This document shows, piece by piece, positions 1 through 64,000 of a stretch of 64,000 bases of DNA. Position 1 is the stretch's first letter. The number at the start of each line of letters is the position of its first letter. The notes under the pieces were generated by a model. The model was not told the DNA's origin. It saw nothing but the letters and a program-made list of their open reading frames with translations, and did not search any database. Where the stretch lies: positions 3,199 to 67,198 of the forward strand of contig CAYTTB010000006.1 in assembly GCA_964440565.1 (NCBI GenBank), written 5' to 3'. A program made the translations under genes and the position numbers. This stretch comes from an uncultured Thermoanaerobaculia bacterium (GTDB taxonomy: Bacteria; Acidobacteriota; Thermoanaerobaculia; Thermoanaerobaculales; Sulfomarinibacteraceae).

Positions 1-84
1 TTCGAGGTGGACCTCCCCACCGCCCGTCGCGACCTCGACGCGTTCCTCGACGAGCTCGCCGGCGCCCTCCTGCCCCACGGCTGA
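1..84 (+). CDS. PqqD-family peptide chaperone (RRE-like), C-terminal fragment; 5' end lies outside the window
   Basis: Frame 1 reads FEVDLPTARRDLDAFLDELAGALLPHG, then TGA at 82-84. The acidic helical tail resembles PqqD/RRE C-termini. Only 27 aa are visible. Confidence 0.35.
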   Translation, partial: FEVDLPTARRDLDAFLDELAGALLPHG

Positions 85-107
85 GCGGCCCACGGCGGGG
101 CCGCAGG

Positions 108-1076
108 TCAGCTCCCCGCGGGCGCGAGGCGGGCGACGAGACTCGCGAGGGTCCCTGCGGGTTCGTCCAGGAGCCCCCGCCCCATCCGGACCTCGAACGC
201 CGGCAGCCGCTCGGCGGCCCGCGCCAGCACGGGAAGGAGCGCCGCCCGCTCCTCGCGGTACCGGGGGGCCAGGAACAGCGGGGAACCGGCGCGGATCAGC
301 GCCGCCAGAGCCTCACCGGCGGCGAGCCGCCGCACCCGGAACTCCGAGAGCCTGCGGTCGCGCCTGAGCTCCACCAGGACCACGGGCCGGACCGTGTCCG
401 CCGCGGCGCGGCCGCACCGGGACCGCCGGAGGACCCACCGCCGCTCCCACGGCAGGACGACCTCCTCGAGCCCCCTCGCCAGTCCGGGGGGTAGCAGCCG
501 CCAGCTCCCGGCACGGAACCAGAGGTCCCGGCGCAGGGGTCGCACCGCCATCCCCGGCCCGTCGAGGACCACCGCGTCGTCCGACGCCACCCGCCCGCCG
601 CTGGCGAGGACAGCCGCGGCCAGGGTGGACTTGCCCGCCTCCCGCCCGCCCACGACGACCATCCCCACGCCGTTCACCTCCACCGCCGCGGCGTGCAGCA
701 CCGCCGCGCCGTGGAGCGCCAGCGCGTGTTCCAGCGCCACACCCACCACCTCCACACTCCCGGCCGGGGGCGCCCCGACGGGAGACCGCAGCCTCACCTC
801 CGCCTCCCGCACGCCCGGGGCGATCGACACCGTGCCCCCGGGCACCACCACCCGGTCCGACCCGCCGGCGCGGCGGAGGCGTGCCCACCACCCGGGTCGG
901 CGGAGCGGAAGGCGCGCCGCCCGCGGCCGCACCTCCGCGACCCGCACCCGGTACCCCGCCGGCCCGCCGCACGGAACCGCGCACAGCGCGCGGCGCACCG
1001 CCTCCACCACCCCGGGAGGCGCCGAGAGGTGCACCGTCGCCACCTCCGCCACGCGCACGGTGGACGATGTCCGCAC
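108..1076 (-). CDS. HPr kinase/phosphorylase-like P-loop protein (HprK-related kinase)
   Basis: Track ORF 108..1283. It has a Walker-A-like VVGGREAGKSTLAAAVLASGG followed by VASDDAVVLDG, the arrangement of the HprK C-terminal domain family. The first ~50-70 codons of the track ORF overlap the divergent peptidase gene, so an in-frame GTG at 1076 is proposed as the start (uncertain). Confidence 0.55.
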   Translation of the reverse strand: MRTSSTVRVAEVATVHLSAPPGVVEAVRRALCAVPCGGPAGYRVRVAEVRPRAARLPLRRPGWWARLRRAGGSDRVVVPGGTVSIAPGVREAEVRLRSPVGAPPAGSVEVVGVALEHALALHGAAVLHAAAVEVNGVGMVVVGGREAGKSTLAAAVLASGGRVASDDAVVLDGPGMAVRPLRRDLWFRAGSWRLLPPGLARGLEEVVLPWERRWVLRRSRCGRAAADTVRPVVLVELRRDRRLSEFRVRRLAAGEALAALIRAGSPLFLAPRYREERAALLPVLARAAERLPAFEVRMGRGLLDEPAGTLASLVARLAPAGS

Positions 1077-1137
1077 CGTCCGATCATAGCCGGGTCGGGG
1101 TACACTGGCGGCTGGCGAACCCGCTCCGGAGGACGTG

Positions 1138-3291
<2,154 letters not shown>

Positions 3292-3980
3292 GCCGCGGCC
3301 GTGGCGGGCACCGCGTCGCCCACTGGAGGCGTGCGATGCCGCGCACCCACGGGTTCTCGAGGTACTTCACCGGGATCCACGCCTCGTCGGGGCGGTACGG
3401 AAACAGCGCGAGCCGCACCGGATGTCGAGTCCACCACGTCGGGCCAGAGCGTCACCTTCTCGAGCCCGTGCTCGTCGAAACGCAGCCCGAGCAACGCGCA
3501 GTTCACGCCCAGCACCGCGTCCGGCGGGATGGGCTCGCCCGTCCGCTCCCGGTACATCCTCGCCGCCGCCCTGGCGGTCCCCGGCGGCGCCACCAGCTCC
3601 TGGTGGTAGGTCACGGCGGCCTGGGTCTCGAGGAGCGCGAAGAAGCTCCCCCTCCCCACCGCCTGGAGCCCCACGACGTACAGGCCCTTCCAGCCGCCGG
3701 CGGAGATGGACGGGGGCAGGTCCCGCCCGTTGCCGTGCCGGGCCGGGCCTCGGCTCGCGCAGACACCGCGCCCGGCGGTGGGCATCGCGGGCCCCACTGT
3801 CACCCCGCGGGGCGGCCGGAGGTCGCGACGAGGGACCTCGCCGGAGGGAGGGGCGGTTCGGCGTCTCCGGCGTGAGCCCCCCGGGCCTGCGGCCCCGGGG
3901 GCCGTTCGAACGGCGCCGGAGAGCCGGCGGGTCTCACGGCGCCCGTGCCAGGGCCCCGGGCCGGCGGGGCCGGGAAGGCC

Positions 3981-5237
3981 TCAGACGAACAGCCTGCCGT
4001 TGGCGCTCTTGGCCCGGTCCCAGCGCTCGATGAGGTAGTACTTCTCGTGCTCGAACACCCGGAGGATGTTCTCCAGGTACTCCTCCGCCTCCCGTGCCGA
4101 GTGGCTGCGGGTCTTGTTGACGAACGACAGCACCCGGGCGTGATAGAGCGGGATCAGCGCCTCGAGCAGCGCCTCGCACTCGTCGTCGTGCCCCTCGCAC
4201 CCCTTGTACGCCACCGCGAAGTCGAACAGGACCTTCGCCCACAGCTGGGAACGCACGTAGAACGCGTCCTCCTCCAGGGCGCCGAGCCGCTCCACCTCCG
4301 CCATGACGGGCGCCGTGAGCACCCGCGCCCACAGCTCGCCGTGCCCCTCGAGACCGCGCCGGAAGCTCCGGTGGAGCGCCGCGGTGTCCACCTCCACCGC
4401 CGGCGGCTTCTCGTCCACCCCCAGCCCGAACCCGTAGATCGCCGAGGGGCGGCTCGCCTCGGTGTCCTTCCACAGGTACTCGAAGTCCACCATCAGGTCG
4501 AACAGGGTGGACACCACCTGGGTGAACATCTTCGACAGGTCCGCCGCCGGGTCCTTGGGGCGGTGGATCTTGGGGCTGCCGAGGAACGCCTGGCAGACGT
4601 TGAACCGGCGCGCGATGGCGATGGTGGTCATCCAGATGTCGATGCCGAAGCTCGCGACCTTCTCGTTCCACATCTTCTCGGCCAGGAACGCGCGCGCCAG
4701 GCGCCCGGAGAACCCGAAGTCGCCGCCGATCGGCTGCCGGACGCGCAGCCCGTACAGGGTGCGCAGCATCGGGTAGGCGATGTGGTTGGTGATGGTGCCG
4801 TCGTACTTGTGGCGGAGGTATATCGGGCTCACGTAGTCGAACCGTCCCGTCACCGGCTCCGCCAGCGCCCAGATCCAGCCGGGGGTGATGCTCTTGAGAT
4901 CCGCGTCCACCACCACCACCGCCCGCGCGCCCAGCTCCACCGCCGCCTTGAACAGGTTGCGCAGGTTGTTCCCCTTGCCCCGCACCCCGGGCGGGGTGGA
5001 GATGTACACCTTGGGCACCGGCGTGGGCGTGTCCAGGAACGCCTCCCGGGTGCCGTCCTCGGAGGCGTTGTCCACGTTGATGATGACGGAGGGGACACCC
5101 GGGAAGTACCGGTCCAGCCCCTCGCCCGCCATCGCCGTCGGCAGCGCGATGCTGTCCGCCTCGTTGTACGACGGGATGCCGACGATGATCTCCGCCGACG
5201 TCACGTGCTCCGGGTTCTCCACGATGGGTCGGTCCAC
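3981..5237 (-). CDS. GT-A fold glycosyltransferase (family 2-like; resembles compatible-solute type glucosyl/mannosyl-glycerate synthases)
   Basis: 418 aa. Motifs: IIVGIPSYNEADSI nucleotide-sugar binding start, VDNASEDGT, and VVVVDADL (DXD). The long helical C-terminal domain ends in KYYLIERW. GTG start at 5237. Confidence 0.7.
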   Translation of the reverse strand: MDRPIVENPEHVTSAEIIVGIPSYNEADSIALPTAMAGEGLDRYFPGVPSVIINVDNASEDGTREAFLDTPTPVPKVYISTPPGVRGKGNNLRNLFKAAVELGARAVVVVDADLKSITPGWIWALAEPVTGRFDYVSPIYLRHKYDGTITNHIAYPMLRTLYGLRVRQPIGGDFGFSGRLARAFLAEKMWNEKVASFGIDIWMTTIAIARRFNVCQAFLGSPKIHRPKDPAADLSKMFTQVVSTLFDLMVDFEYLWKDTEASRPSAIYGFGLGVDEKPPAVEVDTAALHRSFRRGLEGHGELWARVLTAPVMAEVERLGALEEDAFYVRSQLWAKVLFDFAVAYKGCEGHDDECEALLEALIPLYHARVLSFVNKTRSHSAREAEEYLENILRVFEHEKYYLIERWDRAKSANGRLFV

Positions 5238-5806
5238 TGCACCCCCCGCGCGATTGTACGGCCGGCCACCCGGACCGGCAACCGCGCCGCCTCCGCCGGG
5301 CCGCCGGCGGCGAGCCAGTTCTCCCCTGGCTCACCGCGGCGCACCCGGCCCTCGGCCACGGACGCACCTCGCTCGCCGGGGCGCCCGTCCCGACGGGCCC
5401 GACCGCGCCTCGCTCCGCGGCCGCTCGAGCCGCGTGACGACCCGCGGCACGGAGCCCGCGCGGTCGGCGGACGGCAGCGTCCACCCCGGACCGGCGGCAA
5501 CGCGCGCGGGCGCGGCGGCCGAGAGCGCGTCGAGGGCACGATCACGGACGCGGGCCCGGAAGCCGTCCCGGAGGTGGGGGCCGTCCCGCCGCAAGAGGAG
5601 TGTCCCCACCTCGACGCTCCGGCGCCGGCGCCGCCAGGGGCCCTCGAGCGGCCGGCGGCGGGGCCCTCGCCGCGCGGTGGTACGCTGGGGCGTGGCCCGC
5701 CCGCCGCGGCGCGGCGCCGGCCGGGAATCGCGCGCCGCCGCCGGCGGTTGCCGCAGGGCGGGAGCCGCCGCAGGGCGGTCGGCCCCGCCGCGAGGAGGAT
5801 CGTGCC

Positions 5807-8551
5807 GTGTCCGTGAACCGAGAGGAGCCGCCGCCGGTCCCGCCGCTGGTGTCGAGCCCGGAGTTCCTCGACGACCTGTACCGGCGGTGGAAGGCCGACC
5901 CCGCCTCGGTGGACGGGGCGTGGCGGTACTTCTTCCAGGGGTTCGAGCTGGCCATGTGCCCGCGCGACTGCGTGTCGGCGGAGCGGGCCCAGAAGCAGTC
6001 ACGGGTGGCGAGCCTGATCTACGCCTACCGCGACATCGGCCATCTCGTCGCCGACCTCGACCCGCTGGCGCCCCCTCCCGGGAGCCATCCGCTGCTGGAG
6101 CTTGCCGCGTTCGGGCTCGACGAGTCCGACCTGGACGAGGTGTTCGACACCGGTCACCTCGCCGGCGCCCCGAGGCGGGCGACGCTCGCCGAGATCCTGG
6201 CGATCCTGCGCGAGACGTACTGCCGCACCGTCGGGGTGGAGTACCTCCACATCCAGGACCCCAGGATCCGGCGCTGGCTGCAGGCAGAGATGGAGCCGCG
6301 GCGCAACCGCCCGCGCTTCCCGCCGGAGCTCCGGCTCGAGATCCTGGAGCACCTCACCGACGCCGAGCTGTTCGAGACGTTCCTCGGCAGCCGCTACCCC
6401 GGCCACAAGCGGTTCTCGCTCGAGGGGGCGGAGGCGCTGATCCCGGCGCTGCACGACGGGATCGTGGAGCTCGCCCCGGAGCTGGGCGTGGAGGAGATCG
6501 TCATCGGGATGGCCCACCGCGGCCGGCTCAACGTCCTCGCCAACATCCTGGACAAGCCGTACGAGCTGATCCTGTCCGAGTTCGAGGACGTGCCGCTGCC
6601 GGACATGTACGGCGGCGACGGCGACGTGAAGTACCACCGCGGGTTCTCCTCCGACCACGTCAGCCGCAGCGGCCGTCCGCTGCACATCAGCCTCGCCGCC
6701 AACCCCAGCCACCTCGAGGCGGTGGACCCGGTGGTGGAGGGGAAGGCGCGGGCCAAGCAGCGCCGTCGCGGGGACACCGAGCGCCGGAGGAAGGTCGTCC
6801 CCGTGCTCATCCACGGCGACGCCGCCTTCGCCGGCCAGGGGCTGGTGGCCGAGACCCTCGAGCTCTCGCAGCTGCCCGGTTACCGCACGGGCGGCACGGT
6901 GCACATCGTGATCGACAACCGGATCGGGTTCACCACCAGGCCGGAGGAGGCGCGCTCCACCCGCTACCCCACCGACGTGGCCAAGATGGTGGACGCCCCC
7001 ATCTTCCACGTCAACGGTGACGACCCGGAGGCGGTGGTGTACGTGACCCAGCTCGCCCTCCGCTTCCGGCAGGAGTTCGGCCGCGACGCGGTGGTGGACA
7101 TCGTCTGCTACCGGCGCCACGGCCACAACGAGGGCGACGAGCCCGCCTTCACCCAGCCGGTGCTCTACGAGCGGATCCGCCAGCACCCCCCGGTGCGGGT
7201 GCTGTACCGCCGTCGGCTGGTGGAGGAGGGGGTGCTCACGCCCGAGGAGGCGGACCGGCGGGCGAAGGAGTTCCGCGAGCGGCTCGACGCCGCCCACCGG
7301 ACGGTCAAGGTCGCCTGCCCCCTTCCCGACCCCGAGGAGCTCGCCTACGGCGGGGTCTGGAAGGGGCTCGACCGGCCGTACCGCCACGATCCCGTGGCCA
7401 CCGGCGTCGCCAGGGCCGACCTGGAGGCCGTGGGCCGGGCGCTGACCACCGTGCCGGACGGGTTCCGGGTCAACCCGAAGGTGGCCCGCCTGCTCGAGCG
7501 CCGCCGCCGCGCCGTGGCCGGGGAGGGGCCGGTGGACTGGCCGCTGGCCGAGCTGCTCGCCTTCGGCACGCTCCTGCTCGAGGGGGTCCCTGTCCGTCTC
7601 TCGGGCCAGGACTCCGAGCGCGGGACGTTCTCGCAGCGCCACGCCGCCTGGTACGACGTGCAGACGCAGGAGCGGTACGTCCCCCTCGACCACATCCGCG
7701 AGGGGCAGGCGCGGTTCTGCGTGTACAACTCGATGCTGTCCGAGGCCGCGGTGCTGGGCTTCGACTACGGCTACTCGCTGGTGGAGCCCCACATGCTGGT
7801 GGTGTGGGAGGCGCAGTTCGGCGACTTCGCCAACGGCGCGCAGGTGATCTTCGACCAGTTCATCGCCGCGGCGCGGGCCAAGTGGCAGCGGTCCTCGGGG
7901 CTGGTGATGCTGCTGCCGCACGGGTACGAGGGTCAGGGCCCCGAGCACTCCAACGCCTACCTGGAGCGGTACCTCGCGGCGTGCGCGGAGGACAACATCC
8001 AGGTCTGCCACCCCACCACCGCCGCCCAGTACTTCCACCTCCTGCGGCGGCAGCTGAAGCGGCCGTTCCGGCTGCCGCTGGTGATCATGACCCCCAAGGG
8101 GATGCTGCGCTCGCCGAAGATGGCCTCGCCGATCGAGGAGCTCGAGCGGGGGCGGTTCCACGAGGTGCTCGACGACCCGGCCCCGCCCGGGGCCCCCGAG
8201 CGGCTGGTGCTCTGCTCGGGGAAGGTGTTCTGGGAGCTCGCCGAGGAGCGCGACCGCGCCGGCGCGCCGGCAGCCCTGGTGCGGGTGGAGCAGCTCTACC
8301 CGTTCCACGAGGAGCTGCTGCGGGAGGTGACGGGCCGGTACGCGGGGGTCCGGGAGGTGGTGTGGGCTCAGGAGGAGCCGGCCAACCGCGGCGCGTGGAG
8401 CTTCATGTTCCCGCGCCTGCTGGAGCTGTTCCCGGAGACGCCGGTGCGGTACGCCGGCCGGCCGCCCTCGGCGAGCCCGGCGACGGGGTCGCTGCGCGTG
8501 CACCGGGAGGAGCAGGCGGCGCTCGTCCGCGACGCGCTGGGGATCGCCTGA
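5807..8551 (+). CDS. sucA: 2-oxoglutarate dehydrogenase E1 component
   Basis: In the frame of ORF 5600..8551. [31 protein letters not shown] is the canonical E1o N-terminus. The ThDP-binding region reads [15 protein letters not shown]...[10 protein letters not shown], and the transketolase-like C-terminus reads [14 protein letters not shown] 5807 lies 8 nt after GAGGAGGA; the upstream part of the ORF is Arg/Pro/Gly junk. Confidence 0.93.
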
Positions 8552-8576
8552 GAGCGGCCCGGCGGAGGAGGAACTC

Positions 8577-9929
8577 ATGACCGTCGAGGTGAAGGTCCCG
8601 TCGGTGGGGGAGTCGGTGGAGGAGGGGCTGCTCGCGGAGTGGCTCAAGGGCGACGGCGAGGCGGTGGCCGCCGACGAGCCGCTCTACGTGCTGGAGACGG
8701 ACAAGGTCACCATGACCGTCAACGCCGAGACCGCGGGACGGCTCGAGATCGTGGTGCCGGCGGGGGAGACCGTGCGGGTGGGCCAGGTGGTGGCCAGGAT
8801 CGATCCCGACGCCGCGGGCTCCACGCCCCCGCGGGAGGAGGCGGCGCCGGCGGCCGGCCACGCCGCGGGGTCCGCCACGCCCCCGCCGGTGCCGGAGGCC
8901 CCGCACCCGGAGCCGGGGCCGCCGCTCACGGTCCCCGCGGGGGCGCCCCAGGCGGCCGCGAAGCTGGAGGCGGCGGCCCACCTCTCGCCGGCGGTGCGCC
9001 GCCTGGTGCTGGAGCGGGGGCTCGACCCCGCCCGCATCCCCGCCACCGGCCCCGGCGGCCGGATCACCAAGGAGGACGTGCTCCGCCACCTCCAGGAGCT
9101 CGACGCCGCCCGCACCGCCCCCGCCGCGGAGGCCCCGGGACCGGCGGAGCCCGCCGGGGCCGCCACGGCTGCCGCGGAAGAGGCCGCGCCGGCCACGGCG
9201 CGCGCCGCCGCCGGGGCGGGCCGTCCCCGGCAGACCCGGCGGAAGATGTCGCCGCTCAGGCTGCGGCTCGCGGAGCGCCTGGTCCAGGCCCAGCGCACCG
9301 CGGCCATGCTCACCACCTTCAACGAGGCCGACATGAGCCGGGTGCTCGAGCTGCGCGCCCGCTGGCGGGAGGCGTTCGAGCGCGAGCACGGGGTGCGCCT
9401 CGGGCTCATGAGCTTCTTCGTCAAGGCGGTGGTGCGGGCACTCCAGGACCATCCCGAGGTCAACGCCTTCATCGAGGGCGACGAGATCGTGACCAACCAC
9501 TACTACGACATCGGGATCGCGGTCTCCACCGAGCGCGGGCTGGTGGTGCCGGTGCTGCGCGACGCCGACCGGCTCTCCTTCGCGGGAATCGAGCGCGGCA
9601 TCGCCACCCTCGCCGAGCGCGCGCGCACCGGGAAGCTCACGCTGTACGACCTCGCGGGCGGCGTGTTCACCATCACCAACGGCGGGGTGTTCGGCTCCCT
9701 GCTCTCCACGCCGATCCTCAACCCGCCCCAGAGCGCGATCCTCGGCATGCACGCGATCCAGAAGCGCCCCGTGGTGGTGGGGCCCGACGACCGGATCGAG
9801 GTCCGCCCCATGATGTACCTCGCGCTGTCGTACGATCACCGCCTGATCGACGGCCGCGAGGCGGTCGCGTTCCTGCGCCGGATCGTGGAGTGCCTCGAGG
9901 ACCCCGAGCGGCTGCTGCTGGAGGTGTGA
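8577..9929 (+). CDS. sucB: dihydrolipoyllysine-residue succinyltransferase (E2o)
   Basis: Lipoyl domain with [10 protein letters not shown], Ala/Pro linker, E3-binding domain ([32 protein letters not shown]), and catalytic domain ending in [13 protein letters not shown]. The RBS GGAGGAGG sits upstream of the ATG. Confidence 0.93.
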
Positions 9930-9930
9930 G

Positions 9931-11325
9931 ATGGGCGAGCGCGACGTGGTGGTGATCGGCGGCGGCCCCGGCGGGTACGTCGCCGCGATCCGGGCCGCCC
10001 AGCTGGGCCTCGGGGTGGCCCTGGTGGACGACGGCCCCGCTCTCGGCGGCACCTGCCTCAACGTGGGGTGCATCCCCTCCAAGGCGCTGCTCGAGTCGAG
10101 CGAGCTGTACTGGGCCGCCCGCCACCGGTTCGCCGGTCACGGGATCCACGTGGAGCCCCGGCTCGACCTCGCCGCCATGCAGGAGCGCAAGCGGCGGATC
10201 GTGGCCGAGCTCACCGCCGGGATCGGCCTGCTCATGAAGAAGCACCGGATCGAGGTGGTGCGCGGCCGCGGCCGGCTGCTGGGCCCGGGCCGGGTCGCGG
10301 TCCCGGGCCCGGAGGGCGAGCGCCTCCTCGAGTGCCGGCACGTGATCCTCGCGATGGGCTCGGTGCCGGTGGAGCTTCCCGGCCTTCCGTTCGACGAGGA
10401 GCGGATCCTCTCCTCCACCGGGGCGCTGGAGCTGCCCGAGGTACCGGAGCACCTGGTGGTGGTGGGCGCGGGGGCGATCGGGCTGGAGCTCGGCAGCGTC
10501 TGGGCCCGCCTCGGGGCCCGGGTCACGGTGGTGGAGGCGCTCGACCGGATCGTCCCCTTCGCCGACCGCCAGCTCGCGAGGCGGCTCCGGAAGGCGCTCG
10601 AGGCGCAGGGTCTCGCGTTCCGCCTGCGCTCGACGGTGGCCGCGGCCGTCCCCGCGGGCGAGGGGCTCGAGGTCACGGTGGAAGGCCCGGAGGGGGCCGT
10701 CGAGACGCTTTCCTGCGACCGCCTGCTGGTGGCGGTGGGACGCCGGCCCGCCACCGCCGGCCAGGGGCTCGCGGAGGCCGGGGTCCGGCTCGACGAGCGC
10801 GGCTTCGTGGTGGTGGATGGGGCCGGCCGCACCTCGGTGGACGGCGTGTGGGCCATCGGCGACCTCACGCCGGGCCCGATGCTCGCCCACCGCGCCTCGG
10901 AGGAGGGGGTGGCGGTGGCGGAGCGCATCGCGGGGCTGCCCGGGCACGTGGATCGCGACCTGATCCCCAGCGTGGTGTACACCGCTCCGGAGCTCGCCGC
11001 GGTGGGCCGCACCGAGGAGGAGCTCGAGGCCGCCGGGGTGCCGTACCGGGTGGGACGGTTCGCGTTCCGGGCCAACGGACGCGCCAGGAGCCTGGGCGAG
11101 GTGGAGGGACTGGTGAAGGTGCTCGCGCACGCCGAGAGCGACCGGATCCTGGGGGTGCACATGCTGGGGCCGCGGGTGTCCGAGCTGATCCACGAGGCGG
11201 TGGTGGCGATGGCGTTCGCCGCCTCCTCCGAGGACCTCGCCCGGATCGTCCACGCCCACCCCACCCTGGCCGAGGTGGTGCACGAGGCGGCGCTCGCGGT
11301 GGAGAGACGCCAGATCCATGGGTGA
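9931..11325 (+). CDS. lpdA: dihydrolipoyl dehydrogenase (E3)
   Basis: FAD fingerprint VVVIGGGPGGYVAA, redox-active disulfide GGTCLNVGCIPSK, and C-terminal interface HAHPTLAEV. It starts 1 nt after the sucB stop. Confidence 0.93.
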   Translation: MGERDVVVIGGGPGGYVAAIRAAQLGLGVALVDDGPALGGTCLNVGCIPSKALLESSELYWAARHRFAGHGIHVEPRLDLAAMQERKRRIVAELTAGIGLLMKKHRIEVVRGRGRLLGPGRVAVPGPEGERLLECRHVILAMGSVPVELPGLPFDEERILSSTGALELPEVPEHLVVVGAGAIGLELGSVWARLGARVTVVEALDRIVPFADRQLARRLRKALEAQGLAFRLRSTVAAAVPAGEGLEVTVEGPEGAVETLSCDRLLVAVGRRPATAGQGLAEAGVRLDERGFVVVDGAGRTSVDGVWAIGDLTPGPMLAHRASEEGVAVAERIAGLPGHVDRDLIPSVVYTAPELAAVGRTEEELEAAGVPYRVGRFAFRANGRARSLGEVEGLVKVLAHAESDRILGVHMLGPRVSELIHEAVVAMAFAASSEDLARIVHAHPTLAEVVHEAALAVERRQIHG

Positions 11326-12424
11326 GGCGCTCGTCGTCCGCTACCGGCTGGCGGTGCCGGACGGCGGCGCCGCCCGCGACCTCGCCCGCCGCATCGCCCA
11401 CGAGCAGACCGTGGAGCTGCCGCCCGCGGCGGTCCCCGGGCACCTCCGCGGGACCGTGCCGGGCCGGATCCTCGCCGTGCGCCCCGCGGGCGGCGCCCAC
11501 CTCGCGGAGATCGCGTACGCACCGTGGCAGGCGGGCCGGGACCTCGCCCAGCTGCTCAACCTGATCTACGGCAACGTCTCCATGTACGGCGGGGTACGGG
11601 TGGAAGCGGTGGCCTGGCCGGAGCCGGTGCTGGCCGCCCACCCCGGCCCCCGCCACGGGCCGGAGGGGCTGCGCCGCCTGGCCGGGGTCTCCCGCCGCCG
11701 GCCGCTGCTCGCCTCGGCCCTCAAGCCCATGGGCCTCGACCCCGCGGCGCTCGCTCGCCTCGCCCACGAGCTGGCCGCGGGCGGGGTGGACCTCGTCAAG
11801 GACGACCACGGGCTCGCCGACCAGGAGCCGGCACCGCTTGCCGAGCGCATCGCGCGCTGCGCCGAGGCGGTGGCGGAGGCCAACGCCCGTCACCGGCGCT
11901 CGGCGCTGTACCTGCCCAACCTCACCGGGCCGCCGTCGCGGATGGAGCGCGGCGCCGAGGCGGCCCTCGCCGCGGGCTGCCGGGCGGCGCTGGTGAGCCC
12001 GCTGCTCGCCGGCCTCGACGCGGCGGCCGCGCTCGCCCGCGACACCGGTCTCGCGCTGCTCGCCCATCCGGCGCTCGCGGGCGCGTTCTTCGGCCCGGAG
12101 GCCGGGATCGCTCCCGAGGTGCTGCTGGGCGAGGTGTTCCGGCTGGCCGGGGCCGACGGCGTGATCTTCCCCGACGCCGGAGGACGGTTCCCGTTCGACC
12201 GCGCCGCCTGCGAGCGCATCGGGACGGCGTGCCGGCGGGAGCTCGGTCCCGTCGGACCCGCCGCGCCGGTGCCCGCCGGAGGGATCGACGCCGCCAGGGC
12301 CGGCGAGGCGGCGCGCCGCTGGGGGCCCGACACCGTCCTGCTCCTCGGGGGATCGCTGCTCGCGACCGGGGATCCGCGCGCCGCGGCGGCGCGGGTGCGC
12401 GAGGCGCTGGAGGAGACGGCATGA
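11318..12424 (+). CDS. RuBisCO large-subunit-like protein (form IV RLP), not a carboxylase
   Basis: 368 aa. RRPLLASALKPMGL aligns to RbcL RPLLGCTIKPKLGL. AAGGVDLVKDDHGL aligns to RGGLDFTKDDEN. LLAHPALAG aligns to the H294 region. PVPAGGID and LLLGGSLL align to PVASGGIH and the GG loop. By-eye alignment gives K177 to M, E204 to H, R295 to P. The ATG overlaps the lpdA stop by 8 nt. Confidence 0.8.
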   Translation: MGEALVVRYRLAVPDGGAARDLARRIAHEQTVELPPAAVPGHLRGTVPGRILAVRPAGGAHLAEIAYAPWQAGRDLAQLLNLIYGNVSMYGGVRVEAVAWPEPVLAAHPGPRHGPEGLRRLAGVSRRRPLLASALKPMGLDPAALARLAHELAAGGVDLVKDDHGLADQEPAPLAERIARCAEAVAEANARHRRSALYLPNLTGPPSRMERGAEAALAAGCRAALVSPLLAGLDAAAALARDTGLALLAHPALAGAFFGPEAGIAPEVLLGEVFRLAGADGVIFPDAGGRFPFDRAACERIGTACRRELGPVGPAAPVPAGGIDAARAGEAARRWGPDTVLLLGGSLLATGDPRAAAARVREALEETA

Positions 12425-12891
12425 GCGGCTCCCGCGTCCTCCGTCACACCGGTTCCGGCTGGGAGGGGGTCGAGCCCACCCGCTACAAGGACCGGCCGGC
12501 GCTCTTCGCCCACATCGTCCGGCACACCCTCCTCGGCGGCGACGCCGACCCGGGGCTGCCGTTCGAGGTGCGCTGCTTCGAGATCGCCCCGGGCGGCTAC
12601 TCGTCGCTGGAACGTCACGAGCACCCGCACGCCGTGGTGATCGTCCGGGGGCGGGGCGAGGTGATCCTCGCCACCGAGGTGCACGACGTGAAGCCCCTCG
12701 ACGCGGTTCACATCGCCCCCGACACCCTCCACCAGCTCCACGCCTCGCGCGGCGAGCCGCTCCTCTTCCTGTGCGTGGTCCCGCGCCACCGCGACCGCCC
12801 GCGCGTCGCCACCCCCGAGGAGGTCCGCGCCCTCGCCGCAGCGAACCCCGACGCCGCCCGGCTGCTGCGGCGGGCGGGGCTCCTGACCTGA
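12421..12891 (+). CDS. cupin-domain protein
   Basis: 156 aa in the frame of ORF 11524..12891, starting at ATG 12421 (ATGA overlap with the RLP stop). Cupin motif 1 is GGYSSLERHEHPHAVVIVRG; motif 2 is VHIAPDTLHQLHA. Confidence 0.7.
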   Translation: MSGSRVLRHTGSGWEGVEPTRYKDRPALFAHIVRHTLLGGDADPGLPFEVRCFEIAPGGYSSLERHEHPHAVVIVRGRGEVILATEVHDVKPLDAVHIAPDTLHQLHASRGEPLLFLCVVPRHRDRPRVATPEEVRALAAANPDAARLLRRAGLLT

Positions 12892-13049
12892 GCGCCCCCC
12901 GGCGAGCGGCCGCCGGGAGCGTCGCCCGGCCCCCGCCGGTGTGCGCCGTCCCGCCCTCGCTGTCCCCCCAGGGGGTCGGTGAGCGTCACCTCGAGCGGCC
13001 GGCGGACGGGCCGGCGCCGGGATCCCGGCGCCGGCGCGCCCTCCGCGTC

Positions 13050-13065
13050 CGGCACGGAACGTGCT
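13050..13065 (+). promoter_or_regulatory. candidate sigma-54 (-24/-12) promoter upstream of the Ser/Thr kinase
   Basis: CGGCACGGAACGTGCT versus consensus TGGCACG-N4-TTGCW. GG and GC are at the correct spacing, 50 nt before ATG 13115. It is weaker than the island promoters. A TAGAAT box at 13090-13095 is an alternative sigma-70 -10 element. Confidence 0.3.
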
Positions 13066-13114
13066 TTCCCCCGTGCGGTGGCGGTGGGGTAGAATCGGGG
13101 CATAGGAGTCCGAC

Positions 13115-14968
13115 ATGAGGGAACGGATCGCTCACTACAGGATCGTGGAGGAGCTCGGCCGCGGTGGGATGGGCGTGGTGTACAAGGCGCTCGAGGAATC
13201 GCTCAACCGGTACGTGGCCATCAAGGTGCTCGGTGCCCACCTCGCGGCCGACCAGGACTACGTGAAGCGGTTCGTGCGGGAGGCACAGGCGGCGGCGGCC
13301 CTCAACCACCCCAACATCATCCAGATCTATGGGATCGGGGAGGAGGGGGGCGAGCACTACTTCGCGATGGAGTACGTGGACGGCGTGTCGCTGCAGGAGC
13401 TGATCCGGCGCGAGGGCCGCATCCCCAACCCGAGGGCGGCGGCCATCGTCCTGGAAGCCGCCAAGGGGCTCGCCGCGGCCCACGACCGCGGGATCATCCA
13501 CCGCGACATCAAGCCGGCAAACATCATGATCGACCGCCAGGGGATGGTGAAGATCGCCGACTTCGGGCTCGCCCTCCGCCCCGCGGACCAGACCCGCATC
13601 ACCGCCTCGGGTCTCCTGATGGGCACGCCGGGGTACCTCGCGCCGGAGCAGTGCCTGGACGGCGAGGTGGACCGGCGGACGGACATCTACGCGCTGGGCG
13701 TCACCTTCTTCGAGGCGCTGGCCGGCAGGCCGCCGTTCCAGGCCGACAGCCCGGCCTCGCTGATCCGCAAGATCGTGGACGGCGAGGCCCCCGACATCGC
13801 CGAGCTCGCGCCCGACGTGGACGAGGAGACGCGGGAGATCCTGGCGCGCATGATGGCGAGGGACCCCGGCGAGCGGTACCAGACGTGCTACCAGCTGGCG
13901 GCGGACCTCAAGAGCTACCTCGCGCGCCACGGCGGCGAGGAGATCGGCGCCGTGGCTCCCGCTCCTCACGCCCACGGGGCACCCGCGGACGAGGCCGCGC
14001 CCACCACGCCGGTTCCCAGCGGGCCTGGCGGGCCCGAGGCGGAGGCCCGGCGCGGGGTGCCCGCCGCGCTCCTGGCGGTGCTGCTCCTCGTGGTGCTCGG
14101 GACGGCGGGCGCCGGGGTGGTGGCGTGGCGGGCGGGATGGCTGGCCGGTGTGGGCCGGACCCTCGCCTCCGTACTGCCCGGAGGCTCCGGGCCGGACAGC
14201 TCCGGCACCTCCCCCGGGGGCGCCGCGGCCGACACCCCGCCACCGGCGGTGGCCGCGACGGAGACGGAGCTCGCCCCCGGAAGCGACGTGGCGTTCCAGG
14301 GTGCCGCCGCCCCGCAGGGCGAGGCCACCGGCGGCACGATCTCCCCGCCGGCCGGGGCCGCGCCGTCCAGCGAGGAAGGGCCCGCGGTGGCCGGCGGCGG
14401 CACCGTGGAGCTGGTGGGTGGGCGGCGGACGGCGGAGCCCGAGCCCGGGGCTCCGCCGCTCCACCCGCGGCCGGGCCCCGAGGAGCCGCTTCCACCGGTG
14501 GGCGGCCCCGCGACCGCGCCGGCGCCACCGCCGCCGCGGGGGGTGGCGGTGGTGGACCTGGGCGAGCCGCTGTTCGGCGGCGCCGCCGAGGCGTTCGTGG
14601 AGCGGGAGCTGGCCAGCCGCGGTGTCGAGGTGGTGGACGAGGCGGGGTGGTCCGACGTGGGTGCCCGGCTCGCCGCCGGTCGGCTCGCCGCACCCGAGGC
14701 GCTCGAGCTCACCCGGGGCCGCGTCGCCGCGGCGGTGCTGATCCAGGTGGAGCCGGTGGGCGAGCGGCAGCTGCGCTACATGGGGCGCTCGGACACCGCC
14801 TGGACCGCCGACGTCACCGTGACCGCCTTCGACCCGGAGACCGGGGCCTCGCTCGCGCCGCCGTGCCGCGTCCGGCTCGAGTACACCACCCTCTCGGCCC
14901 AGCGCGTCGCCGAGCAGAAGCTCGCCGACTGCGCCTGGAGCCTCGCGGACGCGCTGCTGCGCCGCTGA
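13115..14968 (+). CDS. transmembrane Ser/Thr protein kinase (Hanks type)
   Basis: Kinase motifs: GRGGMGVVYKA, AIKVL, HRDIKPANIMI, DFGLA, GTPGYLAPE. One TM segment (ALLAVLLLVVLGTAGAGVVAW), a Pro/Ala-rich linker and a C-terminal extracytoplasmic domain. RBS AGGAG precedes the ATG. Confidence 0.9.
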   Translation: MRERIAHYRIVEELGRGGMGVVYKALEESLNRYVAIKVLGAHLAADQDYVKRFVREAQAAAALNHPNIIQIYGIGEEGGEHYFAMEYVDGVSLQELIRREGRIPNPRAAAIVLEAAKGLAAAHDRGIIHRDIKPANIMIDRQGMVKIADFGLALRPADQTRITASGLLMGTPGYLAPEQCLDGEVDRRTDIYALGVTFFEALAGRPPFQADSPASLIRKIVDGEAPDIAELAPDVDEETREILARMMARDPGERYQTCYQLAADLKSYLARHGGEEIGAVAPAPHAHGAPADEAAPTTPVPSGPGGPEAEARRGVPAALLAVLLLVVLGTAGAGVVAWRAGWLAGVGRTLASVLPGGSGPDSSGTSPGGAAADTPPPAVAATETELAPGSDVAFQGAAAPQGEATGGTISPPAGAAPSSEEGPAVAGGGTVELVGGRRTAEPEPGAPPLHPRPGPEEPLPPVGGPATAPAPPPPRGVAVVDLGEPLFGGAAEAFVERELASRGVEVVDEAGWSDVGARLAAGRLAAPEALELTRGRVAAAVLIQVEPVGERQLRYMGRSDTAWTADVTVTAFDPETGASLAPPCRVRLEYTTLSAQRVAEQKLADCAWSLADALLRR

Positions 14969-15035
14969 GGACGCCGCGCGGTTCAGCGACTCGCAGGCCG
15001 CCACGCGCGCGGCCGGCCTCTGGTAGCCTTGCGGG

Positions 15036-16295
15036 GTGGAGAGGGCGCGGCTCGAAGGAAAGGGGGGTGACGTCCCCGGGGGCGCGTCGGCGCCCGCCGG
15101 GCGCGAGGGCTCCATCCGCGTGGGGGTCCTCACCACCTCGTACCCGGTGGAGGACGGCTCGGCGAGCGGGATCTTCGTCCAGCGCCTCCTGCGGAGCTTC
15201 CCGTCCTCCATCGAGCCCACGGTCCTCGCACCCGCCCCCCCGCACCGGTCGGGGTGGGTGGAGGGGGCCCGCCCTCGCGTGTTCGCGTTCCCGTACGCGC
15301 CCCCCCGCTGGCGCCGTCTCGCCCACGAACCCGGCGGGATCCCCGTGGCGCTCCGCAGGAACCCGCTGCTGTGGCTGATGGTCCCCCCGTTCCTCGCGGC
15401 GTTCCTCGCCGCCGCGCGCCGGCTCGCCCGCGAGTCGGACCTGCTCCTCGCCAACTGGGCCCCGAGCGGTGCCGTGGGCGGGGTGGCCGCCCGGGCCGCT
15501 GGCGTGCCGCTCGTGACCGTGCTGCGCGGCGAGGACGTCACGGCGCTGGCCCGCTCCCGGTGGCGCCGGGCCGCCGTCGCGGCGGCGCTCGCCCGGAGCG
15601 ACCGGATCGTCTGCGTCAGCGAGGCGATCCGGGACGCGGTGATCCGGGCGTTTCCCCGCCACCGGGACCGCATCGTGTTCATCCCCAACGGCGTCGCCGC
15701 GGCCGATCCGCCCCATCGCCCACGGCGTCGCGGGGCGCCCCTCACCGCCATCACCGTGGGTAGCCTCGTGCCGAGGAAGCGGCTGGACACGGTCCTCCAC
15801 GCCGTGGCCTCCCTCCCTCGGGAGGACGCCGTGCAGGTCCTAGTGGTGGGCGACGGACCGCAGCGGAGCGAGCTCGAGCGCCTCGCCTCCAGCCTCGGGC
15901 TCGTGCGACGGGTCCGGTTCACCGGGATGGTGGCCCCCGAGGAGGTCCCGCGCCGTCTCGCCACGGCGGACGTCTTCGTGCTCGCCAGCGAGAGCGAGGG
16001 ACGCCCCAACGCCCTCCTCGAGGCGATGGCCGCCGGGCTTCCCGTGGTGGCCACCCGCATCCCGGGTGTGCGGGAGCTGGTGGACCACGGCGTGACGGGG
16101 TTCCTGTTCGACGTCGGCGATGCCGCCGGGCTGGCCGCCGCCCTCGGCCGGCTCCGCGACGACCCGGGTCTGAGAGCACGGCTCGGAGCCGCCGGCCGCC
16201 GGAGAATCGCGGAGCTGGGGCTCACCTGGGAGCGCACGGGGCTCGCGTACGCCCGGCTGTTCACCGAGGTGCTCGCCCGGTGGCGTGCGGGGTAG
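15036..16295 (+). CDS. GT4-family glycosyltransferase
   Basis: The C-terminal GT-B motif is SESEGRPNALLEAMAAGLPVVATRIPGVRELVDHGVTGFLF (the E-X7-E region). The start is uncertain: GTG 15036, or GTG 15120 giving MGVLTTSYP. Confidence 0.8.
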   Translation: MERARLEGKGGDVPGGASAPAGREGSIRVGVLTTSYPVEDGSASGIFVQRLLRSFPSSIEPTVLAPAPPHRSGWVEGARPRVFAFPYAPPRWRRLAHEPGGIPVALRRNPLLWLMVPPFLAAFLAAARRLARESDLLLANWAPSGAVGGVAARAAGVPLVTVLRGEDVTALARSRWRRAAVAAALARSDRIVCVSEAIRDAVIRAFPRHRDRIVFIPNGVAAADPPHRPRRRGAPLTAITVGSLVPRKRLDTVLHAVASLPREDAVQVLVVGDGPQRSELERLASSLGLVRRVRFTGMVAPEEVPRRLATADVFVLASESEGRPNALLEAMAAGLPVVATRIPGVRELVDHGVTGFLFDVGDAAGLAAALGRLRDDPGLRARLGAAGRRRIAELGLTWERTGLAYARLFTEVLARWRAG

Positions 16296-16298
16296 CCG

Positions 16299-18197
16299 AT
16301 GTGCGGCATCGCGTTCCTCCTCGATGGACGTGCCCCGCGCGACCGGCGACGGGAGCGGATGGCCGCGGCGCTCGCGTGCCTCGCCCACCGCGGGCCCGAC
16401 GATCGGGGGCTCTGGGACGACGAGGTGGTCACGGTGGGGCACCGCCGGCTCTCCATCGTGGACCTCCGGGGGTCCCGGCAGCCGATGGTGGACCGCTCCG
16501 GCCGCTGGGTGCTCACCTACAACGGCGAGATCTACAACTACCGCGAGCTGCGGCGGGAGCTCGAGCCGCGGTGGACGTTCTCCACCCGCGGCGACACCGA
16601 GGTCCTGCTCGCCGGCCTGGCGCTCGAGGGGCCACGGTTCCTGGAGCGCGCCGAGGGGATGTGGGCGTTCGCCCTCTGGGACCGGCTCGAGCGGCGCCTG
16701 CTCCTGGGCCGCGACCGGTTCGGCAAGAAGCCGCTGTACTACCGTCTCCTTCCCGGCGGCCTGTGCGTCGCCTCGGAGCTCGCGGCCCTCGCCGCCCTGG
16801 ACCCGTCGTGCTGGGAGGAAGACCTCGACAGCACCGCCGACTATTTCCGCTACGGCTTCTACCTGCCCGGAACCACCGCGTACCGCGGCGTCCGCGAGGT
16901 GCTGCCCGGTCACACGGCGCGCTGGGCGGAGGGGACGCTCAGCCAGGAGCCGTACTGGCGGCTGCCCACCGGGCCGTTCGCCGGCTCGAAGGCCGACGCC
17001 ATCGCCGCGCTCCGGGAACGCCTCGAGGCGAGCGTCCGCCTCCGGCTGGTGGCCGACGTGGAGGTGGGGGCGTTCCTCTCCGGCGGGGTGGACTCGTCGC
17101 TGGTGAGCGCCCTGGCGGCGCGCGAGCTGGCCGGGGACGGACGGCGGCTGAAGACCTTCACCATCGGCTTTTCCGAGTGGAGCTTCGACGAACGGGCGTA
17201 CGCCCGCCTGGCGGCGCGCCACGTCGGCAGCGAGCACGTCGAGGAGGTGCTCCCCGGCTGGGACGAGGGCCGCCTGGAGGAGCTGCTCCTCCGTCATCTG
17301 GGGCAGCCGTTCGGCGACTCCTCCATCCTGCCCACGACCCTCGTCTCCGAGGTCGCCTCGCGGCACGTGAAGGTGGCCCTCTCCGGCGACGGGGGCGACG
17401 AGCTGTTCAGCGGCTACCAGCGGTACCAGGCGCGCGTGCTGCTGCGCTGGTACCTGGCCACCCCGTCGGCGGCCCGCGCGGCGGTGGAGCGGGTGGTCCG
17501 GGCGCTCCCGGAGCCTGCCGTCCACCACAGCCGCAGCCTCCTCAAGAAGGCGCACCTGTTCGTCCGCGCGGCTCGGCGCGCCGATCCCGACGTGCCGGAG
17601 CTCATCCCCCGCCTGTTCACCGAACCCGAGCTCGCGCGCCTGGTGCCGGATCTCGCCCGCCGTGGGCACCGCCCGCCGGCGCTGCCGGAGGCTCCCCATC
17701 TCGACGACGTGCTCCGCATGATGGCGATGGACGCGCTGGTCTACCTCCCCCAGGACATCCTCGTCAAGGTGGACCGCGCCTCGATGGCGTGCTCGCTCGA
17801 GGCGCGAGCCCCGTTCCTCGACTCCCGGCTCGCCTCCCTGGCGTTCGCCGTCCCCCGCCGGTGGCACCGCCGGGGCGGGCGCGGGAAGTGTCTGCTCCGC
17901 GAGGCGTTCCGGGACCTCCTGCCGCCCGCGATCTGGCGGCGCCGCAAGCAGGGGTTCGGCGTCCCGCTCGGCACCTGGTTCCGCGGCACGCTGGGCGACG
18001 CCCTCCTGCAGCTCGCGGGGGAGGATCCGGGGCCCGTGGCGCCGACCGAGCTCCGGGCGCTGCTCGCCGAGCACCGCGCGGGAGCGGCGGACAACGGGTT
18101 GCGGCTCTGGCCCGTGTACGCCTACCTGCTGTGGCGGCGGCACGGCGGGCGCCCGCACGGCGAGGTCCGGCCTTCCGGGAGGGGAGCGGGACCGTGA
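16299..18197 (+). CDS. asparagine synthase (glutamine-hydrolysing)-type amidotransferase
   Basis: MCGIAF Ntn nucleophile Cys2, YNGEIYNY, and the PP-loop SGGVDSS. 632 aa. It starts 3 nt after the preceding stop. Confidence 0.9.
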   Translation: MCGIAFLLDGRAPRDRRRERMAAALACLAHRGPDDRGLWDDEVVTVGHRRLSIVDLRGSRQPMVDRSGRWVLTYNGEIYNYRELRRELEPRWTFSTRGDTEVLLAGLALEGPRFLERAEGMWAFALWDRLERRLLLGRDRFGKKPLYYRLLPGGLCVASELAALAALDPSCWEEDLDSTADYFRYGFYLPGTTAYRGVREVLPGHTARWAEGTLSQEPYWRLPTGPFAGSKADAIAALRERLEASVRLRLVADVEVGAFLSGGVDSSLVSALAARELAGDGRRLKTFTIGFSEWSFDERAYARLAARHVGSEHVEEVLPGWDEGRLEELLLRHLGQPFGDSSILPTTLVSEVASRHVKVALSGDGGDELFSGYQRYQARVLLRWYLATPSAARAAVERVVRALPEPAVHHSRSLLKKAHLFVRAARRADPDVPELIPRLFTEPELARLVPDLARRGHRPPALPEAPHLDDVLRMMAMDALVYLPQDILVKVDRASMACSLEARAPFLDSRLASLAFAVPRRWHRRGGRGKCLLREAFRDLLPPAIWRRRKQGFGVPLGTWFRGTLGDALLQLAGEDPGPVAPTELRALLAEHRAGAADNGLRLWPVYAYLLWRRHGGRPHGEVRPSGRGAGP

Positions 18198-19363
18198 CCC
18201 CACACGTGCGCCTCGCGTTCGTGGTCTCCTCGCTCGCGTGCGGGGGGGCCGAGCGGGTCGTGCAACTGCTCTCGGGCGGCCTCGCGGAACGGGGGCACGA
18301 GGTCACGGTGATCACCACCACCGAGCGAGAGGACTTCTTTCACCTTCCTCCCGGGGTCGACCGGATCCGGATCGGGCTGGTGCGGTACGTGGAGGACCCG
18401 TACCCGCGGCTCGCCGATCCGCCTGCCGTCGTCCCCCTGCGCGCGATCCGGGGTGTGGTCCGCCTCCGGCGCACTCTCTCCTCCCTCCGGCCCGATCTGG
18501 TCATCGCCTTCACCGACCGGATCGCGGTGCTCACGCTGCTCGCCGCACGGGGCCTGGGGATCCCGGTGGTGGCGAGCGAGCGCTCCGACCCGGCGCTGAA
18601 GCCGCTGGGACCGGCATGGCGCCTCCTGCGGCGGGTGCTGTACCCGTCGGCCGCGGCCCTGGTGTGCCTCAGCCACGGGGTGGCGTCCCGCTTCACCTGG
18701 CTTCCCGCCGACCGGTGCCTCGCCATCCACAACCCGGTGCCCCCGCCTCCACCCGACGACGGATCGCCGCCGCCGCTTGGGCTCGCCTCCGGCGGGTACG
18801 TGCTGGGGATGGGGCGCCTCGCCCACGAGAAGGGGTTCGATCTCCTGCTTCGCGCCTACGCCCGATCGCTCGACCGGGTGGATCCGGGTCCCCTCGTGAT
18901 CGCGGGGGAGGGCGAGGAGCGCCCCCGTCTCGAGACGCTCGCGGCCGAGCTCGGCATCGCCTCGCGGCTCGTGCTGCCCGGTGCGGTGCGGGACCCGTGG
19001 CCCCTGCTCCGCCACGCCGCCTTCCTCGTGCTCTCCTCGCGGTTCGAGGGGTTCGGCAACGTGCTGGTGGAGGCGATGGCGTGCGGCCGTCCCGTGGTCG
19101 CCTTCGCCTGCCCCTCGGGCCCGGACGAGATCGTGGAACACGGCCGGTCGGGGCTGCTGGTGCCGCCGGGGGACACCGCCGCCCTGGCGCGGGCGATGGC
19201 CCGGCTCGCCGCCGACCCCGGCCTCCGCCGGAGGATGGGCGAGGCGGCGCGGGAGCGTTCGCGGGCGTTCTCGCTCGAGCGGATCCTGGATCTCTGGGAG
19301 GACCTCGTGATCGGGACCTTCGCCTCGAGCCCCGGCATCCCCGGGCGGGAGCGGCACCGGTGA
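18194..19363 (+). CDS. GT4-family glycosyltransferase (paralog of 20232..21356)
   Basis: In the frame of ORF 16280..19363 from GTG 18194 (GTGA overlap with the upstream stop). N-terminus: RLAFVVSSLACGGAERVVQLLSGGLAERGHEVTVITT. C-terminus: SSRFEGFGNVLVEAMACGRPVVAFACPSGPDEIVEHGRSGLLVP. Confidence 0.85.
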   Translation: MTPHVRLAFVVSSLACGGAERVVQLLSGGLAERGHEVTVITTTEREDFFHLPPGVDRIRIGLVRYVEDPYPRLADPPAVVPLRAIRGVVRLRRTLSSLRPDLVIAFTDRIAVLTLLAARGLGIPVVASERSDPALKPLGPAWRLLRRVLYPSAAALVCLSHGVASRFTWLPADRCLAIHNPVPPPPPDDGSPPPLGLASGGYVLGMGRLAHEKGFDLLLRAYARSLDRVDPGPLVIAGEGEERPRLETLAAELGIASRLVLPGAVRDPWPLLRHAAFLVLSSRFEGFGNVLVEAMACGRPVVAFACPSGPDEIVEHGRSGLLVPPGDTAALARAMARLAADPGLRRRMGEAARERSRAFSLERILDLWEDLVIGTFASSPGIPGRERHR

Positions 19364-20235
19364 GAGCCGGCCGGGCTCGGATCCCCCGGACGCACCGCGC
19401 GCTGCGCGCCGTGATGCGGGCGCTCTATGCGCGGCGCGGTCCCCGGACGCTGGCGCACCTTCTCCGCCCGCTGCTGCCCGGGTCGGGCTGGGTCTGGATC
19501 GAGGACTTCGACGGCGATCTCCGCTTTCGCTGCAACCTCGACGAGCACATGGGCTCGTACATCTACTGGCGCGGCGCCTACTCCTGGCGGCAGCTGCGGG
19601 TGCTGGACCGGATCCTGGAGCCGGAGATGGTCTTCCTCGACGTCGGCGCCAACCAGGGCGAGTTCACCGTCTTCGCCGCCAAGCGCCTCGTCCGGGGCAC
19701 GGTCCACGCCGTGGAGCCGATGTCCGGGATGCGGCGCCTCCTCGAGATGAACGTCCGCGCCAACGGGTTCACGAACGTCCGGGTCCACCCCGTGGCGCTG
19801 TGGCGCGGCGAGGGGCGGGCGACCCTCTACACGCGGCCGGGGAGGTTCCTCGACAGCTGCCGCCACGACGGCCTCGGGACGCTGTTCCGCTCCGAGCACC
19901 GTCCCGCCGCCGTCGAGGAGGTGGACGTCACGACCCTCGACCGGTGGGCGGAGACGGTGGACCTCGAGCGGCTCGACGTGGTCAAGCTCGACGTGGAGGG
20001 AGCGGAGCTCGGGGTCGTCCAGGGCGGTCTGGCCACCCTCGAGAGGTTCCGGCCAGTGATCCTCCTCGAGGCGAACCGGGACACCGCGGACGCTGCGGGG
20101 TGGCAGCTGGAGGAGCTATTCCGGCTCCTCGAGCCGTGGTACACGTTCGAGGCGATCACGAGCTCGGGGCGCTGCCGTCCCGTGCGCCCCGAACGGCTCG
20201 GCAGGCTCCAGGAGGTGCTGTGCCGCCCACGATGA
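19360..20235 (+). CDS. FkbM-family SAM-dependent methyltransferase
   Basis: In the frame of ORF 18238..20235. Contains FLDVGANQGEFTVFAA (SAM motif I of the FkbM family) and VDVVKLDVEGAELGVVQG. GTG 19360 overlaps the upstream stop; ATG 19414 is an alternative start. Confidence 0.75.
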   Translation: MRAGRARIPRTHRALRAVMRALYARRGPRTLAHLLRPLLPGSGWVWIEDFDGDLRFRCNLDEHMGSYIYWRGAYSWRQLRVLDRILEPEMVFLDVGANQGEFTVFAAKRLVRGTVHAVEPMSGMRRLLEMNVRANGFTNVRVHPVALWRGEGRATLYTRPGRFLDSCRHDGLGTLFRSEHRPAAVEEVDVTTLDRWAETVDLERLDVVKLDVEGAELGVVQGGLATLERFRPVILLEANRDTADAAGWQLEELFRLLEPWYTFEAITSSGRCRPVRPERLGRLQEVLCRPR

Positions 20236-21356
20236 ACCTCGCCCTGGTCGCCGCATCGCTCGACTGCGGCGGGATCGAGCGGGTGGTCCAGCTGCTCGCG
20301 CGGGGGCTCCACGAGCGCGGCCATCGCGTCACCGTGATCACCACCACCGACCGGCCGGACTTCTTCACCCTTCCCGCCGGGGTCCGCAGGGTCCGGATCG
20401 ATCTCGTGCGGACCGGGGGCGGTGGACCGGCCGGCCCCCTCGCCGCCGGGCTCAAGGCGGGCCGGGGGATCCTCCGCCTCCCCGCGCTGCGGGCCGCCAT
20501 CTCGGCCTCCCGCGCCGACGGGGTGATTTCCTTCGCCGACCAGGTCAACGTGGTCACACTCGTGGCCACGGCGGGTCTCGCGGTGCCCGTGGTGGTCACG
20601 GAGCACTCCATCGCGGAACTCGAGCGCCTGGGCCGGGGCTGGCGGGCTCTGCGGCGTCTCGTCTACCGCCGCGCGGCGCTGCTCGTCTGCCCCTCCCGGG
20701 GAATCGCGGGCCGGTTCCGCTGGCTTCCGGCGCCCCGCCGGGTGGTGATCCCCAACCCGGTGCTCCCGCCGCCTGCGATGAGCCCACCACCGCTCGGCCT
20801 CGAGCCGGGCACCTACGTGGCCGCCATGGGACGCCTCACGCGGTCGAAGGGCTTCGACCTCCTGATCCGGGCGTTCGCCAGCCTGCCGCCGGAGGCTGGG
20901 CGGCTGGTGATTCTCGGCGAGGGCCCCGAGCGCCGCGCGCTCGAGCACCTCGCGGAGGAGCTCGGGGTGCGGCGGCGCCTGGTCCTGGCCGGCCGGGTCG
21001 CCGATCCGGTCCCCGCGCTGCGTCACGCGCTCCTGTTTGTCCACCCGGCCCGGTGGGAGTCGTTCGGCAACGCCATCGTCGAGGCGATGGCGTGCGGCGT
21101 TCCCGTCGTGGCGGCTCACTGCCCGCACGGCCCCGGGGAGATCGTCACCCACGGCAGCGACGGGCTGCTGGTCCCGCCCGAGGACGTGGACGCCCTGGCC
21201 GCCGCCATCCGGAGACTCACCGAGGACGTCGCGACGCGGCGCAGGATGGCCGCCGCGGCCGTCCGAAAGGCCCGCCGGTTCCAGCTCGAGGCGGTGCTCG
21301 ACCGCTGGGAGGCGGAGGCCCTGTCCCGCCTCGGGCGGAGGGCGGGGCGGGCATGA
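20232..21356 (+). CDS. GT4-family glycosyltransferase (paralog of 18194..19363)
   Basis: ATG 20232 forms an ATGA overlap with the upstream stop. N-terminus: MNLALVAASLDCGGIERVVQLLARGLHERGHRVTVITT. C-terminus: PARWESFGNAIVEAMACGVPVVAAHCPHGPGEIVTHGSDGLLVP. It is collinear with the other GT4 along its whole length. Confidence 0.85.
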   Translation: MNLALVAASLDCGGIERVVQLLARGLHERGHRVTVITTTDRPDFFTLPAGVRRVRIDLVRTGGGGPAGPLAAGLKAGRGILRLPALRAAISASRADGVISFADQVNVVTLVATAGLAVPVVVTEHSIAELERLGRGWRALRRLVYRRAALLVCPSRGIAGRFRWLPAPRRVVIPNPVLPPPAMSPPPLGLEPGTYVAAMGRLTRSKGFDLLIRAFASLPPEAGRLVILGEGPERRALEHLAEELGVRRRLVLAGRVADPVPALRHALLFVHPARWESFGNAIVEAMACGVPVVAAHCPHGPGEIVTHGSDGLLVPPEDVDALAAAIRRLTEDVATRRRMAAAAVRKARRFQLEAVLDRWEAEALSRLGRRAGRA

Positions 21357-22681
21357 TGGGTGAGCGCCTCCCGCTGCTGCGACGCCTGCCCACGGGGCGC
21401 CTGGCGCGAGGGTTCGTCCTCACCGCCGGCGTGAAGCTCGCCGCGATGGGTCTCACGCTGTCGCTCCAGTGGGTGCTGGTGCGCCTGCTCGGCACCCGTG
21501 GGTACGGCGACTTCACCTACGCCGTGACCTGGTACGGCGCGATCCTGGCGGTGGTGGCGTTCGGCCTCCAGGAAGCAACCGTCCGCTTCGTCGCCGAGTA
21601 CCGCGCCCGCCGTGACGCGGCTGGCCTGCGCGGCTTCCTCGCCTGGTCCCGGCGCCGGGCCCTCGCCCTCGGGCTCGCCGCCGCAGCGGGAGGGCTCGGG
21701 GCGGCAGCCCTCCTCGGGCGCTCCGGGCACTCCGCCCTGGCGGCGACGGCTGTTCCCGTCGCCCTCGCCCTGGCGCCCGGGGCCATGTTGCTCCTCACCG
21801 GAGCGTTGCTCCGCGCCGAGGAGCGGTTCGTGCCCGCCCAGGCGCCCGTCCAGGTGGTCCAGCCGGCCGTGGTGATGGCGCTGGCCTGGCTCGCGGTGAG
21901 CCGCCTCGGCCTTCGCGCCGCGGCGTCCACGGCGGGATGGGCGTTCCTGGTGGCGGTCGTGGCGGCGTACTGCACCTCGAGCGCCCTCGCCGCCCCCTCC
22001 CTCCGCCGTCTCGGCGCCGGGGAGGCACGACGAGAGCCGCGTAGGTGGCGCGAGGCCACGGTGCACCTCGTGGGGCTCGCGGTGGTCCCGCTCCTCGCCC
22101 GGACCGACGTCATGATGCTGGGCGCGCTCGCGGGCACGCGCGAGGCCGGGATCTACGCGGCGGCGGTGCACCTCGCCACGGTGATCGAGACCGGCTTCAA
22201 CCTGCTGACGTCGGTGACCATGGCGAGGATCGCCGCCCTCCACGCGGCTGACGACCGCCGTGGCCTGGCCCGGCTCATGCGGCCGTTCTCGGCCGCGGCC
22301 GCGGCGACCGCGGTGCCGGTGGCGGCGGTCCTCGTCGTCGCCGGAGGTCCGGTGCTCTCCCTCTTCGGCGCCGACTTCGTGGCGGCCCGTCTGCCGCTGG
22401 CCGTGCTCGCCCTGGGCGGCCTGATCCACGTCCTCACGGGGCCCGTGGCCCGCCTCCTCACGATGACGGGGCACCACCGCCCGGCGCTGCGACTGATGAT
22501 CGCCGCCGCCGTGGCCAACCTCGTCCTCAACGCGCTGTTGATCCCGCCTCTGGGCGCTCTCGGCGCCGCGGCCGCCACGGCGTCGGCCATGGTCGCGACC
22601 AAGATCGCGGGGGTCATCCTGGTGCGCCGCCGGCTGGGGATCGACCCCACCGTGATGTCGCTGCTCCGGAGGAGAGCGTGA
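21353..22681 (+). CDS. polysaccharide flippase (Wzx/MOP superfamily)
   Basis: 442 aa from ATG 21353 (ATGA overlap). It is a multi-pass hydrophobic protein with the typical N-terminal FVLTAGVKLAAMGLTLSLQWVLVRLLGTRGYGDF. Confidence 0.75.
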   Translation: MMGERLPLLRRLPTGRLARGFVLTAGVKLAAMGLTLSLQWVLVRLLGTRGYGDFTYAVTWYGAILAVVAFGLQEATVRFVAEYRARRDAAGLRGFLAWSRRRALALGLAAAAGGLGAAALLGRSGHSALAATAVPVALALAPGAMLLLTGALLRAEERFVPAQAPVQVVQPAVVMALAWLAVSRLGLRAAASTAGWAFLVAVVAAYCTSSALAAPSLRRLGAGEARREPRRWREATVHLVGLAVVPLLARTDVMMLGALAGTREAGIYAAAVHLATVIETGFNLLTSVTMARIAALHAADDRRGLARLMRPFSAAAAATAVPVAAVLVVAGGPVLSLFGADFVAARLPLAVLALGGLIHVLTGPVARLLTMTGHHRPALRLMIAAAVANLVLNALLIPPLGALGAAAATASAMVATKIAGVILVRRRLGIDPTVMSLLRRRA

Positions 22682-23604
22682 GGTGGCCCGACTGCTTCAT
22701 CGTCGGAGCCCCCAAGTGCGGCACCACCACCCTGTACGAATGGCTGGCCGCGCACCCCCAGGCGTACATGTCCGACCCCAAGGAGCCCAACTTCTTCTCC
22801 ACCGACCTCTCCCGCTGGTGCTGGATCCGCGACGAGCGCCGGTACCTCGAGCTGTTCGCGGATGCCCGCCCCCACCACCGGGTGGTGGGTGAGGCGTCCA
22901 CCCAGTACCTGATGTCGCGGGAGGCCGTGCCGGCCATCCTCCGCCGGTGCCCCGACGCGCGGATGGTGGTGGCGCTCCGGGACCCCGTGGCCATGTTCCT
23001 CTCGTACCACAACCAGGCGCTGGCCGCCTTGCTCGAGGACCGGACGGATCCGCGGGAGGCGTGGGAGCTCTCCGCCCGCCGCCGGCGCGGCCTCGACGTG
23101 CCGCCAGCGTGCGACGAGCCGAGGCTCCTCGACTACCCCGAGGTCTGCGCCACGGGATCGCAGCTCGAGCGCCTCCTCGCCACGGTGCCGCGCGATCGGG
23201 TGCTGGTCCTGTTCCTCGACGACATCGCCGCCGATCCCAGGAGAACCTACCTCCGCCTGCTCCGCTTCCTCGGCCTCGACGACGATGGCCGCACCGAGTT
23301 CGGGGCGCGCAACGTCGCGTACCGGCTGCGCGTGCCCTGGATCTCGCGGCTCGACGGGGTCATCGGCCGGATCGGACGGCGGCCGGATCCGCTCGGGCGG
23401 GCCGTGGCCGCGGCGGTGGCGGCGGTCCGTCCCTTGGGCCGGGCGCTCCACCGGTGGAACCGGATTCCGGCCCCCCGGCGCGAGGTCTCGCCCGGGTTCC
23501 TGGCCAGCCTGCGCGAGCACTTCCTCCCCGAGGTGGAGCGGATCGAGGCGCTCACCGGGCGGGATCTCACCGCCTGGAAGCGGGGCCCGAGTCAGGGAAG
23601 CTGA
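22678..23604 (+). CDS. PAPS-dependent sulfotransferase
   Basis: 5'-PSB loop FIVGAPKCGTTTLYEWL, and 3'-PB motif VVALRDPVAMFLSYHNQ. GTG 22678 overlaps the Wzx stop. Confidence 0.8.
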   Translation: MRWPDCFIVGAPKCGTTTLYEWLAAHPQAYMSDPKEPNFFSTDLSRWCWIRDERRYLELFADARPHHRVVGEASTQYLMSREAVPAILRRCPDARMVVALRDPVAMFLSYHNQALAALLEDRTDPREAWELSARRRRGLDVPPACDEPRLLDYPEVCATGSQLERLLATVPRDRVLVLFLDDIAADPRRTYLRLLRFLGLDDDGRTEFGARNVAYRLRVPWISRLDGVIGRIGRRPDPLGRAVAAAVAAVRPLGRALHRWNRIPAPRREVSPGFLASLREHFLPEVERIEALTGRDLTAWKRGPSQGS

Positions 23605-24595
23605 GCGTCCCTCCCCGCGGCGCCCTCCCACCCGGTCCGTACAGGTGGCGCTTGTGGAGGTAGAGGAGACGCTCCTGGTTGAGGCGGATCCTGTCGAACA
23701 TGTCGGCGAGCAGGCCCACCCCCGCCACCAGGATCCCGGCGAGATCGAGCCCCCCGCCCACGAACCCGAGCACCTTGTACGGGGTCAGCGCCCCCGTGCT
23801 CAGGTAGTGGTGGAGGAGGAAGCCCAGCGCCGCGGTGCCCAGCGCCACGAGCACGGCGGCGAGCGCCCCGAAGAAGCGGAGCGGCCGGTAGTCCCGCGTG
23901 GTCCTGGCGACGATGGCGAGGCTCTGGAGGGCGTAGCGGACGAGGTTGCCCGCGACGCGCGACCGCCGGCCGGGGAAGTACCGGACCCGCACCGCGACCT
24001 CCTCGACCCGCAGCCCCTTGAAGGAGAGGTCGAGGATCGTCTCCTGGGTGTAGGTGAAGGTCCCGAACAGGTTGAGGTGGAGCAGCGCCTCGCGCGAGTA
24101 GGCGCGGAAGCCGCACGAGACGTCGCCCAGGCGTACGCCGCACAGCACCCGCAGCAGCCGGGCCATCCACAGGTTGCCCCAGTACTTGGCCAGGGGCATC
24201 CCGGCCGGACGGCGCGGCCGGCCCCGGAACCTGTTGCCGGTCACGAGATCCGCCCGCCCCTCGACGATGGGGGCCACCAGCTCCGGGATCTGGGCGGGAT
24301 CGAACTGGCCGTCCGCGTCCACCGTGACCAGCACGTCGGCCCCGTCGTCGAGCGCCACCTCGAGAGCGGTGCGGAACGCCCGGCCCACCCCCTCGTTGCG
24401 CCGGTGGCGCACGACCCGCGCGCCGTGCGCGACGGCCACCTCGGCGGTGCGGTCGGCGCTGCCGTCGTCCACGACCACGACCGCCGCCGCGGGCATCGCC
24501 TCCTGGACGGCGTCCACGACGCCGCCGACCGTCGCCTCCTCGTCGTACGCCGGCACGGCCACCACCACGCGGAGGTCACCCGAGGTCGGGCTCAT
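23567..24595 (-). CDS. GT2 polyprenyl-phosphate glycosyltransferase (DPM1/ArnC-like) with C-terminal TM helices
   Basis: Starts at the MSPTSGDL part of track ORF 23567..26254. Motifs: VVAVPAYDEE, VVVDDGSADRT, TVDADGQ (DXD). Two C-terminal TM helices. ATG 24595 overlaps the upstream stop by 4 nt. Confidence 0.85.
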   Translation of the reverse strand: MSPTSGDLRVVVAVPAYDEEATVGGVVDAVQEAMPAAAVVVVDDGSADRTAEVAVAHGARVVRHRRNEGVGRAFRTALEVALDDGADVLVTVDADGQFDPAQIPELVAPIVEGRADLVTGNRFRGRPRRPAGMPLAKYWGNLWMARLLRVLCGVRLGDVSCGFRAYSREALLHLNLFGTFTYTQETILDLSFKGLRVEEVAVRVRYFPGRRSRVAGNLVRYALQSLAIVARTTRDYRPLRFFGALAAVLVALGTAALGFLLHHYLSTGALTPYKVLGFVGGGLDLAGILVAGVGLLADMFDRIRLNQERLLYLHKRHLYGPGGRAPRGGTLSFPDSGPASRR

Positions 24596-26199
24596 CGCGC
24601 CGCCCCCGCGATCCGCGCCAGCGGGCTGCCCGGCGCGAACAGCCCCGGCGGCGCGTGGCGCACCACCCAGGGCAGGCCGTTGGCCAGGAACAGGAGGATC
24701 ACCCCGCACGCCACCGCCACCCGCATCCGGCCCCGGAACGGCCGCAGCACGCTGTCGGCGACGAGGAGGGCGGCGGGCACCAGCACCGGGAACAGGTACC
24801 GCCCCTGCACGCCGAGCAGCGGAGCGTGGGTCCTGAGGTAGTGCGTGTAGTTGAACCATCCCACCAGGATCAGGTAGTACCCAGCCACCAGCGCCGCGAG
24901 GCCGGCCCAGATCCGCTCCTCGCCCCGCAGCGAGAACCGGCGCACCCAGAGCACGAAGGCGGCGAACAGGAACGTGTCGAGAGCGGCGAGGGAGCGCGGC
25001 GAGCGCACCAGCGAGACGTGCGCCTGCACCCCGAACATGGTTGGCTCCAGCGCCCGATGCCACACCTCCCGCAGGTACGCCCAGAGCGGCAGGAGCTCCG
25101 GGCGTGCCAGCCGGTACATCCGCTCGTTGTCGAGCAGCCTCCGCGCGTGGTCGCGATCCCCGGGGTTCCGGATACGCGCGGTCTCGCGCCACGCCTGGGC
25201 GTAGCTCATCCGCCCCTCCAGGTACTGTCGGAACACCCAGTCCCGCGCGAAGATCCGGTTCTCCAGGCACTGATCCAGTGTCAGCACCTGGGTGCACCCC
25301 GGCACCAGCCGCCCGAAGCGGACCAGGTTCCCGCCGTAGAGGACCACACCCGTCGCGGCCGCGAGACTCACCGCCGCCGCCAGCGCCAGCGCCGCGGGCC
25401 GGAGCGCGCGGAGCGCCCCCCACGCCTCCCCCACGCTCGTCCACAGCTGGCGCCAGGCCATCGCCGGAACGAGCACGGCGAGCAGCGCCGCCACGGGCAG
25501 GAAGGTCACTTTCGTGAGGCACCCCAGGGCGCCCCACAGGCCGAGCCGGAGCAACGGCCGCCAGCCGGGTTCCCGGACCAGCGACACCGCCTCCAGCACC
25601 GCCAGCGTCGCGAGCAGGTTGGTGAGGTTGTCGTAGCTCACGGAGGCGCCGAGGAACACGAACATGGAGACCCCGCCCAGGATCCCCGCCAGCGCGGCCC
25701 ACACCGTGGGATCCCGCGACACGCGGCGGGCCAGCGCGAGGCCCGCGAGCACCGTCAGCAGCGCCAGCGCGGCGTCGAGCAGGCGCAGCGGCACCGTGGG
25801 ATCGGTATCCGCGGGCAGCGCCGCGGCCGCGGCACCCATCACCACGTAGTAGAGGTTCGGCGTGTGGCTCACGAGTCCCAGCCGGTACGACGCCGGCGAG
25901 TCGGCGACCGAGAGCGCCGGGAACTGCCGGCGGTACAGCTCGACGATCCCCAGGTGGGTGCTCTCGTCCGGAGGCACGCCAGCCGGCACCGACACCGCCA
26001 CCAGGACCAGCTGCACCGCGAGCCAGGCCACCGTCGCAGCCACGAGCCAGCGCATCACCCGCTCCCGGCGCCCGCCCGCGCCGCCGGCCACGTCGTCCCC
26101 GTGCCGCATCCCGTCCACCCTCCCGAGCATACCGTCGCCTCCGCTGGCACACCCGCCCGCGGCGCCCGCCACGGTCCCTCTCCGCTCGCCCCCCGTCAC
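24592..26199 (-). CDS. GT-C fold membrane glycosyltransferase (ArnT/PMT_2-like)
   Basis: Multi-pass membrane protein with an acidic first-loop motif (VPPDESTHLG), paired with the GT2 downstream. GTG 26199 forms a GTGA overlap with the upstream stop, and the Gly-rich N-terminal extension keeps high GC3. ATG 26055 (MRWLVAAT) is an alternative start. Confidence 0.65.
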   Translation of the reverse strand: MTGGERRGTVAGAAGGCASGGDGMLGRVDGMRHGDDVAGGAGGRRERVMRWLVAATVAWLAVQLVLVAVSVPAGVPPDESTHLGIVELYRRQFPALSVADSPASYRLGLVSHTPNLYYVVMGAAAAALPADTDPTVPLRLLDAALALLTVLAGLALARRVSRDPTVWAALAGILGGVSMFVFLGASVSYDNLTNLLATLAVLEAVSLVREPGWRPLLRLGLWGALGCLTKVTFLPVAALLAVLVPAMAWRQLWTSVGEAWGALRALRPAALALAAAVSLAAATGVVLYGGNLVRFGRLVPGCTQVLTLDQCLENRIFARDWVFRQYLEGRMSYAQAWRETARIRNPGDRDHARRLLDNERMYRLARPELLPLWAYLREVWHRALEPTMFGVQAHVSLVRSPRSLAALDTFLFAAFVLWVRRFSLRGEERIWAGLAALVAGYYLILVGWFNYTHYLRTHAPLLGVQGRYLFPVLVPAALLVADSVLRPFRGRMRVAVACGVILLFLANGLPWVVRHAPPGLFAPGSPLARIAGAAR

Positions 26200-28124
26200 C
26201 GCGTGCCTCTCCGCCGCGCCGCCCGCACCCGCTCCAGGTTCTCGCGCATCGCACGGTCCTCCGGCCGGAGCGCCACCGCCCGCTCGAGCAGCCGCTGGGC
26301 CCGTTCCAGCCGGCCCTCGCGGTAGGCGATGAAGGCGAGCTCGTTGAGCGCCGCCACGTTCTCCGGCTCCAGCGCCAGGAGCCGCTCGAACGCCCGCTCG
26401 GCGGCGTCGAGACGTCCGCGCTCGAGCTCCAGGCTTCCCAGCCTCCCGAGAAGCCGCGCCCGCGGCCCCCCCAGGGCCAGGGTTCTCCGGATGTTCTCGA
26501 TCTCGAGCTCCGGCCGGCCGAGAAGCGCCAGGAACCGCCCGAGGATCAGGCCGTCGTCGGGACGCCGGGGCCGGGGCAGGCGCCCGGGGTCACCGAGGTC
26601 AACCTCCGGCACGCCGGGATAGGCCGAGGTCAGGACCCAGAACGAGGCGGCCGTGTCGAGGTAGACGAGCCGCCACCGTCGGTCGCGCGCCACCTCGGGC
26701 ACGATGGCCGCCGCCTCGGGCGAGGTGTGCGCGAGCAGCAGCCCCCGGATCCCGTAGCGCGCCACCACCCGTCGCCACGCGCCCGGCCGCCGCGAGTCGC
26801 GAAGGACCTCCTCGAGGGCCCGGGGCTCGTACACCTCCCACCGCCCATCGGTCAGCGGCAGGCGCCCGGGATACCCCCAGTACAGGTAGAAGCCACCGAG
26901 CGTGTTGGAGTTGAGCACGTTCCCGCGGAAGCCGATCCGGTCCAGGAAGGCGGGCAGGCGGTGCGGGAAGAACGATGGCGTGGCCCCGAGGCCGAACCGT
27001 GCCGGGATCTCCATGTGGAGGTAGTAGCCCCCGGAGAGGGGGTACCACGCCCACCCCAGTGACGCCGCGATGGCCACCGCCGCGCCCGCACGGCGCAGTG
27101 CCGGTCCGGGCGAGGGCAGCGCGGCCGCGGCCTCGGCCACCAGCGGCGCGGCCACGAGCGCGAACAGCACCACGTTGCGGCGCCCGGTGAGCGCAGCGGC
27201 CAGGAGGGCGGCGGCGATGGCCAGCCGGGGCCAGGCCTCCCGCCGCCGCACGAGCGCCACCGCCGCCGCCGTGGCCAGGGCGACCAGGCCGGCGAAGAAC
27301 CAGAACGCGGGCGAGGAGCGTGCGGCCGTTCCCAGCACCGGCGAGAGCTCCCCCAGACCCGCGAACACGGCCGGTCCCCGCCCCCCGGCCTCGGTCGCCA
27401 GGAGGACGGCGTACCGCCAGCCGGCGAGCGGATGCGGCGAGAGCAGCGTACCCCCCGCGATCACGGCGAGCGCCGCCAGGCGGCCCCGGCGGTCGCGCAG
27501 CGCCACCCGACCGCCGGGCAGCCACGCATCCAGCGCGTAGCAGAGCGCCATGAAGGGACCGAGGACGAACAGCCCGTGGGCGTTGGTCCAGACCGCCCCC
27601 AGCGCGCCCAGGGCGACGAGGCCGGTGGGCGAACGCCACGCGCGCCGCTCGAGCAGGAGCCAGGTCCAGGCGATACCCACGTACGTGACCAGCTCCGGCC
27701 GCGGCAGGAACCGCTCCACGGAGGCCATCGCCGCGAGCCAGGCGAGCGCGGCCGCCGGGGCCGCGGCCACCCGGCGCCGGCACGCCCGGTACACCGCGAC
27801 GAGCGCGACCGTCCAGAGCGCCACCGCGAGCGCCTCCACCCCCGCCATCCCCGCCACCCGGTCCGCGAGCGCCGCCACCACCTGGAACAGCCAGTGGGAG
27901 TCGTGGTACGGCCGGCCGAGCCCCAGGACCGTGTACCGGTCCACACGCGGAATCGCGAGGCGCGCCAGGATGTCGCGCCCGATGGCGACCTGCCACCAGA
28001 CATCGAGCGAGTACACCTCGCACACCAGGAAGGCGAGGACGCCGGCGGCCGCCGCGGCCGGGACCGCCGCCTCGAGGCGGGACCTCCGCCCGCCGGAGAT
28101 CCCGCCCTCAGTGCGCCCGGGCAT
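26196..28124 (-). CDS. large multi-pass membrane protein with C-terminal TPR repeats (putative GT-C-like)
   Basis: 642 aa with about 10 hydrophobic segments. The C-terminal TPR region reads LGSLELERGRLDAAERAFERLLALEPENVAALNELAFIAYREGRLERAQRLLERAVALRP. No catalytic family is confidently recognised. Confidence 0.65.
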   Translation of the reverse strand: MPGRTEGGISGGRRSRLEAAVPAAAAAGVLAFLVCEVYSLDVWWQVAIGRDILARLAIPRVDRYTVLGLGRPYHDSHWLFQVVAALADRVAGMAGVEALAVALWTVALVAVYRACRRRVAAAPAAALAWLAAMASVERFLPRPELVTYVGIAWTWLLLERRAWRSPTGLVALGALGAVWTNAHGLFVLGPFMALCYALDAWLPGGRVALRDRRGRLAALAVIAGGTLLSPHPLAGWRYAVLLATEAGGRGPAVFAGLGELSPVLGTAARSSPAFWFFAGLVALATAAAVALVRRREAWPRLAIAAALLAAALTGRRNVVLFALVAAPLVAEAAAALPSPGPALRRAGAAVAIAASLGWAWYPLSGGYYLHMEIPARFGLGATPSFFPHRLPAFLDRIGFRGNVLNSNTLGGFYLYWGYPGRLPLTDGRWEVYEPRALEEVLRDSRRPGAWRRVVARYGIRGLLLAHTSPEAAAIVPEVARDRRWRLVYLDTAASFWVLTSAYPGVPEVDLGDPGRLPRPRRPDDGLILGRFLALLGRPELEIENIRRTLALGGPRARLLGRLGSLELERGRLDAAERAFERLLALEPENVAALNELAFIAYREGRLERAQRLLERAVALRPEDRAMRENLERVRAARRRGTR

Positions 28125-29784
28125 GTCCCCCCTCCATCGCCCGGAGCCTCGCCGCCACCCGGCGAGCCACCTCGGCGAGCTCGGGGGGTGCGACGCGGAG
28201 GAAACGCCGGTACAGGCGCACCGCCTCCTCCATCTCCCCGCGTCGCTCGAGCGCCTGCGCCAGGTTGTAGACGGCCTCGGCGTTCTGCGGATCGAGGCGC
28301 ACCGCCTCCCGGAACTCCTCGAGGGCCCGGTCGGCGAGGCCGGCGTCGTTGTACGCGGCGCCGAGCTGGTTGTGCGCCCAGGAGGAGTCGGGGGCGAGCT
28401 CCACCGCGCGCTTCAGCGGCGCGATCGCCTCGAGCGGCCTGCCGTGGACGCCGAGGTACGTGCCGAGGTTGAACCACGGACGGAACGTGCCGGGCGCCTT
28501 CCGGGCGGTGTCCCACCGGAGGGCCACCGGGTCCGCCCACACCTCGTTCCGGGCCCGCGTCGCTCCCGCGAGTGCCGCCGCCGCCACCACCGCCGCCACC
28601 GCCGCCGCGCGCCACCACCGGCGCGGCATCTCCGCGAGCACCACCGCGACCAGCAGCACCAGGGCCGTCATGGGGAGGTACATGCGGTGCTCGAACATCA
28701 GCTCGAGGTTGAGCGGCCCCGCCTCGAGCAGGTGCCACTCCAGGTAGGCGAGGAGGGGGAACCCGTACCGCGGACGCCGCCGGGCGAGCGCCACCGCCGC
28801 GACCACGATCCCGGCCCAGACCACCGCTGCGGCGAGCGTGGCCGGGGGGTCGAGAAGGCCCCGCGACACCGTCACCTCGTGCTCCAGGGCGAGCCGCCCC
28901 GGCGAGGGCCAGAGCAGGAGCCCCAGGTACTCGAGCTGCACCCGCAGCTGGGTCAGCATCCGCTCGAGCCCGTCGTAATCGCGGTTCGGCCACCTGTGGA
29001 GCAGCCCCACCGTGCCGGGTCCCATGGCGCGCCACAGCGCCGCCACCCCCGCCGCAACGACGAGCGGACCGGCCACGACGGCCGCCCGCCTCCGAGCGGC
29101 GGGCATCTCCCGCCACCGCCGCCGCCACTCCCCGCCGTGTACGGTCACCTCGTACGTCGCGAGCACGAGCGGCAGGAGCACCGCGTTCTCCTTGCTGCCC
29201 AGCGCGAGCAGCCACGACACCACCGACAGCGCCGCCACCGCCAGGCGCCGGCGGCCCGCCGGCAGGCCACGGGCCTCCAGGTAGGCCGCCATGGAGAGCA
29301 CGCAGAACAGGGCCGCCAGCGACGCCATCCGCTGCACGACGTACGTCACCGCCTGCGTGCCCAGCGGATGCAGCAGGAAGAGCGCGGTGGCCAGGCCCGC
29401 GGCCACCGCGGGCGGCATCCCACCGTCGCGCTCGACCGCCGGGGCCGTCCGCCGGAGGTACACCATCGCGAGCCAGAGCAGCGCCGGCCCCATGAGGAGA
29501 TGGATCGCGAGATTCACGACGTGGTAGCCGTGCGGATCCAGCCCGCCGGCGAGGTAGTTGAGGGCCAGCGTGAGGTTGGCCACCACCCGGCGTGGGTTGG
29601 GCGTGGCCTCCACGAGGGCGCGGACCCACCGCCCCGAGATGGACGTCCAGTGGACTCCGGGCGCCTCGATGATGTTGGGGGCGTCGTCCAGCACGAAGCC
29701 CGCCCGGAGCGCCGGGGCGTACGCCCATGCCGTGACCAGGAGCGCGCCGGCGAGGACGGCGACGGCGGCCCGCCGGCCACTCAT
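28108..29784 (-). CDS. TMTC/PMT-like membrane protein (DUF1736-type) with C-terminal TPR repeats
   Basis: Real start taken as ATG 29784 (MSGRRAAVAVLAGALLV); the upstream 156 codons of track ORF 28108..30252 are junk. It has the FVLDDAPNI loop motif typical of TPR-containing protein O-mannosyltransferase-like proteins, and TPRs at the C-terminus (WAHNQLGAAYNDAGLADRALEEFREAVRLDPQNAEAVYNLAQALERRG). Confidence 0.7.
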   Translation of the reverse strand: MSGRRAAVAVLAGALLVTAWAYAPALRAGFVLDDAPNIIEAPGVHWTSISGRWVRALVEATPNPRRVVANLTLALNYLAGGLDPHGYHVVNLAIHLLMGPALLWLAMVYLRRTAPAVERDGGMPPAVAAGLATALFLLHPLGTQAVTYVVQRMASLAALFCVLSMAAYLEARGLPAGRRRLAVAALSVVSWLLALGSKENAVLLPLVLATYEVTVHGGEWRRRWREMPAARRRAAVVAGPLVVAAGVAALWRAMGPGTVGLLHRWPNRDYDGLERMLTQLRVQLEYLGLLLWPSPGRLALEHEVTVSRGLLDPPATLAAAVVWAGIVVAAVALARRRPRYGFPLLAYLEWHLLEAGPLNLELMFEHRMYLPMTALVLLVAVVLAEMPRRWWRAAAVAAVVAAAALAGATRARNEVWADPVALRWDTARKAPGTFRPWFNLGTYLGVHGRPLEAIAPLKRAVELAPDSSWAHNQLGAAYNDAGLADRALEEFREAVRLDPQNAEAVYNLAQALERRGEMEEAVRLYRRFLRVAPPELAEVARRVAARLRAMEGGHARAH

Positions 29785-30038
29785 TCCGAACGCCCCTCCC
29801 CGCCCACGGTCACCTCCGGATCCCGATCCCGGTGTGCCGGCGCTCGCCGCACCCCGCCCTCCCGGCACGTGGACATCATACCGGGGCCCCGCGGCGCTCC
29901 GGCCCGGCCACGCCTCGGCACCCCACCTCCCGCCCCGGCCCGGACCGGGCCGCCCCGAGGTTGCGGAATACTCCGCACCCACGCTGCGCCCGGTGCGGGA
30001 AAACCCGGATCCTGGAGCCCGTGCGGCGGCGGCTGCGG

Positions 30039-30054
30039 TGGCACGGGCCTTGCG
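30039..30054 (+). promoter_or_regulatory. sigma-54 (-24/-12) promoter for the pentaheme small cytochrome
   Basis: TGGCACGGGCCTTGCG versus consensus TGGCACG-N4-TTGCW, with one mismatch at the last base. It lies 26 nt before ATG 30080, and GGAGG at 30069-30073 serves as the RBS. Confidence 0.7.
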
Positions 30055-30079
30055 TGGCCGTGCACGCCGGAGGCGTAAC

Positions 30080-30784
30080 ATGGGACGGTGGCGATACACC
30101 CTGATCGCGCTGGTGGCGGTCGCGGTGGGGATCGCGTCGGTGGTGCTGGCGGGGTCGGTGGCCGGCACCAAGCACGATCTCTCGACCAACTTCGACCAGT
30201 ACTCCAACCGCGTGTGCGTGTACTGCCACACGCCACACTTCGCCAACACCACGTTGAGCTACCAGGCCCCGCTGTGGAACCGCTACGTGGACGTCTCCAA
30301 GACGTTCACGCCGTACTCGAGCGACACCATGGACACCACCCCGGGCGACGTGCGGACCACGGTCTCCATCCTCTGCCTCGGCTGCCACGACGGCACGCTG
30401 GGGACCGCGGTGGTCAACGGGTACACCGGCAGCGACAAGCACGACCTGGTCAACGCCCCCGGCCCCGGCGGCATCCCCGACACCACCTCCTGGCCCAACT
30501 GCGAGCGGTGCCACCCCGACAAGTACCACGGCGGCCCACCCGTGCAGTGGATCGGGACCGACCTCTCCAACGATCACCCCATCACCATCTCCTACCCGAC
30601 CCCCTCGCAGGACCCCGACTTCACCACTCCCCCCGATCCCGTCAGCGGCTGGAGCGACGTTCCGCTCTATGACGGTCGCATCGAGTGCCCCACCTGCCAC
30701 GAGCCCCACGACGCCACGTACGCCCCGTTCCTGCGGATGGACAACCAGAACAGCGCCCTCTGCACGCGCTGCCACGTCAAGTGA
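30080..30784 (+). CDS. small pentaheme c-type cytochrome (paralog family with 51018..51665 and 55436..56116)
   Basis: 234 aa with an N-terminal signal/TM. Five CXXCH motifs: CVYCH, CLGCH, CERCH, CPTCH, CTRCH. Shared family motifs: GTKHDLS, VCVYCHTPH, PLWN, LCLGCHDGT, GTDLSNDHPI, and the C-terminal NSALCTRCHVK. Confidence 0.85.
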   Translation: MGRWRYTLIALVAVAVGIASVVLAGSVAGTKHDLSTNFDQYSNRVCVYCHTPHFANTTLSYQAPLWNRYVDVSKTFTPYSSDTMDTTPGDVRTTVSILCLGCHDGTLGTAVVNGYTGSDKHDLVNAPGPGGIPDTTSWPNCERCHPDKYHGGPPVQWIGTDLSNDHPITISYPTPSQDPDFTTPPDPVSGWSDVPLYDGRIECPTCHEPHDATYAPFLRMDNQNSALCTRCHVK

Positions 30785-31967
30785 CCGCGGGCGGCTCGGC
30801 CCCCGCCCCGCGGGAGGCCGCGGCCCGGACCGGTACCCGGGAGGACACGAAGTGGGCGGTGCCCCGCCGCTCGAGACAGCGCCGGAGGGCCCCCACCACC
30901 TCGGGATCGAACTGGCTCCCCGCGCACCGCTCGATCTCCTCGAGCGCCGCCTCGGGAGTGCGCCGCCTCCGGTACGGCCGCGGCATGACCATGGCGTCGA
31001 AGGCGTCGCAGACGCCGATGACGCGGCTCTCCAGCGGGATCTCGTTCCCGCGGAGACCGTCGGGATAGCCGCTTCCGTCGAGACGCTCGTGGTGCCCCCG
31101 GATCAGCGGTGCGAGATCGCTCAGCAGCGGAATCTCGCCCACCATCTCGGCCCCGAGGACCGGGTGGCGGCGGACCAGAAGCCACTCGGCGGAGCTCAGC
31201 GATCCCGCCTTGTTGAGGACCCGCTCCGGCACGCCGATCTTGCCGATGTCGTGGAGCGAGGCCGCGACCTCCAGCCGCCGGAGGCTCGCCCACCCGAGGC
31301 CCAGCTCTTCCCCGAGGTGGGCGCTCAGGTGAGCCACCCGCGCCGAGTGGCCCCGGGTCACCGCGTCCTTGGCCTCGAGCGCGGTGGCGAGGCCGCGGAT
31401 GATGCCCAGGAGGTTGCGGGCCTCGGCCTCCCGGTACCGCCTGCACCTGAGCCCCAGCGCCAGGCTCGCCGCCAGCGCCTCGGCGGCCAGCAGGTCGTCC
31501 TCCCCGAGCGCCCGGGGCTCCGGGCTCGCCAGCGTGAGTACGCCGAGGAGCTGCCCCTGGTACTCGATGGGCACGCTCACCGCGCTCAGGCGCTCGTACC
31601 CGAGCGCCGAGACCGGGGTGAACCTCCGGTCGGCCGTGATGTCGTGCACGAGGACCGGGCGCCCGAGCGCGGCCACGTACCCCGAGAGCCCCTCTCCCAG
31701 GACCACCTCGCCCCGGCCCGCACCACCGCCCCCGTCGAGCCCGCGCGCCGCGGCCACGCGGAGCTTGCGGCCGTCGTCGTCCACGACGAGCAGCAGGCCC
31801 ACGGGTACGCCCAGGTGGCGGCACGCGGCCTCCAGCGCCTCGTCGTGCGCCCTCTCGCTGTCTCCCACCAGGCAGTGCCCCGCCTCGGCCACCGAGCGCA
31901 GGCGGGCCACCGCACGCGCCGCCACCTCTTCAGGCCCCCCCACTGGCCGCTGCGGATCGTTACCCAA
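30777..31967 (-). CDS. GAF domain-containing HD-GYP phosphohydrolase (c-di-GMP phosphodiesterase type)
   Basis: N-terminal GAF domain (GEGLSGYVAALGRPVLVHDITADRRF). The HD-GYP domain carries HSARVAHLS, LHDIGKIGVP and HHERLDGSGYPDGL. TTG start at 31967 lies 5 nt after GGAGGG. Its stop overlaps the convergent cytochrome stop by 8 nt. Confidence 0.88.
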   Translation of the reverse strand: MGNDPQRPVGGPEEVAARAVARLRSVAEAGHCLVGDSERAHDEALEAACRHLGVPVGLLLVVDDDGRKLRVAAARGLDGGGGAGRGEVVLGEGLSGYVAALGRPVLVHDITADRRFTPVSALGYERLSAVSVPIEYQGQLLGVLTLASPEPRALGEDDLLAAEALAASLALGLRCRRYREAEARNLLGIIRGLATALEAKDAVTRGHSARVAHLSAHLGEELGLGWASLRRLEVAASLHDIGKIGVPERVLNKAGSLSSAEWLLVRRHPVLGAEMVGEIPLLSDLAPLIRGHHERLDGSGYPDGLRGNEIPLESRVIGVCDAFDAMVMPRPYRRRRTPEAALEEIERCAGSQFDPEVVGALRRCLERRGTAHFVSSRVPVRAAASRGAGAEPPAVT

Positions 31968-32034
31968 GGACGCCCTCCACGATGGGCGAGAATCCGCACG
32001 CCGGGCGCGCGACGCCCACCGTGAGGTTCCTTCA

Positions 32035-32050
32035 AGCAGGCACCGTGCCA
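32035..32050 (-). promoter_or_regulatory. candidate sigma-54 (-24/-12) promoter for the HD-GYP gene
   Basis: The minus strand reads TGGCACGGTGCCTGCT (TGGCACG-N4-CTGCT). It lies 8 nt downstream of the radical SAM stop and about 69 nt upstream of the TTG start at 31967. Confidence 0.5.
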
Positions 32051-32057
32051 GCCCGGG

Positions 32058-33587
32058 TCAGGCGTCCGGGTCGGCGGCGTCCCGCGCATGACCCGGGGCG
32101 TCGCCCAGGACGATACCGGCACGCTCGAGCATCCGCTCCATCGCCGGTGGCATCCCGGCCTCCGCCGCCATCCGCCGCATCTGCTCCCCCAGGTAGCTGT
32201 GCTCGATGAGGAGCTTGAGCACCGCCACCATGAACCGGCGCTTGTGCCCGGGCAGCTCCCCGAGGCGGCGGAACCGATCCCTGAAGAACTCCCCCGTGGC
32301 CCGGTGCAGCTCGCGGTTCATCTCCTCGACGGTCATCGCCCGCGGCTTCACCACCGCCTCCACGAGGTTGTACCTCCGGTAGTCGCGCGTCGCGAGGTAC
32401 GGCTCCAGCTCCGGGTAGATCTCGGCGTACGGCCACGGGGTGATGGCCAGGAAGAACGCCATGTCCGGCCCGTACCACTTGGCGAGCTCCACGGTGGCCC
32501 GGATGCTCTCCGGCGTCTCGTCCGGGGTGCCGAGGACGAAGCTCGTCTCGCTCACCATGCCGTGCGCGTTGATCAGCTCGATGGCGCGACGCGACTCCTC
32601 CACCTTCACGTCCTTCCGGTAGAGGTCGAGCGTGGCCTGGCGGGTGGATTCCACGCCGACGTAGATGTGCGCCACCCCGGCCTCGGCGTACCGCTCCAGG
32701 ATGTCCTCGTCGCGCACGATGTCCACCACACGGGTCTCCAGCAGCAGCTGCACCCCGACCTCGCGCTCGACGAGAAGGTCGAGGATGCGCTCCCACCGCT
32801 CCCGGGAGACCGTGGGCGTCTCGTCCGAGAGCATCGCCACCCGGACGTCGTACCGGTCGCGGAGGTGCTCGAGCTCGGCCACGAACGACTCCGGCGACCG
32901 CGCGCGCCAGCTCCGCTCCCAGAACAGCTGCTGCGAGCAGAAGGAGCACCGCTGGCGGCACCCCCGGGAGGAGCAGACGATGGCCAGCCGCCCGTCGGGG
33001 TACGGGCGGTACCGGTACGGCGTCCAGTCGAGCAGGTCCCACGCCGGGTGCAGGGCATCCAGGTCCGCCACGTACCCCCGCGGCGGGGTGCACACCGGGC
33101 GGCCCTCGTGCCGGAAGGCGATCCCCTCCACCTCCGCCAGGCTGCCGCCGGCGGCGACCGCCCGCACCAGGTCCGCGAGGGTCGGCTCCCCCTCCCCCCG
33201 GACGACGACGTCCACGTCAGGATCCTGCGACAGGATCTCGCGCCAGCAGAAGGTGGGGTGGACGTTGCCCAGCACCGTGAGGATTCCCGGGGCGATCCGC
33301 TTCGCGGTGGCGCACACCTCGCGGGCGTCGGGCTCCATCGCGGTGATCGCCGTGACCCCCACGATGTCCGGACGCCACGTCTCGATCTCGCGCGCGATGT
33401 CCTCGTGCGTGTGGTCGAGCGACATCGCGTCGTAGATCCGCACCTCGGCGCCCGCCTCCCGCGCGGCGCCGGCGAGGTAGACGAAGTGGAGCGGCAGCCA
33501 GGTCCCGGCCGACTCCACGACGCCCGAGTGGTACGGTGGCGTCACCAGCATCACCCGGGGCCGCCTCCGGCGCGTCACGACCTCCAT
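32058..33587 (-). CDS. B12-binding-domain radical SAM protein (BchE-like class B)
   Basis: Real start taken as ATG 33587 (MEVVTRRRRPRVMLVTPPY). N-terminal cobalamin-binding Rossmann region (VRIYDAMSL...DIVGVTAITA). Radical SAM cluster motif CSSRGCRQRCSFC (CX3CX2C). 509 aa. Last gene of the minus-strand cytochrome operon, 8 nt after the preceding stop. Confidence 0.85.
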   Translation of the reverse strand: MEVVTRRRRPRVMLVTPPYHSGVVESAGTWLPLHFVYLAGAAREAGAEVRIYDAMSLDHTHEDIAREIETWRPDIVGVTAITAMEPDAREVCATAKRIAPGILTVLGNVHPTFCWREILSQDPDVDVVVRGEGEPTLADLVRAVAAGGSLAEVEGIAFRHEGRPVCTPPRGYVADLDALHPAWDLLDWTPYRYRPYPDGRLAIVCSSRGCRQRCSFCSQQLFWERSWRARSPESFVAELEHLRDRYDVRVAMLSDETPTVSRERWERILDLLVEREVGVQLLLETRVVDIVRDEDILERYAEAGVAHIYVGVESTRQATLDLYRKDVKVEESRRAIELINAHGMVSETSFVLGTPDETPESIRATVELAKWYGPDMAFFLAITPWPYAEIYPELEPYLATRDYRRYNLVEAVVKPRAMTVEEMNRELHRATGEFFRDRFRRLGELPGHKRRFMVAVLKLLIEHSYLGEQMRRMAAEAGMPPAMERMLERAGIVLGDAPGHARDAADPDA

Positions 33588-33595
33588 ACGCCCCC

Positions 33596-33934
33596 CTATC
33601 CTCCCAGCATCCGCACCGTCCGCCACTGCCACCAGGTGCCGAGTCCGAACACCACGAGGAGCACCACGTGCTTGATCACCAGCAGCCGCCGTCTGGCGCG
33701 CTCCGCGTCGGGCCCGTAGACGTCGGGGACGTAGGTGAACCCGCGCCCGGCGCCGGTGAGCAGGACCACGGCGATGGCCGCGAGCCCCATGTGGAGATGA
33801 GCGCGGGCCAGCTCCGCGACGAGCTCGCCGGGCCCCCGGCGGGCGAGCACCCACACCGCCACCACCGTCGCGGCCCAGAACCCCGCCGCGAGGTCGTGGA
33901 CGAACCCGATCACGATGGAAAGCGCCGTCCGCAT
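33596..33934 (-). CDS. small integral membrane protein (3-4 TM), unknown function
   Basis: 112 aa from ATG 33934 within track ORF 33596..34873. Hydrophobic helices include ALSIVIGFVHDLAAGFWAATVVAVWVL and VIKHVVLLVVFGLGTWWQW. It starts 9 nt after the ccsA stop. Confidence 0.5.
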   Translation of the reverse strand: MRTALSIVIGFVHDLAAGFWAATVVAVWVLARRGPGELVAELARAHLHMGLAAIAVVLLTGAGRGFTYVPDVYGPDAERARRRLLVIKHVVLLVVFGLGTWWQWRTVRMLGG

Positions 33935-33942
33935 CCCAACCC

Positions 33943-34764
33943 TCACTGGAAGTACGCGGAGTGCAGGGTCGGCATCAGGAACGGCAGCACCAGGAGCGTG
34001 AGCACCACCAGCGCGAAGGCGCCGACGGCCGACCAGGCGGTGGCCCTCGGGCCCATCCGGAAGAAGCGCCGGGCGTGCAGCAGCGAACCGTAGGCCAGCC
34101 AGGTCACCAGAGACCACGTCTCGATGGGGTCCCACCCCCAGTACCGCCCCCACGCCTGGTTCGCCCAGATGGCGCCCGCCGCGATGTTCACGGTCCAGAA
34201 CACCATCCCGAATCCGACGGCGCGGACCAGCGTCGCGTCCAGCACCTCCACCGGCGGCACGCGGTCCGCGAACCGGCCCCACGCCCGGCCGCCGCGGAGC
34301 ACGAGCACCGCCAGTCCCACGGAGACCAGGAAAGCCGCCGCCGAGAGCTTCGCGAAGGTGACGTGGAACACCAGCCAGATCGAACGCAGGGTCGGCGGCA
34401 CCTCGCGGATCGCGGGGTCCGCGAACTGCGCCAGCGCCACCATCAGGATCGCCGCCGGCAGGACGACCACGGCGACGGGCAGCCATCGCGGCCGGAAGCG
34501 GACGAAGAGGAGCAGGGCCGCCACCATCACCCAGGCGTCCGACGACAGCACCTCGAACCGCATCATGTACGGCCCATGGCCGGCGGCGATCCAGCGGCCG
34601 ATCAACGCCGCCCCGTGGACGGCGAGACCCCCGGCCGCCGCCCACAGCCCGGCCCGCGCCCACCTCTCGCGCCCGAACAGGGTACCCGCGGTGACTCCCA
34701 CCGCGGCGAGGATGTAGACACCCACCGCCGCCCACTGGAGCCCGATCTGCCAGGCCGCGCTCAC
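33943..34764 (-). CDS. ccsA: cytochrome c biogenesis protein CcsA (System II heme-handling subunit)
   Basis: Trp-rich heme-binding motif WANQAWGRYWGWDPIETWSL with flanking conserved His residues (FHV, LLHARR). GTG 34764 forms a GTGA overlap with the upstream lipoprotein stop. The rest of track ORF 33943..35220 is shadow. Confidence 0.85.
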   Translation of the reverse strand: MSAAWQIGLQWAAVGVYILAAVGVTAGTLFGRERWARAGLWAAAGGLAVHGAALIGRWIAAGHGPYMMRFEVLSSDAWVMVAALLLFVRFRPRWLPVAVVVLPAAILMVALAQFADPAIREVPPTLRSIWLVFHVTFAKLSAAAFLVSVGLAVLVLRGGRAWGRFADRVPPVEVLDATLVRAVGFGMVFWTVNIAAGAIWANQAWGRYWGWDPIETWSLVTWLAYGSLLHARRFFRMGPRATAWSAVGAFALVVLTLLVLPFLMPTLHSAYFQ

Positions 34765-35267
34765 CGCCCGCTCCCGTGCGGTGCTCGGCCCCCACCCTCC
34801 CATCCGGGGAGACGGCGGCCCACCCTGGGCGGCTCCCGGAACCAGGTACGCGCCACGATCCACTCCCCCCCACGGCGCTCGAGGCGGTACGCCACGCGAT
34901 ACTCGTCCTCGGACTCCGGACCCGTGGGCCGGCCGCTCCCCAGCTCCCGCTCGCGGTACCGCCACCGCTCGTGCGTCACCGCGGTCACGGAGCCGTCCTC
35001 CTCCCGGCGGAACCCTTCCAGCTCGAGCTCGACGAGCTCCGCATCCAGCACCCGGCCCATGTCGAGCCGGACACCGATCAGACCGGTGATCTTCTTCGCC
35101 TCCTCCGGGCCGGCCACCGACTCGACCAGTGCGGGGTCCGCGGTGCGGTACGCCTCGACCACAGTGCGATTGTAATTCAGAATCGCCTTCTCCACGGTCG
35201 AGGCCGCGGGCCGCCCGCACCCTGCCACCGCGCCCGCCAGCGCCACCGCCGCCGCGAGCCTACGCAT
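34761..35267 (-). CDS. lipoprotein of unknown function inserted between ccsB and ccsA
   Basis: 168 aa. Signal plus lipobox MRRLAAAVALAGAVAGC. The soluble domain reads AILNYNRTVVEAYRTADPALV...EWIVARTWF. Both ends are translationally coupled. Confidence 0.6.
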   Translation of the reverse strand: MRRLAAAVALAGAVAGCGRPAASTVEKAILNYNRTVVEAYRTADPALVESVAGPEEAKKITGLIGVRLDMGRVLDAELVELELEGFRREEDGSVTAVTHERWRYRERELGSGRPTGPESEDEYRVAYRLERRGGEWIVARTWFREPPRVGRRLPGWEGGGRAPHGSGR

Positions 35268-36498
35268 CCGTGCACGCCCTCTCCCGCGCGGCGATCCGCT
35301 CGAGCAACGTCGCGCCGAGCGGGACGAACCGGCGCGGCCACACGGCCACCGTCACCCGCTCGACGTCCCCCTGGGGCTCCACCACCACCGCGACGTCGGC
35401 CGGTACCACCGCGAACAGCAACGTCACCCCCAGCACCACCAGCCCCATGCCGAGCCACGCCAGCACCAGGAACGGATCCTGGCCGCCCAGCAGCCGCACC
35501 CAGGGACGCACCCCCCTGTGGGTGACGCGTCCGAGTCCGGGAACGAACGCCGACTCCCCGGGCGCGAGCGACCCCACCCACACCGCCACCCCATCGCGGA
35601 GGAGGCGCAGGGCCGCCACCCCCGAGGGCGCCACCCGGACGCGCAGCTCCGATCCTCCGCCCAGCCGGGCCCGTCCGCTCGCCGCGGCGCCGGGGCGGTG
35701 CTCCGCCAGCACCGCGAGCCGGCGGCTGCCCACCTCGAGCAGGGCGGCGACCCCGTGCCGCTGGTCCAGCCACACGGTTCGCGAGCCCAGGTGCAGCGGC
35801 CGGTTGATGGCGAGGCGGCGCTGCCGGCCGGCCACGGAGACCACCGCCTCCAGCGCCCTGAGACGTCCACCCTCGCCGTACTCGGCGTGAACGCGCCGCA
35901 GCGTGAGGGGCCGCCGGAGTGCGAACGACCGGCCCAGCGCTCCCGGCCATTGCGCCGCCCACGCCGAGGAGACGGGGCGCAGCGTCTCGCCCTCCAGGAG
36001 GTCCACCACCCCGCCCGCCCCCAGGAGCGCACGCAGCATCCCCGCGATCGCCACCAGCAGGAGCCCGAGGTGCAGGAGCGGGGAGCCCGCCAGACCCAGG
36101 CGGCCGTGCCGCCTCACCCACGTCCTTCCCCCACCCGCCGGCCGCGTGAAGACCGTCCTGTGTGGCGCGGCGAGCAGCCGCCCGGGGGTGGGCCGGCGGC
36201 GCCACTCGCGTGGCAGGCGCCCGAGCAGGTCCCACGTCACCACCGCCAGCGAGGCGGTGCACGCCGTGACCACCGCCACGAACGGCCACGATGCGAACAC
36301 GTGGTCGAGGCCCAGCGCCGCGGCCCATCCGGGCGTGGGAGGCCCCGCGGCGCCGCGCTGCGGGATCGCCGCCCCCACCACCGCCAGGACGGCGAGCGCG
36401 CCGAGCTCCGAGGCGATCACCGCGCGGCGGCGCAGCACCCTCCCCGGACGGAGTCGCCGGGGGAAGGCCGCGGCGGCGCGCGCGGCGGTGACCGCCAT
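35260..36498 (-). CDS. ccsB: cytochrome c biogenesis protein CcsB/ResB-like
   Basis: ATG 36498 overlaps the giant cytochrome stop (TGATG). N-terminal TM with the VVGAAIPQ motif, a second TM (FASWPFVAVVTACTASLAVV), a large periplasmic domain and a C-terminal TM. This is the typical ResB architecture. Confidence 0.7.
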   Translation of the reverse strand: MAVTAARAAAAFPRRLRPGRVLRRRAVIASELGALAVLAVVGAAIPQRGAAGPPTPGWAAALGLDHVFASWPFVAVVTACTASLAVVTWDLLGRLPREWRRRPTPGRLLAAPHRTVFTRPAGGGRTWVRRHGRLGLAGSPLLHLGLLLVAIAGMLRALLGAGGVVDLLEGETLRPVSSAWAAQWPGALGRSFALRRPLTLRRVHAEYGEGGRLRALEAVVSVAGRQRRLAINRPLHLGSRTVWLDQRHGVAALLEVGSRRLAVLAEHRPGAAASGRARLGGGSELRVRVAPSGVAALRLLRDGVAVWVGSLAPGESAFVPGLGRVTHRGVRPWVRLLGGQDPFLVLAWLGMGLVVLGVTLLFAVVPADVAVVVEPQGDVERVTVAVWPRRFVPLGATLLERIAARERACTDA

Positions 36499-39400
36499 CA
36501 GTTCCAGTTCTCCGTCGCCGCCCGCCTGTGGTTGCCGGTGCACGCCGCCTGACAGTTCCGCTTGTTGTAGTTGTTGTACGCCGACGCCTTGGTGAACGAC
36601 TGGATCTGCATGGTGTTGAGATCACCGTTGTAGGCGTACCGGGGCGGCATCGCAGAGTCCCGGTCACCGATCAGGCGCGACATCTTGCCCCCGTGCGGGA
36701 TCACGATGTGGCAGGAGTAGCACCTGATGCTGGTCCGGTTGTGGTCCCCTTTCGAGTGCACGTTGTTCACGTTGACGTGGCAGTTGGCGCAGAAGCTCTG
36801 GTCGTACTGGTTCAGCTGCAGGTTCGGCCACGCGGTGTTGGGCCCGCGCAGCAGGAACTGCGCCGCCGAGCCGTGCGGTCCCTGGACCGCCCCAGCCGCC
36901 GTGTCGTCGTTGTCGTGGCAGTCCGAGCACATCATGGTCTGGTTGCCCGGGTTCGTATTCCACGGTGCCTTGAGCTGGGCCGCGGCCAGCGGCGTGGTGT
37001 TGGGGCCCGAGCCGGTCGTGGCCACCACCGGATGGAACGACCGGTTGTTGGGGTTGAACTCCTGCGCCACGTCGGTCTCCGGTGCGTTGGCCTGGCTCCC
37101 GTTGGCCGAGATGCCGTTCGGGGGGTTCACGCCGAAGGCGAAGGAGCTGTGGCACTTGAAGCAGATCTCGTACTCGTAGGTGGCCTCGTTCACCGGCGTG
37201 AAGTTGGACGCCGTGGTCCCCTGGAAGTTCGCCAGGCCGGCGTACGCGAAGCTCACCCCGGAGACCCCCTTGAGCGGGCTGTCCGCCGCGATCTGGTTGC
37301 GGCTGGCGGTGGCCGTGGCGCTCCAGTCGTGCCGGGTCGGCCCGGCGGCGTGCGGCGCGTGACAGTCGAGGCAGCTCACGTGGCGGCTGGCACCCGAATA
37401 GGTGCCGTCGTTGTAGCCCGCGCCCTGCTCGGCCACGGTGTCGTGCACGGTGTCGGCCTCCACCGGGTGGGCGACCGTCTTGGCCATCACCGTGGCCAGG
37501 TCCTTCCCCGAGAGGTCCTGGCCCTTCGTCCCGTTGCCGTGGCAGTTGTAGCAGATGAAGTCGGCGGGGGTGCCGGCTGGGTTGATGGAGCCCGCGAGCA
37601 GCTTCGGGTAGTCGGAGAAGTGCACCGCACCGAGGCCGGTCCCCGAGGCATCGGGGAACCCGTCGGTGCGGTTCGCGTGGCACTTGGTGCAGTTGCGGTC
37701 GAACGTCGAGCCGTCGTGGAGGGTGTACGTCCAGGTCCCGTACGCGTTGGCGGTGTAGTTGTGGGCCGAGGCGGCAAAGGTCGCCGCGTCGATCGCCGGC
37801 CGCCCGGTGGCCACCGCGTTGCGGTGGCACGAGACGCACATCCCGCCGCTTCCCGCTCCGGCGTCGAAGTCGGTCCTGGCCGGCGACCCGGCGGTCACGA
37901 GCCCGCCGCTGTCCCGGGCAACGGAACGGCTCGCCGCCGTCGAGGCGTCGGTGTGGACGTCGTACTCGTGGGTCGTGGAGCCCGGCGTGTTGTGGACGTG
38001 GTCGGTGTGGCACATGTTGACGCACGAGCGGTCCGCGGGAGCCACCGTGTCGAGCGGCGCGGTCCAGCTCACGCCGGAGTCCTGGAACGAGTCGTTCACC
38101 TCCCGGACGTTGCCCAGCGCGTGCCGGCTGGTCTTGGGCACGGCCCCCGTCATCCCCTCCCAGATGGTGGCGTGACACACGGAGCAGTCGGCGCGGCCCT
38201 TGCTCTCGCCGGCGGCGAACCCGTTCGAGTGCGGGTGACAGCCCACGCAGCGGGTGGCCTGGTTGTGGGTGTGGTCCCCGCCGGAGGTGTCGTTGCGGTA
38301 GTGGTTCGTCTTGGTGTGACAGACCTCGCAGATCCCGTCGGAGTAGTCGGTCAGCGAGGCACCGAGGTAGCCGCCCGAGGCCGGGTTGGTCGCGCCGGCG
38401 CGGTCGTCCTGGCGGAACACGACCGTCTTCACCCCGCTCGAGGGCGTGCGGAGCTGCTCCCGGATCAGGTAGATGTTCGTCGTCCCGTGCGGCGTGTGGC
38501 AGGTGAGGCAGTCCACCGCCCAGGACCCGTAGTTGCCTCCGGTCCGCTGGCTGGAGTGGGTCGGGATGTTGTGGCAGTCGAGGCAGATCTGCGATCCGTG
38601 CGTCCGCCGCAGGAGGGTCCCGCCCCCCGCCGGGCGCCCGCCGGCGTTCGCCACCTTGAACCCGCGGCCCGCCCGCGCCACGTTGCCCGCGGCGTCGGTG
38701 GCCTCCACCTCCAGGCGGTGGAAGCCGCCCGCGAGCACCGTGGTGTCGAGGGTGATCTCGTACACCGTGCAGGAGGGCCCGCAGTCGTAGTTCGCGCTCG
38801 CCGTCACCGCCGTCGACCAGCTCCCGCCGTCGAGGCGCCAGCGGACCGCCGAGCCCCCGGCCAGCCCGCCCTCGTCGTACACCTGCACCTTCGCCACCTC
38901 CGTCCCGCCCACGACGGCCCCCTCCGCGGGCACCAGGAAGACGATGGTCGGGGCCGCGGTGTCGGCGCCGCAGGCGGGGGTCGTGTACGGCCCCAGCACC
39001 TCGGGGTTGGTTCCGGTGACGCCGTCGGGGTCCGTGTAGGTCACCCGCAGCCAGTACTGGGTGCCCGGCGTCAGGTTGGTGACCAGGCAGACGCGCGGCG
39101 ACGGTCCCGTCACGGCGGCGCACGCCGTGGTCCCCGGCCACGCGTTCGTGGTGTTGTACTCCACGGCCATCGAGCCGTCGCCGTCCTCGTCGCCGGTGAA
39201 GTCGCCCGTCACGGTGATCTGCCGGCACGCCGACACCACGGCCGAGTTGGCGACGATGGTGGTGTCGTTCACGGTGCAGGCGGGAGTGGTGACCGGCCCC
39301 ACCACCTGCGGGTTGGTCCCGCTGACACCGTCGGGGTCGGCGAAGGTCACGCGGTAGTAGTACGTCGTCCCCTCGGTCAGGCCCGTATCCACGCAGACGC

Positions 39401-40994
39401 GCGGCGAGGGCCCGGTGACCCCGGAGCACACCGCCGTCCACGGGCCCGTCGCCGAGGCCCCGCGCTCGAAGGTGGTGCTCCCGTCCCCGTCGCTGTCCCC
39501 GTCGAACGGGGCCTGCACCGTGATCTGGCTGCACGAGTCGGCGGCAGCGGTCGCCGTGCCCACGGTGGTGCCGGGGACGGGCGCAGTCGGCGTGTGCGGC
39601 CCCGTCTCGCTCCCCACGGAGTAGTTCCCGCAGCCGTCGCGTGAGAAGATCTTGTAGTAATACCCGACACCGTTGACGAGACCCGTGTCGGTGAAGCTCG
39701 CGCCCGCGCCGACGTAGACCACCGTCGCGGTGCCGATGGTCTGCCCCGCGGTGTAGGTGGTCCCCTCCGCCGGCGCGACCCCTATCGAGACCGTGTCGCG
39801 GAGGATGAGGACATCGGCGAAGTCGGCGTCCCCCGGGTTGGTCCACGAGAGCGAGACCTGGCCGTCGCCCGGGGTCACCGTGCCCCACGTGGCGTCTCCC
39901 GGCGACAGGTTGTCCACGGTGATCGTCCCGTCCGTCGTGTCGTTGTACCGGACGGTGTTCGCGAGCGCATGGGCGATCCCGGTGACGGACGCGGTCACGG
40001 CGTACGCAGCGCCGGGCGGCGCGGGCATCGCCGCGTGTGTCCTGGGCACGACGTAGATCCGGTACGGGGTCGGGGTCCCGCTGGGCGCACTGAGCGACAG
40101 ACCGCTCACCGTCCACTGGTCGCCGCTCGGCGTCGTGGTGCTGCCGAGCACCGTGGTGCCGCTGCCGTCCCGGACCTGGACCTCGCCCACGCCCGCCGAC
40201 GTGCCGGCGGCGAGGGTCACGGTCACGGCACTGATCGTGTCCGCCGAACCCGCCGTGACCGAGAGATCGAACCCGTCCGCGAAGAGCGCTCCGTCACCGG
40301 GGCACGCCGAGGCGGAGGGCGCCTTCGCCGTGCCGTCGCCCACCACCGTCTCGGGCGTCACCGGCGTCGGGAAGCGGACCCACGCGTTGGCGCTCTCCAC
40401 CTCGAACTGGAACGCGTAGTCGCCGTTGTTGTCGTAGTTCACCCAGTACTCGATGACGAGGTAGTCGTTCGGCCCGAAGGTGTAGGAGGTCGTCTGGGTG
40501 GACAGGATGTTCTCGGAGTAGGTGCCGGTGCCCGTCGCGAAGTTGAACGTCCCGGAGACGGAGAACAGCAGCGTCCCGGACGTTCCCGTGCTGGCCCGGA
40601 ACACCCGCGCCTGGACGGTGGCGGTTCCTCCGGCCTGGTACTGGGTGACCCGGATCTGCCAGTTGAACGCCCAGTCCCCGGCGGGGATGACCCCATCGAT
40701 CGGGCTGGCACTCGCCCATCCGTACTGCGGGTTGGCACCCTGGGTGTCGGAGCCCAGGTGGTCCTGCCCCGGGTAGAAGAGGTAGGTGGTGCCGGGCCCC
40801 TGAGCCGGTGCCGCCACGAACAGCCCGGTCGTGAGGTCGGCGTTGTTGCCGGCGGTGGCGCTCATCTGCCAGTACTTCGTCCCGAAGGCGTGCTGGCTGT
40901 TTCGCAGGTAGAGCGTCGTCTGCGCGCCGGCGATGCTCGCCGTGCCGAGCAGGAGCAGCGCGAGCGCGATCCCGTGCGAGCCGCGGCGGATCAT
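36498..40994 (-). CDS. giant exported FN3/Ig-domain multiheme c-type cytochrome (13 CXXCH + 1 CX3CH)
   Basis: 1498 aa from ATG 40994 (ATGA overlap with the upstream stop). Signal peptide MIRRGSHGIALALLLLGTASIAGAQ. About 780 N-terminal residues are heme-free beta-rich modules (FN3-like, Ig-like). The C-terminal ~700 aa carry CLDCH, CLTCH, CEVCH, CVGCH, CSVCH, CVNMCH (CX3CH), CVSCH, CTKCH, CYNCH, CLDCH, CFKCH, CSDCH, CANCH and CYSCH. Confidence 0.9.
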   Translation of the reverse strand: MIRRGSHGIALALLLLGTASIAGAQTTLYLRNSQHAFGTKYWQMSATAGNNADLTTGLFVAAPAQGPGTTYLFYPGQDHLGSDTQGANPQYGWASASPIDGVIPAGDWAFNWQIRVTQYQAGGTATVQARVFRASTGTSGTLLFSVSGTFNFATGTGTYSENILSTQTTSYTFGPNDYLVIEYWVNYDNNGDYAFQFEVESANAWVRFPTPVTPETVVGDGTAKAPSASACPGDGALFADGFDLSVTAGSADTISAVTVTLAAGTSAGVGEVQVRDGSGTTVLGSTTTPSGDQWTVSGLSLSAPSGTPTPYRIYVVPRTHAAMPAPPGAAYAVTASVTGIAHALANTVRYNDTTDGTITVDNLSPGDATWGTVTPGDGQVSLSWTNPGDADFADVLILRDTVSIGVAPAEGTTYTAGQTIGTATVVYVGAGASFTDTGLVNGVGYYYKIFSRDGCGNYSVGSETGPHTPTAPVPGTTVGTATAAADSCSQITVQAPFDGDSDGDGSTTFERGASATGPWTAVCSGVTGPSPRVCVDTGLTEGTTYYYRVTFADPDGVSGTNPQVVGPVTTPACTVNDTTIVANSAVVSACRQITVTGDFTGDEDGDGSMAVEYNTTNAWPGTTACAAVTGPSPRVCLVTNLTPGTQYWLRVTYTDPDGVTGTNPEVLGPYTTPACGADTAAPTIVFLVPAEGAVVGGTEVAKVQVYDEGGLAGGSAVRWRLDGGSWSTAVTASANYDCGPSCTVYEITLDTTVLAGGFHRLEVEATDAAGNVARAGRGFKVANAGGRPAGGGTLLRRTHGSQICLDCHNIPTHSSQRTGGNYGSWAVDCLTCHTPHGTTNIYLIREQLRTPSSGVKTVVFRQDDRAGATNPASGGYLGASLTDYSDGICEVCHTKTNHYRNDTSGGDHTHNQATRCVGCHPHSNGFAAGESKGRADCSVCHATIWEGMTGAVPKTSRHALGNVREVNDSFQDSGVSWTAPLDTVAPADRSCVNMCHTDHVHNTPGSTTHEYDVHTDASTAASRSVARDSGGLVTAGSPARTDFDAGAGSGGMCVSCHRNAVATGRPAIDAATFAASAHNYTANAYGTWTYTLHDGSTFDRNCTKCHANRTDGFPDASGTGLGAVHFSDYPKLLAGSINPAGTPADFICYNCHGNGTKGQDLSGKDLATVMAKTVAHPVEADTVHDTVAEQGAGYNDGTYSGASRHVSCLDCHAPHAAGPTRHDWSATATASRNQIAADSPLKGVSGVSFAYAGLANFQGTTASNFTPVNEATYEYEICFKCHSSFAFGVNPPNGISANGSQANAPETDVAQEFNPNNRSFHPVVATTGSGPNTTPLAAAQLKAPWNTNPGNQTMMCSDCHDNDDTAAGAVQGPHGSAAQFLLRGPNTAWPNLQLNQYDQSFCANCHVNVNNVHSKGDHNRTSIRCYSCHIVIPHGGKMSRLIGDRDSAMPPRYAYNGDLNTMQIQSFTKASAYNNYNKRNCQAACTGNHRRAATENWN
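38970..39569 (-). repeat. tandem ~100-aa FN3-like module duplication inside the giant cytochrome
   Basis: Two adjacent units (39276..39569 and 38970..39275). Each carries an acidic DG(D/E)GS motif (DGDSDGDGS / GDEDGDGS). Both then share the block TGPSPRVC(V/L)..(G)LT.GT.Y..RVT(F/Y).DPDGV(S/T)GTNP.V.GP.TTPAC. Confidence 0.6.
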
Positions 40995-42013
40995 GGGCCG
41001 TCCTCCGTCTGCGTGTTGCCGTCCGCGTAGTGGACCCCGTGGCAGCTCAGGCACTGCACCCGGCCCGCGGCATCGAGGAGGTAGTCGTCACTCGCGATGC
41101 CGTCGCCCCCCGCCCCCTGGACGGAGCCGTCGCCGTCGAGCGGCGCCGTGCGATCCCACCCGTGGCCGTTGCTGCCCAGCGCCACCCCCACCGGGTGGCT
41201 CTTCACCGACCCGTCGTAGGTCTCCACCGCCGTGTGATCCATGGCCCACGCGCGGTGGCAGTCGCGGCAGAACCGGCTCCCCGCGGTGTTGTCCCCGGTG
41301 TCCAGCGGCACCCTCAGGAACGGGTAGGATGCCGTGAACCGCCACCGCTCGCCCACCGCGTAGGTGCCGGAGCCGAAGGTGATCGTGACCCCGCTGTCGA
41401 GCGCGATCGGGGTGCCGATGGTGATGCTCCTGTCGGGGAACCAGGTGGCGCCCTCGTCCTTGGAGTACTTGAAGCTCGAGTCCGCCACCGTGATCTCGAT
41501 CAGGTACGAGACACCGGACGCCCCGGTGTACGATCCACCCGCGGTCACGGTGCCGGTGCTTCCCAGGGAGGTCAGCCTGGCGACGGCACTGATCCTCGCG
41601 CGGCCTCCGTTCGCCGCCGAGGCCGCGTGCTGGTTGTGGCAGGTGGAGCACACGATGGAGCCCCCGTACACCCGCAGCGCCATCTCCTGGTTGGCCGGGA
41701 GCTGGGTGCCGACCGTCGGGTTGACCGCCGCCACCCCGTAGGCGTGGGAGATCCCGCTCTGCCCCAGCACGGCCATGTCGCCCGAGTTGATGGGCAGCGC
41801 GGAGGCGGTCCCCGTGGGGTTGTGGCACGACTGGCAGAGGTTCACGTTGCCGGCCACCGACGTGAGCGTCACCCCGGGGGCCGAGTGTCCCGTGTGGCAC
41901 GAGTCGCAGTCCATCCCCGCGCCCCAGTGGGGCGGATCCACGGCGGCCGCCGGTACCGAGACCGCGAGCGCCACGATCCCGACCCACACGCCTCGCCGTG
42001 CATGCGCCATCAT
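40991..42013 (-). CDS. pentaheme c-type cytochrome with a central non-heme beta domain
   Basis: 340 aa from ATG 42013 (MMAHARRGVWVGIVALAVSVPAAA signal). CXXCH motifs: CDSCH, CQSCH, CSTCH, CRDCH, CLSCH. A ~110-aa heme-free insert lies between hemes 3 and 4. The upstream part of track ORF 40991..42268 is junk. Confidence 0.85.
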   Translation of the reverse strand: MMAHARRGVWVGIVALAVSVPAAAVDPPHWGAGMDCDSCHTGHSAPGVTLTSVAGNVNLCQSCHNPTGTASALPINSGDMAVLGQSGISHAYGVAAVNPTVGTQLPANQEMALRVYGGSIVCSTCHNQHAASAANGGRARISAVARLTSLGSTGTVTAGGSYTGASGVSYLIEITVADSSFKYSKDEGATWFPDRSITIGTPIALDSGVTITFGSGTYAVGERWRFTASYPFLRVPLDTGDNTAGSRFCRDCHRAWAMDHTAVETYDGSVKSHPVGVALGSNGHGWDRTAPLDGDGSVQGAGGDGIASDDYLLDAAGRVQCLSCHGVHYADGNTQTEDGP

Positions 42014-42015
42014 GG

Positions 42016-44619
42016 TCACACCCCCCGTCTCGAGAGCACCGCCACGCCCGCGGCGGCGATCAGCAGCACGAGCAGCGCCCTCCCCGCCGGGCCCTGGACG
42101 GGTATGCCCGTGGCGGTGACGCCCGTCCCCTCGACGTACGCCACGTCCGGGCTCGACGGGGCGTCGCTTCTCACCTCGAGCACGGCGGTCCTGGTCCCCT
42201 CGGCGGTGGGCGCGAAGACGATCCTGAGCTCGCACGACCCACCCGGATCGAGCGTCCGGCCCGTGCACCCGTCCGCCGCCACGTCGAAGTCAGCGGGCTC
42301 GCGGCCGGAGAACGTGACCGCGCCGAGGTTCACCGCCGCTCCACCCACGTTCGAGACCGTCAGCACCCGCTCGAGCGACCTCCCGCCCACGGGCACGGCC
42401 CCGAAGACCACGACGCTCGCCGACAGGTCCAGGGAGGGACCCGCGATCACGCCCCGTCCGGCGAGAGCCACGGACACCGAGCCGGCCGGGGCGGCGAGGG
42501 CGATGCGGAGCGACCCCGCCCAACGGCCCGTCCCCTCCGGCCGGAAGCTCACGGACACCGAGCACACGCCGCCCGCCGGCACCGTACCGCCGCAGGTGGA
42601 GCCCACCACCCGGAACGGGGCCGCTGTCGCGACCTCCGACACCGCGAGCGGCCCCGCGCCGACGTTCCGGAGGTTCACCACCAGCGGAGCGCTCTCCACG
42701 CCCACCTCCTGGGGCCCGAAGTCCAGCGCCTCGGGCAGGGCCAGCGGCTGCCCGGCCCCCACCGCGGCGCCGTACCCCTCGAGCGCCACCGTCTGGGGCG
42801 TTCCCGGGGCGTCGGTGCGGAACGCCAGGGTCCCCTCCCGGGCGCCCGGCACCGCCGGCACGAACGTCACCGCGACCGTGCAGCTCTCGCCGGGGGCGAG
42901 CTCCCACGGGCAGGTGCCCGACACACGGAAGTCGCCCGTGGCCTCGACCCCGAAGAGGGCGAGCGGCGCCGACCCGGCGTTGGTGAGCGTGACCTCGCGC
43001 GGCCCGCCCACGGCCCCCACCGCGACGCTGCCGAAGGCGACCGCCGTCGGGTTCACGGCAGCGGCGGGAGCCGCGAGCTGGGTGTCCGAGAGGCGGAACA
43101 CCTCGAGCCGCCCGGTGTTCGCCGAGGCCACCACCAGCCGGCCCACGTCCTCCGCCACGGCAGCGTCGGTGGGCGTCTTCAGCTCGCCCAGCTCGTCACC
43201 GTACGTGCCCAGGATGTCGCGGAGCTGCCCGTCGAGGGTGAAGCTCTGCACCCGGTCCTGGAATGCATCCGCAGCGAACACCAGCCCGCCCGCGCTCGCC
43301 ACCGCTCCCTCGAGCTGGCCGAACTCGCCGGGCCCGCCCCCGAGGCCGCCGAACGACCCCAGGTACGTCCCGGTGCCGTCGTACCGGCGCACCACGCCGG
43401 CCACCGTGTCGGCCACGGCGAAACCACCTCCCGGAAGACCCTCGACGTCACGGGCCCCGAGGAGCTCGCCCGGCCCGCTTCCGTAGCCGCCGAAGCCGAA
43501 CAGCGCCTTCCCGGCCTCGTCGAACACCACGACCCGCCCACGGTCCCCGTAGAGCACCGCGTACCGGCGGCCCGTCCGGTCCACCGCCACGGCCAGCGGC
43601 GACACCGACCCGTCGCCCGGGTCCAGGTCACGCACCGGCCGCCCGAGCCGGTTCACCACCCTCGCCCCCGACGGGGTCGCCAGCACCAGGTTGCCGTCCC
43701 AGTCCACCTCGAGGTCGTGGACCGGCCCGAGCGGGAGAAAGGTCACGACCTCGCCCGAGGCGAGCCCCACCACCGCCACCCCCTCGAGCCCGTCGTCGGC
43801 GACGTACACCAGGCCGCCGGGCCCCGCCGCCACCCGGTGGGGCGCCACCAGCCCCGCGCTGATGAACTTCTCGGGCACGGCGTCGGTCACCGCCACGCCG
43901 ACCGTGGCGGTCGCGATCCCTCCGTTGCCGTCATCGGCGGTGCAGGTGACGGTCACGATCCCAGGGGTGGCCGGGGCCGAGAGCTCCGCGGTGAACGACC
44001 CGGTGGGGGTGATCGTCCCCGCATCGGCCGTCCACGTGAGCGTGACCGGGTCGCCGTCCGGGTCCGACACGGTCGCCGTGATCACGCTTGTCCCGCCGGG
44101 CAGCACCGCCTGCGGATCCGCCACCAGCGCGTCGAACACCGGGGGCTGGTTGCCGCCGGTGGTCACCTGGATCTGGAGGGTGGCGGTGGCGGTCTGCCGC
44201 CCGCCGCAGAGGAAGGTGCCGCTGTCGGCGATGTCCACCGTGATGGTGTAGCTCCCCTCGACGGCCGGCGCCTGCCAGGTGGCGGTGGTGGTGTACGGAG
44301 AGGCGGAGACACCGGGGTCGATGGCGGTGAACGTTCCGCCCGAGGCCGACCACGATGTGAGGTCGGCCCGGATGTACAGTCCACATCCGCTCGTACACGT
44401 GCCGGTGCAGTCGGGGTCGTGGGCGTCCAGCACCAGCGACACCGTGCCACCGGGAGCCACGGACGGCGGGCTCGCGGTGAACGCGTCCACCACCGGCGCC
44501 GCCGCGCGCGCCACCCCCGGGGCGGCGAGCAGCGGGGCCACGATCCCGGCGGCCAGGACGGCGCGCGGGATTCTCCCCAACTCGACCGGCGGAATGCGAA
44601 AAATTCCGCGCTTCGCCAT
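42016..44619 (-). CDS. exported multidomain surface protein: Ig/PKD-like domains + NHL-type propeller + three ASH/choice-of-anchor-D-like beta-sandwich repeats + C-terminal hydrophobic anchor
   Basis: 867 aa from ATG 44619; the 5' 503 codons of track ORF 42016..46128 are antisense to the kinase gene. Signal peptide present. Ig-like modules (TATVSDPDGDPVTLTWTA). NHL-like blades (GSGPGELLGARDV, GGGPGEFGQLEGAV, DRVQSFTLDG). Three repeats of the type FG.V.VG......L.N.G...L........F......C.....PG.SC...V.F.P. The tail reads IPVQGPAGRALLVLLIAAAGVAVLSRRGV. Confidence 0.8.
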   Translation of the reverse strand: MAKRGIFRIPPVELGRIPRAVLAAGIVAPLLAAPGVARAAAPVVDAFTASPPSVAPGGTVSLVLDAHDPDCTGTCTSGCGLYIRADLTSWSASGGTFTAIDPGVSASPYTTTATWQAPAVEGSYTITVDIADSGTFLCGGRQTATATLQIQVTTGGNQPPVFDALVADPQAVLPGGTSVITATVSDPDGDPVTLTWTADAGTITPTGSFTAELSAPATPGIVTVTCTADDGNGGIATATVGVAVTDAVPEKFISAGLVAPHRVAAGPGGLVYVADDGLEGVAVVGLASGEVVTFLPLGPVHDLEVDWDGNLVLATPSGARVVNRLGRPVRDLDPGDGSVSPLAVAVDRTGRRYAVLYGDRGRVVVFDEAGKALFGFGGYGSGPGELLGARDVEGLPGGGFAVADTVAGVVRRYDGTGTYLGSFGGLGGGPGEFGQLEGAVASAGGLVFAADAFQDRVQSFTLDGQLRDILGTYGDELGELKTPTDAAVAEDVGRLVVASANTGRLEVFRLSDTQLAAPAAAVNPTAVAFGSVAVGAVGGPREVTLTNAGSAPLALFGVEATGDFRVSGTCPWELAPGESCTVAVTFVPAVPGAREGTLAFRTDAPGTPQTVALEGYGAAVGAGQPLALPEALDFGPQEVGVESAPLVVNLRNVGAGPLAVSEVATAAPFRVVGSTCGGTVPAGGVCSVSVSFRPEGTGRWAGSLRIALAAPAGSVSVALAGRGVIAGPSLDLSASVVVFGAVPVGGRSLERVLTVSNVGGAAVNLGAVTFSGREPADFDVAADGCTGRTLDPGGSCELRIVFAPTAEGTRTAVLEVRSDAPSSPDVAYVEGTGVTATGIPVQGPAGRALLVLLIAAAGVAVLSRRGV

Positions 44620-44645
44620 CGGCAGGCCTCCCCCCTCCCGGTCCG

Positions 44646-44661
44646 TGCAACCAGGATGCCA
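44646..44661 (-). promoter_or_regulatory. sigma-54 (-24/-12) promoter of the 12.6-kb minus-strand cytochrome operon
   Basis: The minus strand reads TGGCATCCTGGTTGCA (TGGCAT-N5-TTGCA). It is followed by CGGACCGGGAGGGGGGAGGCCTGCCG and ATG 44619, so the promoter, RBS and start codon are all in register. Confidence 0.75.
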
Positions 44662-44721
44662 GAGCGCGCGCCCCGGCGCCACCCCTCCGCAGCGGGCGTA
44701 CAATCGTCCTCCGGAGGGGGC

Positions 44722-46191
44722 GTGGAGAGAAGCCAACCCAGCACCGGCCGCGCATGGCGGCTTCCGTGGCCGCCGCGGACCGTGTTCGTCGTGATCCCCC
44801 TCCACCTGGTGGCGTTCCTGTTGCTCTACCTCGGCGTGGTCCAGCTCGCGCTGAACCAGGTGACGGTGGCCCACGAGCAGGACATCAAGGTGATGATCCG
44901 GACGGTGGTCGAGGAGCTCCACCCCGCCATGGTGTGCGGCGACGCAGAGAAGGTCCGTGAGCGGCTCGCCCAGTACGTCGCGGCGCACCGGCTGCTGGCT
45001 CTGGAGCTGTACGACCGCCGGGGGCGCCCCCTGGGGCCCACGGCGCGGCAGGACCCCGAGGTGCGGGCGTTCCTCATGGCTCCGGAGCACGAGTCGTACC
45101 GGGTGATCCGCGCCGCGGGCTCGTCGGTGCAGCTCGCCCTGATGCGGATCACGGCGGAGGAGCGGTGCGCGCCCTGCCACACCCCCGGCGAGCCGCTCGG
45201 GGTGGCCTCCGTCGCCCGCGACCTGCGACACGAGCTCGCCGAGACGAAGCGCCGCCTCCGGGTGCACGCGGGGCTCCTCACCGGCGGCTGGATCCTCCTC
45301 GTGGGTCTCCTGAACCTCGTGCTGTCGCGGGCCGCCCGGCGGACCGTGCGGTCGCTCGCCGCCGGCGGCGAGGATGCCAGGCCCTCGCTGGCCATGGACC
45401 CCGTGGCCCTGGAACTCTACCGCTCGCTGCGCGCTACGCTCCGGGCCCGGCGCGAGGAGCGGCGGCGGATGGACGACCACCTCCAGCGCACCGACCGTCT
45501 CGCCACCGTCGGCACCATCGCCGCCGGGATCGCGCACGAGATCAAGAACCCGCTGGCCGGCGTCCAGGGGGCGCTCGAGCTGCTCGTGGAGGAGTGCCAG
45601 GACCACGACCGGCGCGACCTGTTCGAGCGAATGCTGGAGGAGATCCGGCGGGTACAGCGGACCGTGCAGTCGTTGCTCGCCTTCGCGCGGCCCCGGCCCG
45701 TCCAGCCCCGCGTGGCGGACCTCGGCGCCCTGCTGGCCGACGTCGCCGCCCTGCTCGAGCCCGCCTGCCGGCGGCAGGGGATCGAGCTCCGGACCCGCGT
45801 CGCGGCGGGCACCGGAAGCTTCGTGCTGGATCCCGAGCAGATCCGGCAGGTGCTGGTCAACCTGGTCACCAACGCGATGGAGGCCACCGGCCGCGGTGGC
45901 ACCGTCGAGCTGTCGGCGGCGCCGCTCCCGGAAGGTGACGGGGTCGTGCTGGCGGTGCAGGACGACGGCCCGGGAGTCGCCCCGGAGGTGGCCGGACGGC
46001 TGTTCGAGCCGTTCGTGACGACGAAGCTGCACGGCACGGGGCTCGGTCTCGCCGTGGCGCAGCGGATCGTGGAGGAGCACGGGGGCGAGATTCAGGTGGA
46101 GAGCACGCCGGGCCGGACCATCTTCCACATCGTCCTGCCGGCCCGGAGGGGAGGGGAAACGGATGCCGCTGATCCTGATCGTCGAGGATGA
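44722..46191 (+). CDS. sensor histidine kinase (NtrB-like) with a CXXCH heme-c motif in the extracytoplasmic sensor domain
   Basis: In the frame of ORF 41998..46191. TM1 is VFVVIPLHLVAFLLLYLGVV. The ~130-aa loop contains ERCAPCH (45166..45180). TM2 is LLTGGWILLVGLLNLVL. H-box GIAHEIKNPL, N-box VLVNLVTNAME, G-boxes DDGPGV and GTGLGL. Start is uncertain (GTG 44722 after GGAGGGGG; alternatives ATG 44656 and GTG 44782). Confidence 0.85.
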   Translation: MERSQPSTGRAWRLPWPPRTVFVVIPLHLVAFLLLYLGVVQLALNQVTVAHEQDIKVMIRTVVEELHPAMVCGDAEKVRERLAQYVAAHRLLALELYDRRGRPLGPTARQDPEVRAFLMAPEHESYRVIRAAGSSVQLALMRITAEERCAPCHTPGEPLGVASVARDLRHELAETKRRLRVHAGLLTGGWILLVGLLNLVLSRAARRTVRSLAAGGEDARPSLAMDPVALELYRSLRATLRARREERRRMDDHLQRTDRLATVGTIAAGIAHEIKNPLAGVQGALELLVEECQDHDRRDLFERMLEEIRRVQRTVQSLLAFARPRPVQPRVADLGALLADVAALLEPACRRQGIELRTRVAAGTGSFVLDPEQIRQVLVNLVTNAMEATGRGGTVELSAAPLPEGDGVVLAVQDDGPGVAPEVAGRLFEPFVTTKLHGTGLGLAVAQRIVEEHGGEIQVESTPGRTIFHIVLPARRGGETDAADPDRRG

Positions 46192-47524
46192 GGACCTGCT
46201 GCGCTGGTCGCTCCAGCGGCGGCTCGAGAAGGCGGGGCACGAGGTCCACCTCGCGGCGGACCTCGCCGAGGCCGAACGCCACCTGGAGCAGCACCAGCCC
46301 GACCTCCTCCTCCTCGACCTCGCCCTCCCCGACGGTCACGGGCTCGACTTCTTCGAGCGCAACCGGGAGAAGCTGGCGCCCACCGTGGTGATCGTCATGA
46401 CCGCCGTCGGCGAGGTCGAGGACGCGGTCCGGGCGATGAAGCTGGGCGCGCTCGACTTCCTCACCAAGCCCGTGGACCACGACGACCTTCTCGACCTCGT
46501 GCACCGGTCGCTCGAGCGCCGCCAGGAGCAGCTCGACGCGGAGGCGGCGCGGCGCGACCGGCAGCTCCTGATCAGCTCCGACATCGTGGCCCACTCCGAG
46601 GCGTTCCGGCGCACGCTGGCCATCGCGTGCGAGGTGGCCCGGTCGGAGATCGCCACGGTGCTGATCACCGGGGAGAGCGGGACCGGGAAGAACGTCGTGG
46701 CGAGGTACATGCACGCGGTGTCCTCGCGGGCCGAGCGTCCGCTCCTCGAGGTCAACTGTGCGACGCTGCCCGACCAGCTCGTGGAGAGCGAGCTGTTCGG
46801 TCACGAGCGCGGCGCGTTCACCGACGCCAAGACGCTCAAGCGGGGCACCCTGGAGCTCGCCGACGGCGGGACCGTGGTCCTCGACGAGATCGGGGAGCTG
46901 CGGCTGGACGTGCAGGCCAAGCTGCTCCAGTTCCTCGAGAACCGGAGGTTCCGCCGGGTCGGGGGCGTGCGCGAGATCCAGGTGGACACGCGGGTGTTCG
47001 CCCTCACCAACCGCGACCTCACGGCGATGGTGGCCTCGGGCGAGTTCCGCAAGGATCTCTACTACCGGCTCTCGGTCTTCCCCATCGTGGTTCCGCCCCT
47101 TCGCGACCGGCGCGAGGACATCCTCCCGCTCGCGCGTCATTTCCTCCACACCCTCCAGCCGAAGGTGGGACGGCGCTTCGACGGCTTCAGCCGCGAGGCG
47201 GAGAACCGCCTCCTCGCCCACGACTGGCCGGGCAACGTCCGGGAGCTCCGCAACGTCGTGGAGCGGGCCGTGATCCTCGCGCAGGGCCCCACGGTGGGCC
47301 CCGAGTCGCTGGTGCTCGACGTCCGGATGGCGGGCTCCGCGGTGGACGAGTCGTCCGCGGTCCGCGGGATCATCCCCCTGGCCGAGGCGGAGCGCCAGCT
47401 GGTGGAGCGCGCGATGGAGGCCGCCGGAGGCAACCAGACGCGGGCCGCGGAGCTGCTCGGCATCACGCGCGACCAGCTCCGCTACCGGCTCCAGAAGCTC
47501 GGGCTGCTTCCCCGCCGCAAGTGA
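46163..47524 (+). CDS. sigma-54-dependent response regulator (NtrC family bacterial enhancer-binding protein)
   Basis: REC domain (LIVEDE...DLLLLDLALPDG). AAA+ domain with GESGTGKNVVARYMH, the sigma-54 contact loop ESELFGHERGAFTDA and VRELRNVVERA. C-terminal Fis-type HTH RAAELLGITRDQLRYRLQKLG. Confidence 0.92.
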   Translation: MPLILIVEDEDLLRWSLQRRLEKAGHEVHLAADLAEAERHLEQHQPDLLLLDLALPDGHGLDFFERNREKLAPTVVIVMTAVGEVEDAVRAMKLGALDFLTKPVDHDDLLDLVHRSLERRQEQLDAEAARRDRQLLISSDIVAHSEAFRRTLAIACEVARSEIATVLITGESGTGKNVVARYMHAVSSRAERPLLEVNCATLPDQLVESELFGHERGAFTDAKTLKRGTLELADGGTVVLDEIGELRLDVQAKLLQFLENRRFRRVGGVREIQVDTRVFALTNRDLTAMVASGEFRKDLYYRLSVFPIVVPPLRDRREDILPLARHFLHTLQPKVGRRFDGFSREAENRLLAHDWPGNVRELRNVVERAVILAQGPTVGPESLVLDVRMAGSAVDESSAVRGIIPLAEAERQLVERAMEAAGGNQTRAAELLGITRDQLRYRLQKLGLLPRRK

Positions 47525-47526
47525 TC

Positions 47527-47542
47527 CGGCACGCAACTTGCA
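47527..47542 (+). promoter_or_regulatory. sigma-54 (-24/-12) promoter of the pseudo-receiver / 21-heme cytochrome / NHL operon
   Basis: CGGCACGCAACTTGCA matches TGGCACG-N4-TTGCA at every position but the first. It lies 3 nt after the regulator stop and 22 nt before GTG 47564, which has GAAGGAG as its RBS. Confidence 0.65.
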
Positions 47543-47563
47543 GGTCGGCGAGCCCGAAGGAGC

Positions 47564-47983
47564 GTGACGCGGATGCGGCTGATGCTGATGGAGGCGTCGC
47601 CAGTCACCGGCTGGCTGATCCGCCGGCTTCTCCCGCCGGACGTGGAGCTGGTGCAGGTCTCGGATCCCGAGGAGGCCGAGAGGGTGCTGCGCGAGGAGCC
47701 CCTCGACGGCGCCGTCTTCGGGCTCACCACGGCGAGCCTCCCGTGGTCGCGGCTGCGCGACCTGTGCGAGCGCCGGGTCCCCCGGATCCCGCACATGTGG
47801 TATTACTCCCTGTGCGAGGTCCCGGGCGACGGCGAGCTCTCGCCGGAGGCCGCGCCCGAGCTTCCTCCGGTTCTCCTCGAGGAGCTCGAGGAGCGGCTCG
47901 CACGGTTCCTTGCCCGGATCGGGGCGGGCCGCACGGAGCGTCCGGTGCGCGCCAACCCCGGGGAACGGAGGGTACGAGAGTGA
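47564..47983 (+). CDS. small cytoplasmic protein, possibly a degenerate receiver (pseudo-REC) domain
   Basis: 139 aa with very high GC3 throughout. Its RBS sits directly after a sigma-54 promoter. The RLMLMEASPV...VELVQVSDPEEAERVLREEPLDGAVFGL pattern resembles REC beta1-alpha1-beta2-alpha2-beta3, but with Gly where the phospho-acceptor Asp is expected (by-eye alignment). Confidence 0.5.
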   Translation: MTRMRLMLMEASPVTGWLIRRLLPPDVELVQVSDPEEAERVLREEPLDGAVFGLTTASLPWSRLRDLCERRVPRIPHMWYYSLCEVPGDGELSPEAAPELPPVLLEELEERLARFLARIGAGRTERPVRANPGERRVRE

Positions 47984-49689
47984 GGCGTGCGATGCTGCTG
48001 CTGGCGCTGGCCCCGGCCGTGGCGATGGCGGCGCGACACCCGCGGCTGGTCTCGGTGGAGAACACCCGCTGCACCACCTGCCATGCGGAGAAGACGCGCG
48101 GCACGACCGTGCATCCACCCGCGGCCGAGGACTGCACCACGTGCCATGAGATGACCATCGCCCCCTCCGGCACCACCGTGGCGCTGGCCGAGGAGGAGCC
48201 GGCGCTGTGCGTGGGCTGCCACGACGACAAGGCCGCCGCCGCGGAAGGCGAGCTGCCCTCCCCCCACGCCCCGGTCACGGACTCCTGCCTCGACTGCCAC
48301 GACCCGCACGCCACCGACACTCCACATCTCATCACCGCCGACTCGGTACCCGAGCTGTGCACCGGCTGCCACGATCCCGGCGACCTCGAGGGTCCGCACG
48401 GAGGCGTCCTGCCGAGGAACGCCCGGTGCACCGCCTGCCACCTGCCGCACGGCGGACCCAACCCGAAGCTGCTCCGCGCCGCCGGTCAGCACCCGCCGTT
48501 CGCGGAGGGCTCGTGCGACGCGTGCCACCGCAAGCCGCTCGGCCCGCGGATGCGGCTGCGCGGCCGGATCGGCCGGATCTGCTCCTCCTGCCACGGCGAC
48601 CTCACCGAGGGGAGCACGGTCACCCACCCGGCACTGGACCGGCGGCGCAATCGGCGCCAGTGCGTGGCCTGCCACGACCCTCACATGAGCGACGTGGAGC
48701 CGCTGCTGCGCGCCGAGGGACCGGCTCTCTGCGCGAGCTGTCACCCCGGTGAGGCGAAGGCGGCGACGGGGGACGGCGGTCACGCGCCCGCCGCCGAGGC
48801 GTGCACCACGTGCCACCAGCCGCACGCCGCGGCGCGCCGGTACCTCCTCGACGACGCGCCGCCCGAGCTGTGCCTGGGCTGCCACGACGCCGACGACCTG
48901 CGCGCGCCCCATCTCGGGGCCGATCCGGAGTCGCTCACGTGCACCGACTGCCACACCCCGCACGGCTCCGACAACCCGAAGCTCCTCGCCGCGAACCTCC
49001 ACCCTCCGCTGCTCGACGGGTGCGACACCTGCCACGAGGGGGCGTACGACCGTCTCGAGGCCGACGGCGGCTCCGAGCTGTGCCTGGCCTGCCACGACGA
49101 CATCGGCGAGGCGGCGGCGGCGGCCAAGGTCCCGCACCCGGCGATGGAGCTGGCACGGTGCGCCGACTGCCACAACCCGCACGCCTCGCCGCAGGAGCAC
49201 CTGGTGAAGGAGCCCGCGGGTGGCGAATGCCTCGCCTGTCACGACGACATGGGGCCCCGGGAGGGGGAGACCGCGCACGGGGTCATCACGCTGATCGGCT
49301 GCCGCGCATGTCACGAGCCCCACGGCGGACAGCGGCCCAGGCTGCTCCGGGCGGAGGGCGACGCCCTGTGCCTCGCCTGCCACGACGCGAGCCACGCCCC
49401 GGCGCGCGGCAGCTCGCAGCCGGTCACCGTGCTGGGGCGGTTCGAGGTACCGGCGCACGCCGCGCGGCGGATGGCGGTGGTCGAGCTCACCGACGGGAAG
49501 GGGCACCCCGTCAGCGGCCACCGCGCCGTGGGTCCACCCACCCGGCAGGAGGTGGAGCGGGCCGAGACGACCTTCACCGGCACGCTGGGCTGCCTCACCT
49601 GCCACGACCCGCACCGGGGACGGTACAGGCTGCTGCGCTGGGACGCGGAGTCCCCGTTCGCGGCGTGCTCCCACTGCCACCCGAAGTGA
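47980..49689 (+). CDS. 21-heme c-type cytochrome (modular, c7/doubled-CXXCH-like repeats)
   Basis: 569 aa from GTG 47980, which lies 7 nt after GGAGGG and overlaps the upstream stop. Signal VRRAMLLLALAPAVAMA. 21 CXXCH motifs counted, arranged in repeating H-P-P...C..CH / C..CHD / C..CH.PHG..NPKLL units. Confidence 0.9.
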   Translation: MRRAMLLLALAPAVAMAARHPRLVSVENTRCTTCHAEKTRGTTVHPPAAEDCTTCHEMTIAPSGTTVALAEEEPALCVGCHDDKAAAAEGELPSPHAPVTDSCLDCHDPHATDTPHLITADSVPELCTGCHDPGDLEGPHGGVLPRNARCTACHLPHGGPNPKLLRAAGQHPPFAEGSCDACHRKPLGPRMRLRGRIGRICSSCHGDLTEGSTVTHPALDRRRNRRQCVACHDPHMSDVEPLLRAEGPALCASCHPGEAKAATGDGGHAPAAEACTTCHQPHAAARRYLLDDAPPELCLGCHDADDLRAPHLGADPESLTCTDCHTPHGSDNPKLLAANLHPPLLDGCDTCHEGAYDRLEADGGSELCLACHDDIGEAAAAAKVPHPAMELARCADCHNPHASPQEHLVKEPAGGECLACHDDMGPREGETAHGVITLIGCRACHEPHGGQRPRLLRAEGDALCLACHDASHAPARGSSQPVTVLGRFEVPAHAARRMAVVELTDGKGHPVSGHRAVGPPTRQEVERAETTFTGTLGCLTCHDPHRGRYRLLRWDAESPFAACSHCHPK

Positions 49690-49705
49690 GACCGCGGAGG
49701 GACCG

Positions 49706-50746
49706 ATGCGACATCTGACCTGGCGTGTCCTCGCCGCAGCCCTCACGCTCTGGCTCGCCGGCTGCGCCTCCACCGGCCGGCGCCCCGTCCAGGACCCGTA
49801 CGCCGAGTACGTCTGGCCGCCGCCCCCCGACCCGCCCCGGATCCGCCTCGAGACGATCCTCACGGGCCGCGCCGACGTCGAGGCCGAGTCGGGATGGCGG
49901 AAGGCGCTGATCGGGGCCGGCCCGAAGAACCCGTACGACCGGCTCCGCAAGCCGTTCGGCGTGGCGTTCGACGGTCAGGGCCGGATCCTCGTCACCGACA
50001 CCGCGCTCCACGCGCTGGTGCGGTTCGACCGGGAGGGCCACCGCTACGACGTGTTCGGCACCCGCGGGCCCGCCCGGCTCCGCCTGCCGCTGGGTCTCGA
50101 CGTGGCCCCCGACGGGACCGTCTTCGTGGCCGACGCCGGGCGTGCCCAGGTGGTGGCCTACACCGCCGAGGGGAAGCTCGTCGCCCTCTACGGACAGCCC
50201 GGAGAGCTCGTGAACCCCACCGACGTGGCGGTGTCGCCCGACGGCACCCGCCTGTACGTCGCGGATTCCAAGGCGCACCGGATCGTCGTCTACGGCCGCG
50301 CCGACGGGCACCGGGAGGGGGCCTTCGGACGCCGCGGCGAGGGCCCGGGCGAGTTCGCCTTTCCCACCTCGCTCGCCTTCACCCCCGACGGCGACCTCCT
50401 GGTGGTGGACCAGCTCAACTCCAGGGTGCAGCTGCTCACCGACGAGGGCGAGTACCTCGACGAGTTCGGCGGGCTCGGGACCGGCTTCGGGAACTTCGTG
50501 CGCCCCAAGGACGTGGCCGTGGACCGGGAGGGGATCATCTACGTCACCGACGCGGCCTTCAACAACGTCCAGCTGTTCGACTCGGACTTCGAGCTGCTCA
50601 CCTTCGTCGGCGAGGGCGGCGCCGGGCCGGGGCAGTTCCGCATCGCCGCCGGCGTCGCGGCCCACGGCGACCGGTTCGCGGTGGTGGACCAGCTCAACCG
50701 GCGGGTGCAGGTCTTCCGCTACCTCCAGCCCCGCGGTGGGGAATAA
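49706..50746 (+). CDS. NHL-repeat beta-propeller lipoprotein
   Basis: Lipobox LTLWLAGC. Six NHL-like blades, for example FGVAFDGQGRILVTDTALHALVRFD, PLGLDVAPDGTVFVADAGRAQVVAY, PTDVAVSPDGTRLYVADSKAHRIVVY, GPGEFAFPTSLAFTPDGDLLVVDQLNSRVQLL, PKDVAVDREGIIYVTDAAFNNVQLF. Confidence 0.85.
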   Translation: MRHLTWRVLAAALTLWLAGCASTGRRPVQDPYAEYVWPPPPDPPRIRLETILTGRADVEAESGWRKALIGAGPKNPYDRLRKPFGVAFDGQGRILVTDTALHALVRFDREGHRYDVFGTRGPARLRLPLGLDVAPDGTVFVADAGRAQVVAYTAEGKLVALYGQPGELVNPTDVAVSPDGTRLYVADSKAHRIVVYGRADGHREGAFGRRGEGPGEFAFPTSLAFTPDGDLLVVDQLNSRVQLLTDEGEYLDEFGGLGTGFGNFVRPKDVAVDREGIIYVTDAAFNNVQLFDSDFELLTFVGEGGAGPGQFRIAAGVAAHGDRFAVVDQLNRRVQVFRYLQPRGGE

Positions 50747-50768
50747 TACGCACTCCGCCGCGGCCCCT

Positions 50769-50797
50769 GCGCGATTTCGCGCGCGCCCGAAGCGCGC
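50769..50797 (+). terminator. two adjacent GC-rich hairpins downstream of the NHL gene (candidate terminator or protein-binding palindrome)
   Basis: GCGCGA-TT-TCGCGC (50769-50782), then GCGCGC-CCGAA-GCGCGC (50781-50797). They start 23 nt after the stop at 50746 and lie about 150-175 nt upstream of the sigma-54 promoter at 50944. No U-tract follows. Confidence 0.3.
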
Positions 50798-50943
50798 GGT
50801 GTGCGCCCACCGCAGGGCGGCGCGCGTGCGCCGGCCGCGGGAGCGCCCGCGGCGCCCCGAGAGCGCGGCCTCCCGGGCGGTTCGACGGCGTGCAGGACGC
50901 CGCCGCGACGGGATCCGCGGCGGTCACCGCCCGCCCGCCCGCG

Positions 50944-50959
50944 TGGCACGCGCCTTGCA
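50944..50959 (+). promoter_or_regulatory. sigma-54 (-24/-12) promoter of the tetraheme cytochrome / PPIase / barrel / NHL / cytochrome operon
   Basis: TGGCACGCGCCTTGCA is a perfect match to TGGCACG-N4-TTGCA. It lies 59 nt before ATG 51018, with GGGAGGG as the RBS. Confidence 0.8.
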
Positions 50960-51017
50960 GCGGGAGGGGCGGCCCCCGGGAAGGGGCCGCGCGAAAAACC
51001 ACACGAGGGAGGGTCTG

Positions 51018-51665
51018 ATGAAGCGCATCGCAACTGTCACCCTGGCGGTCCTGGCCGCCGCGAGCCTGGCCGGGGCGGGCGTGGTCGGGTCCAAGCACGA
51101 CCTCAGCTCCACCGGCCCGGGGGCCACGACCAACGTGAACCGGGTGTGCGTGTTCTGCCACACCCCGCACCAGAGCGGGACCAACGTGGACCCGCTGTGG
51201 AACCACACCCTGTCCACCGTCACGAGCTACGGCGTGTACTCGTCGTCGACGCTGAACGCCACCCCCACCGACATCGGCGGCGGGAGCGCGGTGTCGAACC
51301 TCTGCATGTCGTGCCACGACGGCACGGTGGCGGTCCACTCGCTCTACAACGAGCCGAACGAGGTGGGCACCATCACCCTCACCTCGGGCGGCAACGTGGA
51401 CAGCAACGGGTTCATGACCGGCACCCCGAACCTGGGCACCGACCTCACCAACGACCACCCGATCAACTTCACCTACGACACCGCGCTGGCCAACGCCGAC
51501 GGCGAGCTGGTGGATCCGGCGACGAACAGCACGGTGGCCGGCCTGCTGTTCAGCGGCACGGTGCAGTGCGCGTCCTGCCACGACCCGCACGACGACACCA
51601 ACGCGCCGTTCCTCGTGATGAGCAACACCAACAGCGCTCTCTGCACCACCTGTCACATCAAGTGA
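51018..51665 (+). CDS. small tetraheme c-type cytochrome (paralog family)
   Basis: 215 aa. Signal MKRIATVTLAVLAAASLAGAG. CXXCH motifs: CVFCH, CMSCH, CASCH, CTTCH. Family motifs: GSKHDLS, VCVFCHTPH, PLWNH, LCMSCHDGT, GTDLTNDHPI, and the C-terminal NSALCTTCHIK. Confidence 0.88.
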   Translation: MKRIATVTLAVLAAASLAGAGVVGSKHDLSSTGPGATTNVNRVCVFCHTPHQSGTNVDPLWNHTLSTVTSYGVYSSSTLNATPTDIGGGSAVSNLCMSCHDGTVAVHSLYNEPNEVGTITLTSGGNVDSNGFMTGTPNLGTDLTNDHPINFTYDTALANADGELVDPATNSTVAGLLFSGTVQCASCHDPHDDTNAPFLVMSNTNSALCTTCHIK

Positions 51666-51699
51666 CCGTGGCCCGGGTCCACCGGGTTCTGCTACTGTC

Positions 51700-51726
51700 C
51701 GGGCGGGGCCGAGGCCCCGCCCGTTT
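51700..51726 (+). terminator. intrinsic-terminator-like hairpin (possible intra-operon attenuator) after the tetraheme gene
   Basis: GGGCGGGGCC-GA-GGCCCCGCCC followed by GTTT. It lies 35 nt after the stop at 51665 and 13 nt before ATG 51739. Confidence 0.45.
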
Positions 51727-51738
51727 CCTGGAGGTTCG

Positions 51739-52716
51739 ATGCGACGCGCCACCGTCCTGCTGCTCGCGCTCCCCCTCCTGCTCGCCGCCCGTCCCTCCGG
51801 CCAGGTGGTGGCCCGCGTGGGCGACCGGGTCATCACCCGCGCCCTCCTGGACGCCGCCGTGGACCAGGCCCTCAACTCCCGCTTCCGGCACGCGGCGCTG
51901 ACCCACGAGCGGCGCCTCCAGCTCGAGCGGGAGCAGCTCCGCACGCTGATCCGGAAGGAGCTGTCCGTGCTGGGCGGGCTCGACGCGGGGATGGAGCTGC
52001 CGCTTCAGGAGGCGGAACGGCGGCGGCGCGAGATCCGCGAGCGTCTCGGCCGGAAGCGGTACCGCGAGGGGCTCCGGGCCGCCGGGATGACCGTGCGCCA
52101 GCACCGCCGGGCCATCGCCGAGACCCTGCTCGCCGAGCAGGCCTACCGGCGGTTCGTGAAGGAACGGGCCGCGGTGACCGATGCCGACGTCCGCGCGGCG
52201 TACGACGCCGATCCCGGCCGCTGGCGCCGGCCCGAGGCCCGCCGGCTCCGCCACCTGGTGCTGGCGGTGCCCCCGGGCGCGGACGCCGCCACCGTCGCCC
52301 GCGTGGAGCGGGAGGCGCGGGAGCTCCTCCGCCGGATCCGGGCGGGGGAGCCGTTCGAGAAGCTCGCGGCCGAGCGCAGCGCCGACATGTACCGGATCCG
52401 CGGGGGCGACCTGGGCTGGGTCCACCGGGGCCGGCTGCTGCCGGAGCTCGAGGCGGCGGCGTGGAGCGCGACGGTGGGCGAGGTGGTGGGGCCGATCCGC
52501 ACGGACACCGGCTACCACCTGCTCCAGATCCTCGAGGTCCGGCCCGAGGCGCAGCTGAGCTTCGACGAGGCGGCACCCATGATCCGGAAGAAGCTGGAGG
52601 CCGAGCGGCTCGAGGCCGCCGAGTCGGCGTGGTTCGGCGAGCTGGCCCGCCGCCACCCGGTGGCGGTGCTCGTGCCCGAGCTGGCCGCCGCCTGGGACGG
52701 TGCGGGAGGTCGGTGA
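51739..52716 (+). CDS. exported parvulin-type peptidyl-prolyl cis-trans isomerase (SurA/PpiD-like chaperone)
   Basis: Signal MRRATVLLLALPLLLAA. N-terminal SurA-like helical region. PPIC domain RLRHLVLAVP...FEKLAAERSADMYRIRGGDLGWVHRGRLLPELEAAAWSATVGEVVGPIRTDTGYHLLQI. Confidence 0.85.
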   Translation: MRRATVLLLALPLLLAARPSGQVVARVGDRVITRALLDAAVDQALNSRFRHAALTHERRLQLEREQLRTLIRKELSVLGGLDAGMELPLQEAERRRREIRERLGRKRYREGLRAAGMTVRQHRRAIAETLLAEQAYRRFVKERAAVTDADVRAAYDADPGRWRRPEARRLRHLVLAVPPGADAATVARVEREARELLRRIRAGEPFEKLAAERSADMYRIRGGDLGWVHRGRLLPELEAAAWSATVGEVVGPIRTDTGYHLLQILEVRPEAQLSFDEAAPMIRKKLEAERLEAAESAWFGELARRHPVAVLVPELAAAWDGAGGR

Positions 52717-54487
52717 GGTGGGCGCCCGGCGAGCGCTCCTCCCCATCGTGACGCTGGCGCTGGCGGCCGCGGCCCCCGCCGCGGCGCAGCGGTACGGGCA
52801 GTGGTGGCTGGACGGCCGGATCGGAGCGGAGTACCGCTCGTACGAGAACCGCACCGACGGCGAGCTCGCCTCCCGTTACGACCAGCGGCGCTACCGCCTG
52901 AGCCTGGCCCTCAACGGCTACATCGTCCACCCGGCGCTGGCCTCGTTCCGCCTGGAGCTCGAGGGGATCCTCGACCGGTACCGGGACGGGTTCGGTCTGG
53001 ACAGCGACCGCACCGGGGCGCGGGCGGAGATCCGCCTCTTCCCCGAGGGGTGGTACCCGATCCGGCTGTGGGTGGGACGCACCGCGTACAGCTACGACAC
53101 CCGGGCGACGCCCCGGCAGGGAACGTTCCTGCCCGCCATCCCCGACACCCAGACCGTGGCCGGGGGCCGCCTGAGGTTCAGACGGGGCCCGCTGCGCGGC
53201 ACGCTCCTGGGTGTGGACCGCTCCACGCTGCGCCTGGTGGACGGACGCCGCCAGCGGGACGACCGCGAGTTCGTGGACTGGGCGCCGGGCAACGGCCCGC
53301 TCGGGCACCACTACCGGCTCGAGCACCGCGTGCTCCGCTACGCCGCCACCCCGTACACCCTCGACGACTGGACGTTCAACGGCGACGAGCACGGCGACAT
53401 CGGCCGGGGCTGGCGCTGGGACATGACCGCCGTCGGCGTCCGGCGCGGTTTCGAGGCCGCCGGGACCACCCTCACGACCACCGTGACCCGGCTGGCCAAC
53501 CGGTTCACGCGCCAGACGGCCCACCGCGGCCTGCTCACCCTCGGCTACACCGCCGGCTGGACCTCCTCGGACGCGATCACGAGCTCCAGCCACCTGGTGG
53601 AGGCCCGCTGGGAGCGCGACCTGGGGAAGGGAGTCCGCGCCGGTCCGTTCGCCGCCCTGGCGTACAGCACCGGCGGCGGCAGGTCCTCGAGCAGCCAGCG
53701 CCTGGGAGGGTACCTCACCTGGTCCGGCGCGGCGGGTCCCCTCGACAGCGTGGTCTCCGCCCAGGTGGCGGCGGGACGGTTCGCGCCGCCCGAAGGGCCC
53801 GCGCGGACCTCCAGCTCGCTGGCCCTCGCGACGACCCTCGGCCACGGCACGGAGGAGACGCTGCGCAGCGAGCTGGAGCTCGGCTGGACGCACTCCACCG
53901 CCGACATCGCGGGACCGGAGGCCGCACTGCCCGATCTCGGCGCCGCCGTGATCGGCTCCGCCACCGCCGACAGCACGCGCGCCCGGCTGAGCCTCCGGCG
54001 CCGGTTCGGGAGAACCCGGGCCTACGCCTACGCGGAGCTCCGTCGGCGCGAGGGCCAGAGCCTGCTGCGGGTCGGCCGGTCCACCGTCGAGGGACGGACC
54101 TACTCCGCGCAGGTGGACGGCGGCCGCCTGACGCTCGCCGTCCTGCACACCGAGGTGGACTCCATCGCCGGCTCCCGTCAGCGGGTCGAGGCCGACTCGG
54201 TCTCGCTGGGGTTCCGTCCCTTCAGGGCGCTCTCGCTGCACGCCTCCTACCGCACCGACGTCCGCCATCTCGAGCTCGTCCCCGACGTGGACGGGGAGCA
54301 GCTGCAGGCCCAGCTCACCTTCCACCTCGGGATGCTGGACCTCCGGGCGGAGTTCTACGACAGCCGCGAGCGGCTCGAGGGGGACGGGGATCGCCGCAAC
54401 CGGGGCGTGGTGGTGATCCTCTCGCGCCGCTTCGCGACGCTCCTGCCCATCGTGACGGCGCCCGAGCGGCGGGGGGTGATCCGGTGA
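52700..54487 (+). CDS. putative outer-membrane beta-barrel protein (no family recognised)
   Basis: Signal ALLPIVTLALAAAAPAAAQ. The rest is dominated by alternating-polarity strands rich in R/Y/G/T (RYRLSLALNGYIV, ARAEIRLFPEG, RARLSLRRRFGRTRAYAYAELRR, QLQAQLTFHLGMLDLRAEFYD). A late strand, GVVVILSRRF, ends in Phe. Start is uncertain (52700 or GTG 52718). Confidence 0.55.
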   Translation: MREVGEVGARRALLPIVTLALAAAAPAAAQRYGQWWLDGRIGAEYRSYENRTDGELASRYDQRRYRLSLALNGYIVHPALASFRLELEGILDRYRDGFGLDSDRTGARAEIRLFPEGWYPIRLWVGRTAYSYDTRATPRQGTFLPAIPDTQTVAGGRLRFRRGPLRGTLLGVDRSTLRLVDGRRQRDDREFVDWAPGNGPLGHHYRLEHRVLRYAATPYTLDDWTFNGDEHGDIGRGWRWDMTAVGVRRGFEAAGTTLTTTVTRLANRFTRQTAHRGLLTLGYTAGWTSSDAITSSSHLVEARWERDLGKGVRAGPFAALAYSTGGGRSSSSQRLGGYLTWSGAAGPLDSVVSAQVAAGRFAPPEGPARTSSSLALATTLGHGTEETLRSELELGWTHSTADIAGPEAALPDLGAAVIGSATADSTRARLSLRRRFGRTRAYAYAELRRREGQSLLRVGRSTVEGRTYSAQVDGGRLTLAVLHTEVDSIAGSRQRVEADSVSLGFRPFRALSLHASYRTDVRHLELVPDVDGEQLQAQLTFHLGMLDLRAEFYDSRERLEGDGDRRNRGVVVILSRRFATLLPIVTAPERRGVIR

Positions 54488-55443
54488 GGCGGGCGCTCGT
54501 GACGATACTCGCGGCCGCTCTCGCCGCCTGCACCGCCACGGGAGGCTGGCGGCGCCCCGGCACCACCGTCACCGCGGGACCGGCCACCATCGCCGTGGAG
54601 CGTGTGTTCGCGGGCGGCGGCCGGCGCGGGGTGGTGGGCTGGCTCACGGGACGCCGGCCCGGTCCGGCGCTGGTACGTCCCTACGGGGTGGCGTGGGACG
54701 GCGACGATCTCCTGGTGACCGACCCCGGGGCCGGCCGCGTGGTCCGCATCGGGCCCGGGGGCCGGCTGCGGGGCGGGCCCCGCGGCGGACTCGCCTCGCC
54801 GGTGGGTGTCGCCGTGTGCACCGATGGGATCCTGGTCACGGACTCTCGGGCGGGGACCGTGGTCCGCCTCTCCCGGGGACTGCGGCCCGCCGCACGGCTC
54901 GCCGAGGGGCTCCTCCGCCCCACCGGCATCGCCTGCGTCGGCGGCGCGGTGGTGGTCGCCGAGACCGGCGCCCACCGCCTGGTGGTTCTGGATCCCGGCG
55001 GCGGCCGGCGGACCATCGGGCGCCGTGGGAGCGGACCGGGCGAGTTCAACTTCCCCACCGCGCTCGCCGCCGACGGCGACACCGTCTGGGTGGGTGATAC
55101 CCTCAACTTCCGCCTGCAGCGGATCCGGCTTGCCGACGGGGAGCCGCTCACGGTGTTCGGGCGCCTCGGCGATGCCCCGGGCGAGCTGCCCCGGGTGAAG
55201 GGGATCACCGTGGACCCCGCGGGCCGCCTGTGGGTGACGGAGGAGCGGCTGGACCAGGTGATCCTGTTCCGGAGAGACGGCACGCTGCTGGCCACCGTCG
55301 GCGGATCGGGCCAGGAGCCGGGCCGGTTCGCGTTCCCGGCGGGGATCGCCGCCCGGCCGGACGGCGCGGTGGCGGTGGCGGACTCGCTGAACCGGCGGGT
55401 GCAGGTGCTGCGCCTCGTCGTGGAGGGGGTGGGCCATGGCTGA
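54484..55443 (+). CDS. NHL-repeat beta-propeller lipoprotein
   Basis: In the frame of ORF 52801..55443 from GTG 54484 (GTGA overlap). Lipobox ILAAALAAC. NHL-like blades include PYGVAWDGDDLLVTDPGAGRVVRI, PVGVAVCTDGILVTDSRAGTVVRL, GPGEFNFPTALAADGDTVWVGDTLNFRLQRI, GRFAFPAGIAARPDGAVAVADSLNRRVQVL. Confidence 0.8.
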   Translation: MRRALVTILAAALAACTATGGWRRPGTTVTAGPATIAVERVFAGGGRRGVVGWLTGRRPGPALVRPYGVAWDGDDLLVTDPGAGRVVRIGPGGRLRGGPRGGLASPVGVAVCTDGILVTDSRAGTVVRLSRGLRPAARLAEGLLRPTGIACVGGAVVVAETGAHRLVVLDPGGGRRTIGRRGSGPGEFNFPTALAADGDTVWVGDTLNFRLQRIRLADGEPLTVFGRLGDAPGELPRVKGITVDPAGRLWVTEERLDQVILFRRDGTLLATVGGSGQEPGRFAFPAGIAARPDGAVAVADSLNRRVQVLRLVVEGVGHG

Positions 55444-56116
55444 CGCTCGAGCCCGATGGATCGGCGCCGGGGTCGCGCTGGCGCTCGCCGGCACCGCGCT
55501 GGCGCAGCAGGCCGGCGTCGCCGGCACGCTGCACAACCTCTCCGTGAGCGGACCGGGCGAGGTCAAGTCCCTCACCGAGACCCAGGTGTGCAAGTTCTGC
55601 CACATCCCGCACAGCGCCGTGGTGCCGCAGCCGTTGTGGGGGCACAGGCTCCCGGAGAACGTGCGCTACCGGACGGCCGAGCCGTGGCGTGGCCGCGGCC
55701 AGCGGGAGACGCTCCCGCAGCCGGACGGCGCCTCGCGCTTGTGCCTGTCCTGCCACGACGGGACGGTGGCGCTGGGCGACGTCGCCGGGGAGCCGCGTCC
55801 CATCCCGATGGCCGGCTCGCAGCGGCTGGAGCCGGGACGGCCCGGGTACATCGGGACCGACCTGAGCGGGTCGCACCCGATCTCCTTCCGGGTGACCGAC
55901 CAGGTGCCGCTCGCGCCCGAGCAGGACATGGGCGTCAAGCCGCTCGACGCCATCCGCTCCGATCCGGACGTCCGCCTCGACGCCGAGGGCAAGATGCAGT
56001 GCACCACCTGCCACGATCCGCATTCGGACGCCAACTACAGGCCCGGCGTGACCCCCCACTTCTGGGTCAAGCCCACCGTCACGGAGGTGTGCGCCACATG
56101 CCACGAGCTGCGCTGA
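55436..56116 (+). CDS. small tetraheme c-type cytochrome (divergent paralog of 51018..51665)
   Basis: 226 aa with a signal peptide. CXXCH motifs: CKFCH, CLSCH, CTTCH, CATCH. Family motifs are retained: GTLHNLS, VCKFCHIPH, PLWGH, LCLSCHDGT, GTDLSGSHPI. The ATG overlaps the upstream stop by 8 nt. Confidence 0.85.
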   Translation: MADARARWIGAGVALALAGTALAQQAGVAGTLHNLSVSGPGEVKSLTETQVCKFCHIPHSAVVPQPLWGHRLPENVRYRTAEPWRGRGQRETLPQPDGASRLCLSCHDGTVALGDVAGEPRPIPMAGSQRLEPGRPGYIGTDLSGSHPISFRVTDQVPLAPEQDMGVKPLDAIRSDPDVRLDAEGKMQCTTCHDPHSDANYRPGVTPHFWVKPTVTEVCATCHELR

Positions 56117-57204
56117 GCGCCGCCATCGTCCTCGCGGCGGCAGGCCTCGCCACCGCCGCGAGCCCCCACCTGGACCCGTCCCTGATGCTCGCGGGGTGCG
56201 CCTCGTGTCACGCGGGCCACGGCGCCTCCGGATCGCCGATGCTGCCGTCGGGACAGACCGAGCTGTGCCTGAGCTGCCACGGTTCGGAGAACGACGTGCA
56301 GCGACGGATCGCCGAGGGCGTGCTCGCCGCCGGGGCGGCGCCGCCCCTCCTCGACACCGCGCTGGCGCAGCCACACCGCCACCGTCTCGACGCGGCCGCC
56401 ACCTCGCGCTTCGAGACCCAGGCGGTGACCTGCACCTCCTGCCACGCTCCCCACCGCGGGCTGCCGCCGGCGAGCGACACGGGTCCCGGCCGGAGGAAGC
56501 TGTCGCCACTCGACCCCTCCCGGTTCGAGTTCCAGCTCTGCGAGGGATGCCACGGAGGGGCCGGTGCCGCCACCCAGGACCTGCTCGACATCTCGCGGCT
56601 GCTCAGCCCCGAGAACCGGTCGTTCCATCCCGTGGAGGCGCCCGCACCGGACCGCTCGCCGTCGGTCCGGCCCGAGCTCTCCGGGCAGTACATCAACTGC
56701 ACCGACTGCCACGGCAATGACGACCCGGCCGGGGCACGCGGGCCCCACGGCTCCAGCGTCGAGAAGCTGCTCGTGGCCTCGTACGTGCGGACCGACGGCA
56801 GCCCCGAGTCGGCCGACACCTACGCCCTGTGCTACCGCTGCCACAACCGCGCCGCGCTCCTCTCGGGGAGCGGCCCGTTTCCCGAGCACCGCACGCACGT
56901 GGTGGAGGAGCGCACCGCCTGCGCCACCTGCCACAACCCCCACGGCTCGGTGACCAACCGCGCCCTGATCCGGTTCGGCGAGGAGACCACCCTCGGAGGC
57001 GTGAAGCCCTCCTCCTCCGGGCGCCTCGAGTTCCTCTCCCCGGGCCAGGGCTCCGGGCTGTGCTACCTCACGTGCCACGGGGAGGATCACGATCCGAAGG
57101 GGTACGGCGCCGGCGCGGCCCTGATCGGGCGGACCGGGGAGCCGGTCCGGGTCCTCTCCACGCGGCCGCCCCGACGGCCGGTGGCACGGCCCCCGCGGCG
57201 GTAG
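56098..57204 (+). CDS. multiheme c-type cytochrome (7 CXXCH + 1 CX3CH), homologous to the C-terminal part of the giant cytochrome
   Basis: 368 aa from ATG 56098 in the frame of ORF 55456..57204. Signal MPRAALSAAIVLAAAGLATAA. Heme motifs: CASCH, CLSCH, CTSCH, CEGCH, CTDCH, CYRCH, CATCH and CYLTCH. It shares the NRSFHPV...C.DCH.NDD...GPHGS block with residues ~1337-1396 of the giant protein. Confidence 0.85.
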   Translation: MPRAALSAAIVLAAAGLATAASPHLDPSLMLAGCASCHAGHGASGSPMLPSGQTELCLSCHGSENDVQRRIAEGVLAAGAAPPLLDTALAQPHRHRLDAAATSRFETQAVTCTSCHAPHRGLPPASDTGPGRRKLSPLDPSRFEFQLCEGCHGGAGAATQDLLDISRLLSPENRSFHPVEAPAPDRSPSVRPELSGQYINCTDCHGNDDPAGARGPHGSSVEKLLVASYVRTDGSPESADTYALCYRCHNRAALLSGSGPFPEHRTHVVEERTACATCHNPHGSVTNRALIRFGEETTLGGVKPSSSGRLEFLSPGQGSGLCYLTCHGEDHDPKGYGAGAALIGRTGEPVRVLSTRPPRRPVARPPRR

Positions 57205-57241
57205 GCGCCGTGGTACCCTGCCCCGCCACGGGGTACGGGAG

Positions 57242-58054
57242 GTGCGGATGCCGCGACGGGTGCTGGCGCTGGACTTCGACGGCGTGATCGCGGACTCGGC
57301 GCCGGAGTCGTTTCTCGTGGCGTGCACCGCGTTCCGGGAGATGCGGCCGGGCTCGCCGCTCGCCGGCCGGCTCCCCGTGGCGGCTCCCGGCCGCCTCCGC
57401 CCGCCGTCCCCCGAGGACCCGGTGTTCCGCGCCTTCCTCGCCGGGATGCCGCTCGGAAACCGCGCCGAGGACTACGCGGTCCAGCTCCTCGCTCTCGAGC
57501 GCGGCCTCGAGATGCCCGACCAGGAGGCGCACGACCGGTTCAAGGCCGGGCTCGACCCCGAATGGCTGGCGGCCTTCCACCGCCGGTACTACGAGGTGCG
57601 GCGCCGCCTCCAGGACGGCGATCCGGAGGGATGGCTGGCCCTCATCCGCCTCTACCCGCACGTCGCCGCGACGCTTCCCGGGCTGTCCCGATCGTGGACG
57701 CTCGCCATCGCCACCGCCCGCGACCGCGAGTCCGTGGACCGGATCCTGGCCCGCCACGGCCTCTCCGCCCTCTTCCCCGGCGAGCTGATCCTCGACAAGG
57801 AGACCGGGGTGTCCAAGGCGGCGCACCTGCGGACGCTGGCCGGGCGGACGGAGATCGCACCCGGCCGCATCGTGTTCGTGGACGACAAGGTCAACCACCT
57901 CGACGCCGTGGCGCCGCTCGGCGTCCGCTGCGCCCTGGCCACCTGGGGCTACAACGGCGAGCGCGAGGCCCGGCTTGCGCGCGAGCGGGGATACACGTTG
58001 CTCGGTCCGGAGCGGCTCGGCGACCAGCTCGAGGCGCTGGTGCCCGCCGGCTGA
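57242..58054 (+). CDS. HAD-superfamily hydrolase (phosphatase-like)
   Basis: Motif I VLALDFDGVIADS, motif II IATARD, and motif IV FVDDKVNH. ATG 57248 is an alternative start. Confidence 0.8.
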   Translation: MRMPRRVLALDFDGVIADSAPESFLVACTAFREMRPGSPLAGRLPVAAPGRLRPPSPEDPVFRAFLAGMPLGNRAEDYAVQLLALERGLEMPDQEAHDRFKAGLDPEWLAAFHRRYYEVRRRLQDGDPEGWLALIRLYPHVAATLPGLSRSWTLAIATARDRESVDRILARHGLSALFPGELILDKETGVSKAAHLRTLAGRTEIAPGRIVFVDDKVNHLDAVAPLGVRCALATWGYNGEREARLARERGYTLLGPERLGDQLEALVPAG

Positions 58055-58094
58055 GGGCGGGCGCGCGCCGCGGGACACCCCGGAGCGCGGGCGG

Positions 58095-58817
58095 TCACCG
58101 CTCTCCCCGCGCTCCCGGGCCCGGCGCGGGCACCACCTCGAGCGGGGTGCGGCAGGGCGGCCCACCGGCGTGCCGGGCTCGCCAGCCGCCCTCGCCCAGG
58201 AGGGCGACGGTGGCGCTCACCGTGCCCGCAGCGGGTGCGTGGCGACAGGAGACGGGGTGCTCGTGGCGGGCGAGGAGGGCCACCAGCCGCTCCGTCCACG
58301 CGGCCGCCCCCTCGCCAGGGCGGGGCCTCCCGAGCTCGAGAAGCGCCTCCACCCTCGGATCGCCCTCGAACGCCGGGCGGTTGCCGAGGGCCAGTGTCAC
58401 GGTCTCGAGCTCGCGGACCTCGGGACGGGGCACGTTGGTCGCCACCACCAGCCGAGCCGGCGAGGCCACCACCACGTTCGCCGGCGCGTACCGCGCGAGC
58501 GGCTCGCGCCGGAGGCGGTCCGCGGCCGTCCCGGCAGTGGGCTCCGCGGCGAGGTCGAGAACGAGCAGGCCCCGCGAGCGCTGGCCCTCCCGGCGGCGCG
58601 CCCCGAGCCGCGCGTTGGTCACCGCCACCAGGAAGCCCGAGCCCGACAGCGCGAGCCAGCTCCCGCCGGCCTCGGGGTCGTGCCCGCCCCACACCTCGGG
58701 CGTCTCGCTCAGCCTGGCCCATCCGCCCACCGCCCGCGCGTGCAGCTCGTCGCGGGCCGCGGCCACGGCCAGCGCCACCCCGGGGAGCGGCCGCCGGTAG
58801 AGCAGCAGCGTGCACAC
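58095..58817 (-). CDS. NRDE/TANGO2-family protein
   Basis: Real start taken as GTG 58817, giving MCTLLLYRR (N-terminal Cys2, typical of the family) and AAARDE (NRDE-like motif). 240 aa. The upstream part of track ORF 58095..59168 is junk. Confidence 0.6.
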   Translation of the reverse strand: MCTLLLYRRPLPGVALAVAAARDELHARAVGGWARLSETPEVWGGHDPEAGGSWLALSGSGFLVAVTNARLGARRREGQRSRGLLVLDLAAEPTAGTAADRLRREPLARYAPANVVVASPARLVVATNVPRPEVRELETVTLALGNRPAFEGDPRVEALLELGRPRPGEGAAAWTERLVALLARHEHPVSCRHAPAAGTVSATVALLGEGGWRARHAGGPPCRTPLEVVPAPGPGARGER

Positions 58818-58953
58818 CGTGCCAGTGTACCCGCAGGTCGCACCCACGCCCGCCATGGCGCGGCCAGGATCCGTGCCGGCCAGCTTCTCCGGGGAGCCCG
58901 CGGCGGTTGCCTGGATCCCGGGCTCGTGCGAGGATACGCGCCGGAGGTCATCC

Positions 58954-60039
58954 GTGCGCCGATTCGCCGTGCTCGTCCTCGCCGTCCTCGTTCCCGCCTG
59001 CTCCCGCGGCCCCTCCCAGGAGCCCGCGCGCGCCGCCGGCGCCAGCGGGCAGGTCCCCCGGGTGGTCCAGCCCGACCCCAGGGAGGTCCACTTCTCGGAG
59101 CTGCACATGCTCACCGACGGCGGGGAGAATGCCGAGGCGTACTTCTCGTTCGACGGCTCGAAGCTCATCTTCCAGTCGACGCGGCCGCCGTTTGCCTGCG
59201 ATCAGATCTTCGTGATGGACGTGGACGGCTCCGGGCCGCCGCGGCTGGTCTCCACCGGGAAGGGACGCACCACCTGCGCCTACTTCTACCCCGACGGCGA
59301 GCACATCCTCTACTCCTCCACCCACCTCGCATCTCCGGACTGCCCCCCGCCGCCCGACCGGAGCCAGGGGTACGTCTGGGCGCTCTACCCGGGCTACGAC
59401 ATCTTCCGCGCCAACGCCGACGGCACCGGGATCGAGCGGCTCACCGACACGCCGGGGTACGACGCCGAGGCCACGATCTCGCCCAGGGGCGACCGGATCG
59501 TCTTCACCTCCATGCGCGACGGCGACCTCGACATCTACACCATGAACCTCGACGGTTCCGACGTGCGCCGCCTCACCCACGAGCTGGGGTACGACGGCGG
59601 GCCGTTCTTCTCGCCCGACGGCAGCAAGATCGTCTACCGCGCCTACCACCCGAGGACGCCCGAGGAGATCGAGGACTACCGGCGCCTGCTCGCGCAGGGC
59701 CTGATCCGGCCCACCACCCTCGAGATCTGGGTGATGAACGCCGACGGCTCCGGCAAGCACCAGGTGACCCACCTCGGCGCGGCCTCCTTCGCGCCGTTCT
59801 TCCACCCCTCGGGCGAGAAGATCATCTTCTCCTCCAACTACGGCGATCCCGAGGGGAGGGAGTTCGAGCTGTACCTGGTGAACCTGGACGGATCGGGGCT
59901 CGAGCGCGTCACCTACTCCCCGGAGTTCGACGGGTTCCCGATGTGGGCCCCGGACGGGAAGACCTTCGTCTTCTGCTCCAACCGGATGAACTCCCACCCG
60001 CACGAGACCAACGTGTTCGTCACCCGCTGGCGGGAGTAG
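58954..60039 (+). CDS. TolB-like WD40/PD40 beta-propeller lipoprotein
   Basis: GTG 58954 follows GGAGG. Lipobox-like AVLVPAC. PD40 repeats: YFSFDGSKLIFQS, YFYPDGEHILYSS, TISPRGDRIVFTSMRDGDLDIYTMNLDGS, FFSPDGSKIVYRA, FFHPSGEKIIFSSN, MWAPDGKTFVFCSNR. Confidence 0.8.
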   Translation: MRRFAVLVLAVLVPACSRGPSQEPARAAGASGQVPRVVQPDPREVHFSELHMLTDGGENAEAYFSFDGSKLIFQSTRPPFACDQIFVMDVDGSGPPRLVSTGKGRTTCAYFYPDGEHILYSSTHLASPDCPPPPDRSQGYVWALYPGYDIFRANADGTGIERLTDTPGYDAEATISPRGDRIVFTSMRDGDLDIYTMNLDGSDVRRLTHELGYDGGPFFSPDGSKIVYRAYHPRTPEEIEDYRRLLAQGLIRPTTLEIWVMNADGSGKHQVTHLGAASFAPFFHPSGEKIIFSSNYGDPEGREFELYLVNLDGSGLERVTYSPEFDGFPMWAPDGKTFVFCSNRMNSHPHETNVFVTRWRE

Positions 60040-60042
60040 ACG

Positions 60043-60978
60043 TCAGCGGACGCGGGTGGCGCGCGTCGGCTGCGCCAGGAGGCCGGGGGGCGGCCCCACG
60101 CACGCGATCTCCAGGACCGCCCCCTCCCAGCGTCCCGGGAAGAGCCACTCCCTCTCCCCGGGCAGCGCCACCACCGGCACGGCCCCTCCGTCCGGAAGCC
60201 GCACCTCCGCCCGCCGCCAGCCGCCTTCCGGTTCGGTGAGCCACACCAGCCCGCCGAACCCCTCCCCCAGGCGGTACCGCCAGACGCCGTCACCCGGCTC
60301 CGGCCGCACCCGCCACCGCTCCCCGGTCACCGCCTGCTCGAGCGGCACCGCGTGGAGCCGCGGCACCGGGTACGACCACGGGTGGTCCGGCGGCGACCCC
60401 CAGATCCACGGCGCGGCGCCCCCGCCCACCCCCTCGTCCAGCGCGTCGCGGCTCCACTCCCGGAGCACCCGCCAGTCGCGCCCGGAGACCACCACCGACC
60501 GCCCCGCCGGGTCGCCCGCGGCACGGCCCTCCGGGGTGGGCTCGAGGTCGAGGGCGAACAGCGCCGCCCCCACCGAGGTGGGGCTGCGCACCTCGAGCGC
60601 GAGCACGTTGCGGCCGGGGCGGAGCAGGTCCGTCACCGGCACCACGTCGAGGGGAAACCCGGGCCGGCTCCGTCCGGCGGCGACCGGCTCGCCGTTGACC
60701 CAGAGCACGTACTGCCGGTCGCCCGAGACCTTCGCCACCGCCCGGCGGGGGCGCGCCGCGAGCTCGAGCGTGCGCACGAACAGACCCGCCGTGGGCCGGG
60801 GCTCGGCCACGTCGTCGCTGACCCACATCCACGCCGCCGCGCCCGTGAGGTGGTACAGCTCGTGACGGTAGAACGAGCGCAGGTAGAGGAGCAGCGCGAG
60901 GCCGGCGACGAACGCCACCATCCACCGGAGCCGCCACCGCCGGCGCAGCTCGCGCGGGCCCGGGCCGCCACCGCCCAT
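60043..60978 (-). CDS. membrane-anchored hypothetical protein with a galactose-binding-like domain
   Basis: 311 aa with an N-terminal TM (WMVAFVAGLALLLYL). The segment AKVSGDRQYVLWVNGEPVAAGRS...VPVTDLLRPGRNVLALEV resembles the sugar-binding jelly-roll of GH2/rhamnosidase N-terminal domains. Confidence 0.5.
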   Translation of the reverse strand: MGGGGPGPRELRRRWRLRWMVAFVAGLALLLYLRSFYRHELYHLTGAAAWMWVSDDVAEPRPTAGLFVRTLELAARPRRAVAKVSGDRQYVLWVNGEPVAAGRSRPGFPLDVVPVTDLLRPGRNVLALEVRSPTSVGAALFALDLEPTPEGRAAGDPAGRSVVVSGRDWRVLREWSRDALDEGVGGGAAPWIWGSPPDHPWSYPVPRLHAVPLEQAVTGERWRVRPEPGDGVWRYRLGEGFGGLVWLTEPEGGWRRAEVRLPDGGAVPVVALPGEREWLFPGRWEGAVLEIACVGPPPGLLAQPTRATRVR

Positions 60979-60981
60979 GGC

Positions 60982-61989
60982 TCAGCAGCTGCGTTCGAGG
61001 AGGAGGTTCGCGGCCCGTTCCAGGGCCGCGGCCTCCGGCCGCCCCCGGAACTCCGCGAGCTGGGCCACCGCCTCCGCCGCGAACCGCTCGGCCCGGCGGC
61101 GCACCTCGTCCAGGACGCCGGAAGTCCGCACGAGCTCCAGCAGCTCCGGGGCGGTGATGGCCCCGAACTCGCCCTCCCGCGCGATCCGGGCGATGGCCTC
61201 GCGCCGCATCCCGTCGAGGCGCGGCAGGAGCAGGATGAGCGGCAGCGTCACGCGTCCCTCGCGCAGGTCGGCGAGCACCGGCTTGCCGAGCTGCTCGGCG
61301 CTCGCCGTGTAGTCCAGCACGTCGTCGATGAGCTGGAAGCAGAGGCCGAGGCTGCGCCCGAAGGCGGCGAGCTGGCCCGTGAGGTGCAGGGTCGAGGGCT
61401 GGAACAGCGCCGGCAGGGCACACGCGGCGGCGAACAGCTCCGCCGTCTTGCGCCGCGTGATCTCCATGTAGGTGTCCTCGTCGAGGTCGATGCGCCCCCG
61501 CACCTGGTCGGCCAGGATCTCGCCCTCGATCATCTTGAGGGTCGCTCCAGTGAGCAGGCGCATCACCTCCACGTCGCCCAGCTCGAGGCAGAGGTCCATC
61601 GTGCGGGTGTAGAGCCAGTCGCCCACCAGCACCGCCGGCTGGTTACCCCACCGCCTGTTGGCCGTGGGCCGCCCCCGCCGCAGCTCCGACTCGTCGATGA
61701 TGTCGTCGTGGATGAGCGTGGCGGTGTGAATCAGCTCCACCACCGCCGCGTAGCGCACCGAGCGCTCGCCCTCGTACCCCAGCATCCGCGAGATCAGGAG
61801 CACCAGCGCGGGCCGGATCCTCTTGCCGCCGCCGCCCAGCACCCACCCCGCGACCTCACGCACCATCGGCAGGGCCCCGGCGAGCTCCCGCTCGAAGAAG
61901 GCCTCCACGCCCTCGAGCTCCGACCGGACCGAGCCGAACACGTCGCGGATCTCCCGCGCGTGCTTCAGGGAGCGAACCGGACTCTCCAC
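60982..61989 (-). CDS. trans-polyprenyl diphosphate synthase (IspB-like)
   Basis: First Asp-rich motif LIHDDIIDES, second Asp-rich motif FQLIDDVLD, and GKRIRP upstream. 335 aa. Confidence 0.88.
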   Translation of the reverse strand: MESPVRSLKHAREIRDVFGSVRSELEGVEAFFERELAGALPMVREVAGWVLGGGGKRIRPALVLLISRMLGYEGERSVRYAAVVELIHTATLIHDDIIDESELRRGRPTANRRWGNQPAVLVGDWLYTRTMDLCLELGDVEVMRLLTGATLKMIEGEILADQVRGRIDLDEDTYMEITRRKTAELFAAACALPALFQPSTLHLTGQLAAFGRSLGLCFQLIDDVLDYTASAEQLGKPVLADLREGRVTLPLILLLPRLDGMRREAIARIAREGEFGAITAPELLELVRTSGVLDEVRRRAERFAAEAVAQLAEFRGRPEAAALERAANLLLERSC

Positions 61990-62196
61990 CGCTGCAGTCT
62001 AACCGGGAACGTCGGCGGGGACAACGCCATCCGGGGCAAGAAGCTCGCCCAGGATCGCTGCACCACCGCCTCGGCGCCGGCGGGCAGCACCGACGGCTCG
62101 AGCGAAGGCGCGATCCGCTGCCTCCGGCGGCCCCCTTCCCCTCCGCCGACGGAGCGACGGCCGGGGCCGGGCGAGGCGAGGGACCGCCCGGCGCAG

Positions 62197-62316
62197 GTGA
62201 CGTGAGGCAGCGAGCCGCGCAGCGGCTCGCGCGGCCGAACGTCACCCCGAGGGCGAAGCCCGAGGGGTCTCATCCCCAAGAAGCCGCAACGTGCTTCCCG
62301 TGGATGAGCTCCCTCG
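62197..62316. other. cluster of strong hairpins in a 467-bp non-coding gap (terminator array or unclassified structured RNA)
   Basis: Hairpin 1: GTGACGT..GCGAGCCGC-GCA-GCGGCTCGC..ACGTCAC (62197-62245). Hairpin 2: a small GGGC-GAA-GCCC (about 62250-62260). Hairpin 3: CGAGGGGTCTCATCC...GAAGC-CGCAACGT-GCTTC...GGATGAGCTCCCTCG (62261-62316). No convincing ORF lies across 61990-62456. Confidence 0.35.
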
Positions 62317-62456
62317 TCGCGGCCCCCGGCCGCTCGTCGGGATGACGGGGGCCCCGCACGGCCCCCCGCCGGGCCGGGCGCGGCCCGCAGGGTGGTGGCA
62401 GCCTTCACGGCCGTCTCGCCCCGACGGGCCGAAGGCCGCGCTCCCCGGGGCGTCTC

Positions 62457-63092
62457 TCACCCCGGCCGCGGAGGATCGGCGTCGGCGCAGCGGACGCCCG
62501 GGGGTGGCTCCGGCAGCCACGAGGCGGGCGGGGCCACCGGCGCCCAGCCCAGGAACCGGATCCGGTTCACCGCCCCGGCGGCGTCGTGCAGCGTCACCAC
62601 CGCGGGCAGCCCGTCGCCGCCGACGACGAGCTCCACCCTGGCGATGTCGCCCGGCGTCCGCGGGACCAGCACCACCGTCCCGCCCTCCTCGAGGATCGTG
62701 AACCGTTCCACCGCCCGGCCCGGATCCACCACCGCGGTGAGCGGCAGCCGCGCCCACTCCGCCGCGCCGAGCGTCCGCTCCTCGCAGCTGCCCACCTCGA
62801 GGTCCACGAGCCGTACCCGCCGCCCCGCGGCGCCCAGCCAGCGTACGGGCGGTTCGCCGGTCGCCCACAGGGCCCGGTCCGGCCATCCCACCCACACCTC
62901 GCCCCTCGCCGTCTCCCCCTCGGCGAACCCGGCCGGCACGTACCGCTGCTCGTAACGGGCGTGCCACGCGGGCCGGGTCCGGAACGTGTCCGCCAGGCGC
63001 TGGAGGCGCTCGAGCCCGCCGCCGGCCGCGGAGGGCGCGGCCGCGAGCGCCAGGGTCGCCAGGAGCGCGAGCTCAGCCCTCGATCTCCACAC
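62457..63092 (-). CDS. LolA-like outer-membrane lipoprotein carrier family protein
   Basis: Signal ELALLATLALAAAPSAAG. It has a LolA-like N-terminal pattern (LERLQRLADTFRTRPAWHARYEQRYVPAGFAEGETARGEVWV) and LolA-like length. Confidence 0.5.
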   Translation of the reverse strand: MWRSRAELALLATLALAAAPSAAGGGLERLQRLADTFRTRPAWHARYEQRYVPAGFAEGETARGEVWVGWPDRALWATGEPPVRWLGAAGRRVRLVDLEVGSCEERTLGAAEWARLPLTAVVDPGRAVERFTILEEGGTVVLVPRTPGDIARVELVVGGDGLPAVVTLHDAAGAVNRIRFLGWAPVAPPASWLPEPPPGVRCADADPPRPG

Positions 63093-63504
63093 CCTGAACC
63101 GCCCGCGCCACCACGAAGACGCGCTCGTTGTTGCTCTCGGGGTCGGTGGGAACCAGCATGAACCCGCGATCCTTCACCGAGTAGTGGTGCACGAGCCCCC
63201 GCATCACCTCGCCGTCCACGAAGTCCACCCGGGCCCGCGCCCCGCGGAGGTGCTCCCGCCCCCCGAAGGCGAGGTCGGCCTCGCGCTGGGCCGGGTGCTT
63301 CAGGAAGAACACGGCCTTGAGCGCGGGAAGCGGCGCCACCACCCGCTCCCCCTCCGGCGTCGTCACCGTCACCTCGTCGGTCCCCCGCGGGTCGAACGGC
63401 CCCTCGAGCCGTCCCCTGACGGTGCGGCCATCGAGGTAGCGGAGGACCACCTCAGGGCTCTCGCGTTCCATGCCGCGCACCTCCGGCTGCCTCCAATCGT
63501 ACAC
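63073..63504 (-). CDS. hypothetical protein (two-module beta-rich, unknown function)
   Basis: 143 aa with high GC3. Repeated pattern VLRYLDGRTVRGRLEG / VDFVDGEVMRGLVHHY. The start may be the internal MERESP. Confidence 0.45.
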   Translation of the reverse strand: MYDWRQPEVRGMERESPEVVLRYLDGRTVRGRLEGPFDPRGTDEVTVTTPEGERVVAPLPALKAVFFLKHPAQREADLAFGGREHLRGARARVDFVDGEVMRGLVHHYSVKDRGFMLVPTDPESNNERVFVVARAVQGVEIEG

Positions 63505-63507
63505 CGG

Positions 63508-64000
63508 TCAGTGCCGGAAATGGCGCCGCCCGGTGAACACCATCGCGAGGCCGAGCCGGTCGCAGGCGGCGACCACCTCCCGATCGCGGATGGAGCCCCC
63601 GGGCTGGATCACCGCCCGCACGCCCGCCGCCGCCAGTGCCTCGACGCCATCCGGGAACGGGAAGAAGGCGTCCGACGCGGCCACGCTCCCCTCCAGCGGG
63701 TGCTGGAACTGCCTCGCCTTCTCCACCGCGATCCGCGCCGCGTCCACCCGGCTCATCTGGCCCGCCCCGATCCCCAGCACCCGGTCGGCCGTGCCCACCA
63801 CGATGGCGTTGGAGCCCACGTGCTTCACCACCCGCCAGGCGAGCTCCAGCGCCTCCATCTCCTCGGGCTCCGGCGCGCGCCGGGTCACCACCCGCCGCTC
63901 CTCGCCCTCCCACCCCTCGTCCGCCGCCTGGAGCAGGAACCCCCCGTCCACGGAGCGCACCACCGGGACGCCGGGCACCGGAGGCGTCGCCTCGAGCACC
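63508..64000 (-). CDS. purH: bifunctional AICAR transformylase / IMP cyclohydrolase, C-terminal part (5' end outside the window)
   Basis: Canonical PurH C-terminus: [69 protein letters not shown] followed by a stop. Confidence 0.9.

Follow-up and report, generated by a model that had tools for sequence, protein, structure and literature searches.

The gene at positions 32058..33587 on the minus strand of the window (the whole stretch of 64,000 nucleotides analyzed here) encodes a cobalamin-dependent (class B), BchE-like radical SAM protein of 509 amino acids. Judging from its sequence and its genomic neighborhood, we propose, with a probability of roughly 0.5, that this protein acts in the cytoplasm as an accessory enzyme in a dedicated System II (ResB/CcsA) module for cytochrome c maturation. 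The molecule altered by the enzyme for the benefit of the neighboring cytochromes would probably be heme or a related compound.

The gene is defined by its open reading frame and translation, an independent gene call on the source contigs, Pfam/NCBIfam matches and a fold match; it starts with an ATG at 33587-33585 and stops with a TGA at 32060-32058, which agrees with the boundaries originally predicted and gives the strand as minus, as for all the features described below. Read on the plus strand, the coordinates yield only a meaningless translation. The protein presents a B12-binding domain at residues 23-140 (33168..33521; PF02310, E 4.4e-27) followed by a radical SAM core at residues 206-369 (32481..32972; PF04055, E 1.8e-24). 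The latter carries, as read from the translation, the putative [4Fe-4S] cluster motif CX3CX2C (32937..32960), here C210-x3-C214-x2-C217 in the sequence GCRQRCSFC; the motif is unchanged across 12 relatives and in BchE. Both elements that the original prediction had recognized, the B12-binding domain and the cysteine motif, were thus located. The AlphaFold model (pTM of 0.80) matched the solved structures of AprD4, TsrM, CysS, TokK, OxsB and MgmA in Foldseek with E values of 1e-17 to 1e-20 and TM-scores of 0.57-0.68, and both Pfam and the model show the succession typical of class B, a Rossmann-type B12 domain and then a partial TIM-barrel radical SAM domain. The fold alone is no proof of cobalamin binding, since AprD4, which has the same class B fold, was reported not to bind cobalamin. 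No transmembrane helix was predicted in the AlphaFold model and no signal peptide was seen upon inspection of the sequence; the enzyme should therefore face the compartment in which heme is synthesized and from which CcsBA takes it up. This side of uptake by CcsBA is established knowledge (PMC6299221, PMC10663686). The nearest relatives of the protein come from Thermoanaerobaculia/Thermoanaerobaculales and Anaeromyxobacteraceae MAGs.

The relationship with BchE is close enough to raise the question of whether the protein is a true BchE of bacteriochlorophyll synthesis: many homologues were named BchE by the JGI automatic annotation, and the top NCBIfam match is indeed the BchE model TIGR02026 (400.8 bits, E 9e-120). 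This score lies under the curated whole-protein cut-off of 481.35 bits that defines the equivalog; 13 further relatives of the same clade score 364-439 bits, versus 756-828 bits for five proteins of the BchE clade (four phototroph-plasmid copies, three of them in a puh or bchJ context, and the representative P0133). Identity reaches 44-77% inside the radical SAM clade and 63-71% inside BchE, and is 35-38% between the two, over about 450 residues. In a neighbor-joining tree, the window protein groups with the representatives P0121-P0129, in a clade separate from that of the BchE proteins, and among full-length matches in a library of representatives at 50% identity the scores drop from 431 to 339 bits between the clade and BchE. 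The two clades share 74 conserved positions, among them the cluster cysteines and a GEGE motif, and 12 positions tell them apart. A C-terminal tail of 60-80 amino acids with a conserved A-C-G motif is present in all six aligned BchE proteins and in none of the 17 aligned clade members, and the match of the window protein to the BchE model ends at position 457 of 497. True bchE genes adjoin puhABCE, hemN or bchJ, whereas searches of the window and of 84 related loci found no homologues of puhA/B/C/E, bchJ or hemN, and no phototroph names occur among the 80 source records. No BchE structure was found among the PDB sequences. The low score, the separate clade, the absent tail and the foreign neighbors and carriers together effectively refute the identification as BchE, and on sequence grounds the protein belongs to an uncharacterized clade that is sister-like to BchE.

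The description of the enzyme as class B and BchE-like remains correct, as the full architecture is present and BchE is its nearest characterized family. The other families are more distant: the window protein obtained 172.8 bits with the HpnR model (cut-off 650), 113 bits with HpnJ (cut-off 577.6) and at most 136 bits with the peptide/protein methylase models of NCBIfam, while the HemW-type model gave a marginal match (E 0.0014) and the HemN structure aligns with the core barrel only. Placement close to a tetrapyrrole family, and not among the lipid or hopanoid methylases, leaves the initial idea of a tetrapyrrole-related enzyme standing. No second B12 radical SAM gene was found elsewhere in the window.

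The gene belongs to a run of genes oriented in the same direction. The run opens with a secreted protein with Ig-like (HYDIN/ASH-type) domains (42016..43974), for which NHL-like repeats are suggested by the sequence, and continues with a 340-aa cytochrome with five CXXCH motifs (40991..42013) and a 1498-aa multiheme cytochrome (36498..40994) whose N-terminal non-heme region of about 800 amino acids gives weak, sub-threshold fn3 matches. This large cytochrome holds only 13 CXXCH and one CX3CH, and a heme-binding motif unusual enough to account for a dedicated lyase was not seen in it. Then come a ResB/CcsB-like protein (35260..36498; 412 aa in the source-contig call; PF05140, 66 bits), a 168-aa lipoprotein with the lipobox LAGC (34761..35267), which has no Pfam/NCBIfam match and has homologues in 28 of the 80 related loci, and CcsA, the subunit of System II for heme handling and cytochrome c synthesis (33943..34764; PF01578, E 1e-32, 114 bits), with the WWD motif WGRYWGWDPIETWS. 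Because its TIGR03144 score (153 bits) is under the cut-off of 187.6, the window CcsA is, by sequence, a divergent member of its family. Both components of System II are present in the window, CcsA with its WWD motif and its conserved histidines, and a partner belonging to the ResB family. Between ccsA and the radical SAM gene lies the gene of a 112-aa membrane protein (33596..33934), whose TAG at 33598-33596 ends exactly 8 nt before the ATG, the spacing originally noted. On the other side, a GAF + HD-GYP gene of the c-di-GMP phosphodiesterase type (30777..31967) follows 90 nt downstream on the same strand and was not found in the 80 related loci. The radical SAM gene had been described as the terminal gene of an operon; it is indeed the last of the conserved block, but not necessarily of the operon, as the GAF/HD-GYP gene lies 90 nt on and no intrinsic terminator was detected between the two. 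Genes for a PMT_2-like protein, a TPR membrane protein and a GT2 enzyme are found just downstream in the window.

The 112-aa protein is predicted to have three helices. Within its family the motifs F-x-H-D, T-G-x-x-R and K-H do not vary, and helices 1 and 3 contain invariant histidines. It resembles CopD (PF05425) weakly, at 26.2 bits, under the Pfam gathering threshold of 32.1 that would assign it to that family, and all 45 members of its own family give the same weak match (best E 5e-6); Foldseek returned no significant PDB match (best E 1.2). Profile searching recovered 1123 matches, versus 5 with a word-indexed search.

Conservation of this arrangement was followed in 80 related loci, and synteny in 47 species loci with at least 5 kb on both sides (full-flank loci). 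Neighbors were counted by targeted BLAST and HMM searches; single-linkage clustering of the ORFs had merged them into one giant cluster through spurious high-GC ORFs. Within 10 kb of the radical SAM gene, 35 of the 47 full-flank loci have ccsA, and 44 have ccsA or some ORF with three or more CXXCH. A gene of the 112-aa type is found within 3.5 kb in 32 of the 47 and is missing in about a third. The multiheme part of this association taken alone is weak evidence, because multiheme cytochrome genes are dense in these genomes; the informative part is the proximity of ccsA, which is the most constant neighbor, homologues of the MHC14-type cytochrome occurring in only 34 of the 80 loci. Some cassettes include a pseudopilin gene, and no recurring lipid-synthesis genes were seen in the loci. 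The association with ccsA/resB and multiheme genes is found in MAGs or isolates labelled Acidobacteriota, Myxococcota, Desulfobacterota, Nitrospirota and Binatota, and also in the Firmicute Thermincola, with the reservation that MAG labels (e.g., Victivallales, Dongiaceae) may stem from binning errors. The link of the enzyme with ccsBA and multiheme genes is thus conserved across several phyla, so that this check did not refute the original proposal either, and its statement that no role had been described for such an enzyme agrees with the literature searched, in which we found no description of an association between this radical SAM enzyme and System II.

The gene order itself also recurs. 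The succession resB-ccsA-(small TM)-radical SAM is seen in Anaeromyxobacter terrae, in Thermincola ferriacetica and in metagenome contigs that carry distant members of the clade. Two of these distant members, that of Thermincola and that of another Firmicute-like contig, have resB-ccsA-radical SAM beside heme-synthesis genes. At locus L097, the order appears twice in tandem, directly upstream of hemA-hemC-cobA/hemD-hemB and of further radical SAM genes that may be of the Ahb type; Thermincola and L097 each have two resB/ccsA pairs within a few kb. The pairing of the radical SAM gene with ccsA does not simply reflect one operon inherited whole, because the neighboring CcsA proteins are only 26-41% identical, versus 44-77% for the radical SAM proteins. 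The CcsA copies encoded beside the radical SAM gene show no obvious change in their heme-binding WWD region.

Further partners appear in some lineages. In T. ferriacetica and T. potens, the radical SAM enzyme is fused to a LuxE-like (carboxylate-activating) domain, and in 15 of the 47 full-flank loci a separate LuxE-like gene lies 1.5-5.5 kb upstream of the radical SAM gene; 18 of 20 LuxE-like copies conserve a C-terminal Cys motif. No LuxE-like gene was found in the 64-kb window. Characterized LuxE is a fatty-acid-protein ligase and its characterized relatives activate fatty acids. The assignment of the Thermincola fusion to the known EET cluster TherJR_1117-1122/Tfer_0070-0075 was rejected: the cytochromes flanking the fusion contain 11 and at least 54 CXXCH motifs instead of 6 and 10. 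In the clade member P0123, the enzyme is joined to an SRPBCC lipid/ligand-binding domain, and its gene has no cytochrome neighbors.

From these data, a mechanism can be outlined whose starting point, the class B architecture with its B12 domain and [4Fe-4S]/SAM core, is observed. The enzyme would use the 5'-deoxyadenosyl radical together with cobalamin, on the inner side of the membrane, to modify a side chain of heme b or of a late precursor, through propionate oxidation or cyclization of the BchE type or through C-methylation. For BchE, the substrate site is a propionate side chain of a metalloporphyrin and the enzyme is described as membrane-associated (PMC10114771; bioRxiv 10.64898/2026.04.29.721654). 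The three-helix 112-aa protein may serve to bind the tetrapyrrole or to anchor the enzyme to the membrane, and ResB/CcsA, encoded in the same run, would export the modified heme and attach it at the CXXCH motifs of the operon's multiheme cytochromes. In the related cassettes that have it, the LuxE-like adenylating enzyme could turn a carboxylate such as a heme propionate into an activated thioester, which would parallel the methyl ester carried by the substrate of BchE. A more daring version, tentative and on balance doubtful in our eyes, is that the clade makes a new heme derivative (a keto-, cyclized- or methyl-porphyrin) which is exported by CcsBA and covalently fixed into EET multiheme cytochromes, the LuxE-made thioester replacing the methyl ester in some lineages. 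No report of a modified heme in c-type cytochromes of these groups was found in the literature searched. We count several points against a heme substrate: P0123 lacks a cytochrome context, the fatty-acid activity of LuxE relatives would fit a lipid, the 112-aa partner is missing in about a third of the loci and the WWD region of CcsA shows no obvious change.

Some of these points would suit an enzyme whose substrate is a lipid or a different hydrophobic small molecule, for instance a membrane lipid or a quinone, and which is linked to cytochromes only through a common role in EET or the cell envelope. The LuxE-like fusion or adjacency partner and the hydrophobic-ligand domain of P0123 point that way, as do the second-tier NCBIfam matches, which are the hopanoid enzymes HpnR and HpnJ, and the PMT_2-like, TPR membrane protein and GT2 genes downstream in the window. 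We nevertheless consider such a substrate improbable: the HpnR and HpnJ scores are far under their cut-offs, lipid-synthesis genes do not recur in the loci, and the adjacency to ccsA across phyla and the position next to hemA/hemC/hemB would be left unexplained. The same adjacency to heme-synthesis genes also speaks against the possibility that the enzyme modifies a protein, for example by C-methylating or cross-linking, in the cytoplasm and before Sec export, a residue of an apocytochrome or of some other protein that the cluster encodes for export. In favor of it, some class B enzymes methylate proteins or peptides; the fold matches include the MCR glutamine C-methyltransferase MgmA and the weak NCBIfam matches include RiPP methylases, and the clusters encode large secreted proteins (multiheme cytochromes, NHL-repeat proteins) and sometimes a pseudopilin. 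That reading is also unlikely, considering the 401 bits obtained with BchE versus 136 at most with any peptide or protein methylase model and the constancy of ccsA, which no single cytochrome family equals; moreover, we know of no precedent for the pre-export modification of a Sec substrate of 1500 amino acids.

It is also conceivable that the product is normal heme, the enzyme being an alternative step of anaerobic heme b synthesis or a helper supplying heme to CcsBA. The module adjoins heme-biosynthesis operons in Thermincola and at L097, and anaerobic heme synthesis already employs several radical SAM enzymes (PMC10114771), but the known ones, of the HemN, AhbC and AhbD types, are not cobalamin-dependent (PMC10114771). 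Within the 80-locus sample, the gene was found in only some genera of these heme-rich lineages and accompanies particular cytochrome clusters, not the core hem genes, so it behaves as an accessory gene; we regard this explanation as distinctly unlikely. An accessory enzyme altering heme or a related molecule for a dedicated System II module is the reading that we prefer.

If it is correct, there are bacteria in which the cofactor itself, or a partner molecule, is tailored for particular multiheme cytochromes. This could contribute to explaining how proteins of extracellular electron transfer are stabilized and tuned in their redox properties. As it is taught, cytochrome c biogenesis consists in the export of unmodified heme b and its subsequent attachment through thioethers; the more daring version of the proposal would add a cofactor-tailoring step and with it a new way to tune heme potentials. 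The recently reconstituted chemistry of BchE would moreover gain a second, non-photosynthetic context. Among the carriers are iron reducers, electricigens and lineages abundant in soil and sediment, and since Thermincola potens, T. ferriacetica, Geomonas spp., Geobacter argillaceus and Anaeromyxobacter terrae are in culture, the idea is directly testable.

Several known systems can be compared with this module. TsrM, OxsB, TokK, CysS and MgmA, as well as AprD4, have a common fold with the window protein, but they are only 16-22% identical to it and their substrates are unrelated. BchE shares the two-domain class B architecture at a similar length and differs by its carriers and its neighbors, which are bchJ, puh and hemN instead of the resB/ccsA and multiheme cytochrome genes found in the non-phototrophs studied here. 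Heme or its precursors are also the substrates of further radical SAM enzymes, ChuW/HutW. The HemN type, AhbC, AhbD and NirJ apply radical SAM chemistry to tetrapyrrole side chains in anaerobes (PMC10114771), and none of them is cobalamin-dependent. The module also resembles NrfI/CcsA1-type systems, in which, as here, an extra resB/ccsA pair is located in a cytochrome operon and not at the housekeeping locus. In Wolinella succinogenes, NrfI and CcsA1 are dedicated System II heme lyase isoenzymes encoded beside their special cytochrome substrates. To our knowledge, dedicated isoenzymes of this kind have no radical SAM partner. They handle the unusual motifs CXXCK and CX15CH, whereas the cytochrome of the window presents ordinary CXXCH motifs and one CX3CH.

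The gene at 32058-33587 proved to be real and to lie on the minus strand (33587-32058), with its ATG at 33587 and its TGA at 32060-32058, in a window whose G+C content is 74%; the identical 509-aa protein occurs on two public contigs, where the same gene was called independently. Pfam matches delimit a B12-binding domain at residues 23-140 (E 4.4e-27) and a radical SAM core at residues 206-369 (E 1.8e-24) and, with the cluster motif C210-x3-C214-x2-C217, invariant among relatives, they confirm the N-terminal B12-binding domain and the CX3CX2C of the original prediction. The AlphaFold2 model (mean pLDDT 76.9, pTM 0.80) matched the solved class B enzymes AprD4, TsrM, CysS, TokK, OxsB and MgmA in Foldseek with E-values of 1e-17 to 1e-20, and no solved structure was found for any close relative. 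The architecture is that of a class B radical SAM enzyme, and the nearest kin is an enzyme of porphyrin side chains, BchE, the anaerobic Mg-protoporphyrin IX monomethyl ester oxidative cyclase.

One alternative is that the protein is itself a true BchE, and the BchE model TIGR02026 is indeed its top NCBIfam match, at 400.8 bits, under the curated cut-off of 481.35 and ending at model position 457/497. For calibration we used bchE genes from phototroph plasmids, three of which adjoin puhABCE/hemN/bchJ or bchJ alone: their products and one BchE-clade representative scored 756-828 bits, and thirteen relatives of the window protein 364-439 bits. Identity is 35-38% to true BchE versus 44-77% inside the clade of the window protein, which amounts to about nine full-length clusters in a 50%-identity representative library; beyond these clusters the scores of full-length matches drop from 431 bits to 339, the level at which BchE representatives first appear. 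The two clades are separate in a neighbour-joining tree, and their alignment holds 74 positions conserved in both and 12 that discriminate between them. BchE moreover ends in a tail, marked by a conserved A-C-G motif, that the window protein's clade lacks, and neither the window nor any of 84 related loci has a puh, bchJ or hemN homologue. True BchE identity is ruled out by the sub-cut-off score, the separate clade and the lack of both tail and such neighbors, and the gene is a member of an uncharacterised, tightly conserved sister clade of BchE. Modification of a protein, for which the operon offers cytochromes, or a lipid or small-molecule substrate are further alternatives; NCBIfam scores against hopanoid and peptide-methylase models are far under their cut-offs, and the nearest family is that of a tetrapyrrole enzyme.

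The tail, with its A-C-G motif invariant, is present in 6/6 aligned true BchE-clade sequences (including L083:4019-5680, L084:3998-5650, L085:3022-5067 and L086:3013-4659) and extends past the point where the window protein's clade ends; we know of no described role for it. NCBI names the proteins of the clade only 'B12-binding domain-containing radical SAM protein', and JGI annotation wrongly calls many of them chlorophyll cyclase. One member, P0125 (L089:8001-11228), is 1075 aa long, its radical SAM part giving way to a hydrophobic segment, then an (NG)n repeat and some 500 G/S/R-rich residues resembling a beta-barrel; this may reflect either a genuine fusion or an assembly error (a missed stop or a frameshift).

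Operon genes were called on the source contigs and then mapped onto window coordinates. All on the minus strand, they encode a secreted Ig-like (possibly NHL-repeat) protein (about 43974-42016), a cytochrome with five CXXCH (42013-40991), a 1498-aa cytochrome with 13 CXXCH and one CX3CH (40994-36498), ResB (36498-35260), a 168-aa lipoprotein without family match (35267-34761), CcsA with the canonical WWD motif (34764-33943) and a 112-aa three-helix membrane protein (33934-33596), whose TAG lies exactly 8 nt ahead of the radical SAM ATG, as originally read. The place of the radical SAM gene as terminal gene was upheld in part: a GAF + HD-GYP gene (31967-30777, minus) follows 90 nt past its stop on the same strand, with no intrinsic terminator detected between them and no counterpart in 80 related loci, so that the radical SAM gene closes the conserved block but not provably the transcript. 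The larger cytochrome has a non-heme N-terminal region of ~800 residues, in which there are repeated modules with paired cysteines (fn3-type matches are weak and sub-threshold), and its single CX3CH (CVNMCH) is at residue 1011.

More than 1100 clusters make up the family of the 112-aa protein, and the fullest annotation among them is 'uncharacterized membrane protein'. Its model (pLDDT 81) consists of three long helices (residues 2-32, 37-61 and 75-111) and has no fold match in the PDB; CopD was matched weakly, below threshold, by 45/45 tested members. Invariant residues include F11, H13, D14, G18 and W20 in helix 1, G61 and R64 in a loop, and K88 and H89 in helix 3. In the model H13 and H89 lie at similar depths on parallel helices, a placement that would suit heme or metal binding.

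Beyond the block, a 234-aa cytochrome with five CXXCH (30080-30784, plus) converges on the GAF/HD-GYP gene, their stop regions overlapping by ~8 nt. A c-di-GMP turnover gene directly 3' of the radical SAM gene recurs in an unrelated locus (GGDEF + EAL, L097:3042-4664), which may be coincidence or a regulatory link. Directly beyond the convergent cytochrome gene, a four-gene minus-strand run (23567-29784) of two TPR membrane proteins (29784-28108 and 28124-26196), a PMT_2-like membrane glycosyltransferase (about 26052-24592) and a GT2 (about 24598-23567) resembles a system for O-glycosylation or mannosylation of proteins; eight further loci have similar TPR membrane proteins near the radical SAM gene. 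Near the cluster in the window is a sigma-54-dependent response regulator (46163-47524, plus). In six related loci (L011, L013, L018, L028, L032, L055) the radical SAM gene is followed, 0.6-7.5 kb downstream, by a close homologue of it (40-47% identity over about 450 aa), so that regulation of these cytochrome clusters may be conserved.

A scan with one genome per species gave 351 stretches encoding a relative, and the best 80 loci were examined. Their labels, a few of which may come from mis-binned MAGs, cover Thermoanaerobaculia, Binatota, Anaeromyxobacteraceae and other Myxococcota, Nitrospirota/Thermodesulfovibrionales, Geobacteraceae (Geomonas, Geobacter argillaceus, Geotalea), Desulfuromonadales, Desulfarculales and Desulfurivibrio. 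In 47 of these loci the sequence reaches at least 5 kb to either side of the radical SAM gene: 35 of the 47 carry ccsA no further than 10 kb from that gene (26 of them within 5 kb), 32 have the small membrane protein within 3.5 kb, and 44 have, within 10 kb, ccsA or an ORF bearing three or more CXXCH; by our own estimate (up to about six copies per ~5 Mb genome), ccsA is expected in ~3% of random 21-kb stretches. Gene orders, read from gene calls and Pfam labels, agree. Anaeromyxobacter terrae has NHL/PKD, two cytochromes, ResB, CcsA, a 171-aa protein and the radical SAM gene, and the order is kept in distant clade members (44-55% identity). The Gram-positive iron reducer Thermincola ferriacetica has a cytochrome with at least 54 CXXCH, ResB, CcsA, the radical SAM gene and an NHL protein, then a cytochrome with 11 CXXCH, ResB, CcsA, a sirC-like gene, hemA and hemC. 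On L097, a contig of 49% G+C, a tandem duplicate of the resB-ccsA-B12 radical SAM triad (537-8437), with the GGDEF/EAL gene between the copies, stands directly upstream of sirC-like, hemA, hemC, cobA/hemD, radical SAM, hemB and radical SAM/SPASM genes, an operon for heme synthesis that may follow the siroheme-dependent (Ahb) route. The first radical SAM protein of L097 is 50% identical to the window protein and the second (P0141) only 35% identical to the first, hence a paralogous lineage that kept the same gene context. Identity among the CcsA proteins encoded beside the radical SAM gene is just 26-41%, so the pairing does not reflect a single operon inherited whole. The sole exception found was P0123, fused to an SRPBCC domain in an unrelated gene context. 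The synteny thus bears out the proposed association, and the clade's link to System II (ResB/CcsA) cytochrome maturation holds in metal reducers on both sides of the Gram divide. The gene has a conserved place immediately 3' of the heme exporter/synthetase genes and near genes of heme synthesis; an ordinary step of heme synthesis is a further alternative for the enzyme.

A second cassette type is present in Geobacteraceae, Nitrospirota and some Myxococcota. At L095:2678-10387 it consists of ccsA, a lipoprotein, a second B12 radical SAM (445 aa), a LuxE-like adenylating enzyme, the small membrane protein and the BchE-like radical SAM gene, with a pseudopilin sometimes present between the LuxE-like and small membrane protein genes; it also occurs on L019, L021, L034, L051, L059, L060, L062, L063, L065, L067, L069, L072 and L073. 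The extra radical SAM and LuxE-like proteins are 75-88% identical across Myxococcota, Geobacteraceae and Nitrospirota genomes, which is unusually high between phyla and suggests, from sequence, horizontal transfer of the cassette. In Thermincola the LuxE-like domain and the radical SAM form one protein, and some members of the clade are thus fused or adjacent to a carboxylate-activating enzyme; neither the LuxE-like gene nor the second B12 radical SAM is in the 64-kb window. In LuxE of Vibrio a C-terminal cysteine carries the acyl group, and the LuxE-like proteins conserve the C-terminal motif C-(P/S/G)-x-(V/I)-(V/A/I)-(D/E)-E-(I/M)-(L/I), examples being SCPQVVDEIL and PCSTVADEML (C-terminal ~90 residues of P0128, T. 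ferriacetica KNZ71010.1; L095:5639-7114, minus). In Thermincola the 15-residue unit HSHPCSTVADEMLRA, which includes the motif, is present in five tandem copies and could be a string of acyl-acceptor sites.

A full-text literature search found no published account linking radical SAM/BchE with multiheme cytochromes, ResB/CcsA, Geobacter, Anaeromyxobacter, Thermincola or LuxE, in agreement with the original view that no such role in multiheme cytochrome biogenesis had been described. The link to tetrapyrrole or cytochrome modification withstood both family placement and synteny, with a function that is predicted: we give about an even chance (roughly 0.5) that the enzyme acts on a tetrapyrrole as one step of a dedicated module for cytochrome c maturation, any specific reaction being far less probable. 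The enzyme would be cytoplasmic and act at the inner membrane face on heme b or a late precursor, the three-helix protein may dock it or present its substrate, and CcsBA would then export the product and attach it to the cytochromes of the cluster. The chemistry could be a C-methylation or a BchE-like oxidation or cyclisation of a propionate. The BchE substrate carries an ester on its propionate (BchE chemistry: PMC10114771; bioRxiv 10.64898/2026.04.29.721654), and a thioester made on the propionate by the LuxE-like enzyme would be the analogue of that ester.

Follow-up and report, generated by a model that had tools for sequence, protein, structure and literature searches.

A Predicted Heme-c Sensor Histidine Kinase Paired with a Sigma-54 Activator among Multiheme Cytochrome Genes of a Thermoanaerobaculia-Like Bacterium

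We found that positions 44722-46191 of the window (the whole stretch of DNA that was analyzed, 64,000 nt) encode a class-I (HisKA) transmembrane sensor histidine kinase, as judged from the presence of both the H-box His of the DHp domain and a HATPase_c domain, and that its predicted periplasmic loop is related to known heme-c sensor domains. The host genome is Thermoanaerobaculia-like (Acidobacteriota), with 74% G+C. The best explanation of the locus, with a probability of roughly 0.65, is that a heme-c sensor kinase with a redox input directs sigma-54 activation of the neighboring cytochrome genes. Based on gene order and promoter predictions, the kinase probably turns on the adjacent multiheme cytochrome genes via a sigma-54 activator, and the redox state of the periplasm, or of the cytochrome pool there, is the input that we consider most likely. 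If the redox input is true, cytochrome expression would track electron-acceptor availability. The locus offers a concrete, conserved candidate circuit made up of the heme-c sensor kinase, its NtrC-type partner activator, and three predicted -24/-12 promoters with mapped positions (table 1). Moreover, a sensor family that is mostly based on chemoreceptors gains a kinase member whose regulon is readable from sequence, and the question of when Acidobacteriota switch on their cytochromes becomes open to in vitro tests without a cultured host.

Table 1. Features of the kinase locus and their positions in the window
Feature	Positions	Strand	Remarks
CcsA-type heme handling protein	33943..34803	-	Pfam PF01578, E=1e-32; WGRYWGWDP motif in translation
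ResB-like protein (System II cytochrome c maturation)	35260..36543	-	Pfam PF05140
Giant cytochrome, 1498 aa, 13 CXXCH	36498..40994	-	divergent operon
5-CXXCH cytochrome c	40991..42013	-	divergent operon
Secreted protein with Ig-like/ASH/Big_9 domains	42016..44619	-	first gene of divergent operon; Pfam; syntenic in L001, L003, and L085
Predicted sigma-54 -24/-12 element, TGGCAT-N5-TTGCA	44647..44661	-	28 nt upstream of divergent-operon ATG 44619
Sensor histidine kinase CDS	44722..46191	+	489 aa; GTG start at 44722, stop 46189-46191
TM1, aa 20-44	44779..44853	+	hydropathy; pattern P26-x-H28...F32
Periplasmic sensor domain, aa 45-183, PF21563/sCache_heme type (PAS-like, PDC)	44854..45270	+	Pfam, PDB sequence matches, AlphaFold, Foldseek
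Met70 codon, predicted distal (sixth) heme ligand	44929..44931	+	aligns with Met60 of GSU0582/GSU0935
CAPCH heme-c attachment motif, aa 149-153 (C149, C152; predicted proximal ligand H153)	45166..45180	+	invariant in homologs; aligned with CQSCH of 3b47 and 3b42
TM2, aa 184-202	45271..45327	+	hydropathy; W190 invariant
HisKA (DHp), aa 265-324	45514..45693	+	Pfam, E=1.3e-15
HATPase_c catalytic domain, aa 370-475	45829..46146	+	Pfam, E=7.3e-27
NtrC-type sigma-54 activator	46163..47524	+	Pfam; REC with D52, AAA+ with GAFTDA at 217, HTH_8
Predicted sigma-54 -24/-12 element, CGGCAC-N5-TTGCA	47527..47541	+	in 40-nt gap after activator stop
Conserved small ORF, 139 aa, receiver-like without phospho-acceptor Asp	47564..47983	+	orthologs 32-48% identical
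Multiheme cytochrome, 565 aa, 21 CXXCH	47992..49689	+	Paired_CXXCH_1, E=2e-88
NHL-repeat beta-propeller protein	49706..50746	+	domain match
Predicted sigma-54 -24/-12 element, TGGCAC-N5-TTGCA, perfect	50944..50958	+	upstream of 4-heme cytochrome gene
4-heme cytochrome c	51018..51665	+	translation/domain search

Kinase Architecture and Topology

Three sets of sequences were used for comparison: 120 full-length kinase homologs, an alignment of 129 homologous sequences, and a 27-sequence clade profile. The GTG start of the kinase, with GGAGG lying 4 nt 5' of it, was supported because 67 of the 120 homologs have their initial Met in the same alignment column. The Kyte-Doolittle profile revealed exactly two hydrophobic segments, which flank a loop of 139 aa, and positive charge was clustered both ahead of TM1 (+4/-1) and past TM2 (+4/-1). 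Since the kinase core depends on ATP and so must lie in the cytoplasm, the loop should be extracytoplasmic, and on hydropathy and charge distribution it is predicted to be periplasmic. Within TM1, residues H28 and F32 were 95% conserved among the kinase homologs. A linker of ~60 residues without a HAMP domain connects TM2 to the DHp domain, where the phospho-acceptor H272 (45535-45537) lies within AHEIKNPL and the H-box columns were at least 90% conserved in the 129-sequence alignment.

These results agreed with most of what the initial annotation had proposed, namely two TM helices around a loop of ~130 aa, a standard HisKA/HATPase cytoplasmic part, and a c-type heme attachment motif (CAPCH) in an extracytoplasmic loop. 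The loop was measured at the length given above, both catalytic domains were matched in Pfam, the motif was confirmed, and hydropathy and charge placed its loop in the periplasm, not in the cytoplasm. The best NCBIfam matches were to the AtoS and ZraS equivalogs, but they covered the kinase core only and lay far under the cut-offs, so the kinase is neither an equivalog nor an ortholog of AtoS or ZraS. Pfam matches to CHASE8 and the CusS sensor (E=3e-3 to 0.07, under the cut-off) were confined to the N-terminal helix and were taken as non-specific.

The Sensor Domain and Its Heme Attachment Motif

In a protein of the kinase's composition, only 0.0015 CXXCH motifs would be expected by chance. 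The initial annotation had made its heme proposal depend on conservation of the motif among orthologous kinases, and we found C149, C152, and H153 invariant at the aligned position in 120/120 full-length homologs (36-54% identity), while the two middle residues vary. In fact, the two Cys and the His were the only invariant columns of the sensor domain across the 129 sequences. The span 45166-45180, which had been given to ERCAPCH, is exact for CAPCH, whereas ERCAPCH would begin at 45160.

The loop scored just above the cut-off of PF21563 (Mcp40H-20_sensor), with 29.7 bits for the whole protein and 31.3 bits for the loop against a cut-off of 27, and 15 of the 27 clade members matched this family. 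In phmmer searches, the loop matched the solved heme domains 3b47 (E=3e-5) and 3b42 (E=5e-3), with the CXXCH and the Met aligned in both, at a sequence identity of ~20%. The clade profile recovered them at E=1.6e-13 and E=1.5e-8, respectively. A word-index homology search with the N-terminal 233 aa alone returned no matches. The sensitivity of a single sequence is low for this domain, because even an exhaustive search of representatives gave only 24 sensor-domain relatives at E<=1e-3. Membership in PF11845 (Tll0287-like/DUF3365) was rejected, as the query had no match at E<=1 and only 2 of the 27 clade members matched weakly (best E=7.6e-4); judged by these profiles, the kinase sensor domain is related to PF11845 at the superfamily level only.

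The AlphaFold model of the loop (pLDDT 87.9, pTM 0.79) consists of a long N-terminal helix, then helices and a sheet, with another helix at the C terminus. Its CXXCH (model residues 111-115) overlaps a three-residue helical turn (109-111) between strands 96-106 and 120-129, and in sCache_heme domains the short CXXCH helix likewise lies between two strands (PMC12889525). The top three Foldseek matches of the model were 3b42_A, 3b42_B, and 3b47, each with a probability of 1.00, followed by PAS, Cache, and CHASE4 sensor domains. The TM-scores against 3b42 and 3b47 were modest (0.39-0.51, rmsd ~15 A), probably because 3b42 and 3b47 crystallized as domain-swapped dimers, whereas a monomer was modeled. 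By sequence, profile, and predicted fold, the loop is a true homolog of the GSU0582/GSU0935 heme-c sensor domains, and the likeness to these proteins that had been pointed out in the initial annotation is one of homology, as indicated by the PF21563 score, the profile match to 3b47, and the Foldseek ranking.

The distal side of the heme is less uniform. M70 aligns with chain residue 26 of both 3b47 and 3b42, which is Met60 in the numbering of PMC8396549. In GSU0582 and GSU0935 the heme is covalently bound, and a redox-linked switch from high spin to low spin is attributed to Met60 (PMC8396549). Among the closest homologs listed, 43 of 44 have Met in this column, with Val in P0033. Because Met occupies it in just 55% of the 120 homologs, the distal ligand may differ from Met, and H67, C72, and H89 are candidate alternatives. 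For the two Geobacter domains, Pokkuluri et al. in 2008 reportedly gave midpoint values of about -156 and -251 mV, and a similar midpoint in the kinase would fit the sensing of a cytochrome pool.

Gene Neighborhood and Sigma-54 Promoters

The kinase gene was followed by the activator gene in 8/8 contexts (the window and seven others). In the window, the activator ATG at 46163 overlaps the 3' end of the kinase gene by 29 nt. Its Pfam matches were Sigma54_activat (E=2e-62), Response_reg (E=2e-27), and HTH_8 (E=6e-15), together with AAA_lid_14, and both D52 and GAFTDA, a variant of GAFTGA, were kept in 8/8 activator orthologs. An ORF of ~130 aa stays with the kinase and the activator in all seven other sampled contexts. 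Its counterpart in the window had no Pfam match even at E<=10, and it was read as receiver-like because of its alignment pattern and because this slot is occupied by a true REC in L004.

Cytochromes or ResB-CcsA occurred in 7/8 contexts, the usual neighbors being multiheme cytochromes or a ResB-CcsA fusion; L087 had no cytochrome gene within 8 kb of the kinase. The cytochrome/NHL/PpiC cluster remained syntenic at 47-54% kinase identity, and no recognizable genes for NO reductase, nitrite reductase, or flavohemoglobin were found in the eight contexts. Judging from its domain content, the cytochrome cluster has a putative role in extracellular electron transfer (EET). The ResB and CcsA genes, which serve periplasmic heme attachment, lie ~8 kb from the kinase gene.

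Six sigma-54 elements of the -24/-12 type (GG-N10-GC) were found in the window, versus 2.2 expected. The element in the gap after the activator stop was present in 7/7 loci, with a chance probability of 1-5% in each. The perfect element before the 4-heme cytochrome gene had equivalents in L001 (16220) and L003 (16557). The element of the divergent operon had an equivalent in L001 (9910-9896), and none was found in L003 at the threshold used. The remaining proposals of the initial annotation concerned this neighborhood. The kinase gene had been described as overlapping the start of an NtrC-type regulator gene and as divergent from the giant-cytochrome operon, and it indeed does both, with the operon running on the minus strand from 44619 down to 36498. 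The proposed relay to sigma-54 promoters gained support from the predicted -24/-12 elements, which are placed before three units and recur in orthologous loci.

Palindrome and half-site searches for activator binding sites (UAS) found no motif common to the promoters (five in the window) or conserved in L001. One candidate, the perfect inverted repeat GCGGAAT-N7-ATTCCGC at 44590-44608, was rejected because the window contains just one relative of it (29964-29975) and the seven other loci contain none. A scan of 44300-48100 for sigma-70 promoters and terminators found none.

Proposed Circuit and Alternative Explanations

In the circuit that we propose, Sec would export the loop, and ResB and CcsA (System II) would attach heme to C149 and C152 with H153 as the proximal ligand, as homology suggests. 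If the kinase behaves like its Geobacter relatives, Met70, which corresponds to their Met60, would ligate the reduced heme iron and depart on oxidation or on displacement by NO or CO, and this switch of ligand and spin state would shift the N-terminal helices that are continuous with TM1. The motion, passing through TM1, TM2, and the linker to the DHp domain, would then set autophosphorylation of H272. The phosphoryl group would be transferred to D52 of the activator, whose gene appears to be translationally coupled to that of the kinase; this step is supported by the gene overlap and the 8/8 synteny. The activator would finally open three sigma-54 promoters, namely those of the divergent operon (Ig-like protein, 5-heme, and 13-heme cytochromes), of the operon of the small receiver-like ORF, the 21-heme cytochrome, and the NHL protein, and of the 4-heme cytochrome and PpiC group. 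Support for promoter opening comes from the -24/-12 elements, which are conserved and correctly placed.

The same protein and circuit could instead respond to a diatomic gas at the heme (NO, or CO/O2) and not to redox poise, so that an NO or oxygen sensor would adjust the cytochromes under nitrosative or oxic stress. GSU0582 and GSU0935 bind NO and CO reversibly, NO whether oxidized or reduced and CO in the reduced state, and this binding displaces Met60 (PMC8396549). Pseudomonas sCache_heme domains have been characterized as NO-binding sensors (PMC12889525; bioRxiv 10.64898/2026.05.25.727664), and DcrA was proposed as a sensor of oxygen or redox potential (work cited in PMC3460858). However, the kinase is surrounded by genes for multiheme cytochromes, NHL and PpiC proteins, and cytochrome maturation, and the eight contexts contained none of the recognizable nitrogen-oxide or flavohemoglobin genes named above. 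We consider a gas signal possible, if on the unlikely side, and redox sensing and gas binding are not mutually exclusive in the heme-c sensor family. That the CXXCH binds no heme at all, and instead binds a metal or works as a thiol-disulfide redox motif within a Cache domain that otherwise has no cofactor, is barely credible. The low identity to the solved heme domains (~20%) would allow it, but all 129 sequences keep the His along with the two Cys, and a dithiol switch would need no such His. The motif also lines up, column for column, with the site at which heme is attached in 3b47 and 3b42, the same island encodes ResB and CcsA, and in the sCache_heme family the CXXCH is 99% conserved and every tested member binds heme c (PMC12889525).

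A further alternative is that the kinase and the activator are real and do not control the adjacent cytochromes, being chance neighbors or regulators of the small ORF, while the other -24/-12 matches belong to another activator or have no promoter function. The element that follows the activator stop is the only one shared by all loci, the divergent-operon element was detected in the window and L001 and was absent from L003 at the threshold used, L087 lacks a nearby cytochrome gene, and the promoters yielded no shared activator binding motif. Nevertheless, we judge this explanation improbable. The cytochrome/NHL/PpiC synteny persists among diverged kinases, cytochromes or ResB-CcsA accompany the kinase in all contexts except one, and the promoter before the 4-heme cytochrome is kept in three loci. 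Moreover, the small ORF (end 47983) and the 21-heme cytochrome (start 47992) are on the same strand and only 8 nt apart, so the universally conserved promoter would also transcribe the cytochrome.

Relationship to Known Heme-c Sensors

The circuit is less novel than the initial annotation implied, because Geobacter heme-c sensor kinases (PMC8396549, PMC3460858), the sCache_heme family, and the BccR precedent had already been published. Heme-c sensors of this family have been known since 2006-2008, a 2026 preprint catalogued them as sCache_heme (PMC12889525), and the kinase is a further member of this described family and not a new kind of sensor. With the sCache_heme domains (PF11845 plus GSU0582/0935; PMC12889525) it shares a Cache-type fold, a CXXCH helix between strands, and a strict CXXCH, and fusion to HisKA/HATPase_c is a listed architecture. 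The characterized Pseudomonas members, in contrast, are NO sensors with different outputs, and Tll0287 has His/Cys ligation. GSU0582 and GSU0935 (3b47, 3b42) carry the homologous domain between two TM helices, with one CXXCH in the corresponding position and a distal Met, but their output consists of HAMP and MCP signaling domains instead of HisKA/HATPase. DcrA of Desulfovibrio vulgaris resembles the kinase, by description, as a transmembrane transducer whose periplasmic domain has a c-type heme, yet it is a chemoreceptor and not a kinase.

The Geobacter two-component heme-c proteins share with the kinase, again by description, the fusion of a periplasmic c-heme domain to a two-component protein. 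Those named in PMC8396549, after Londer et al. (2006), are GSU0283, GSU0303, GSU0356, GSU0599, GSU1302, GSU2314, GSU2816, and GSU2916. GSU0599 has two heme motifs, whereas the kinase has one, and the targets of these Geobacter sensors are mostly unknown. A precedent for the circuit itself is BccR (GSU0598) of G. sulfurreducens, an activator of the same REC-sigma54-HTH type as the one found here, which is divergent from the sigma-54 cytochrome operon cbcBA, controls it, and is induced as the potential falls; neither a histidine kinase nor a sensor is mentioned in the text on BccR (bioRxiv 10.1101/2021.04.15.440034). By locus numbering, its neighbor is GSU0599, one of the Geobacter heme-c sensor proteins listed above. 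The target of BccR is an inner-membrane bc-type quinol oxidoreductase, whereas here the candidate targets are giant multiheme cytochromes, secreted or periplasmic, that have NHL and Ig-like partners. In Acidobacteriota, clusters of multiheme cytochromes are now proposed as EET machinery, for example in bioRxiv 10.64898/2026.05.27.727921, the text of which mentions neither histidine kinases and regulators nor sigma-54.

A more specific conjecture, which we put forward only tentatively and hold to be rather unlikely, is that the kinase, the activator, and the pseudo-receiver form a dedicated switch that tunes the EET conduit of Thermoanaerobaculia to the periplasmic potential, and that the heme of this sub-clade might use a redox-linked ligand switch between Cys72 and Met70 (thiolate when ferric, thioether when ferrous). 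To our knowledge, no regulator for such Acidobacteriota EET clusters has been described so far. Compared with GSU0582 and GSU0935, to which its identity is ~20%, the kinase has an extra Cys, C72, two residues past Met70. The resulting M-x-C pattern was retained in 10 of the 12 nearest homologs, whereas the Geobacter sensors have no Cys at that site.

The Kinase Gene and Its Topology

Owing to a G+C content of 74.3%, long spurious ORFs occur all over the window. The frame of the sensor histidine kinase is open as far back as 41998, and its start was assigned to the GTG at 44722, with GGAGG 4 nt 5' of it; in the alignment of listed homologues, 67 of 120 begin with Met at the corresponding column. 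The intergenic region between the kinase and the divergent gene, which starts at 44619, is 102 bp. The 489-aa product has exactly two hydrophobic segments (aa 20-44 and 184-202, Kyte-Doolittle), with charges of +4/-1 in the 19 residues before TM1 and +4/-1 in the 15 residues after TM2, and its C-terminal half carries HisKA (265-324) and HATPase_c (370-475) domains (Pfam). Since this half is necessarily cytoplasmic, the two segments place the 139-aa loop between them (aa 45-183, nt 44854-45270) outside the cytoplasm by prediction. The CAPCH motif lies in this loop, at aa 149-153 (nt 45166-45180). The kinase stop (46189-46191) is 29 nt past the ATG of the NtrC-type activator, so that the genes overlap. 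The initial annotation had described two TM helices around an extracytoplasmic CAPCH loop and a cytoplasmic kinase overlapping the regulator start; hydropathy, flanking charge, the Pfam domains and the overlap all bear this out in full, and the motif coordinates it gave are correct. The TM residues P26 (86%), H28 (95%), F32 (95%) and W190 (100%) are conserved above nearly all sensor-domain positions, and H28 is a His within TM1 close to the cytoplasmic face.

Features of the window discussed in the text
Feature	Position	Strand	Remark
GAF + HD-GYP-type (HD_5) protein	30777-31967	-	family search
Sigma-54-like element TGGCAC-N5-CTGC	32036-32050	-	ahead of GAF-HD gene; window scan
B12-binding radical SAM enzyme	32058-33854	-	between CcsA and GAF-HD gene
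CcsA-type protein	33943-34803	-	Trp-rich WGRYWGWDP motif; PF01578 E=1e-32
ResB-like protein	35260-36543	-	in cytochrome island
Predicted sigma-54 element TGGCAT-N5-TTGCA	44661-44647	-	GC 28 nt before divergent-operon ATG
Sensor histidine kinase	44722-46191	+	
P26, H28, F32 of TM1	44797-44817	+	homologue alignment
W190 of TM2	45289-45291	+	homologue alignment
Activator	46163-47524	+	
Sigma-54 contact loop GAFTDA, aa 217-222	46811-46828	+	8/8 orthologues examined
Predicted sigma-54 element	47527-47541	+	inside 40-nt gap past activator stop
Small ORF	47564-47983	+	~130 aa, 3' of activator; L001 12806-13198, L003 12899-13285, L086 10991-11386, L087 11120-11590, L088 10999-11388
Predicted sigma-54 element, perfect match	50944-50958	+	60 nt before 4-heme cytochrome gene
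595-aa protein, signal peptide, rich in R, Y, T, G	52700-54487	+	same place in L001, L003, L004 (592-594 aa)

A Member of the Heme-c Sensor Family

By composition, CXXCH is expected 0.0015 times in the kinase protein. Among the 120 homologues listed by a database search with the full-length kinase (36-54% identity, >80% coverage), all 120 carry a single CXXCH at the aligned position. The middle residues vary freely (AP, EP, KP, SS, TA, QE, VE, others), and C149, C152 and H153 are 100% conserved, the sole invariant sensor-domain columns among 129 sequences. This pattern bears the mark of selection acting on a heme-c attachment site and not on local sequence. The island also encodes ResB-like and CcsA-type proteins, which together constitute the System II cytochrome c machinery, working on the periplasmic side; in two more distant contexts, the neighbouring gene divergent from the kinase codes for a ResB-CcsA fusion.

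The whole protein scores 29.7 bits and the loop 31.3 bits against PF21563 (Mcp40H-20_sensor; cut-off 27 bits), the match spanning kinase residues 62-156. In PDB sequences, phmmer found just two significant relatives, 3b47 (E=3.2e-5) and 3b42 (E=4.8e-3), which by their entry descriptions are the Geobacter sulfurreducens sensor domains GSU0582 and GSU0935; in these alignments the CXXCH motifs pair up, as does an M-x-x-G-D segment lying upstream of them. When 27 sensor domains of the kinase's clade were combined into a profile (alignment A2), it matched 3b47 over nearly its full length (E=1.6e-13) and 3b42 (E=1.5e-8). Individually, 15 of the 27 match PF21563, and 2 match PF11845 (Tll0287-like) weakly.

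The AlphaFold2 model (aa 39-188, alignment of 129 sequences; mean pLDDT 87.9, pTM 0.79) comprises a long N-terminal helix, two more helices, a strand, a helix, two long strands, a short helical turn overlapping the CXXCH start, a strand, and a C-terminal helix running into TM2. As modeled, the loop matches the published sCache_heme family, a Cache-type module in which a helix carrying the CXXCH is inserted between two strands (PMC12889525). In Foldseek searches against the PDB, 3b42_A, 3b42_B and 3b47 ranked first (probability 1.00 each, 125-131 aligned columns), followed by other PAS, Cache and CHASE4 sensor domains. The TM-scores of the top matches (0.39-0.51, rmsd ~15 A) may reflect the comparison of a monomer model with crystal dimers that are domain-swapped. 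The previously noted likeness to GSU0582/GSU0935 is thus one of homology. Every trait of PF21563/sCache_heme that can be examined in silico is found in the kinase, which is therefore a member of an already known heme-c sensor family.

The kinase CXXCH His aligns with His143/His144, and chain Met26 equals Met60 (chain index + 34; numbering from PMC8396549), a heme ligand in the low-spin form that is displaced by NO or CO (PMC8396549). Met60 pairs with kinase M70 whether the alignment is pairwise or made with the profile. Met occupies this position in 55% of the 120 homologues and in 43 of the 44 closest listed ones, in the pattern (L/I)-H-P-x-M-V (P0033, a homologue, has Val); from this alignment and conservation, His153/Met70 ligation is predicted. 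Cys72 (codon 44935-44937), the lone periplasmic Cys two residues past M70, has no counterpart in the Geobacter domains, which have A or K there. M-x-C (M-V/S/L-C) is kept in 10 of the 12 nearest homologues, with M-C-S in a few others, and Cys72 could be an alternative thiolate ligand, as in Tll0287. His89, 78% conserved in homologues, likewise lacks a Geobacter counterpart.

Conserved Neighbourhood and Sigma-54 Elements

We inspected seven other genomic contexts of kinase homologues (39-54% kinase identity). A REC-sigma54-HTH_8 activator lies directly 3' of the kinase in all seven, followed by an ORF of 125-156 aa in six. The whole window arrangement is reproduced in L001/L002 (an uncultured Thermoanaerobaculia MAG, the nearest genome among the matches, 54% kinase identity) and in locus L003: on one side the Ig-like/ASH protein, small cytochrome and giant cytochrome; on the other the kinase, activator, small ORF, ~580-aa cytochrome, NHL protein and small cytochrome, then PpiC, a 592-aa protein, a second NHL protein and a further cytochrome. 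The divergent giant-cytochrome operon, recognized in the initial annotation and evident from the gene order, is also kept in L085; in L086 and L088 the surroundings include other multiheme cytochromes, NHL proteins or MtrB/MtrC-like genes.

The activator contains REC, Sigma54_activat, AAA_lid_14 and HTH_8 domains (Pfam), with D52 and a GAFTDA loop at position 217 in 8 of 8 activators (window and seven contexts); the canonical contact loop is GAFTGA. Scanning the window for TGGCAC-N5-TTGC, up to one mismatch being allowed, gave 6 sites against 2.2 expected, a number reached in 1 of 100 shuffles, and three are positioned as promoters of the cytochrome cluster. Between the 44661-44647 element and the divergent ATG lies the ribosome-binding stretch GGGAGGGGGGAGG, read from the sequence. 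Elements recur at these positions in L001 (9910-9896 and 16220) and L003 (12860 and 16557). A search that required GG-N10-GC and a match to 8 or more of the 10 consensus bases placed an element in the gap past the activator stop in all 7 loci that have this gap. The chance is 1-5% per locus from the background match density of the same sequences, the loci being related and the trials not fully independent; even so, non-coding DNA is not expected to remain alignable at such protein divergence. The 21-heme cytochrome gene starts at 47992, just past the end of the small ORF (47983), so this universally conserved putative promoter should drive the cytochrome as well.

The small ORF, behind this element, had no Pfam match. 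Its alignment is receiver-like (MRxLxxD...PDAAVVGL...IPVLxYYS, with FLxKP added in the distant members), with Gly or Ser in place of the phospho-acceptor Asp; in L004, the slot is occupied by a genuine Response_reg protein. The small ORF may encode a pseudo-receiver that serves in feedback.

Within the first codons of the divergent gene, at 44590-44608, is a perfect inverted repeat, GCGGAAT-N7-ATTCCGC; a related TGCGGAAT-AC-TCCGCA occurs at 29964-29975, 64-75 nt upstream of a sigma-54-like site at 30039; neither was found in the seven other loci. Further inverted repeats are GCGCGA-TT-TCGCGC (window 50769-50782) and GTGCGT-N8-ACGCAC (L001, about 16031-16050). These two are GC-rich, enclose a conserved ATTTC core and lie ~175-190 nt before the -24 element at the promoter of the 4-heme cytochrome; they are a candidate activator binding site. 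The kinase may have a promoter of its own, for which TACAAT at 44699-44704, 17 nt before the GTG start, would be the -10 box; GGTACAAT is present upstream of the kinase in L001 as well. A strict sigma-70 scan of 44300-48100 found nothing.

Signal, Mechanism, and Novelty

The initial annotation proposed that a covalently bound heme reads the periplasm and that the signal is relayed to sigma-54 promoters across the island. Our computations support this as a whole through domain homology, topology, motif conservation and synteny, and the relay in particular through the 7/7 synteny and the promoter-like elements at conserved positions. Judging from characterized relatives (PMC8396549, PMC3460858), the loop would bind heme covalently, a redox-linked His/Met ligand switch would occur at this heme, and the signal would pass on through the N-terminal helices. 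By general two-component knowledge, phosphotransfer from H272 to activator D52 would follow, and the phosphorylated activator would activate sigma-54 transcription.

The heme might instead sense NO or CO, as shown for Pseudomonas sCache_heme proteins (PMC12889525). We favour the redox state of the periplasm or cytochrome pool as the input, because of the conserved cytochrome context and the precedent of BccR (GSU0598) in Geobacter. BccR has the same REC-sigma54-HTH architecture as the activator here and is divergent from a sigma-54 cytochrome operon, which is induced as potential falls (bioRxiv 10.1101/2021.04.15.440034). GSU0599, its neighbour by locus number, is among the listed heme-c two-component proteins (PMC8396549).

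Periplasmic heme-c sensor domains in two-component proteins are already known and have a Pfam family. Those of Geobacter were described in 2006-2008. G. sulfurreducens has twelve heme-c signal transducers, eight annotated as two-component proteins (PMC8396549), Anaeromyxobacter also has homologues (PMC3831638), and a 2026 preprint counts ~20,000 sCache_heme members with 99% CXXCH conservation and kinase fusions among the architectures (PMC12889525). Two aspects are mildly new here: the lineage, Thermoanaerobaculia-like Acidobacteriota, and a regulon that is unusually easy to read. Regulators are nowhere discussed in recent work on the cytochrome clusters of Acidobacteriota (bioRxiv 10.64898/2026.05.27.727921).

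Other Genes of the Window

The 595-aa protein had no Pfam match and is a possible outer-membrane barrel for a porin-cytochrome conduit. The GAF-HD gene directly follows the giant cytochrome in L001 and L003, and together with its sigma-54-like element hints at a c-di-GMP link to the cytochrome cluster; the radical SAM gene is absent at the equivalent place of both loci. Judged from its translations, the stretch at about 18200-26600, which flanks the cytochrome island, would encode methyltransferase-like, glycosyltransferase-like, flippase-like and sulfotransferase-like proteins and a large membrane protein, and looks like a polysaccharide locus.

Follow-up and report, generated by a model that had tools for sequence, protein, structure and literature searches.

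Genetic Organization of the Locus

The window analyzed here, a stretch of 64,000 nucleotides from the genome of an uncultured Acidobacteriota bacterium (Thermoanaerobaculia-like), contains a three-gene operon that encodes a degenerate receiver, a 21-heme MtrA-like cytochrome, and an NHL propeller lipoprotein (table 1). The operon is compact: the stop codon of the pseudo-receiver gene overlaps the start of the cytochrome gene (GTGA, a spacing of -4 nt), the NHL gene begins 16 nt past the cytochrome gene, and Shine-Dalgarno sites are present. At least three or four transcription units dependent on sigma-54, of which the present region is the second, together form an extracellular electron-transfer (EET) island, and the cluster is of an already described kind of EET gene cluster. 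The original prediction had placed a sigma-54 unit just after the activator gene and had assigned to it a receiver-like ORF of 139 aa with Gly at the phospho-acceptor position, a 569-aa signal-peptide protein with 21 CXXCH motifs, and a six-bladed NHL lipoprotein; all of these elements were recovered.

Table 1. Coordinates of the genes and promoter sites discussed in the text
Feature	Position	Strand	Remarks
Mainly Ig-like protein, 867 aa	42016-44619	-	In the divergent operon
Sigma-54-like site TGGCATCCTGGTTGCA	44646..44661	-	Relaxed consensus scan, 10/11 specified bases
Sensor histidine kinase	44656..46191	+	Pfam HisKA, HATPase_c, PF21563 Mcp40H-20 sensor
Sigma-54-dependent response regulator	46163..47524	+	REC, AAA+, Fis-type HTH; Pfam Sigma54_activat, Response_reg, HTH_8
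Sigma-54 (-24/-12) promoter CGGCACGCAACTTGCA	47527..47542	+	31 nt upstream of ATG 47573
Aspartate-less pseudo-receiver, 136 aa	47573..47983	+	Stand-alone REC fold
21-heme c-type cytochrome, 569 aa	47980..49689	+	Sec signal peptide; chain of MtrA/DmsE-type doubled-CXXCH units
Six-bladed NHL beta-propeller lipoprotein (NHL_A), 346 aa	49706..50746	+	Pfam NHL, DUF5128; LAGC lipobox
Next sigma-54 promoter TGGCACGCGCCTTGCA	50944..50959	+	59 nt upstream of tetraheme gene; heads downstream unit
Downstream unit, six tightly packed genes	51018..57204	+	Pfam; spacing -19 to +73 nt
Tetraheme cytochrome	51018-51665	+	
PpiC/SurA-like PPIase	51739-52716	+	
Putative outer-membrane barrel, 595 aa	52700-54487	+	Inferred only
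NHL lipoprotein B (NHL_B)	54484-55443	+	
Tetraheme cytochrome	55436-56116	+	
Heptaheme cytochrome	56098-57204	+	

Upstream of the operon, the sensor kinase harbors two hydrophobic segments and a periplasmic domain with a single CXXCH (CAPCH, residue 171). Its start codon is uncertain, and its gene overlaps by 29 nt that of the activator, in which Pfam recognizes Sigma54_activat (E=2e-62), Response_reg (E=2e-27), and HTH_8. The L1 loop of this activator reads GAFTDA, as it does in 17 of 18 related activators.

Sigma-54 Promoters

Two bases separate the TGA of the activator gene (47522-47524) from CGGCACGCAACTTGCA, which agrees with the consensus TGGCAC-N5-TTGCW at 10 of its 11 specified bases and has its GG and GC elements ten bases apart. 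The core GGCAC-N5-TTGC was observed three times in the window for 0.43 expected (three or more in 0 of 100 shuffles), and all three sites lie on the same strand as a gene start, 22-59 nt 5' of it. The motif is also kept in the orthologous spacer of the closest relative (L001, TGGCACGATCCTTGCT) and in the spacers of two more distant contexts (L085, TGGAACGGAGCTTGCA; L077, GGGAACGGGCCTTGCA), and no clear -24/-12 motif was found in the L081 and L084 spacers. As for the other units of the island, TGGCACGCGCCTTGCA has a conserved counterpart in L001 (position 5696), and TGGCATCCTGGTTGCA lies 27 nt upstream of the divergent operon, which encodes the 867-aa Ig/propeller protein together with 5-heme and 13-heme cytochromes. 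No activator-binding motif common to the regions upstream of the promoters was found.

A Stand-Alone Receiver Devoid of Its Catalytic Residues

The first gene of the operon has a coding-type composition (GC3 0.90, GC2 0.50). The 139-aa version of the original prediction corresponds to the longer ORF running from GTG 47564 to 47983, and the start is likely to be ATG 47573 instead, giving 136 aa, because an AAGGAG stands 11 nt upstream and homologues begin at that residue. Its family is unannotated and comprises 53 cluster representatives at 50% identity. Comparison with receiver models, one of the checks suggested with the original prediction, bore out the REC homology of this protein: the family profile matches 164 PDB chains at E<=1, among the 60 matches listed almost all are receiver domains, with PhoP as the best (E=3.6e-10, full length), and the REC domain of the neighboring activator aligns with the family HMM over its full length (34 bits). 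The AF2 model (pLDDT 86) displays a beta-alpha pattern, with low confidence at residues 80-100, where beta5 falls, and receivers account for all of its top Foldseek matches, the CikA pseudo-receiver among them.

Gly50 occupies the phospho-acceptor position, where only 8 of the 45 family members have Asp, and the window protein shows E7-A8, Y78, and P98 in place of DD, T, and K, respectively. With a REC fold and the D, DD, T, and K residues lost, the protein falls under both the pseudo-receiver (PsR) and the aspartate-less receiver (ALR) as defined in the literature (PMC12632262). Several conserved positions of the family lie outside the standard receiver signature: Cys65 is invariant, and Arg2, Pro21, Ala35, Pro44, Trp58, Pro70, and Pro73 are conserved in at least 90% of members. 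The order activator, pseudo-receiver, multiheme cytochrome recurs in L001, L077, L081-83, L084, and L085, and in all recovered contexts (at least six, window included) the gene sits between those of a sigma-54 activator and a multiheme cytochrome. The closer cytochrome orthologue loci (L002, L003, L009, and L004-L006) are devoid of kinase, activator, and pseudo-receiver genes; the conduit can thus do without the regulatory module, which is lineage-specific.

A 21-Heme Cytochrome Built from Doubled-CXXCH Units

Read from GTG 47980, which is preceded by a GGAGG 8 nt upstream and yields an RR-containing signal peptide, the cytochrome harbors exactly 21 CXXCH and zero other heme motifs; in the public annotation the gene begins at ATG 47992 (565 aa). 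The 21 CXXCH are found in 110/110 full-length orthologues, which share 42 invariant His and 42 invariant Cys; 21 conserved His fall outside the motifs, that is, one per heme. Because no Met position reaches 95% conservation across these 110 orthologues, bis-His ligation is predicted for all 21 hemes.

Two family models score best: the doubled-CXXCH domain, with 290 bits over 11 stretches, and the DmsE/MtrA decaheme model TIGR03508 (195.2 bits against a cut-off of 192.2, in five stretches). The sole PDB sequence match is 6r2q chain A (E=5e-15), which we take to be MtrA of the MtrCAB complex, the match table labeling this chain differently. Significant resemblance between heme contexts appears at lags of seven (z=4.5) and two hemes (z=2.8) and is absent at lags of three (z=-1.05) and six (z=-2.5), so that the triheme periodicity expected in the original prediction did not appear. 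The protein can be described as a 16-heme relative plus a five-heme block, and its relatives differ from one another in blocks of five hemes, not three.

NHL Propellers and Neighboring Units

NHL_A carries a signal peptide with LAGC at residues 17-20 and matches Pfam NHL in five stretches (E=1.7e-26), in line with five regex blades and a degenerate sixth; it matches six-bladed propeller families and, in the PDB, NHL propellers at E=1e-55. A pairing of large cytochromes with NHL propellers had been claimed three times for the island. NHL_A and NHL_B are clear NHL proteins and uphold two of these pairings, whereas the third candidate, the 867-aa protein of the divergent operon, consists mainly of Ig-like domains, its propeller matches being below threshold (NHL E=0.05, DUF5128 E=0.02). 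The association itself extends to several phyla, since 68 of 80 related loci have an NHL gene in their flanks, in 44 cases as a direct neighbor, which agrees with the co-occurrence anticipated at the outset. The role as scaffold, chaperone, or docking site that the original prediction envisaged for NHL proteins as partners of cytochromes has already been proposed in Desulfovibrio ferrophilus (PMC5815863) and for the uet cluster of Tenderia (bioRxiv 10.1101/2022.05.06.490989).

Synteny of the downstream unit is retained in L001, L003-L006, and L012. Its 595-aa product is a putative outer-membrane barrel, as suggested by a crude count of amphipathic strands; Pfam and PDB matches of this protein are absent, and its homologues number only five. 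System II maturation genes (CcsA/ResB, CcsAB) are found nearby in the island. No inner-membrane quinol oxidase gene, by which electrons could enter the conduit, was identified within the cluster.

Proposed Mechanism and Alternative Explanations

On this basis, we propose that the locus is a sigma-54-controlled EET island endowed with a feedback pseudo-receiver, a 21-heme wire, and an NHL anchor, a scheme that we regard, taken as a whole, as somewhat probable. The kinase, with its single c-heme site in the periplasmic domain, would phosphorylate the adjacent NtrC-type activator, which would in turn fire the -24/-12 promoter located just past its own stop codon. The cytoplasmic aspartate-less receiver produced from it cannot be phosphorylated and would most likely bind the kinase or the REC domain of the activator, thereby feeding back on signaling in the manner of FixT and Osp; we propose such a feedback because the synthesis of the protein depends on the system's own output. 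Once exported through Sec, the all-bis-His cytochrome would most likely form a single linear heme wire roughly twice as long as MtrA, which would suffice to bridge much of the periplasm and/or to thread an outer-membrane barrel. The NHL lipoprotein, translated right after it, would most likely anchor or dock this wire at the outer membrane, and the next sigma-54 unit would supply a tetraheme cytochrome, a PPIase, the putative barrel, a second NHL lipoprotein, and two more cytochromes.

With regard to the cytochrome, the original prediction had seen in its 21 hemes seven triheme units of the c7 type, as in GSU1996, whose c7 chains are proposed as periplasmic nanowires or capacitors; the protein would then be a c7 polymer acting as a periplasmic capacitor. 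Indeed, 21 is divisible by 3, three consecutive hemes fit the c7 model, and Pfam Cytochrome_C7 (PF14522) matches six stretches (85 bits in total), albeit beneath far stronger doubled-CXXCH matches, and a storage role is possible for any long multiheme protein. However, the c7 equivalog model (NCBIfam NF043011), at 18 bits, falls far short of its cut-off of 120, when the doubled-CXXCH and DmsE/MtrA families reach 290 and 195 bits; the significant lags are 2 and 7, not 3 and 6; and relatives differ by five hemes, not three. Domains of GSU1996 have one His-Met heme each, when the orthologues of the present protein conserve no Met, and we accordingly hold the triheme polymer to be highly improbable. 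Secretion of the cytochrome as a cell-surface wire, for which the NHL lipoprotein would be a surface anchor or a mineral/electrode adhesion module and not a periplasmic dock, is unlikely in our view, yet has arguments in its favor: an extracellular location and a bar shape were predicted for the related undecaheme UetJ, adhesion in G. metallireducens has been linked to an NHL protein (bioRxiv 10.1101/2022.05.06.490989), and large Ig-domain proteins of surface type are among the other products of the island. Nevertheless, the best family and the only solved homologue of the cytochrome are of the periplasmic, barrel-inserted MtrA/DmsE type, and its gene specifies a plain Sec signal peptide and no lipobox, with no adjoining secretion-system gene.

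The NHL propeller could also be an enzyme or a cofactor-binding redox partner, served by the cytochrome as electron donor or acceptor, for instance with a substrate in the periplasm or outside the cell, and not a passive scaffold. The superfamily does include catalytic propellers, tight gene coupling would suit an enzyme and its redox partner, and weak matches were obtained to peptidyl-alpha-hydroxyglycine lyase, SMP-30/gluconolactonase, and hydrazine synthase beta; these nonetheless do not reach the thresholds of the catalytic families, the best matches being protein- or RNA-binding NHL domains (TRIM71, PknD), and the presence of two to three paralogous NHL proteins per island better fits a structural role, so that we consider catalysis improbable and favor a docking role. 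Finally, the small ORF might be a functionless, decaying duplicate of the activator's receiver, or a mere translational-coupling leader for the cytochrome gene, as could be argued from its greatest similarity being to NtrC-type receivers, from the alignment of its family HMM with the neighboring REC domain, from the loss of every catalytic residue in the window copy, and from its being missing at many cytochrome-bearing loci. Either reading is, however, hard to reconcile with a family of 53 representatives at 50% identity that maintains an invariant Cys65 and seven residues conserved at 90% or more, with coding-type GC3, a confident fold, and an unchanging place in six or more contexts, window included; we find both very unlikely and favor a pseudo-receiver that would act on the adjacent two-component system.

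Comparison with Known Systems

Among described EET clusters, uet (undecaheme electron transfer), which occurs in Ca. Tenderia electrophaga and in Gallionella (bioRxiv 10.1101/2022.05.06.490989; PMC10734462), shares with the island the uetABC order of a tetraheme cytochrome, a peptidyl-prolyl isomerase, and a large outer-membrane protein, a likeness of gene content in which the barrel of the window is a putative one. Both also have NHL proteins (UetH/I), a long bar-type doubled-CXXCH cytochrome (UetJ), and CcsA/ResB nearby. However, the long cytochrome has 21 hemes here and 11-12 in uet, triheme c7 proteins (UetDEG) and a cupredoxin (UetF) were not found among the scanned cluster ORFs, and the phylum, Acidobacteriota, and the c-heme sensor kinase, sigma-54 activator, and pseudo-receiver set the window apart. 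In Desulfovibrio ferrophilus IS5, the clusters DFE_448-451 and DFE_461-465 co-encode and co-express multiheme cytochromes, one of them suggested to be MtrA-like, with NHL propellers proposed to stabilize the outer-membrane cytochrome complex (PMC5815863). Compared by description, the two systems have in common multiheme cytochromes beside NHL propeller genes and differ in heme numbers and regulation; moreover, the D. ferrophilus propellers are proposed to take the stabilizing role of the beta-barrel of iron reducers (PMC5815863), when a putative barrel is also encoded here.

For the 21-heme cytochrome itself, MtrA/DmsE (TIGR03508; PDB 6R2Q chain A) is both the best-scoring curated family and the only solved sequence homologue, with the same doubled-CXXCH diheme units, bis-His ligation, and Sec signal peptide. 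It has 10 hemes rather than 21, though, and the gene following the cytochrome here encodes an NHL lipoprotein instead of an MtrB/PioB-type porin. As for the putative barrel, encoded three genes farther downstream, it has no MtrB Pfam match. A comparable heme number is found in PCC3, a periplasmic multiheme cytochrome with 21-27 hemes from Sideroxydans and Gallionellaceae (PMC10734462), which, compared by description, is linear and predicted to span the periplasm, as proposed for the window protein, and is encoded in a porin-cytochrome cluster; PCC3 clusters are described as comprising a porin, an extracellular cytochrome, and an inner-membrane protein, with no mention of NHL, PPIase, or tetraheme genes (PMC10734462).

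As regards regulation, the window pseudo-receiver joins a class of pseudo-receivers and ALRs already delineated (PMC12632262; PMC4395418) and recalls the receiver-like feedback inhibitors of kinases FixT (PMC7078487) and Osp (PMC9430884), which consist of a receiver fold on its own and inhibit the very two-component system that controls their expression. It is similarly stand-alone and lies in an operon presumably controlled by the adjacent two-component system, a position that suggests a similar function. It differs in having a single invariant Cys and not a four-Cys Fe-S motif, and its putative partner activator is sigma-54-dependent, with an EET cytochrome operon as output.

Gene Organization of the Cytochrome Island

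The window has a G+C content of 74%, and the plus-strand genes around the 21-heme cytochrome gene form a tightly packed array (see the table). The elements on which the original prediction was built (promoter motif, small ORF, 21 CXXCH motifs, and NHL lipoprotein) were all present on re-examination, and its genes are real, albeit with start codons that need minor shifts. Most likely, the small gene starts at ATG 47573 (residue 4 of the 139-aa ORF), which has AAGGAG 11 nt upstream and from which most homologs align, giving a product of 136 aa, and the cytochrome gene starts at GTG 47980, which has GGAGG 8 nt upstream, yields an RR-containing signal peptide, and overlaps the stop of the small gene as GTGA. 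The nearest relatives come from metagenome-assembled Acidobacteriota (Thermoanaerobaculia and Polarisedimenticolaceae), and public records hold no names for these proteins. On the minus strand, the divergent operon is followed by the ResB/CcsA genes, the B12–radical-SAM gene, and an HD-GAF gene; CcsA and ResB represent system II cytochrome c maturation, and CcsA together with a radical-SAM gene was found again near related clusters, for example, at L014, one of the 80 loci (L001–L080) encoding relatives of the 21-heme cytochrome.

Genes and sigma-54-type sites of the island, in window coordinates
Feature	Position	Strand	Remark
B12-binding radical-SAM gene, CopD-like gene, CcsA, ResB	32058–36438	−	directly 3′ of the 13-heme cytochrome operon
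Divergent operon: 867-aa Ig-domain/propeller protein, 5-heme cytochrome, 13-heme cytochrome	start 44619	−	
Histidine kinase	44656–46191	+	
NtrC-type sigma-54 activator	46163–47524	+	
Small ORF	47564 or 47573 to 47983	+	
21-heme cytochrome	47980–49689	+	
NHL lipoprotein NHL_A	49706–50746	+	
Tetraheme cytochrome	51018–51665	+	
PpiC/SurA-like isomerase	51739–52716	+	
595-aa protein with signal peptide	52700–54487	+	
NHL lipoprotein NHL_B	54484–55443	+	
Second tetraheme cytochrome	55436–56116	+	
Heptaheme cytochrome	56098–57204	+	
Sigma-54-type site	30039–30054	+	5′ of the 5-heme cytochrome gene (30113)
Sigma-54-type site, weaker	32050–32035	−	125 nt 5′ of the HD-GAF gene
Sigma-54-type site	44661–44646	−	5′ of the divergent Ig/propeller–cytochrome operon
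Sigma-54-type site	47527–47542	+	16-mer; 5′ of the small ORF/21-heme operon
Sigma-54-type site	50944–50959	+	5′ of the tetraheme gene

An Aspartate-less Pseudo-receiver Fixed between Activator and Cytochrome Genes

The least-described element of the locus is the family of the small protein, together with its fixed place after a sigma-54 activator gene and ahead of a gene for a multiheme cytochrome. The original prediction had read a receiver-like pattern in this ORF, with Gly at the phospho-acceptor position. Profile libraries are silent on the single sequence, since neither Pfam nor NCBIfam gave a match even at E ≤ 10, and a word-indexed search returned nothing beyond the protein itself; the receiver reading is nonetheless borne out at the level of the family. 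An exhaustive HMMER search gathered 53 cluster representatives of 81–175 aa, save for one repetitive match of 1,496 aa, and a profile built from 45 members matched receivers in the PDB over their full length, with PhoP as the best named match (E = 3.6e-10); 164 chains were retrieved at E ≤ 1, and nearly all of the 60 listed are receiver domains. An end-to-end alignment (34 bits) was likewise obtained between this profile and the neighboring activator's REC domain. Supplied with the family alignment, AlphaFold2 produced a model with a beta-alpha-beta-alpha pattern (pLDDT 86, vs. a poor 65 from the single sequence of the 139-aa ORF), for which the top Foldseek matches are receiver domains only, the CikA pseudo-receiver included. 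Glu-Ala stands in the place of the catalytic DD pair, Gly50 in that of the phospho-acceptor D, Tyr78 in that of T, and Pro98 in that of K. Across the family, the acceptor position is occupied by Asn, Ser, Asp, or Gly, with Asp in only 8 of 45 members, while Cys65 never varies and Trp58 and a PxIP motif rarely do. By the published definitions of pseudo-receivers and aspartate-less receivers (PMC12632262), the small protein qualifies as an aspartate-less pseudo-receiver.

In all the contexts recovered (L001, L077, and L081–L085), the pseudo-receiver gene lies directly 3′ of a sigma-54 activator gene, and wherever the contig continues (all contexts but L084) the next gene encodes a multiheme cytochrome; most contigs of further family members are about 1 kb long, with neighbors readable in L084 and L085. 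From a regulatory perspective, the pseudo-receiver is well placed for feedback because it is encoded first in the operon that its own two-component system activates: once this operon is switched on, its product would act back on the kinase or the activator. We infer this testable hypothesis by analogy with FixT (PMC7078487) and Osp (PMC9430884), receiver-like proteins that act back on a kinase or activator. As for the input to such a circuit, the kinase carries a single CXXCH (CAPCH, residue 171) and a periplasmic domain flanked by two hydrophobic segments that matches PF21563, a Geobacter MCP-type sensor family. Because this match and the CAPCH motif fall together in the periplasmic domain, it is plausible that the kinase senses redox state through a c-type heme and so controls the island.

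Sigma-54 Promoters and a Lineage-Specific Regulatory Module

The 16-mer CGGCACGCAACTTGCA lies two bases beyond the stop codon of the activator gene. Its proposed role as a sigma-54 promoter is supported by enrichment, position, and recurrence. Against an expectation of 0.43, the window contains three copies of the core GGCAC-N5-TTGC (three or more in none of 100 shuffles), and four of the six sites returned by a relaxed sigma-54 scan of the window (30039, 47527, and 50944 on the plus strand and 44661 on the minus strand) lie, correctly oriented, 22–59 nt 5′ of a cytochrome or propeller operon. L001, the closest relative with enough flank (cytochrome 59% identical), retains the gene order (kinase, activator, small gene, cytochrome, NHL, tetraheme, PPIase, and a 592-aa protein) and displays TGGCAC-N5-TTGC at both positions equivalent to the window sites 47527 and 50944. 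Among more distant contexts, GGAAC-N5-TTGCA is found in the activator/small-gene spacer of L077 and L085, and no such −24/−12 motif was seen in the spacers of L081 and L084. Taken together, the sigma-54-type sites in front of several units suggest that the whole island forms one sigma-54 regulon. Comparison of the 260-nt stretches 5′ of six sigma-54 sites (four from the window and two from L001) gave no convincing common activator-binding motif, the best shared word being one 9-mer present in three sites only, and a scan for a terminator between the NHL_A gene and the next promoter returned only GC-rich palindromes without T-runs. The activator itself comprises REC, sigma-54 interaction, AAA-lid, and Fis-HTH domains. 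Its sigma-54 contact loop reads GAFTDA, versus the canonical GAFTGA, and GAFTDA is found in 17 of 18 related activators adjoining such clusters.

The regulatory module is a lineage-specific addition, since other orthologous clusters (L002, L003, L004–L006, and L009) begin at the cytochrome gene and have unrelated genes upstream. Two of these relatives without the kinase, activator, and pseudo-receiver, L002 and L009, carry putative redox genes 5′ of the 21-heme gene. Judging from N-terminal sequences, L002 (3491–7407) has a 4Fe-4S-like subunit and an integral-membrane-like subunit, along with two small c-type cytochromes, and L009 (4473–6941) has what seems to be a large Tat-signal oxidoreductase. 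These upstream genes could possibly encode electron entry points.

The 21-Heme Cytochrome as a Chain of Dihemes and a Five-Heme Block

Exactly 21 CXXCH motifs are present in the cytochrome, which is one of a large, highly uniform family with at least 2,400 relatives. All 110 top matches of 550–620 aa have exactly 21 CXXCH, and seven of the eight longer matches (710–758 aa) show an additional PA-domain match while still having 21. Orthologs with this protease-associated domain (PF02225), 715–740 aa long and with exactly 21 hemes kept, include P0073, P0079, P0080, and P0118–P0120. Because 42 Cys and 42 His, and no Met, are conserved at ≥95% among orthologs, all 21 hemes are predicted to be bis-His.

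How these hemes are organized is where the original prediction fails. Grouping the motifs in threes, it had read the protein as seven triheme c7 domains in the manner of GSU1996. The motifs so grouped are those of “CxxCH-xPH...LL”, “L-CxxCH-D...H”, and “HPP...G-CDxCH” hemes; the first two types alternate along the protein, and this alternation is broken by the three hemes of the third type (2, 7, and 14). When heme contexts were compared all against all, on the single protein and on a 110-sequence profile, permutation of the profile matrix yielded signals at lags 7 (z = 4.5), 9 (z = 2.9), and 2 (z = 2.8), when a triheme periodicity would be sought at lags 3 (z = −1.05) and 6 (z = −2.5). With 18 bits, the c7 equivalog model stayed below its cut-off of 120; the NCBIfam DmsE/MtrA decaheme family, at 195 bits, lay just above its threshold of 192, and Pfam recognized 11 doubled-CXXCH stretches (290 bits). 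On this basis (lags 7 and 2 instead of 3, doubled CXXCH, and no conserved Met), we reject the seven c7 domains: long doubled-CXXCH cytochromes of this kind are MtrA-like chains rather than c7 polymers, which corrects an inviting mis-annotation. The sole solved sequence homolog is chain A of 6r2q (333 aa, E = 5e-15), which we take to be MtrA in the MtrCAB complex of Shewanella baltica; its label in the PDB sequence table, “Cystathionine beta-synthase”, is seemingly a depositor or database naming artifact.

Among the 80 more distant relatives, heme numbers fall into classes of 16 (40 loci), 21 (8), 26 (12), and 42 (15). Each heme of the 16-heme Terriglobales proteins has its counterpart in the alignment with the 21-heme protein, which differs by one contiguous five-heme block, numbers 4–8, and the lag-7 signal arises because this block repeats the type pattern of hemes 11–15. 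Judged by its sequence, the cytochrome is thus modular, its units being dihemes and a five-heme block, and that wire length may vary by five-heme blocks is a testable hypothesis. For the 42-heme relatives, a plain 2 × 21 doubling seems improbable, since the placement of “HPP-type” hemes in L014 departs from it.

A broader reading would join these two strands, and we consider it rather unlikely as a whole. On it, an undescribed family of aspartate-less receivers, with its invariant Cys and near-invariant Trp, would be dedicated to the regulation of extracellular electron transfer (EET); encoded first in the cytochrome operon, it would complete a feedback circuit linking a periplasmic kinase that senses redox state by a c-type heme with its sigma-54 activator, and might itself sense cytoplasmic redox via the Cys. 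The wire family would evolve in discrete steps (16, 21, 26, and 42 hemes, the step from 16 to 21 being one five-heme block), and its length would then be under selection, as a molecular ruler of the cell envelope.

Recurrent NHL Partners

NHL_A has an LAGC lipobox and six blades, and matches NHL propellers in Pfam (E = 1.7e-26) and the TRIM71 NHL in the PDB (E = 1e-55). The expectation that large cytochromes and NHL propellers are syntenic holds well beyond the island: an NHL homolog occurs within the flanks of 68 of the 80 loci encoding cytochrome relatives and directly adjoins the cytochrome gene in 44, nearly always just downstream on the same strand, in Acidobacteriota, Desulfobacterota, Nitrospirota, Eisenbacteria, Gemmatimonadota, and other phyla. 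Three such pairings had been counted in the island; those with NHL_A and NHL_B stand, whereas the third supposed NHL protein consists mostly of Ig-like domains, with propeller signals below threshold. The pairing is a published idea and is not new here, as NHL propellers of D. ferrophilus are co-expressed with multiheme cytochromes and were proposed to stabilize an outer-membrane complex (PMC5815863), and UetH/I are NHL components of uet, the undecaheme electron transfer cluster of Ca. Tenderia electrophaga (bioRxiv 10.1101/2022.05.06.490989; PMC10734462).

Comparison with Known EET Clusters

Overall, the original interpretation holds for the promoter, for the pseudo-receiver, and for synteny with NHL genes, and fails for the triheme architecture. 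Soils, sediments, and peat harbor abundant Acidobacteriota, a phylum for whose EET evidence has only begun to emerge (bioRxiv 10.64898/2026.05.27.727921). This recent preprint reports conserved “porin-scaffold-cytochrome” clusters from peat members of the phylum, their cytochromes having 8–13 hemes. The locus brings together a full, closely packed complement of parts: a sensor kinase that is plausibly heme-based, an activator of the sigma-54 type that is served by several promoters, a putative feedback-type pseudo-receiver, a predicted periplasm-scale 21-heme wire, and recurrent NHL lipoprotein partners.

In the downstream unit, the 595-aa protein begins with a signal peptide and lacks hydrophobic helices; it contains about 25 amphipathic dyad segments and ends in a conserved RRGVIR in place of a terminal aromatic residue. 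Only five homologs were found among 5.8 billion clusters, and neither Pfam (E ≤ 10) nor the PDB, searched both with the sequence alone and with a profile of seven sequences, yielded a meaningful match. It occupies the position of the barrel in the uet cluster, and this position and its composition make it a putative barrel. With the tetraheme, PPIase, and large secreted protein genes in uetABC order, and an NHL protein, further cytochromes, and CcsA/ResB nearby, the island is close to uet in gene content, yet no triheme or cupredoxin gene is among its scanned genes, and its long cytochrome has 21 hemes versus 11–12 in uet. The system is a variant of the known porin/propeller–cytochrome EET clusters, and none of its components is a new kind of system.
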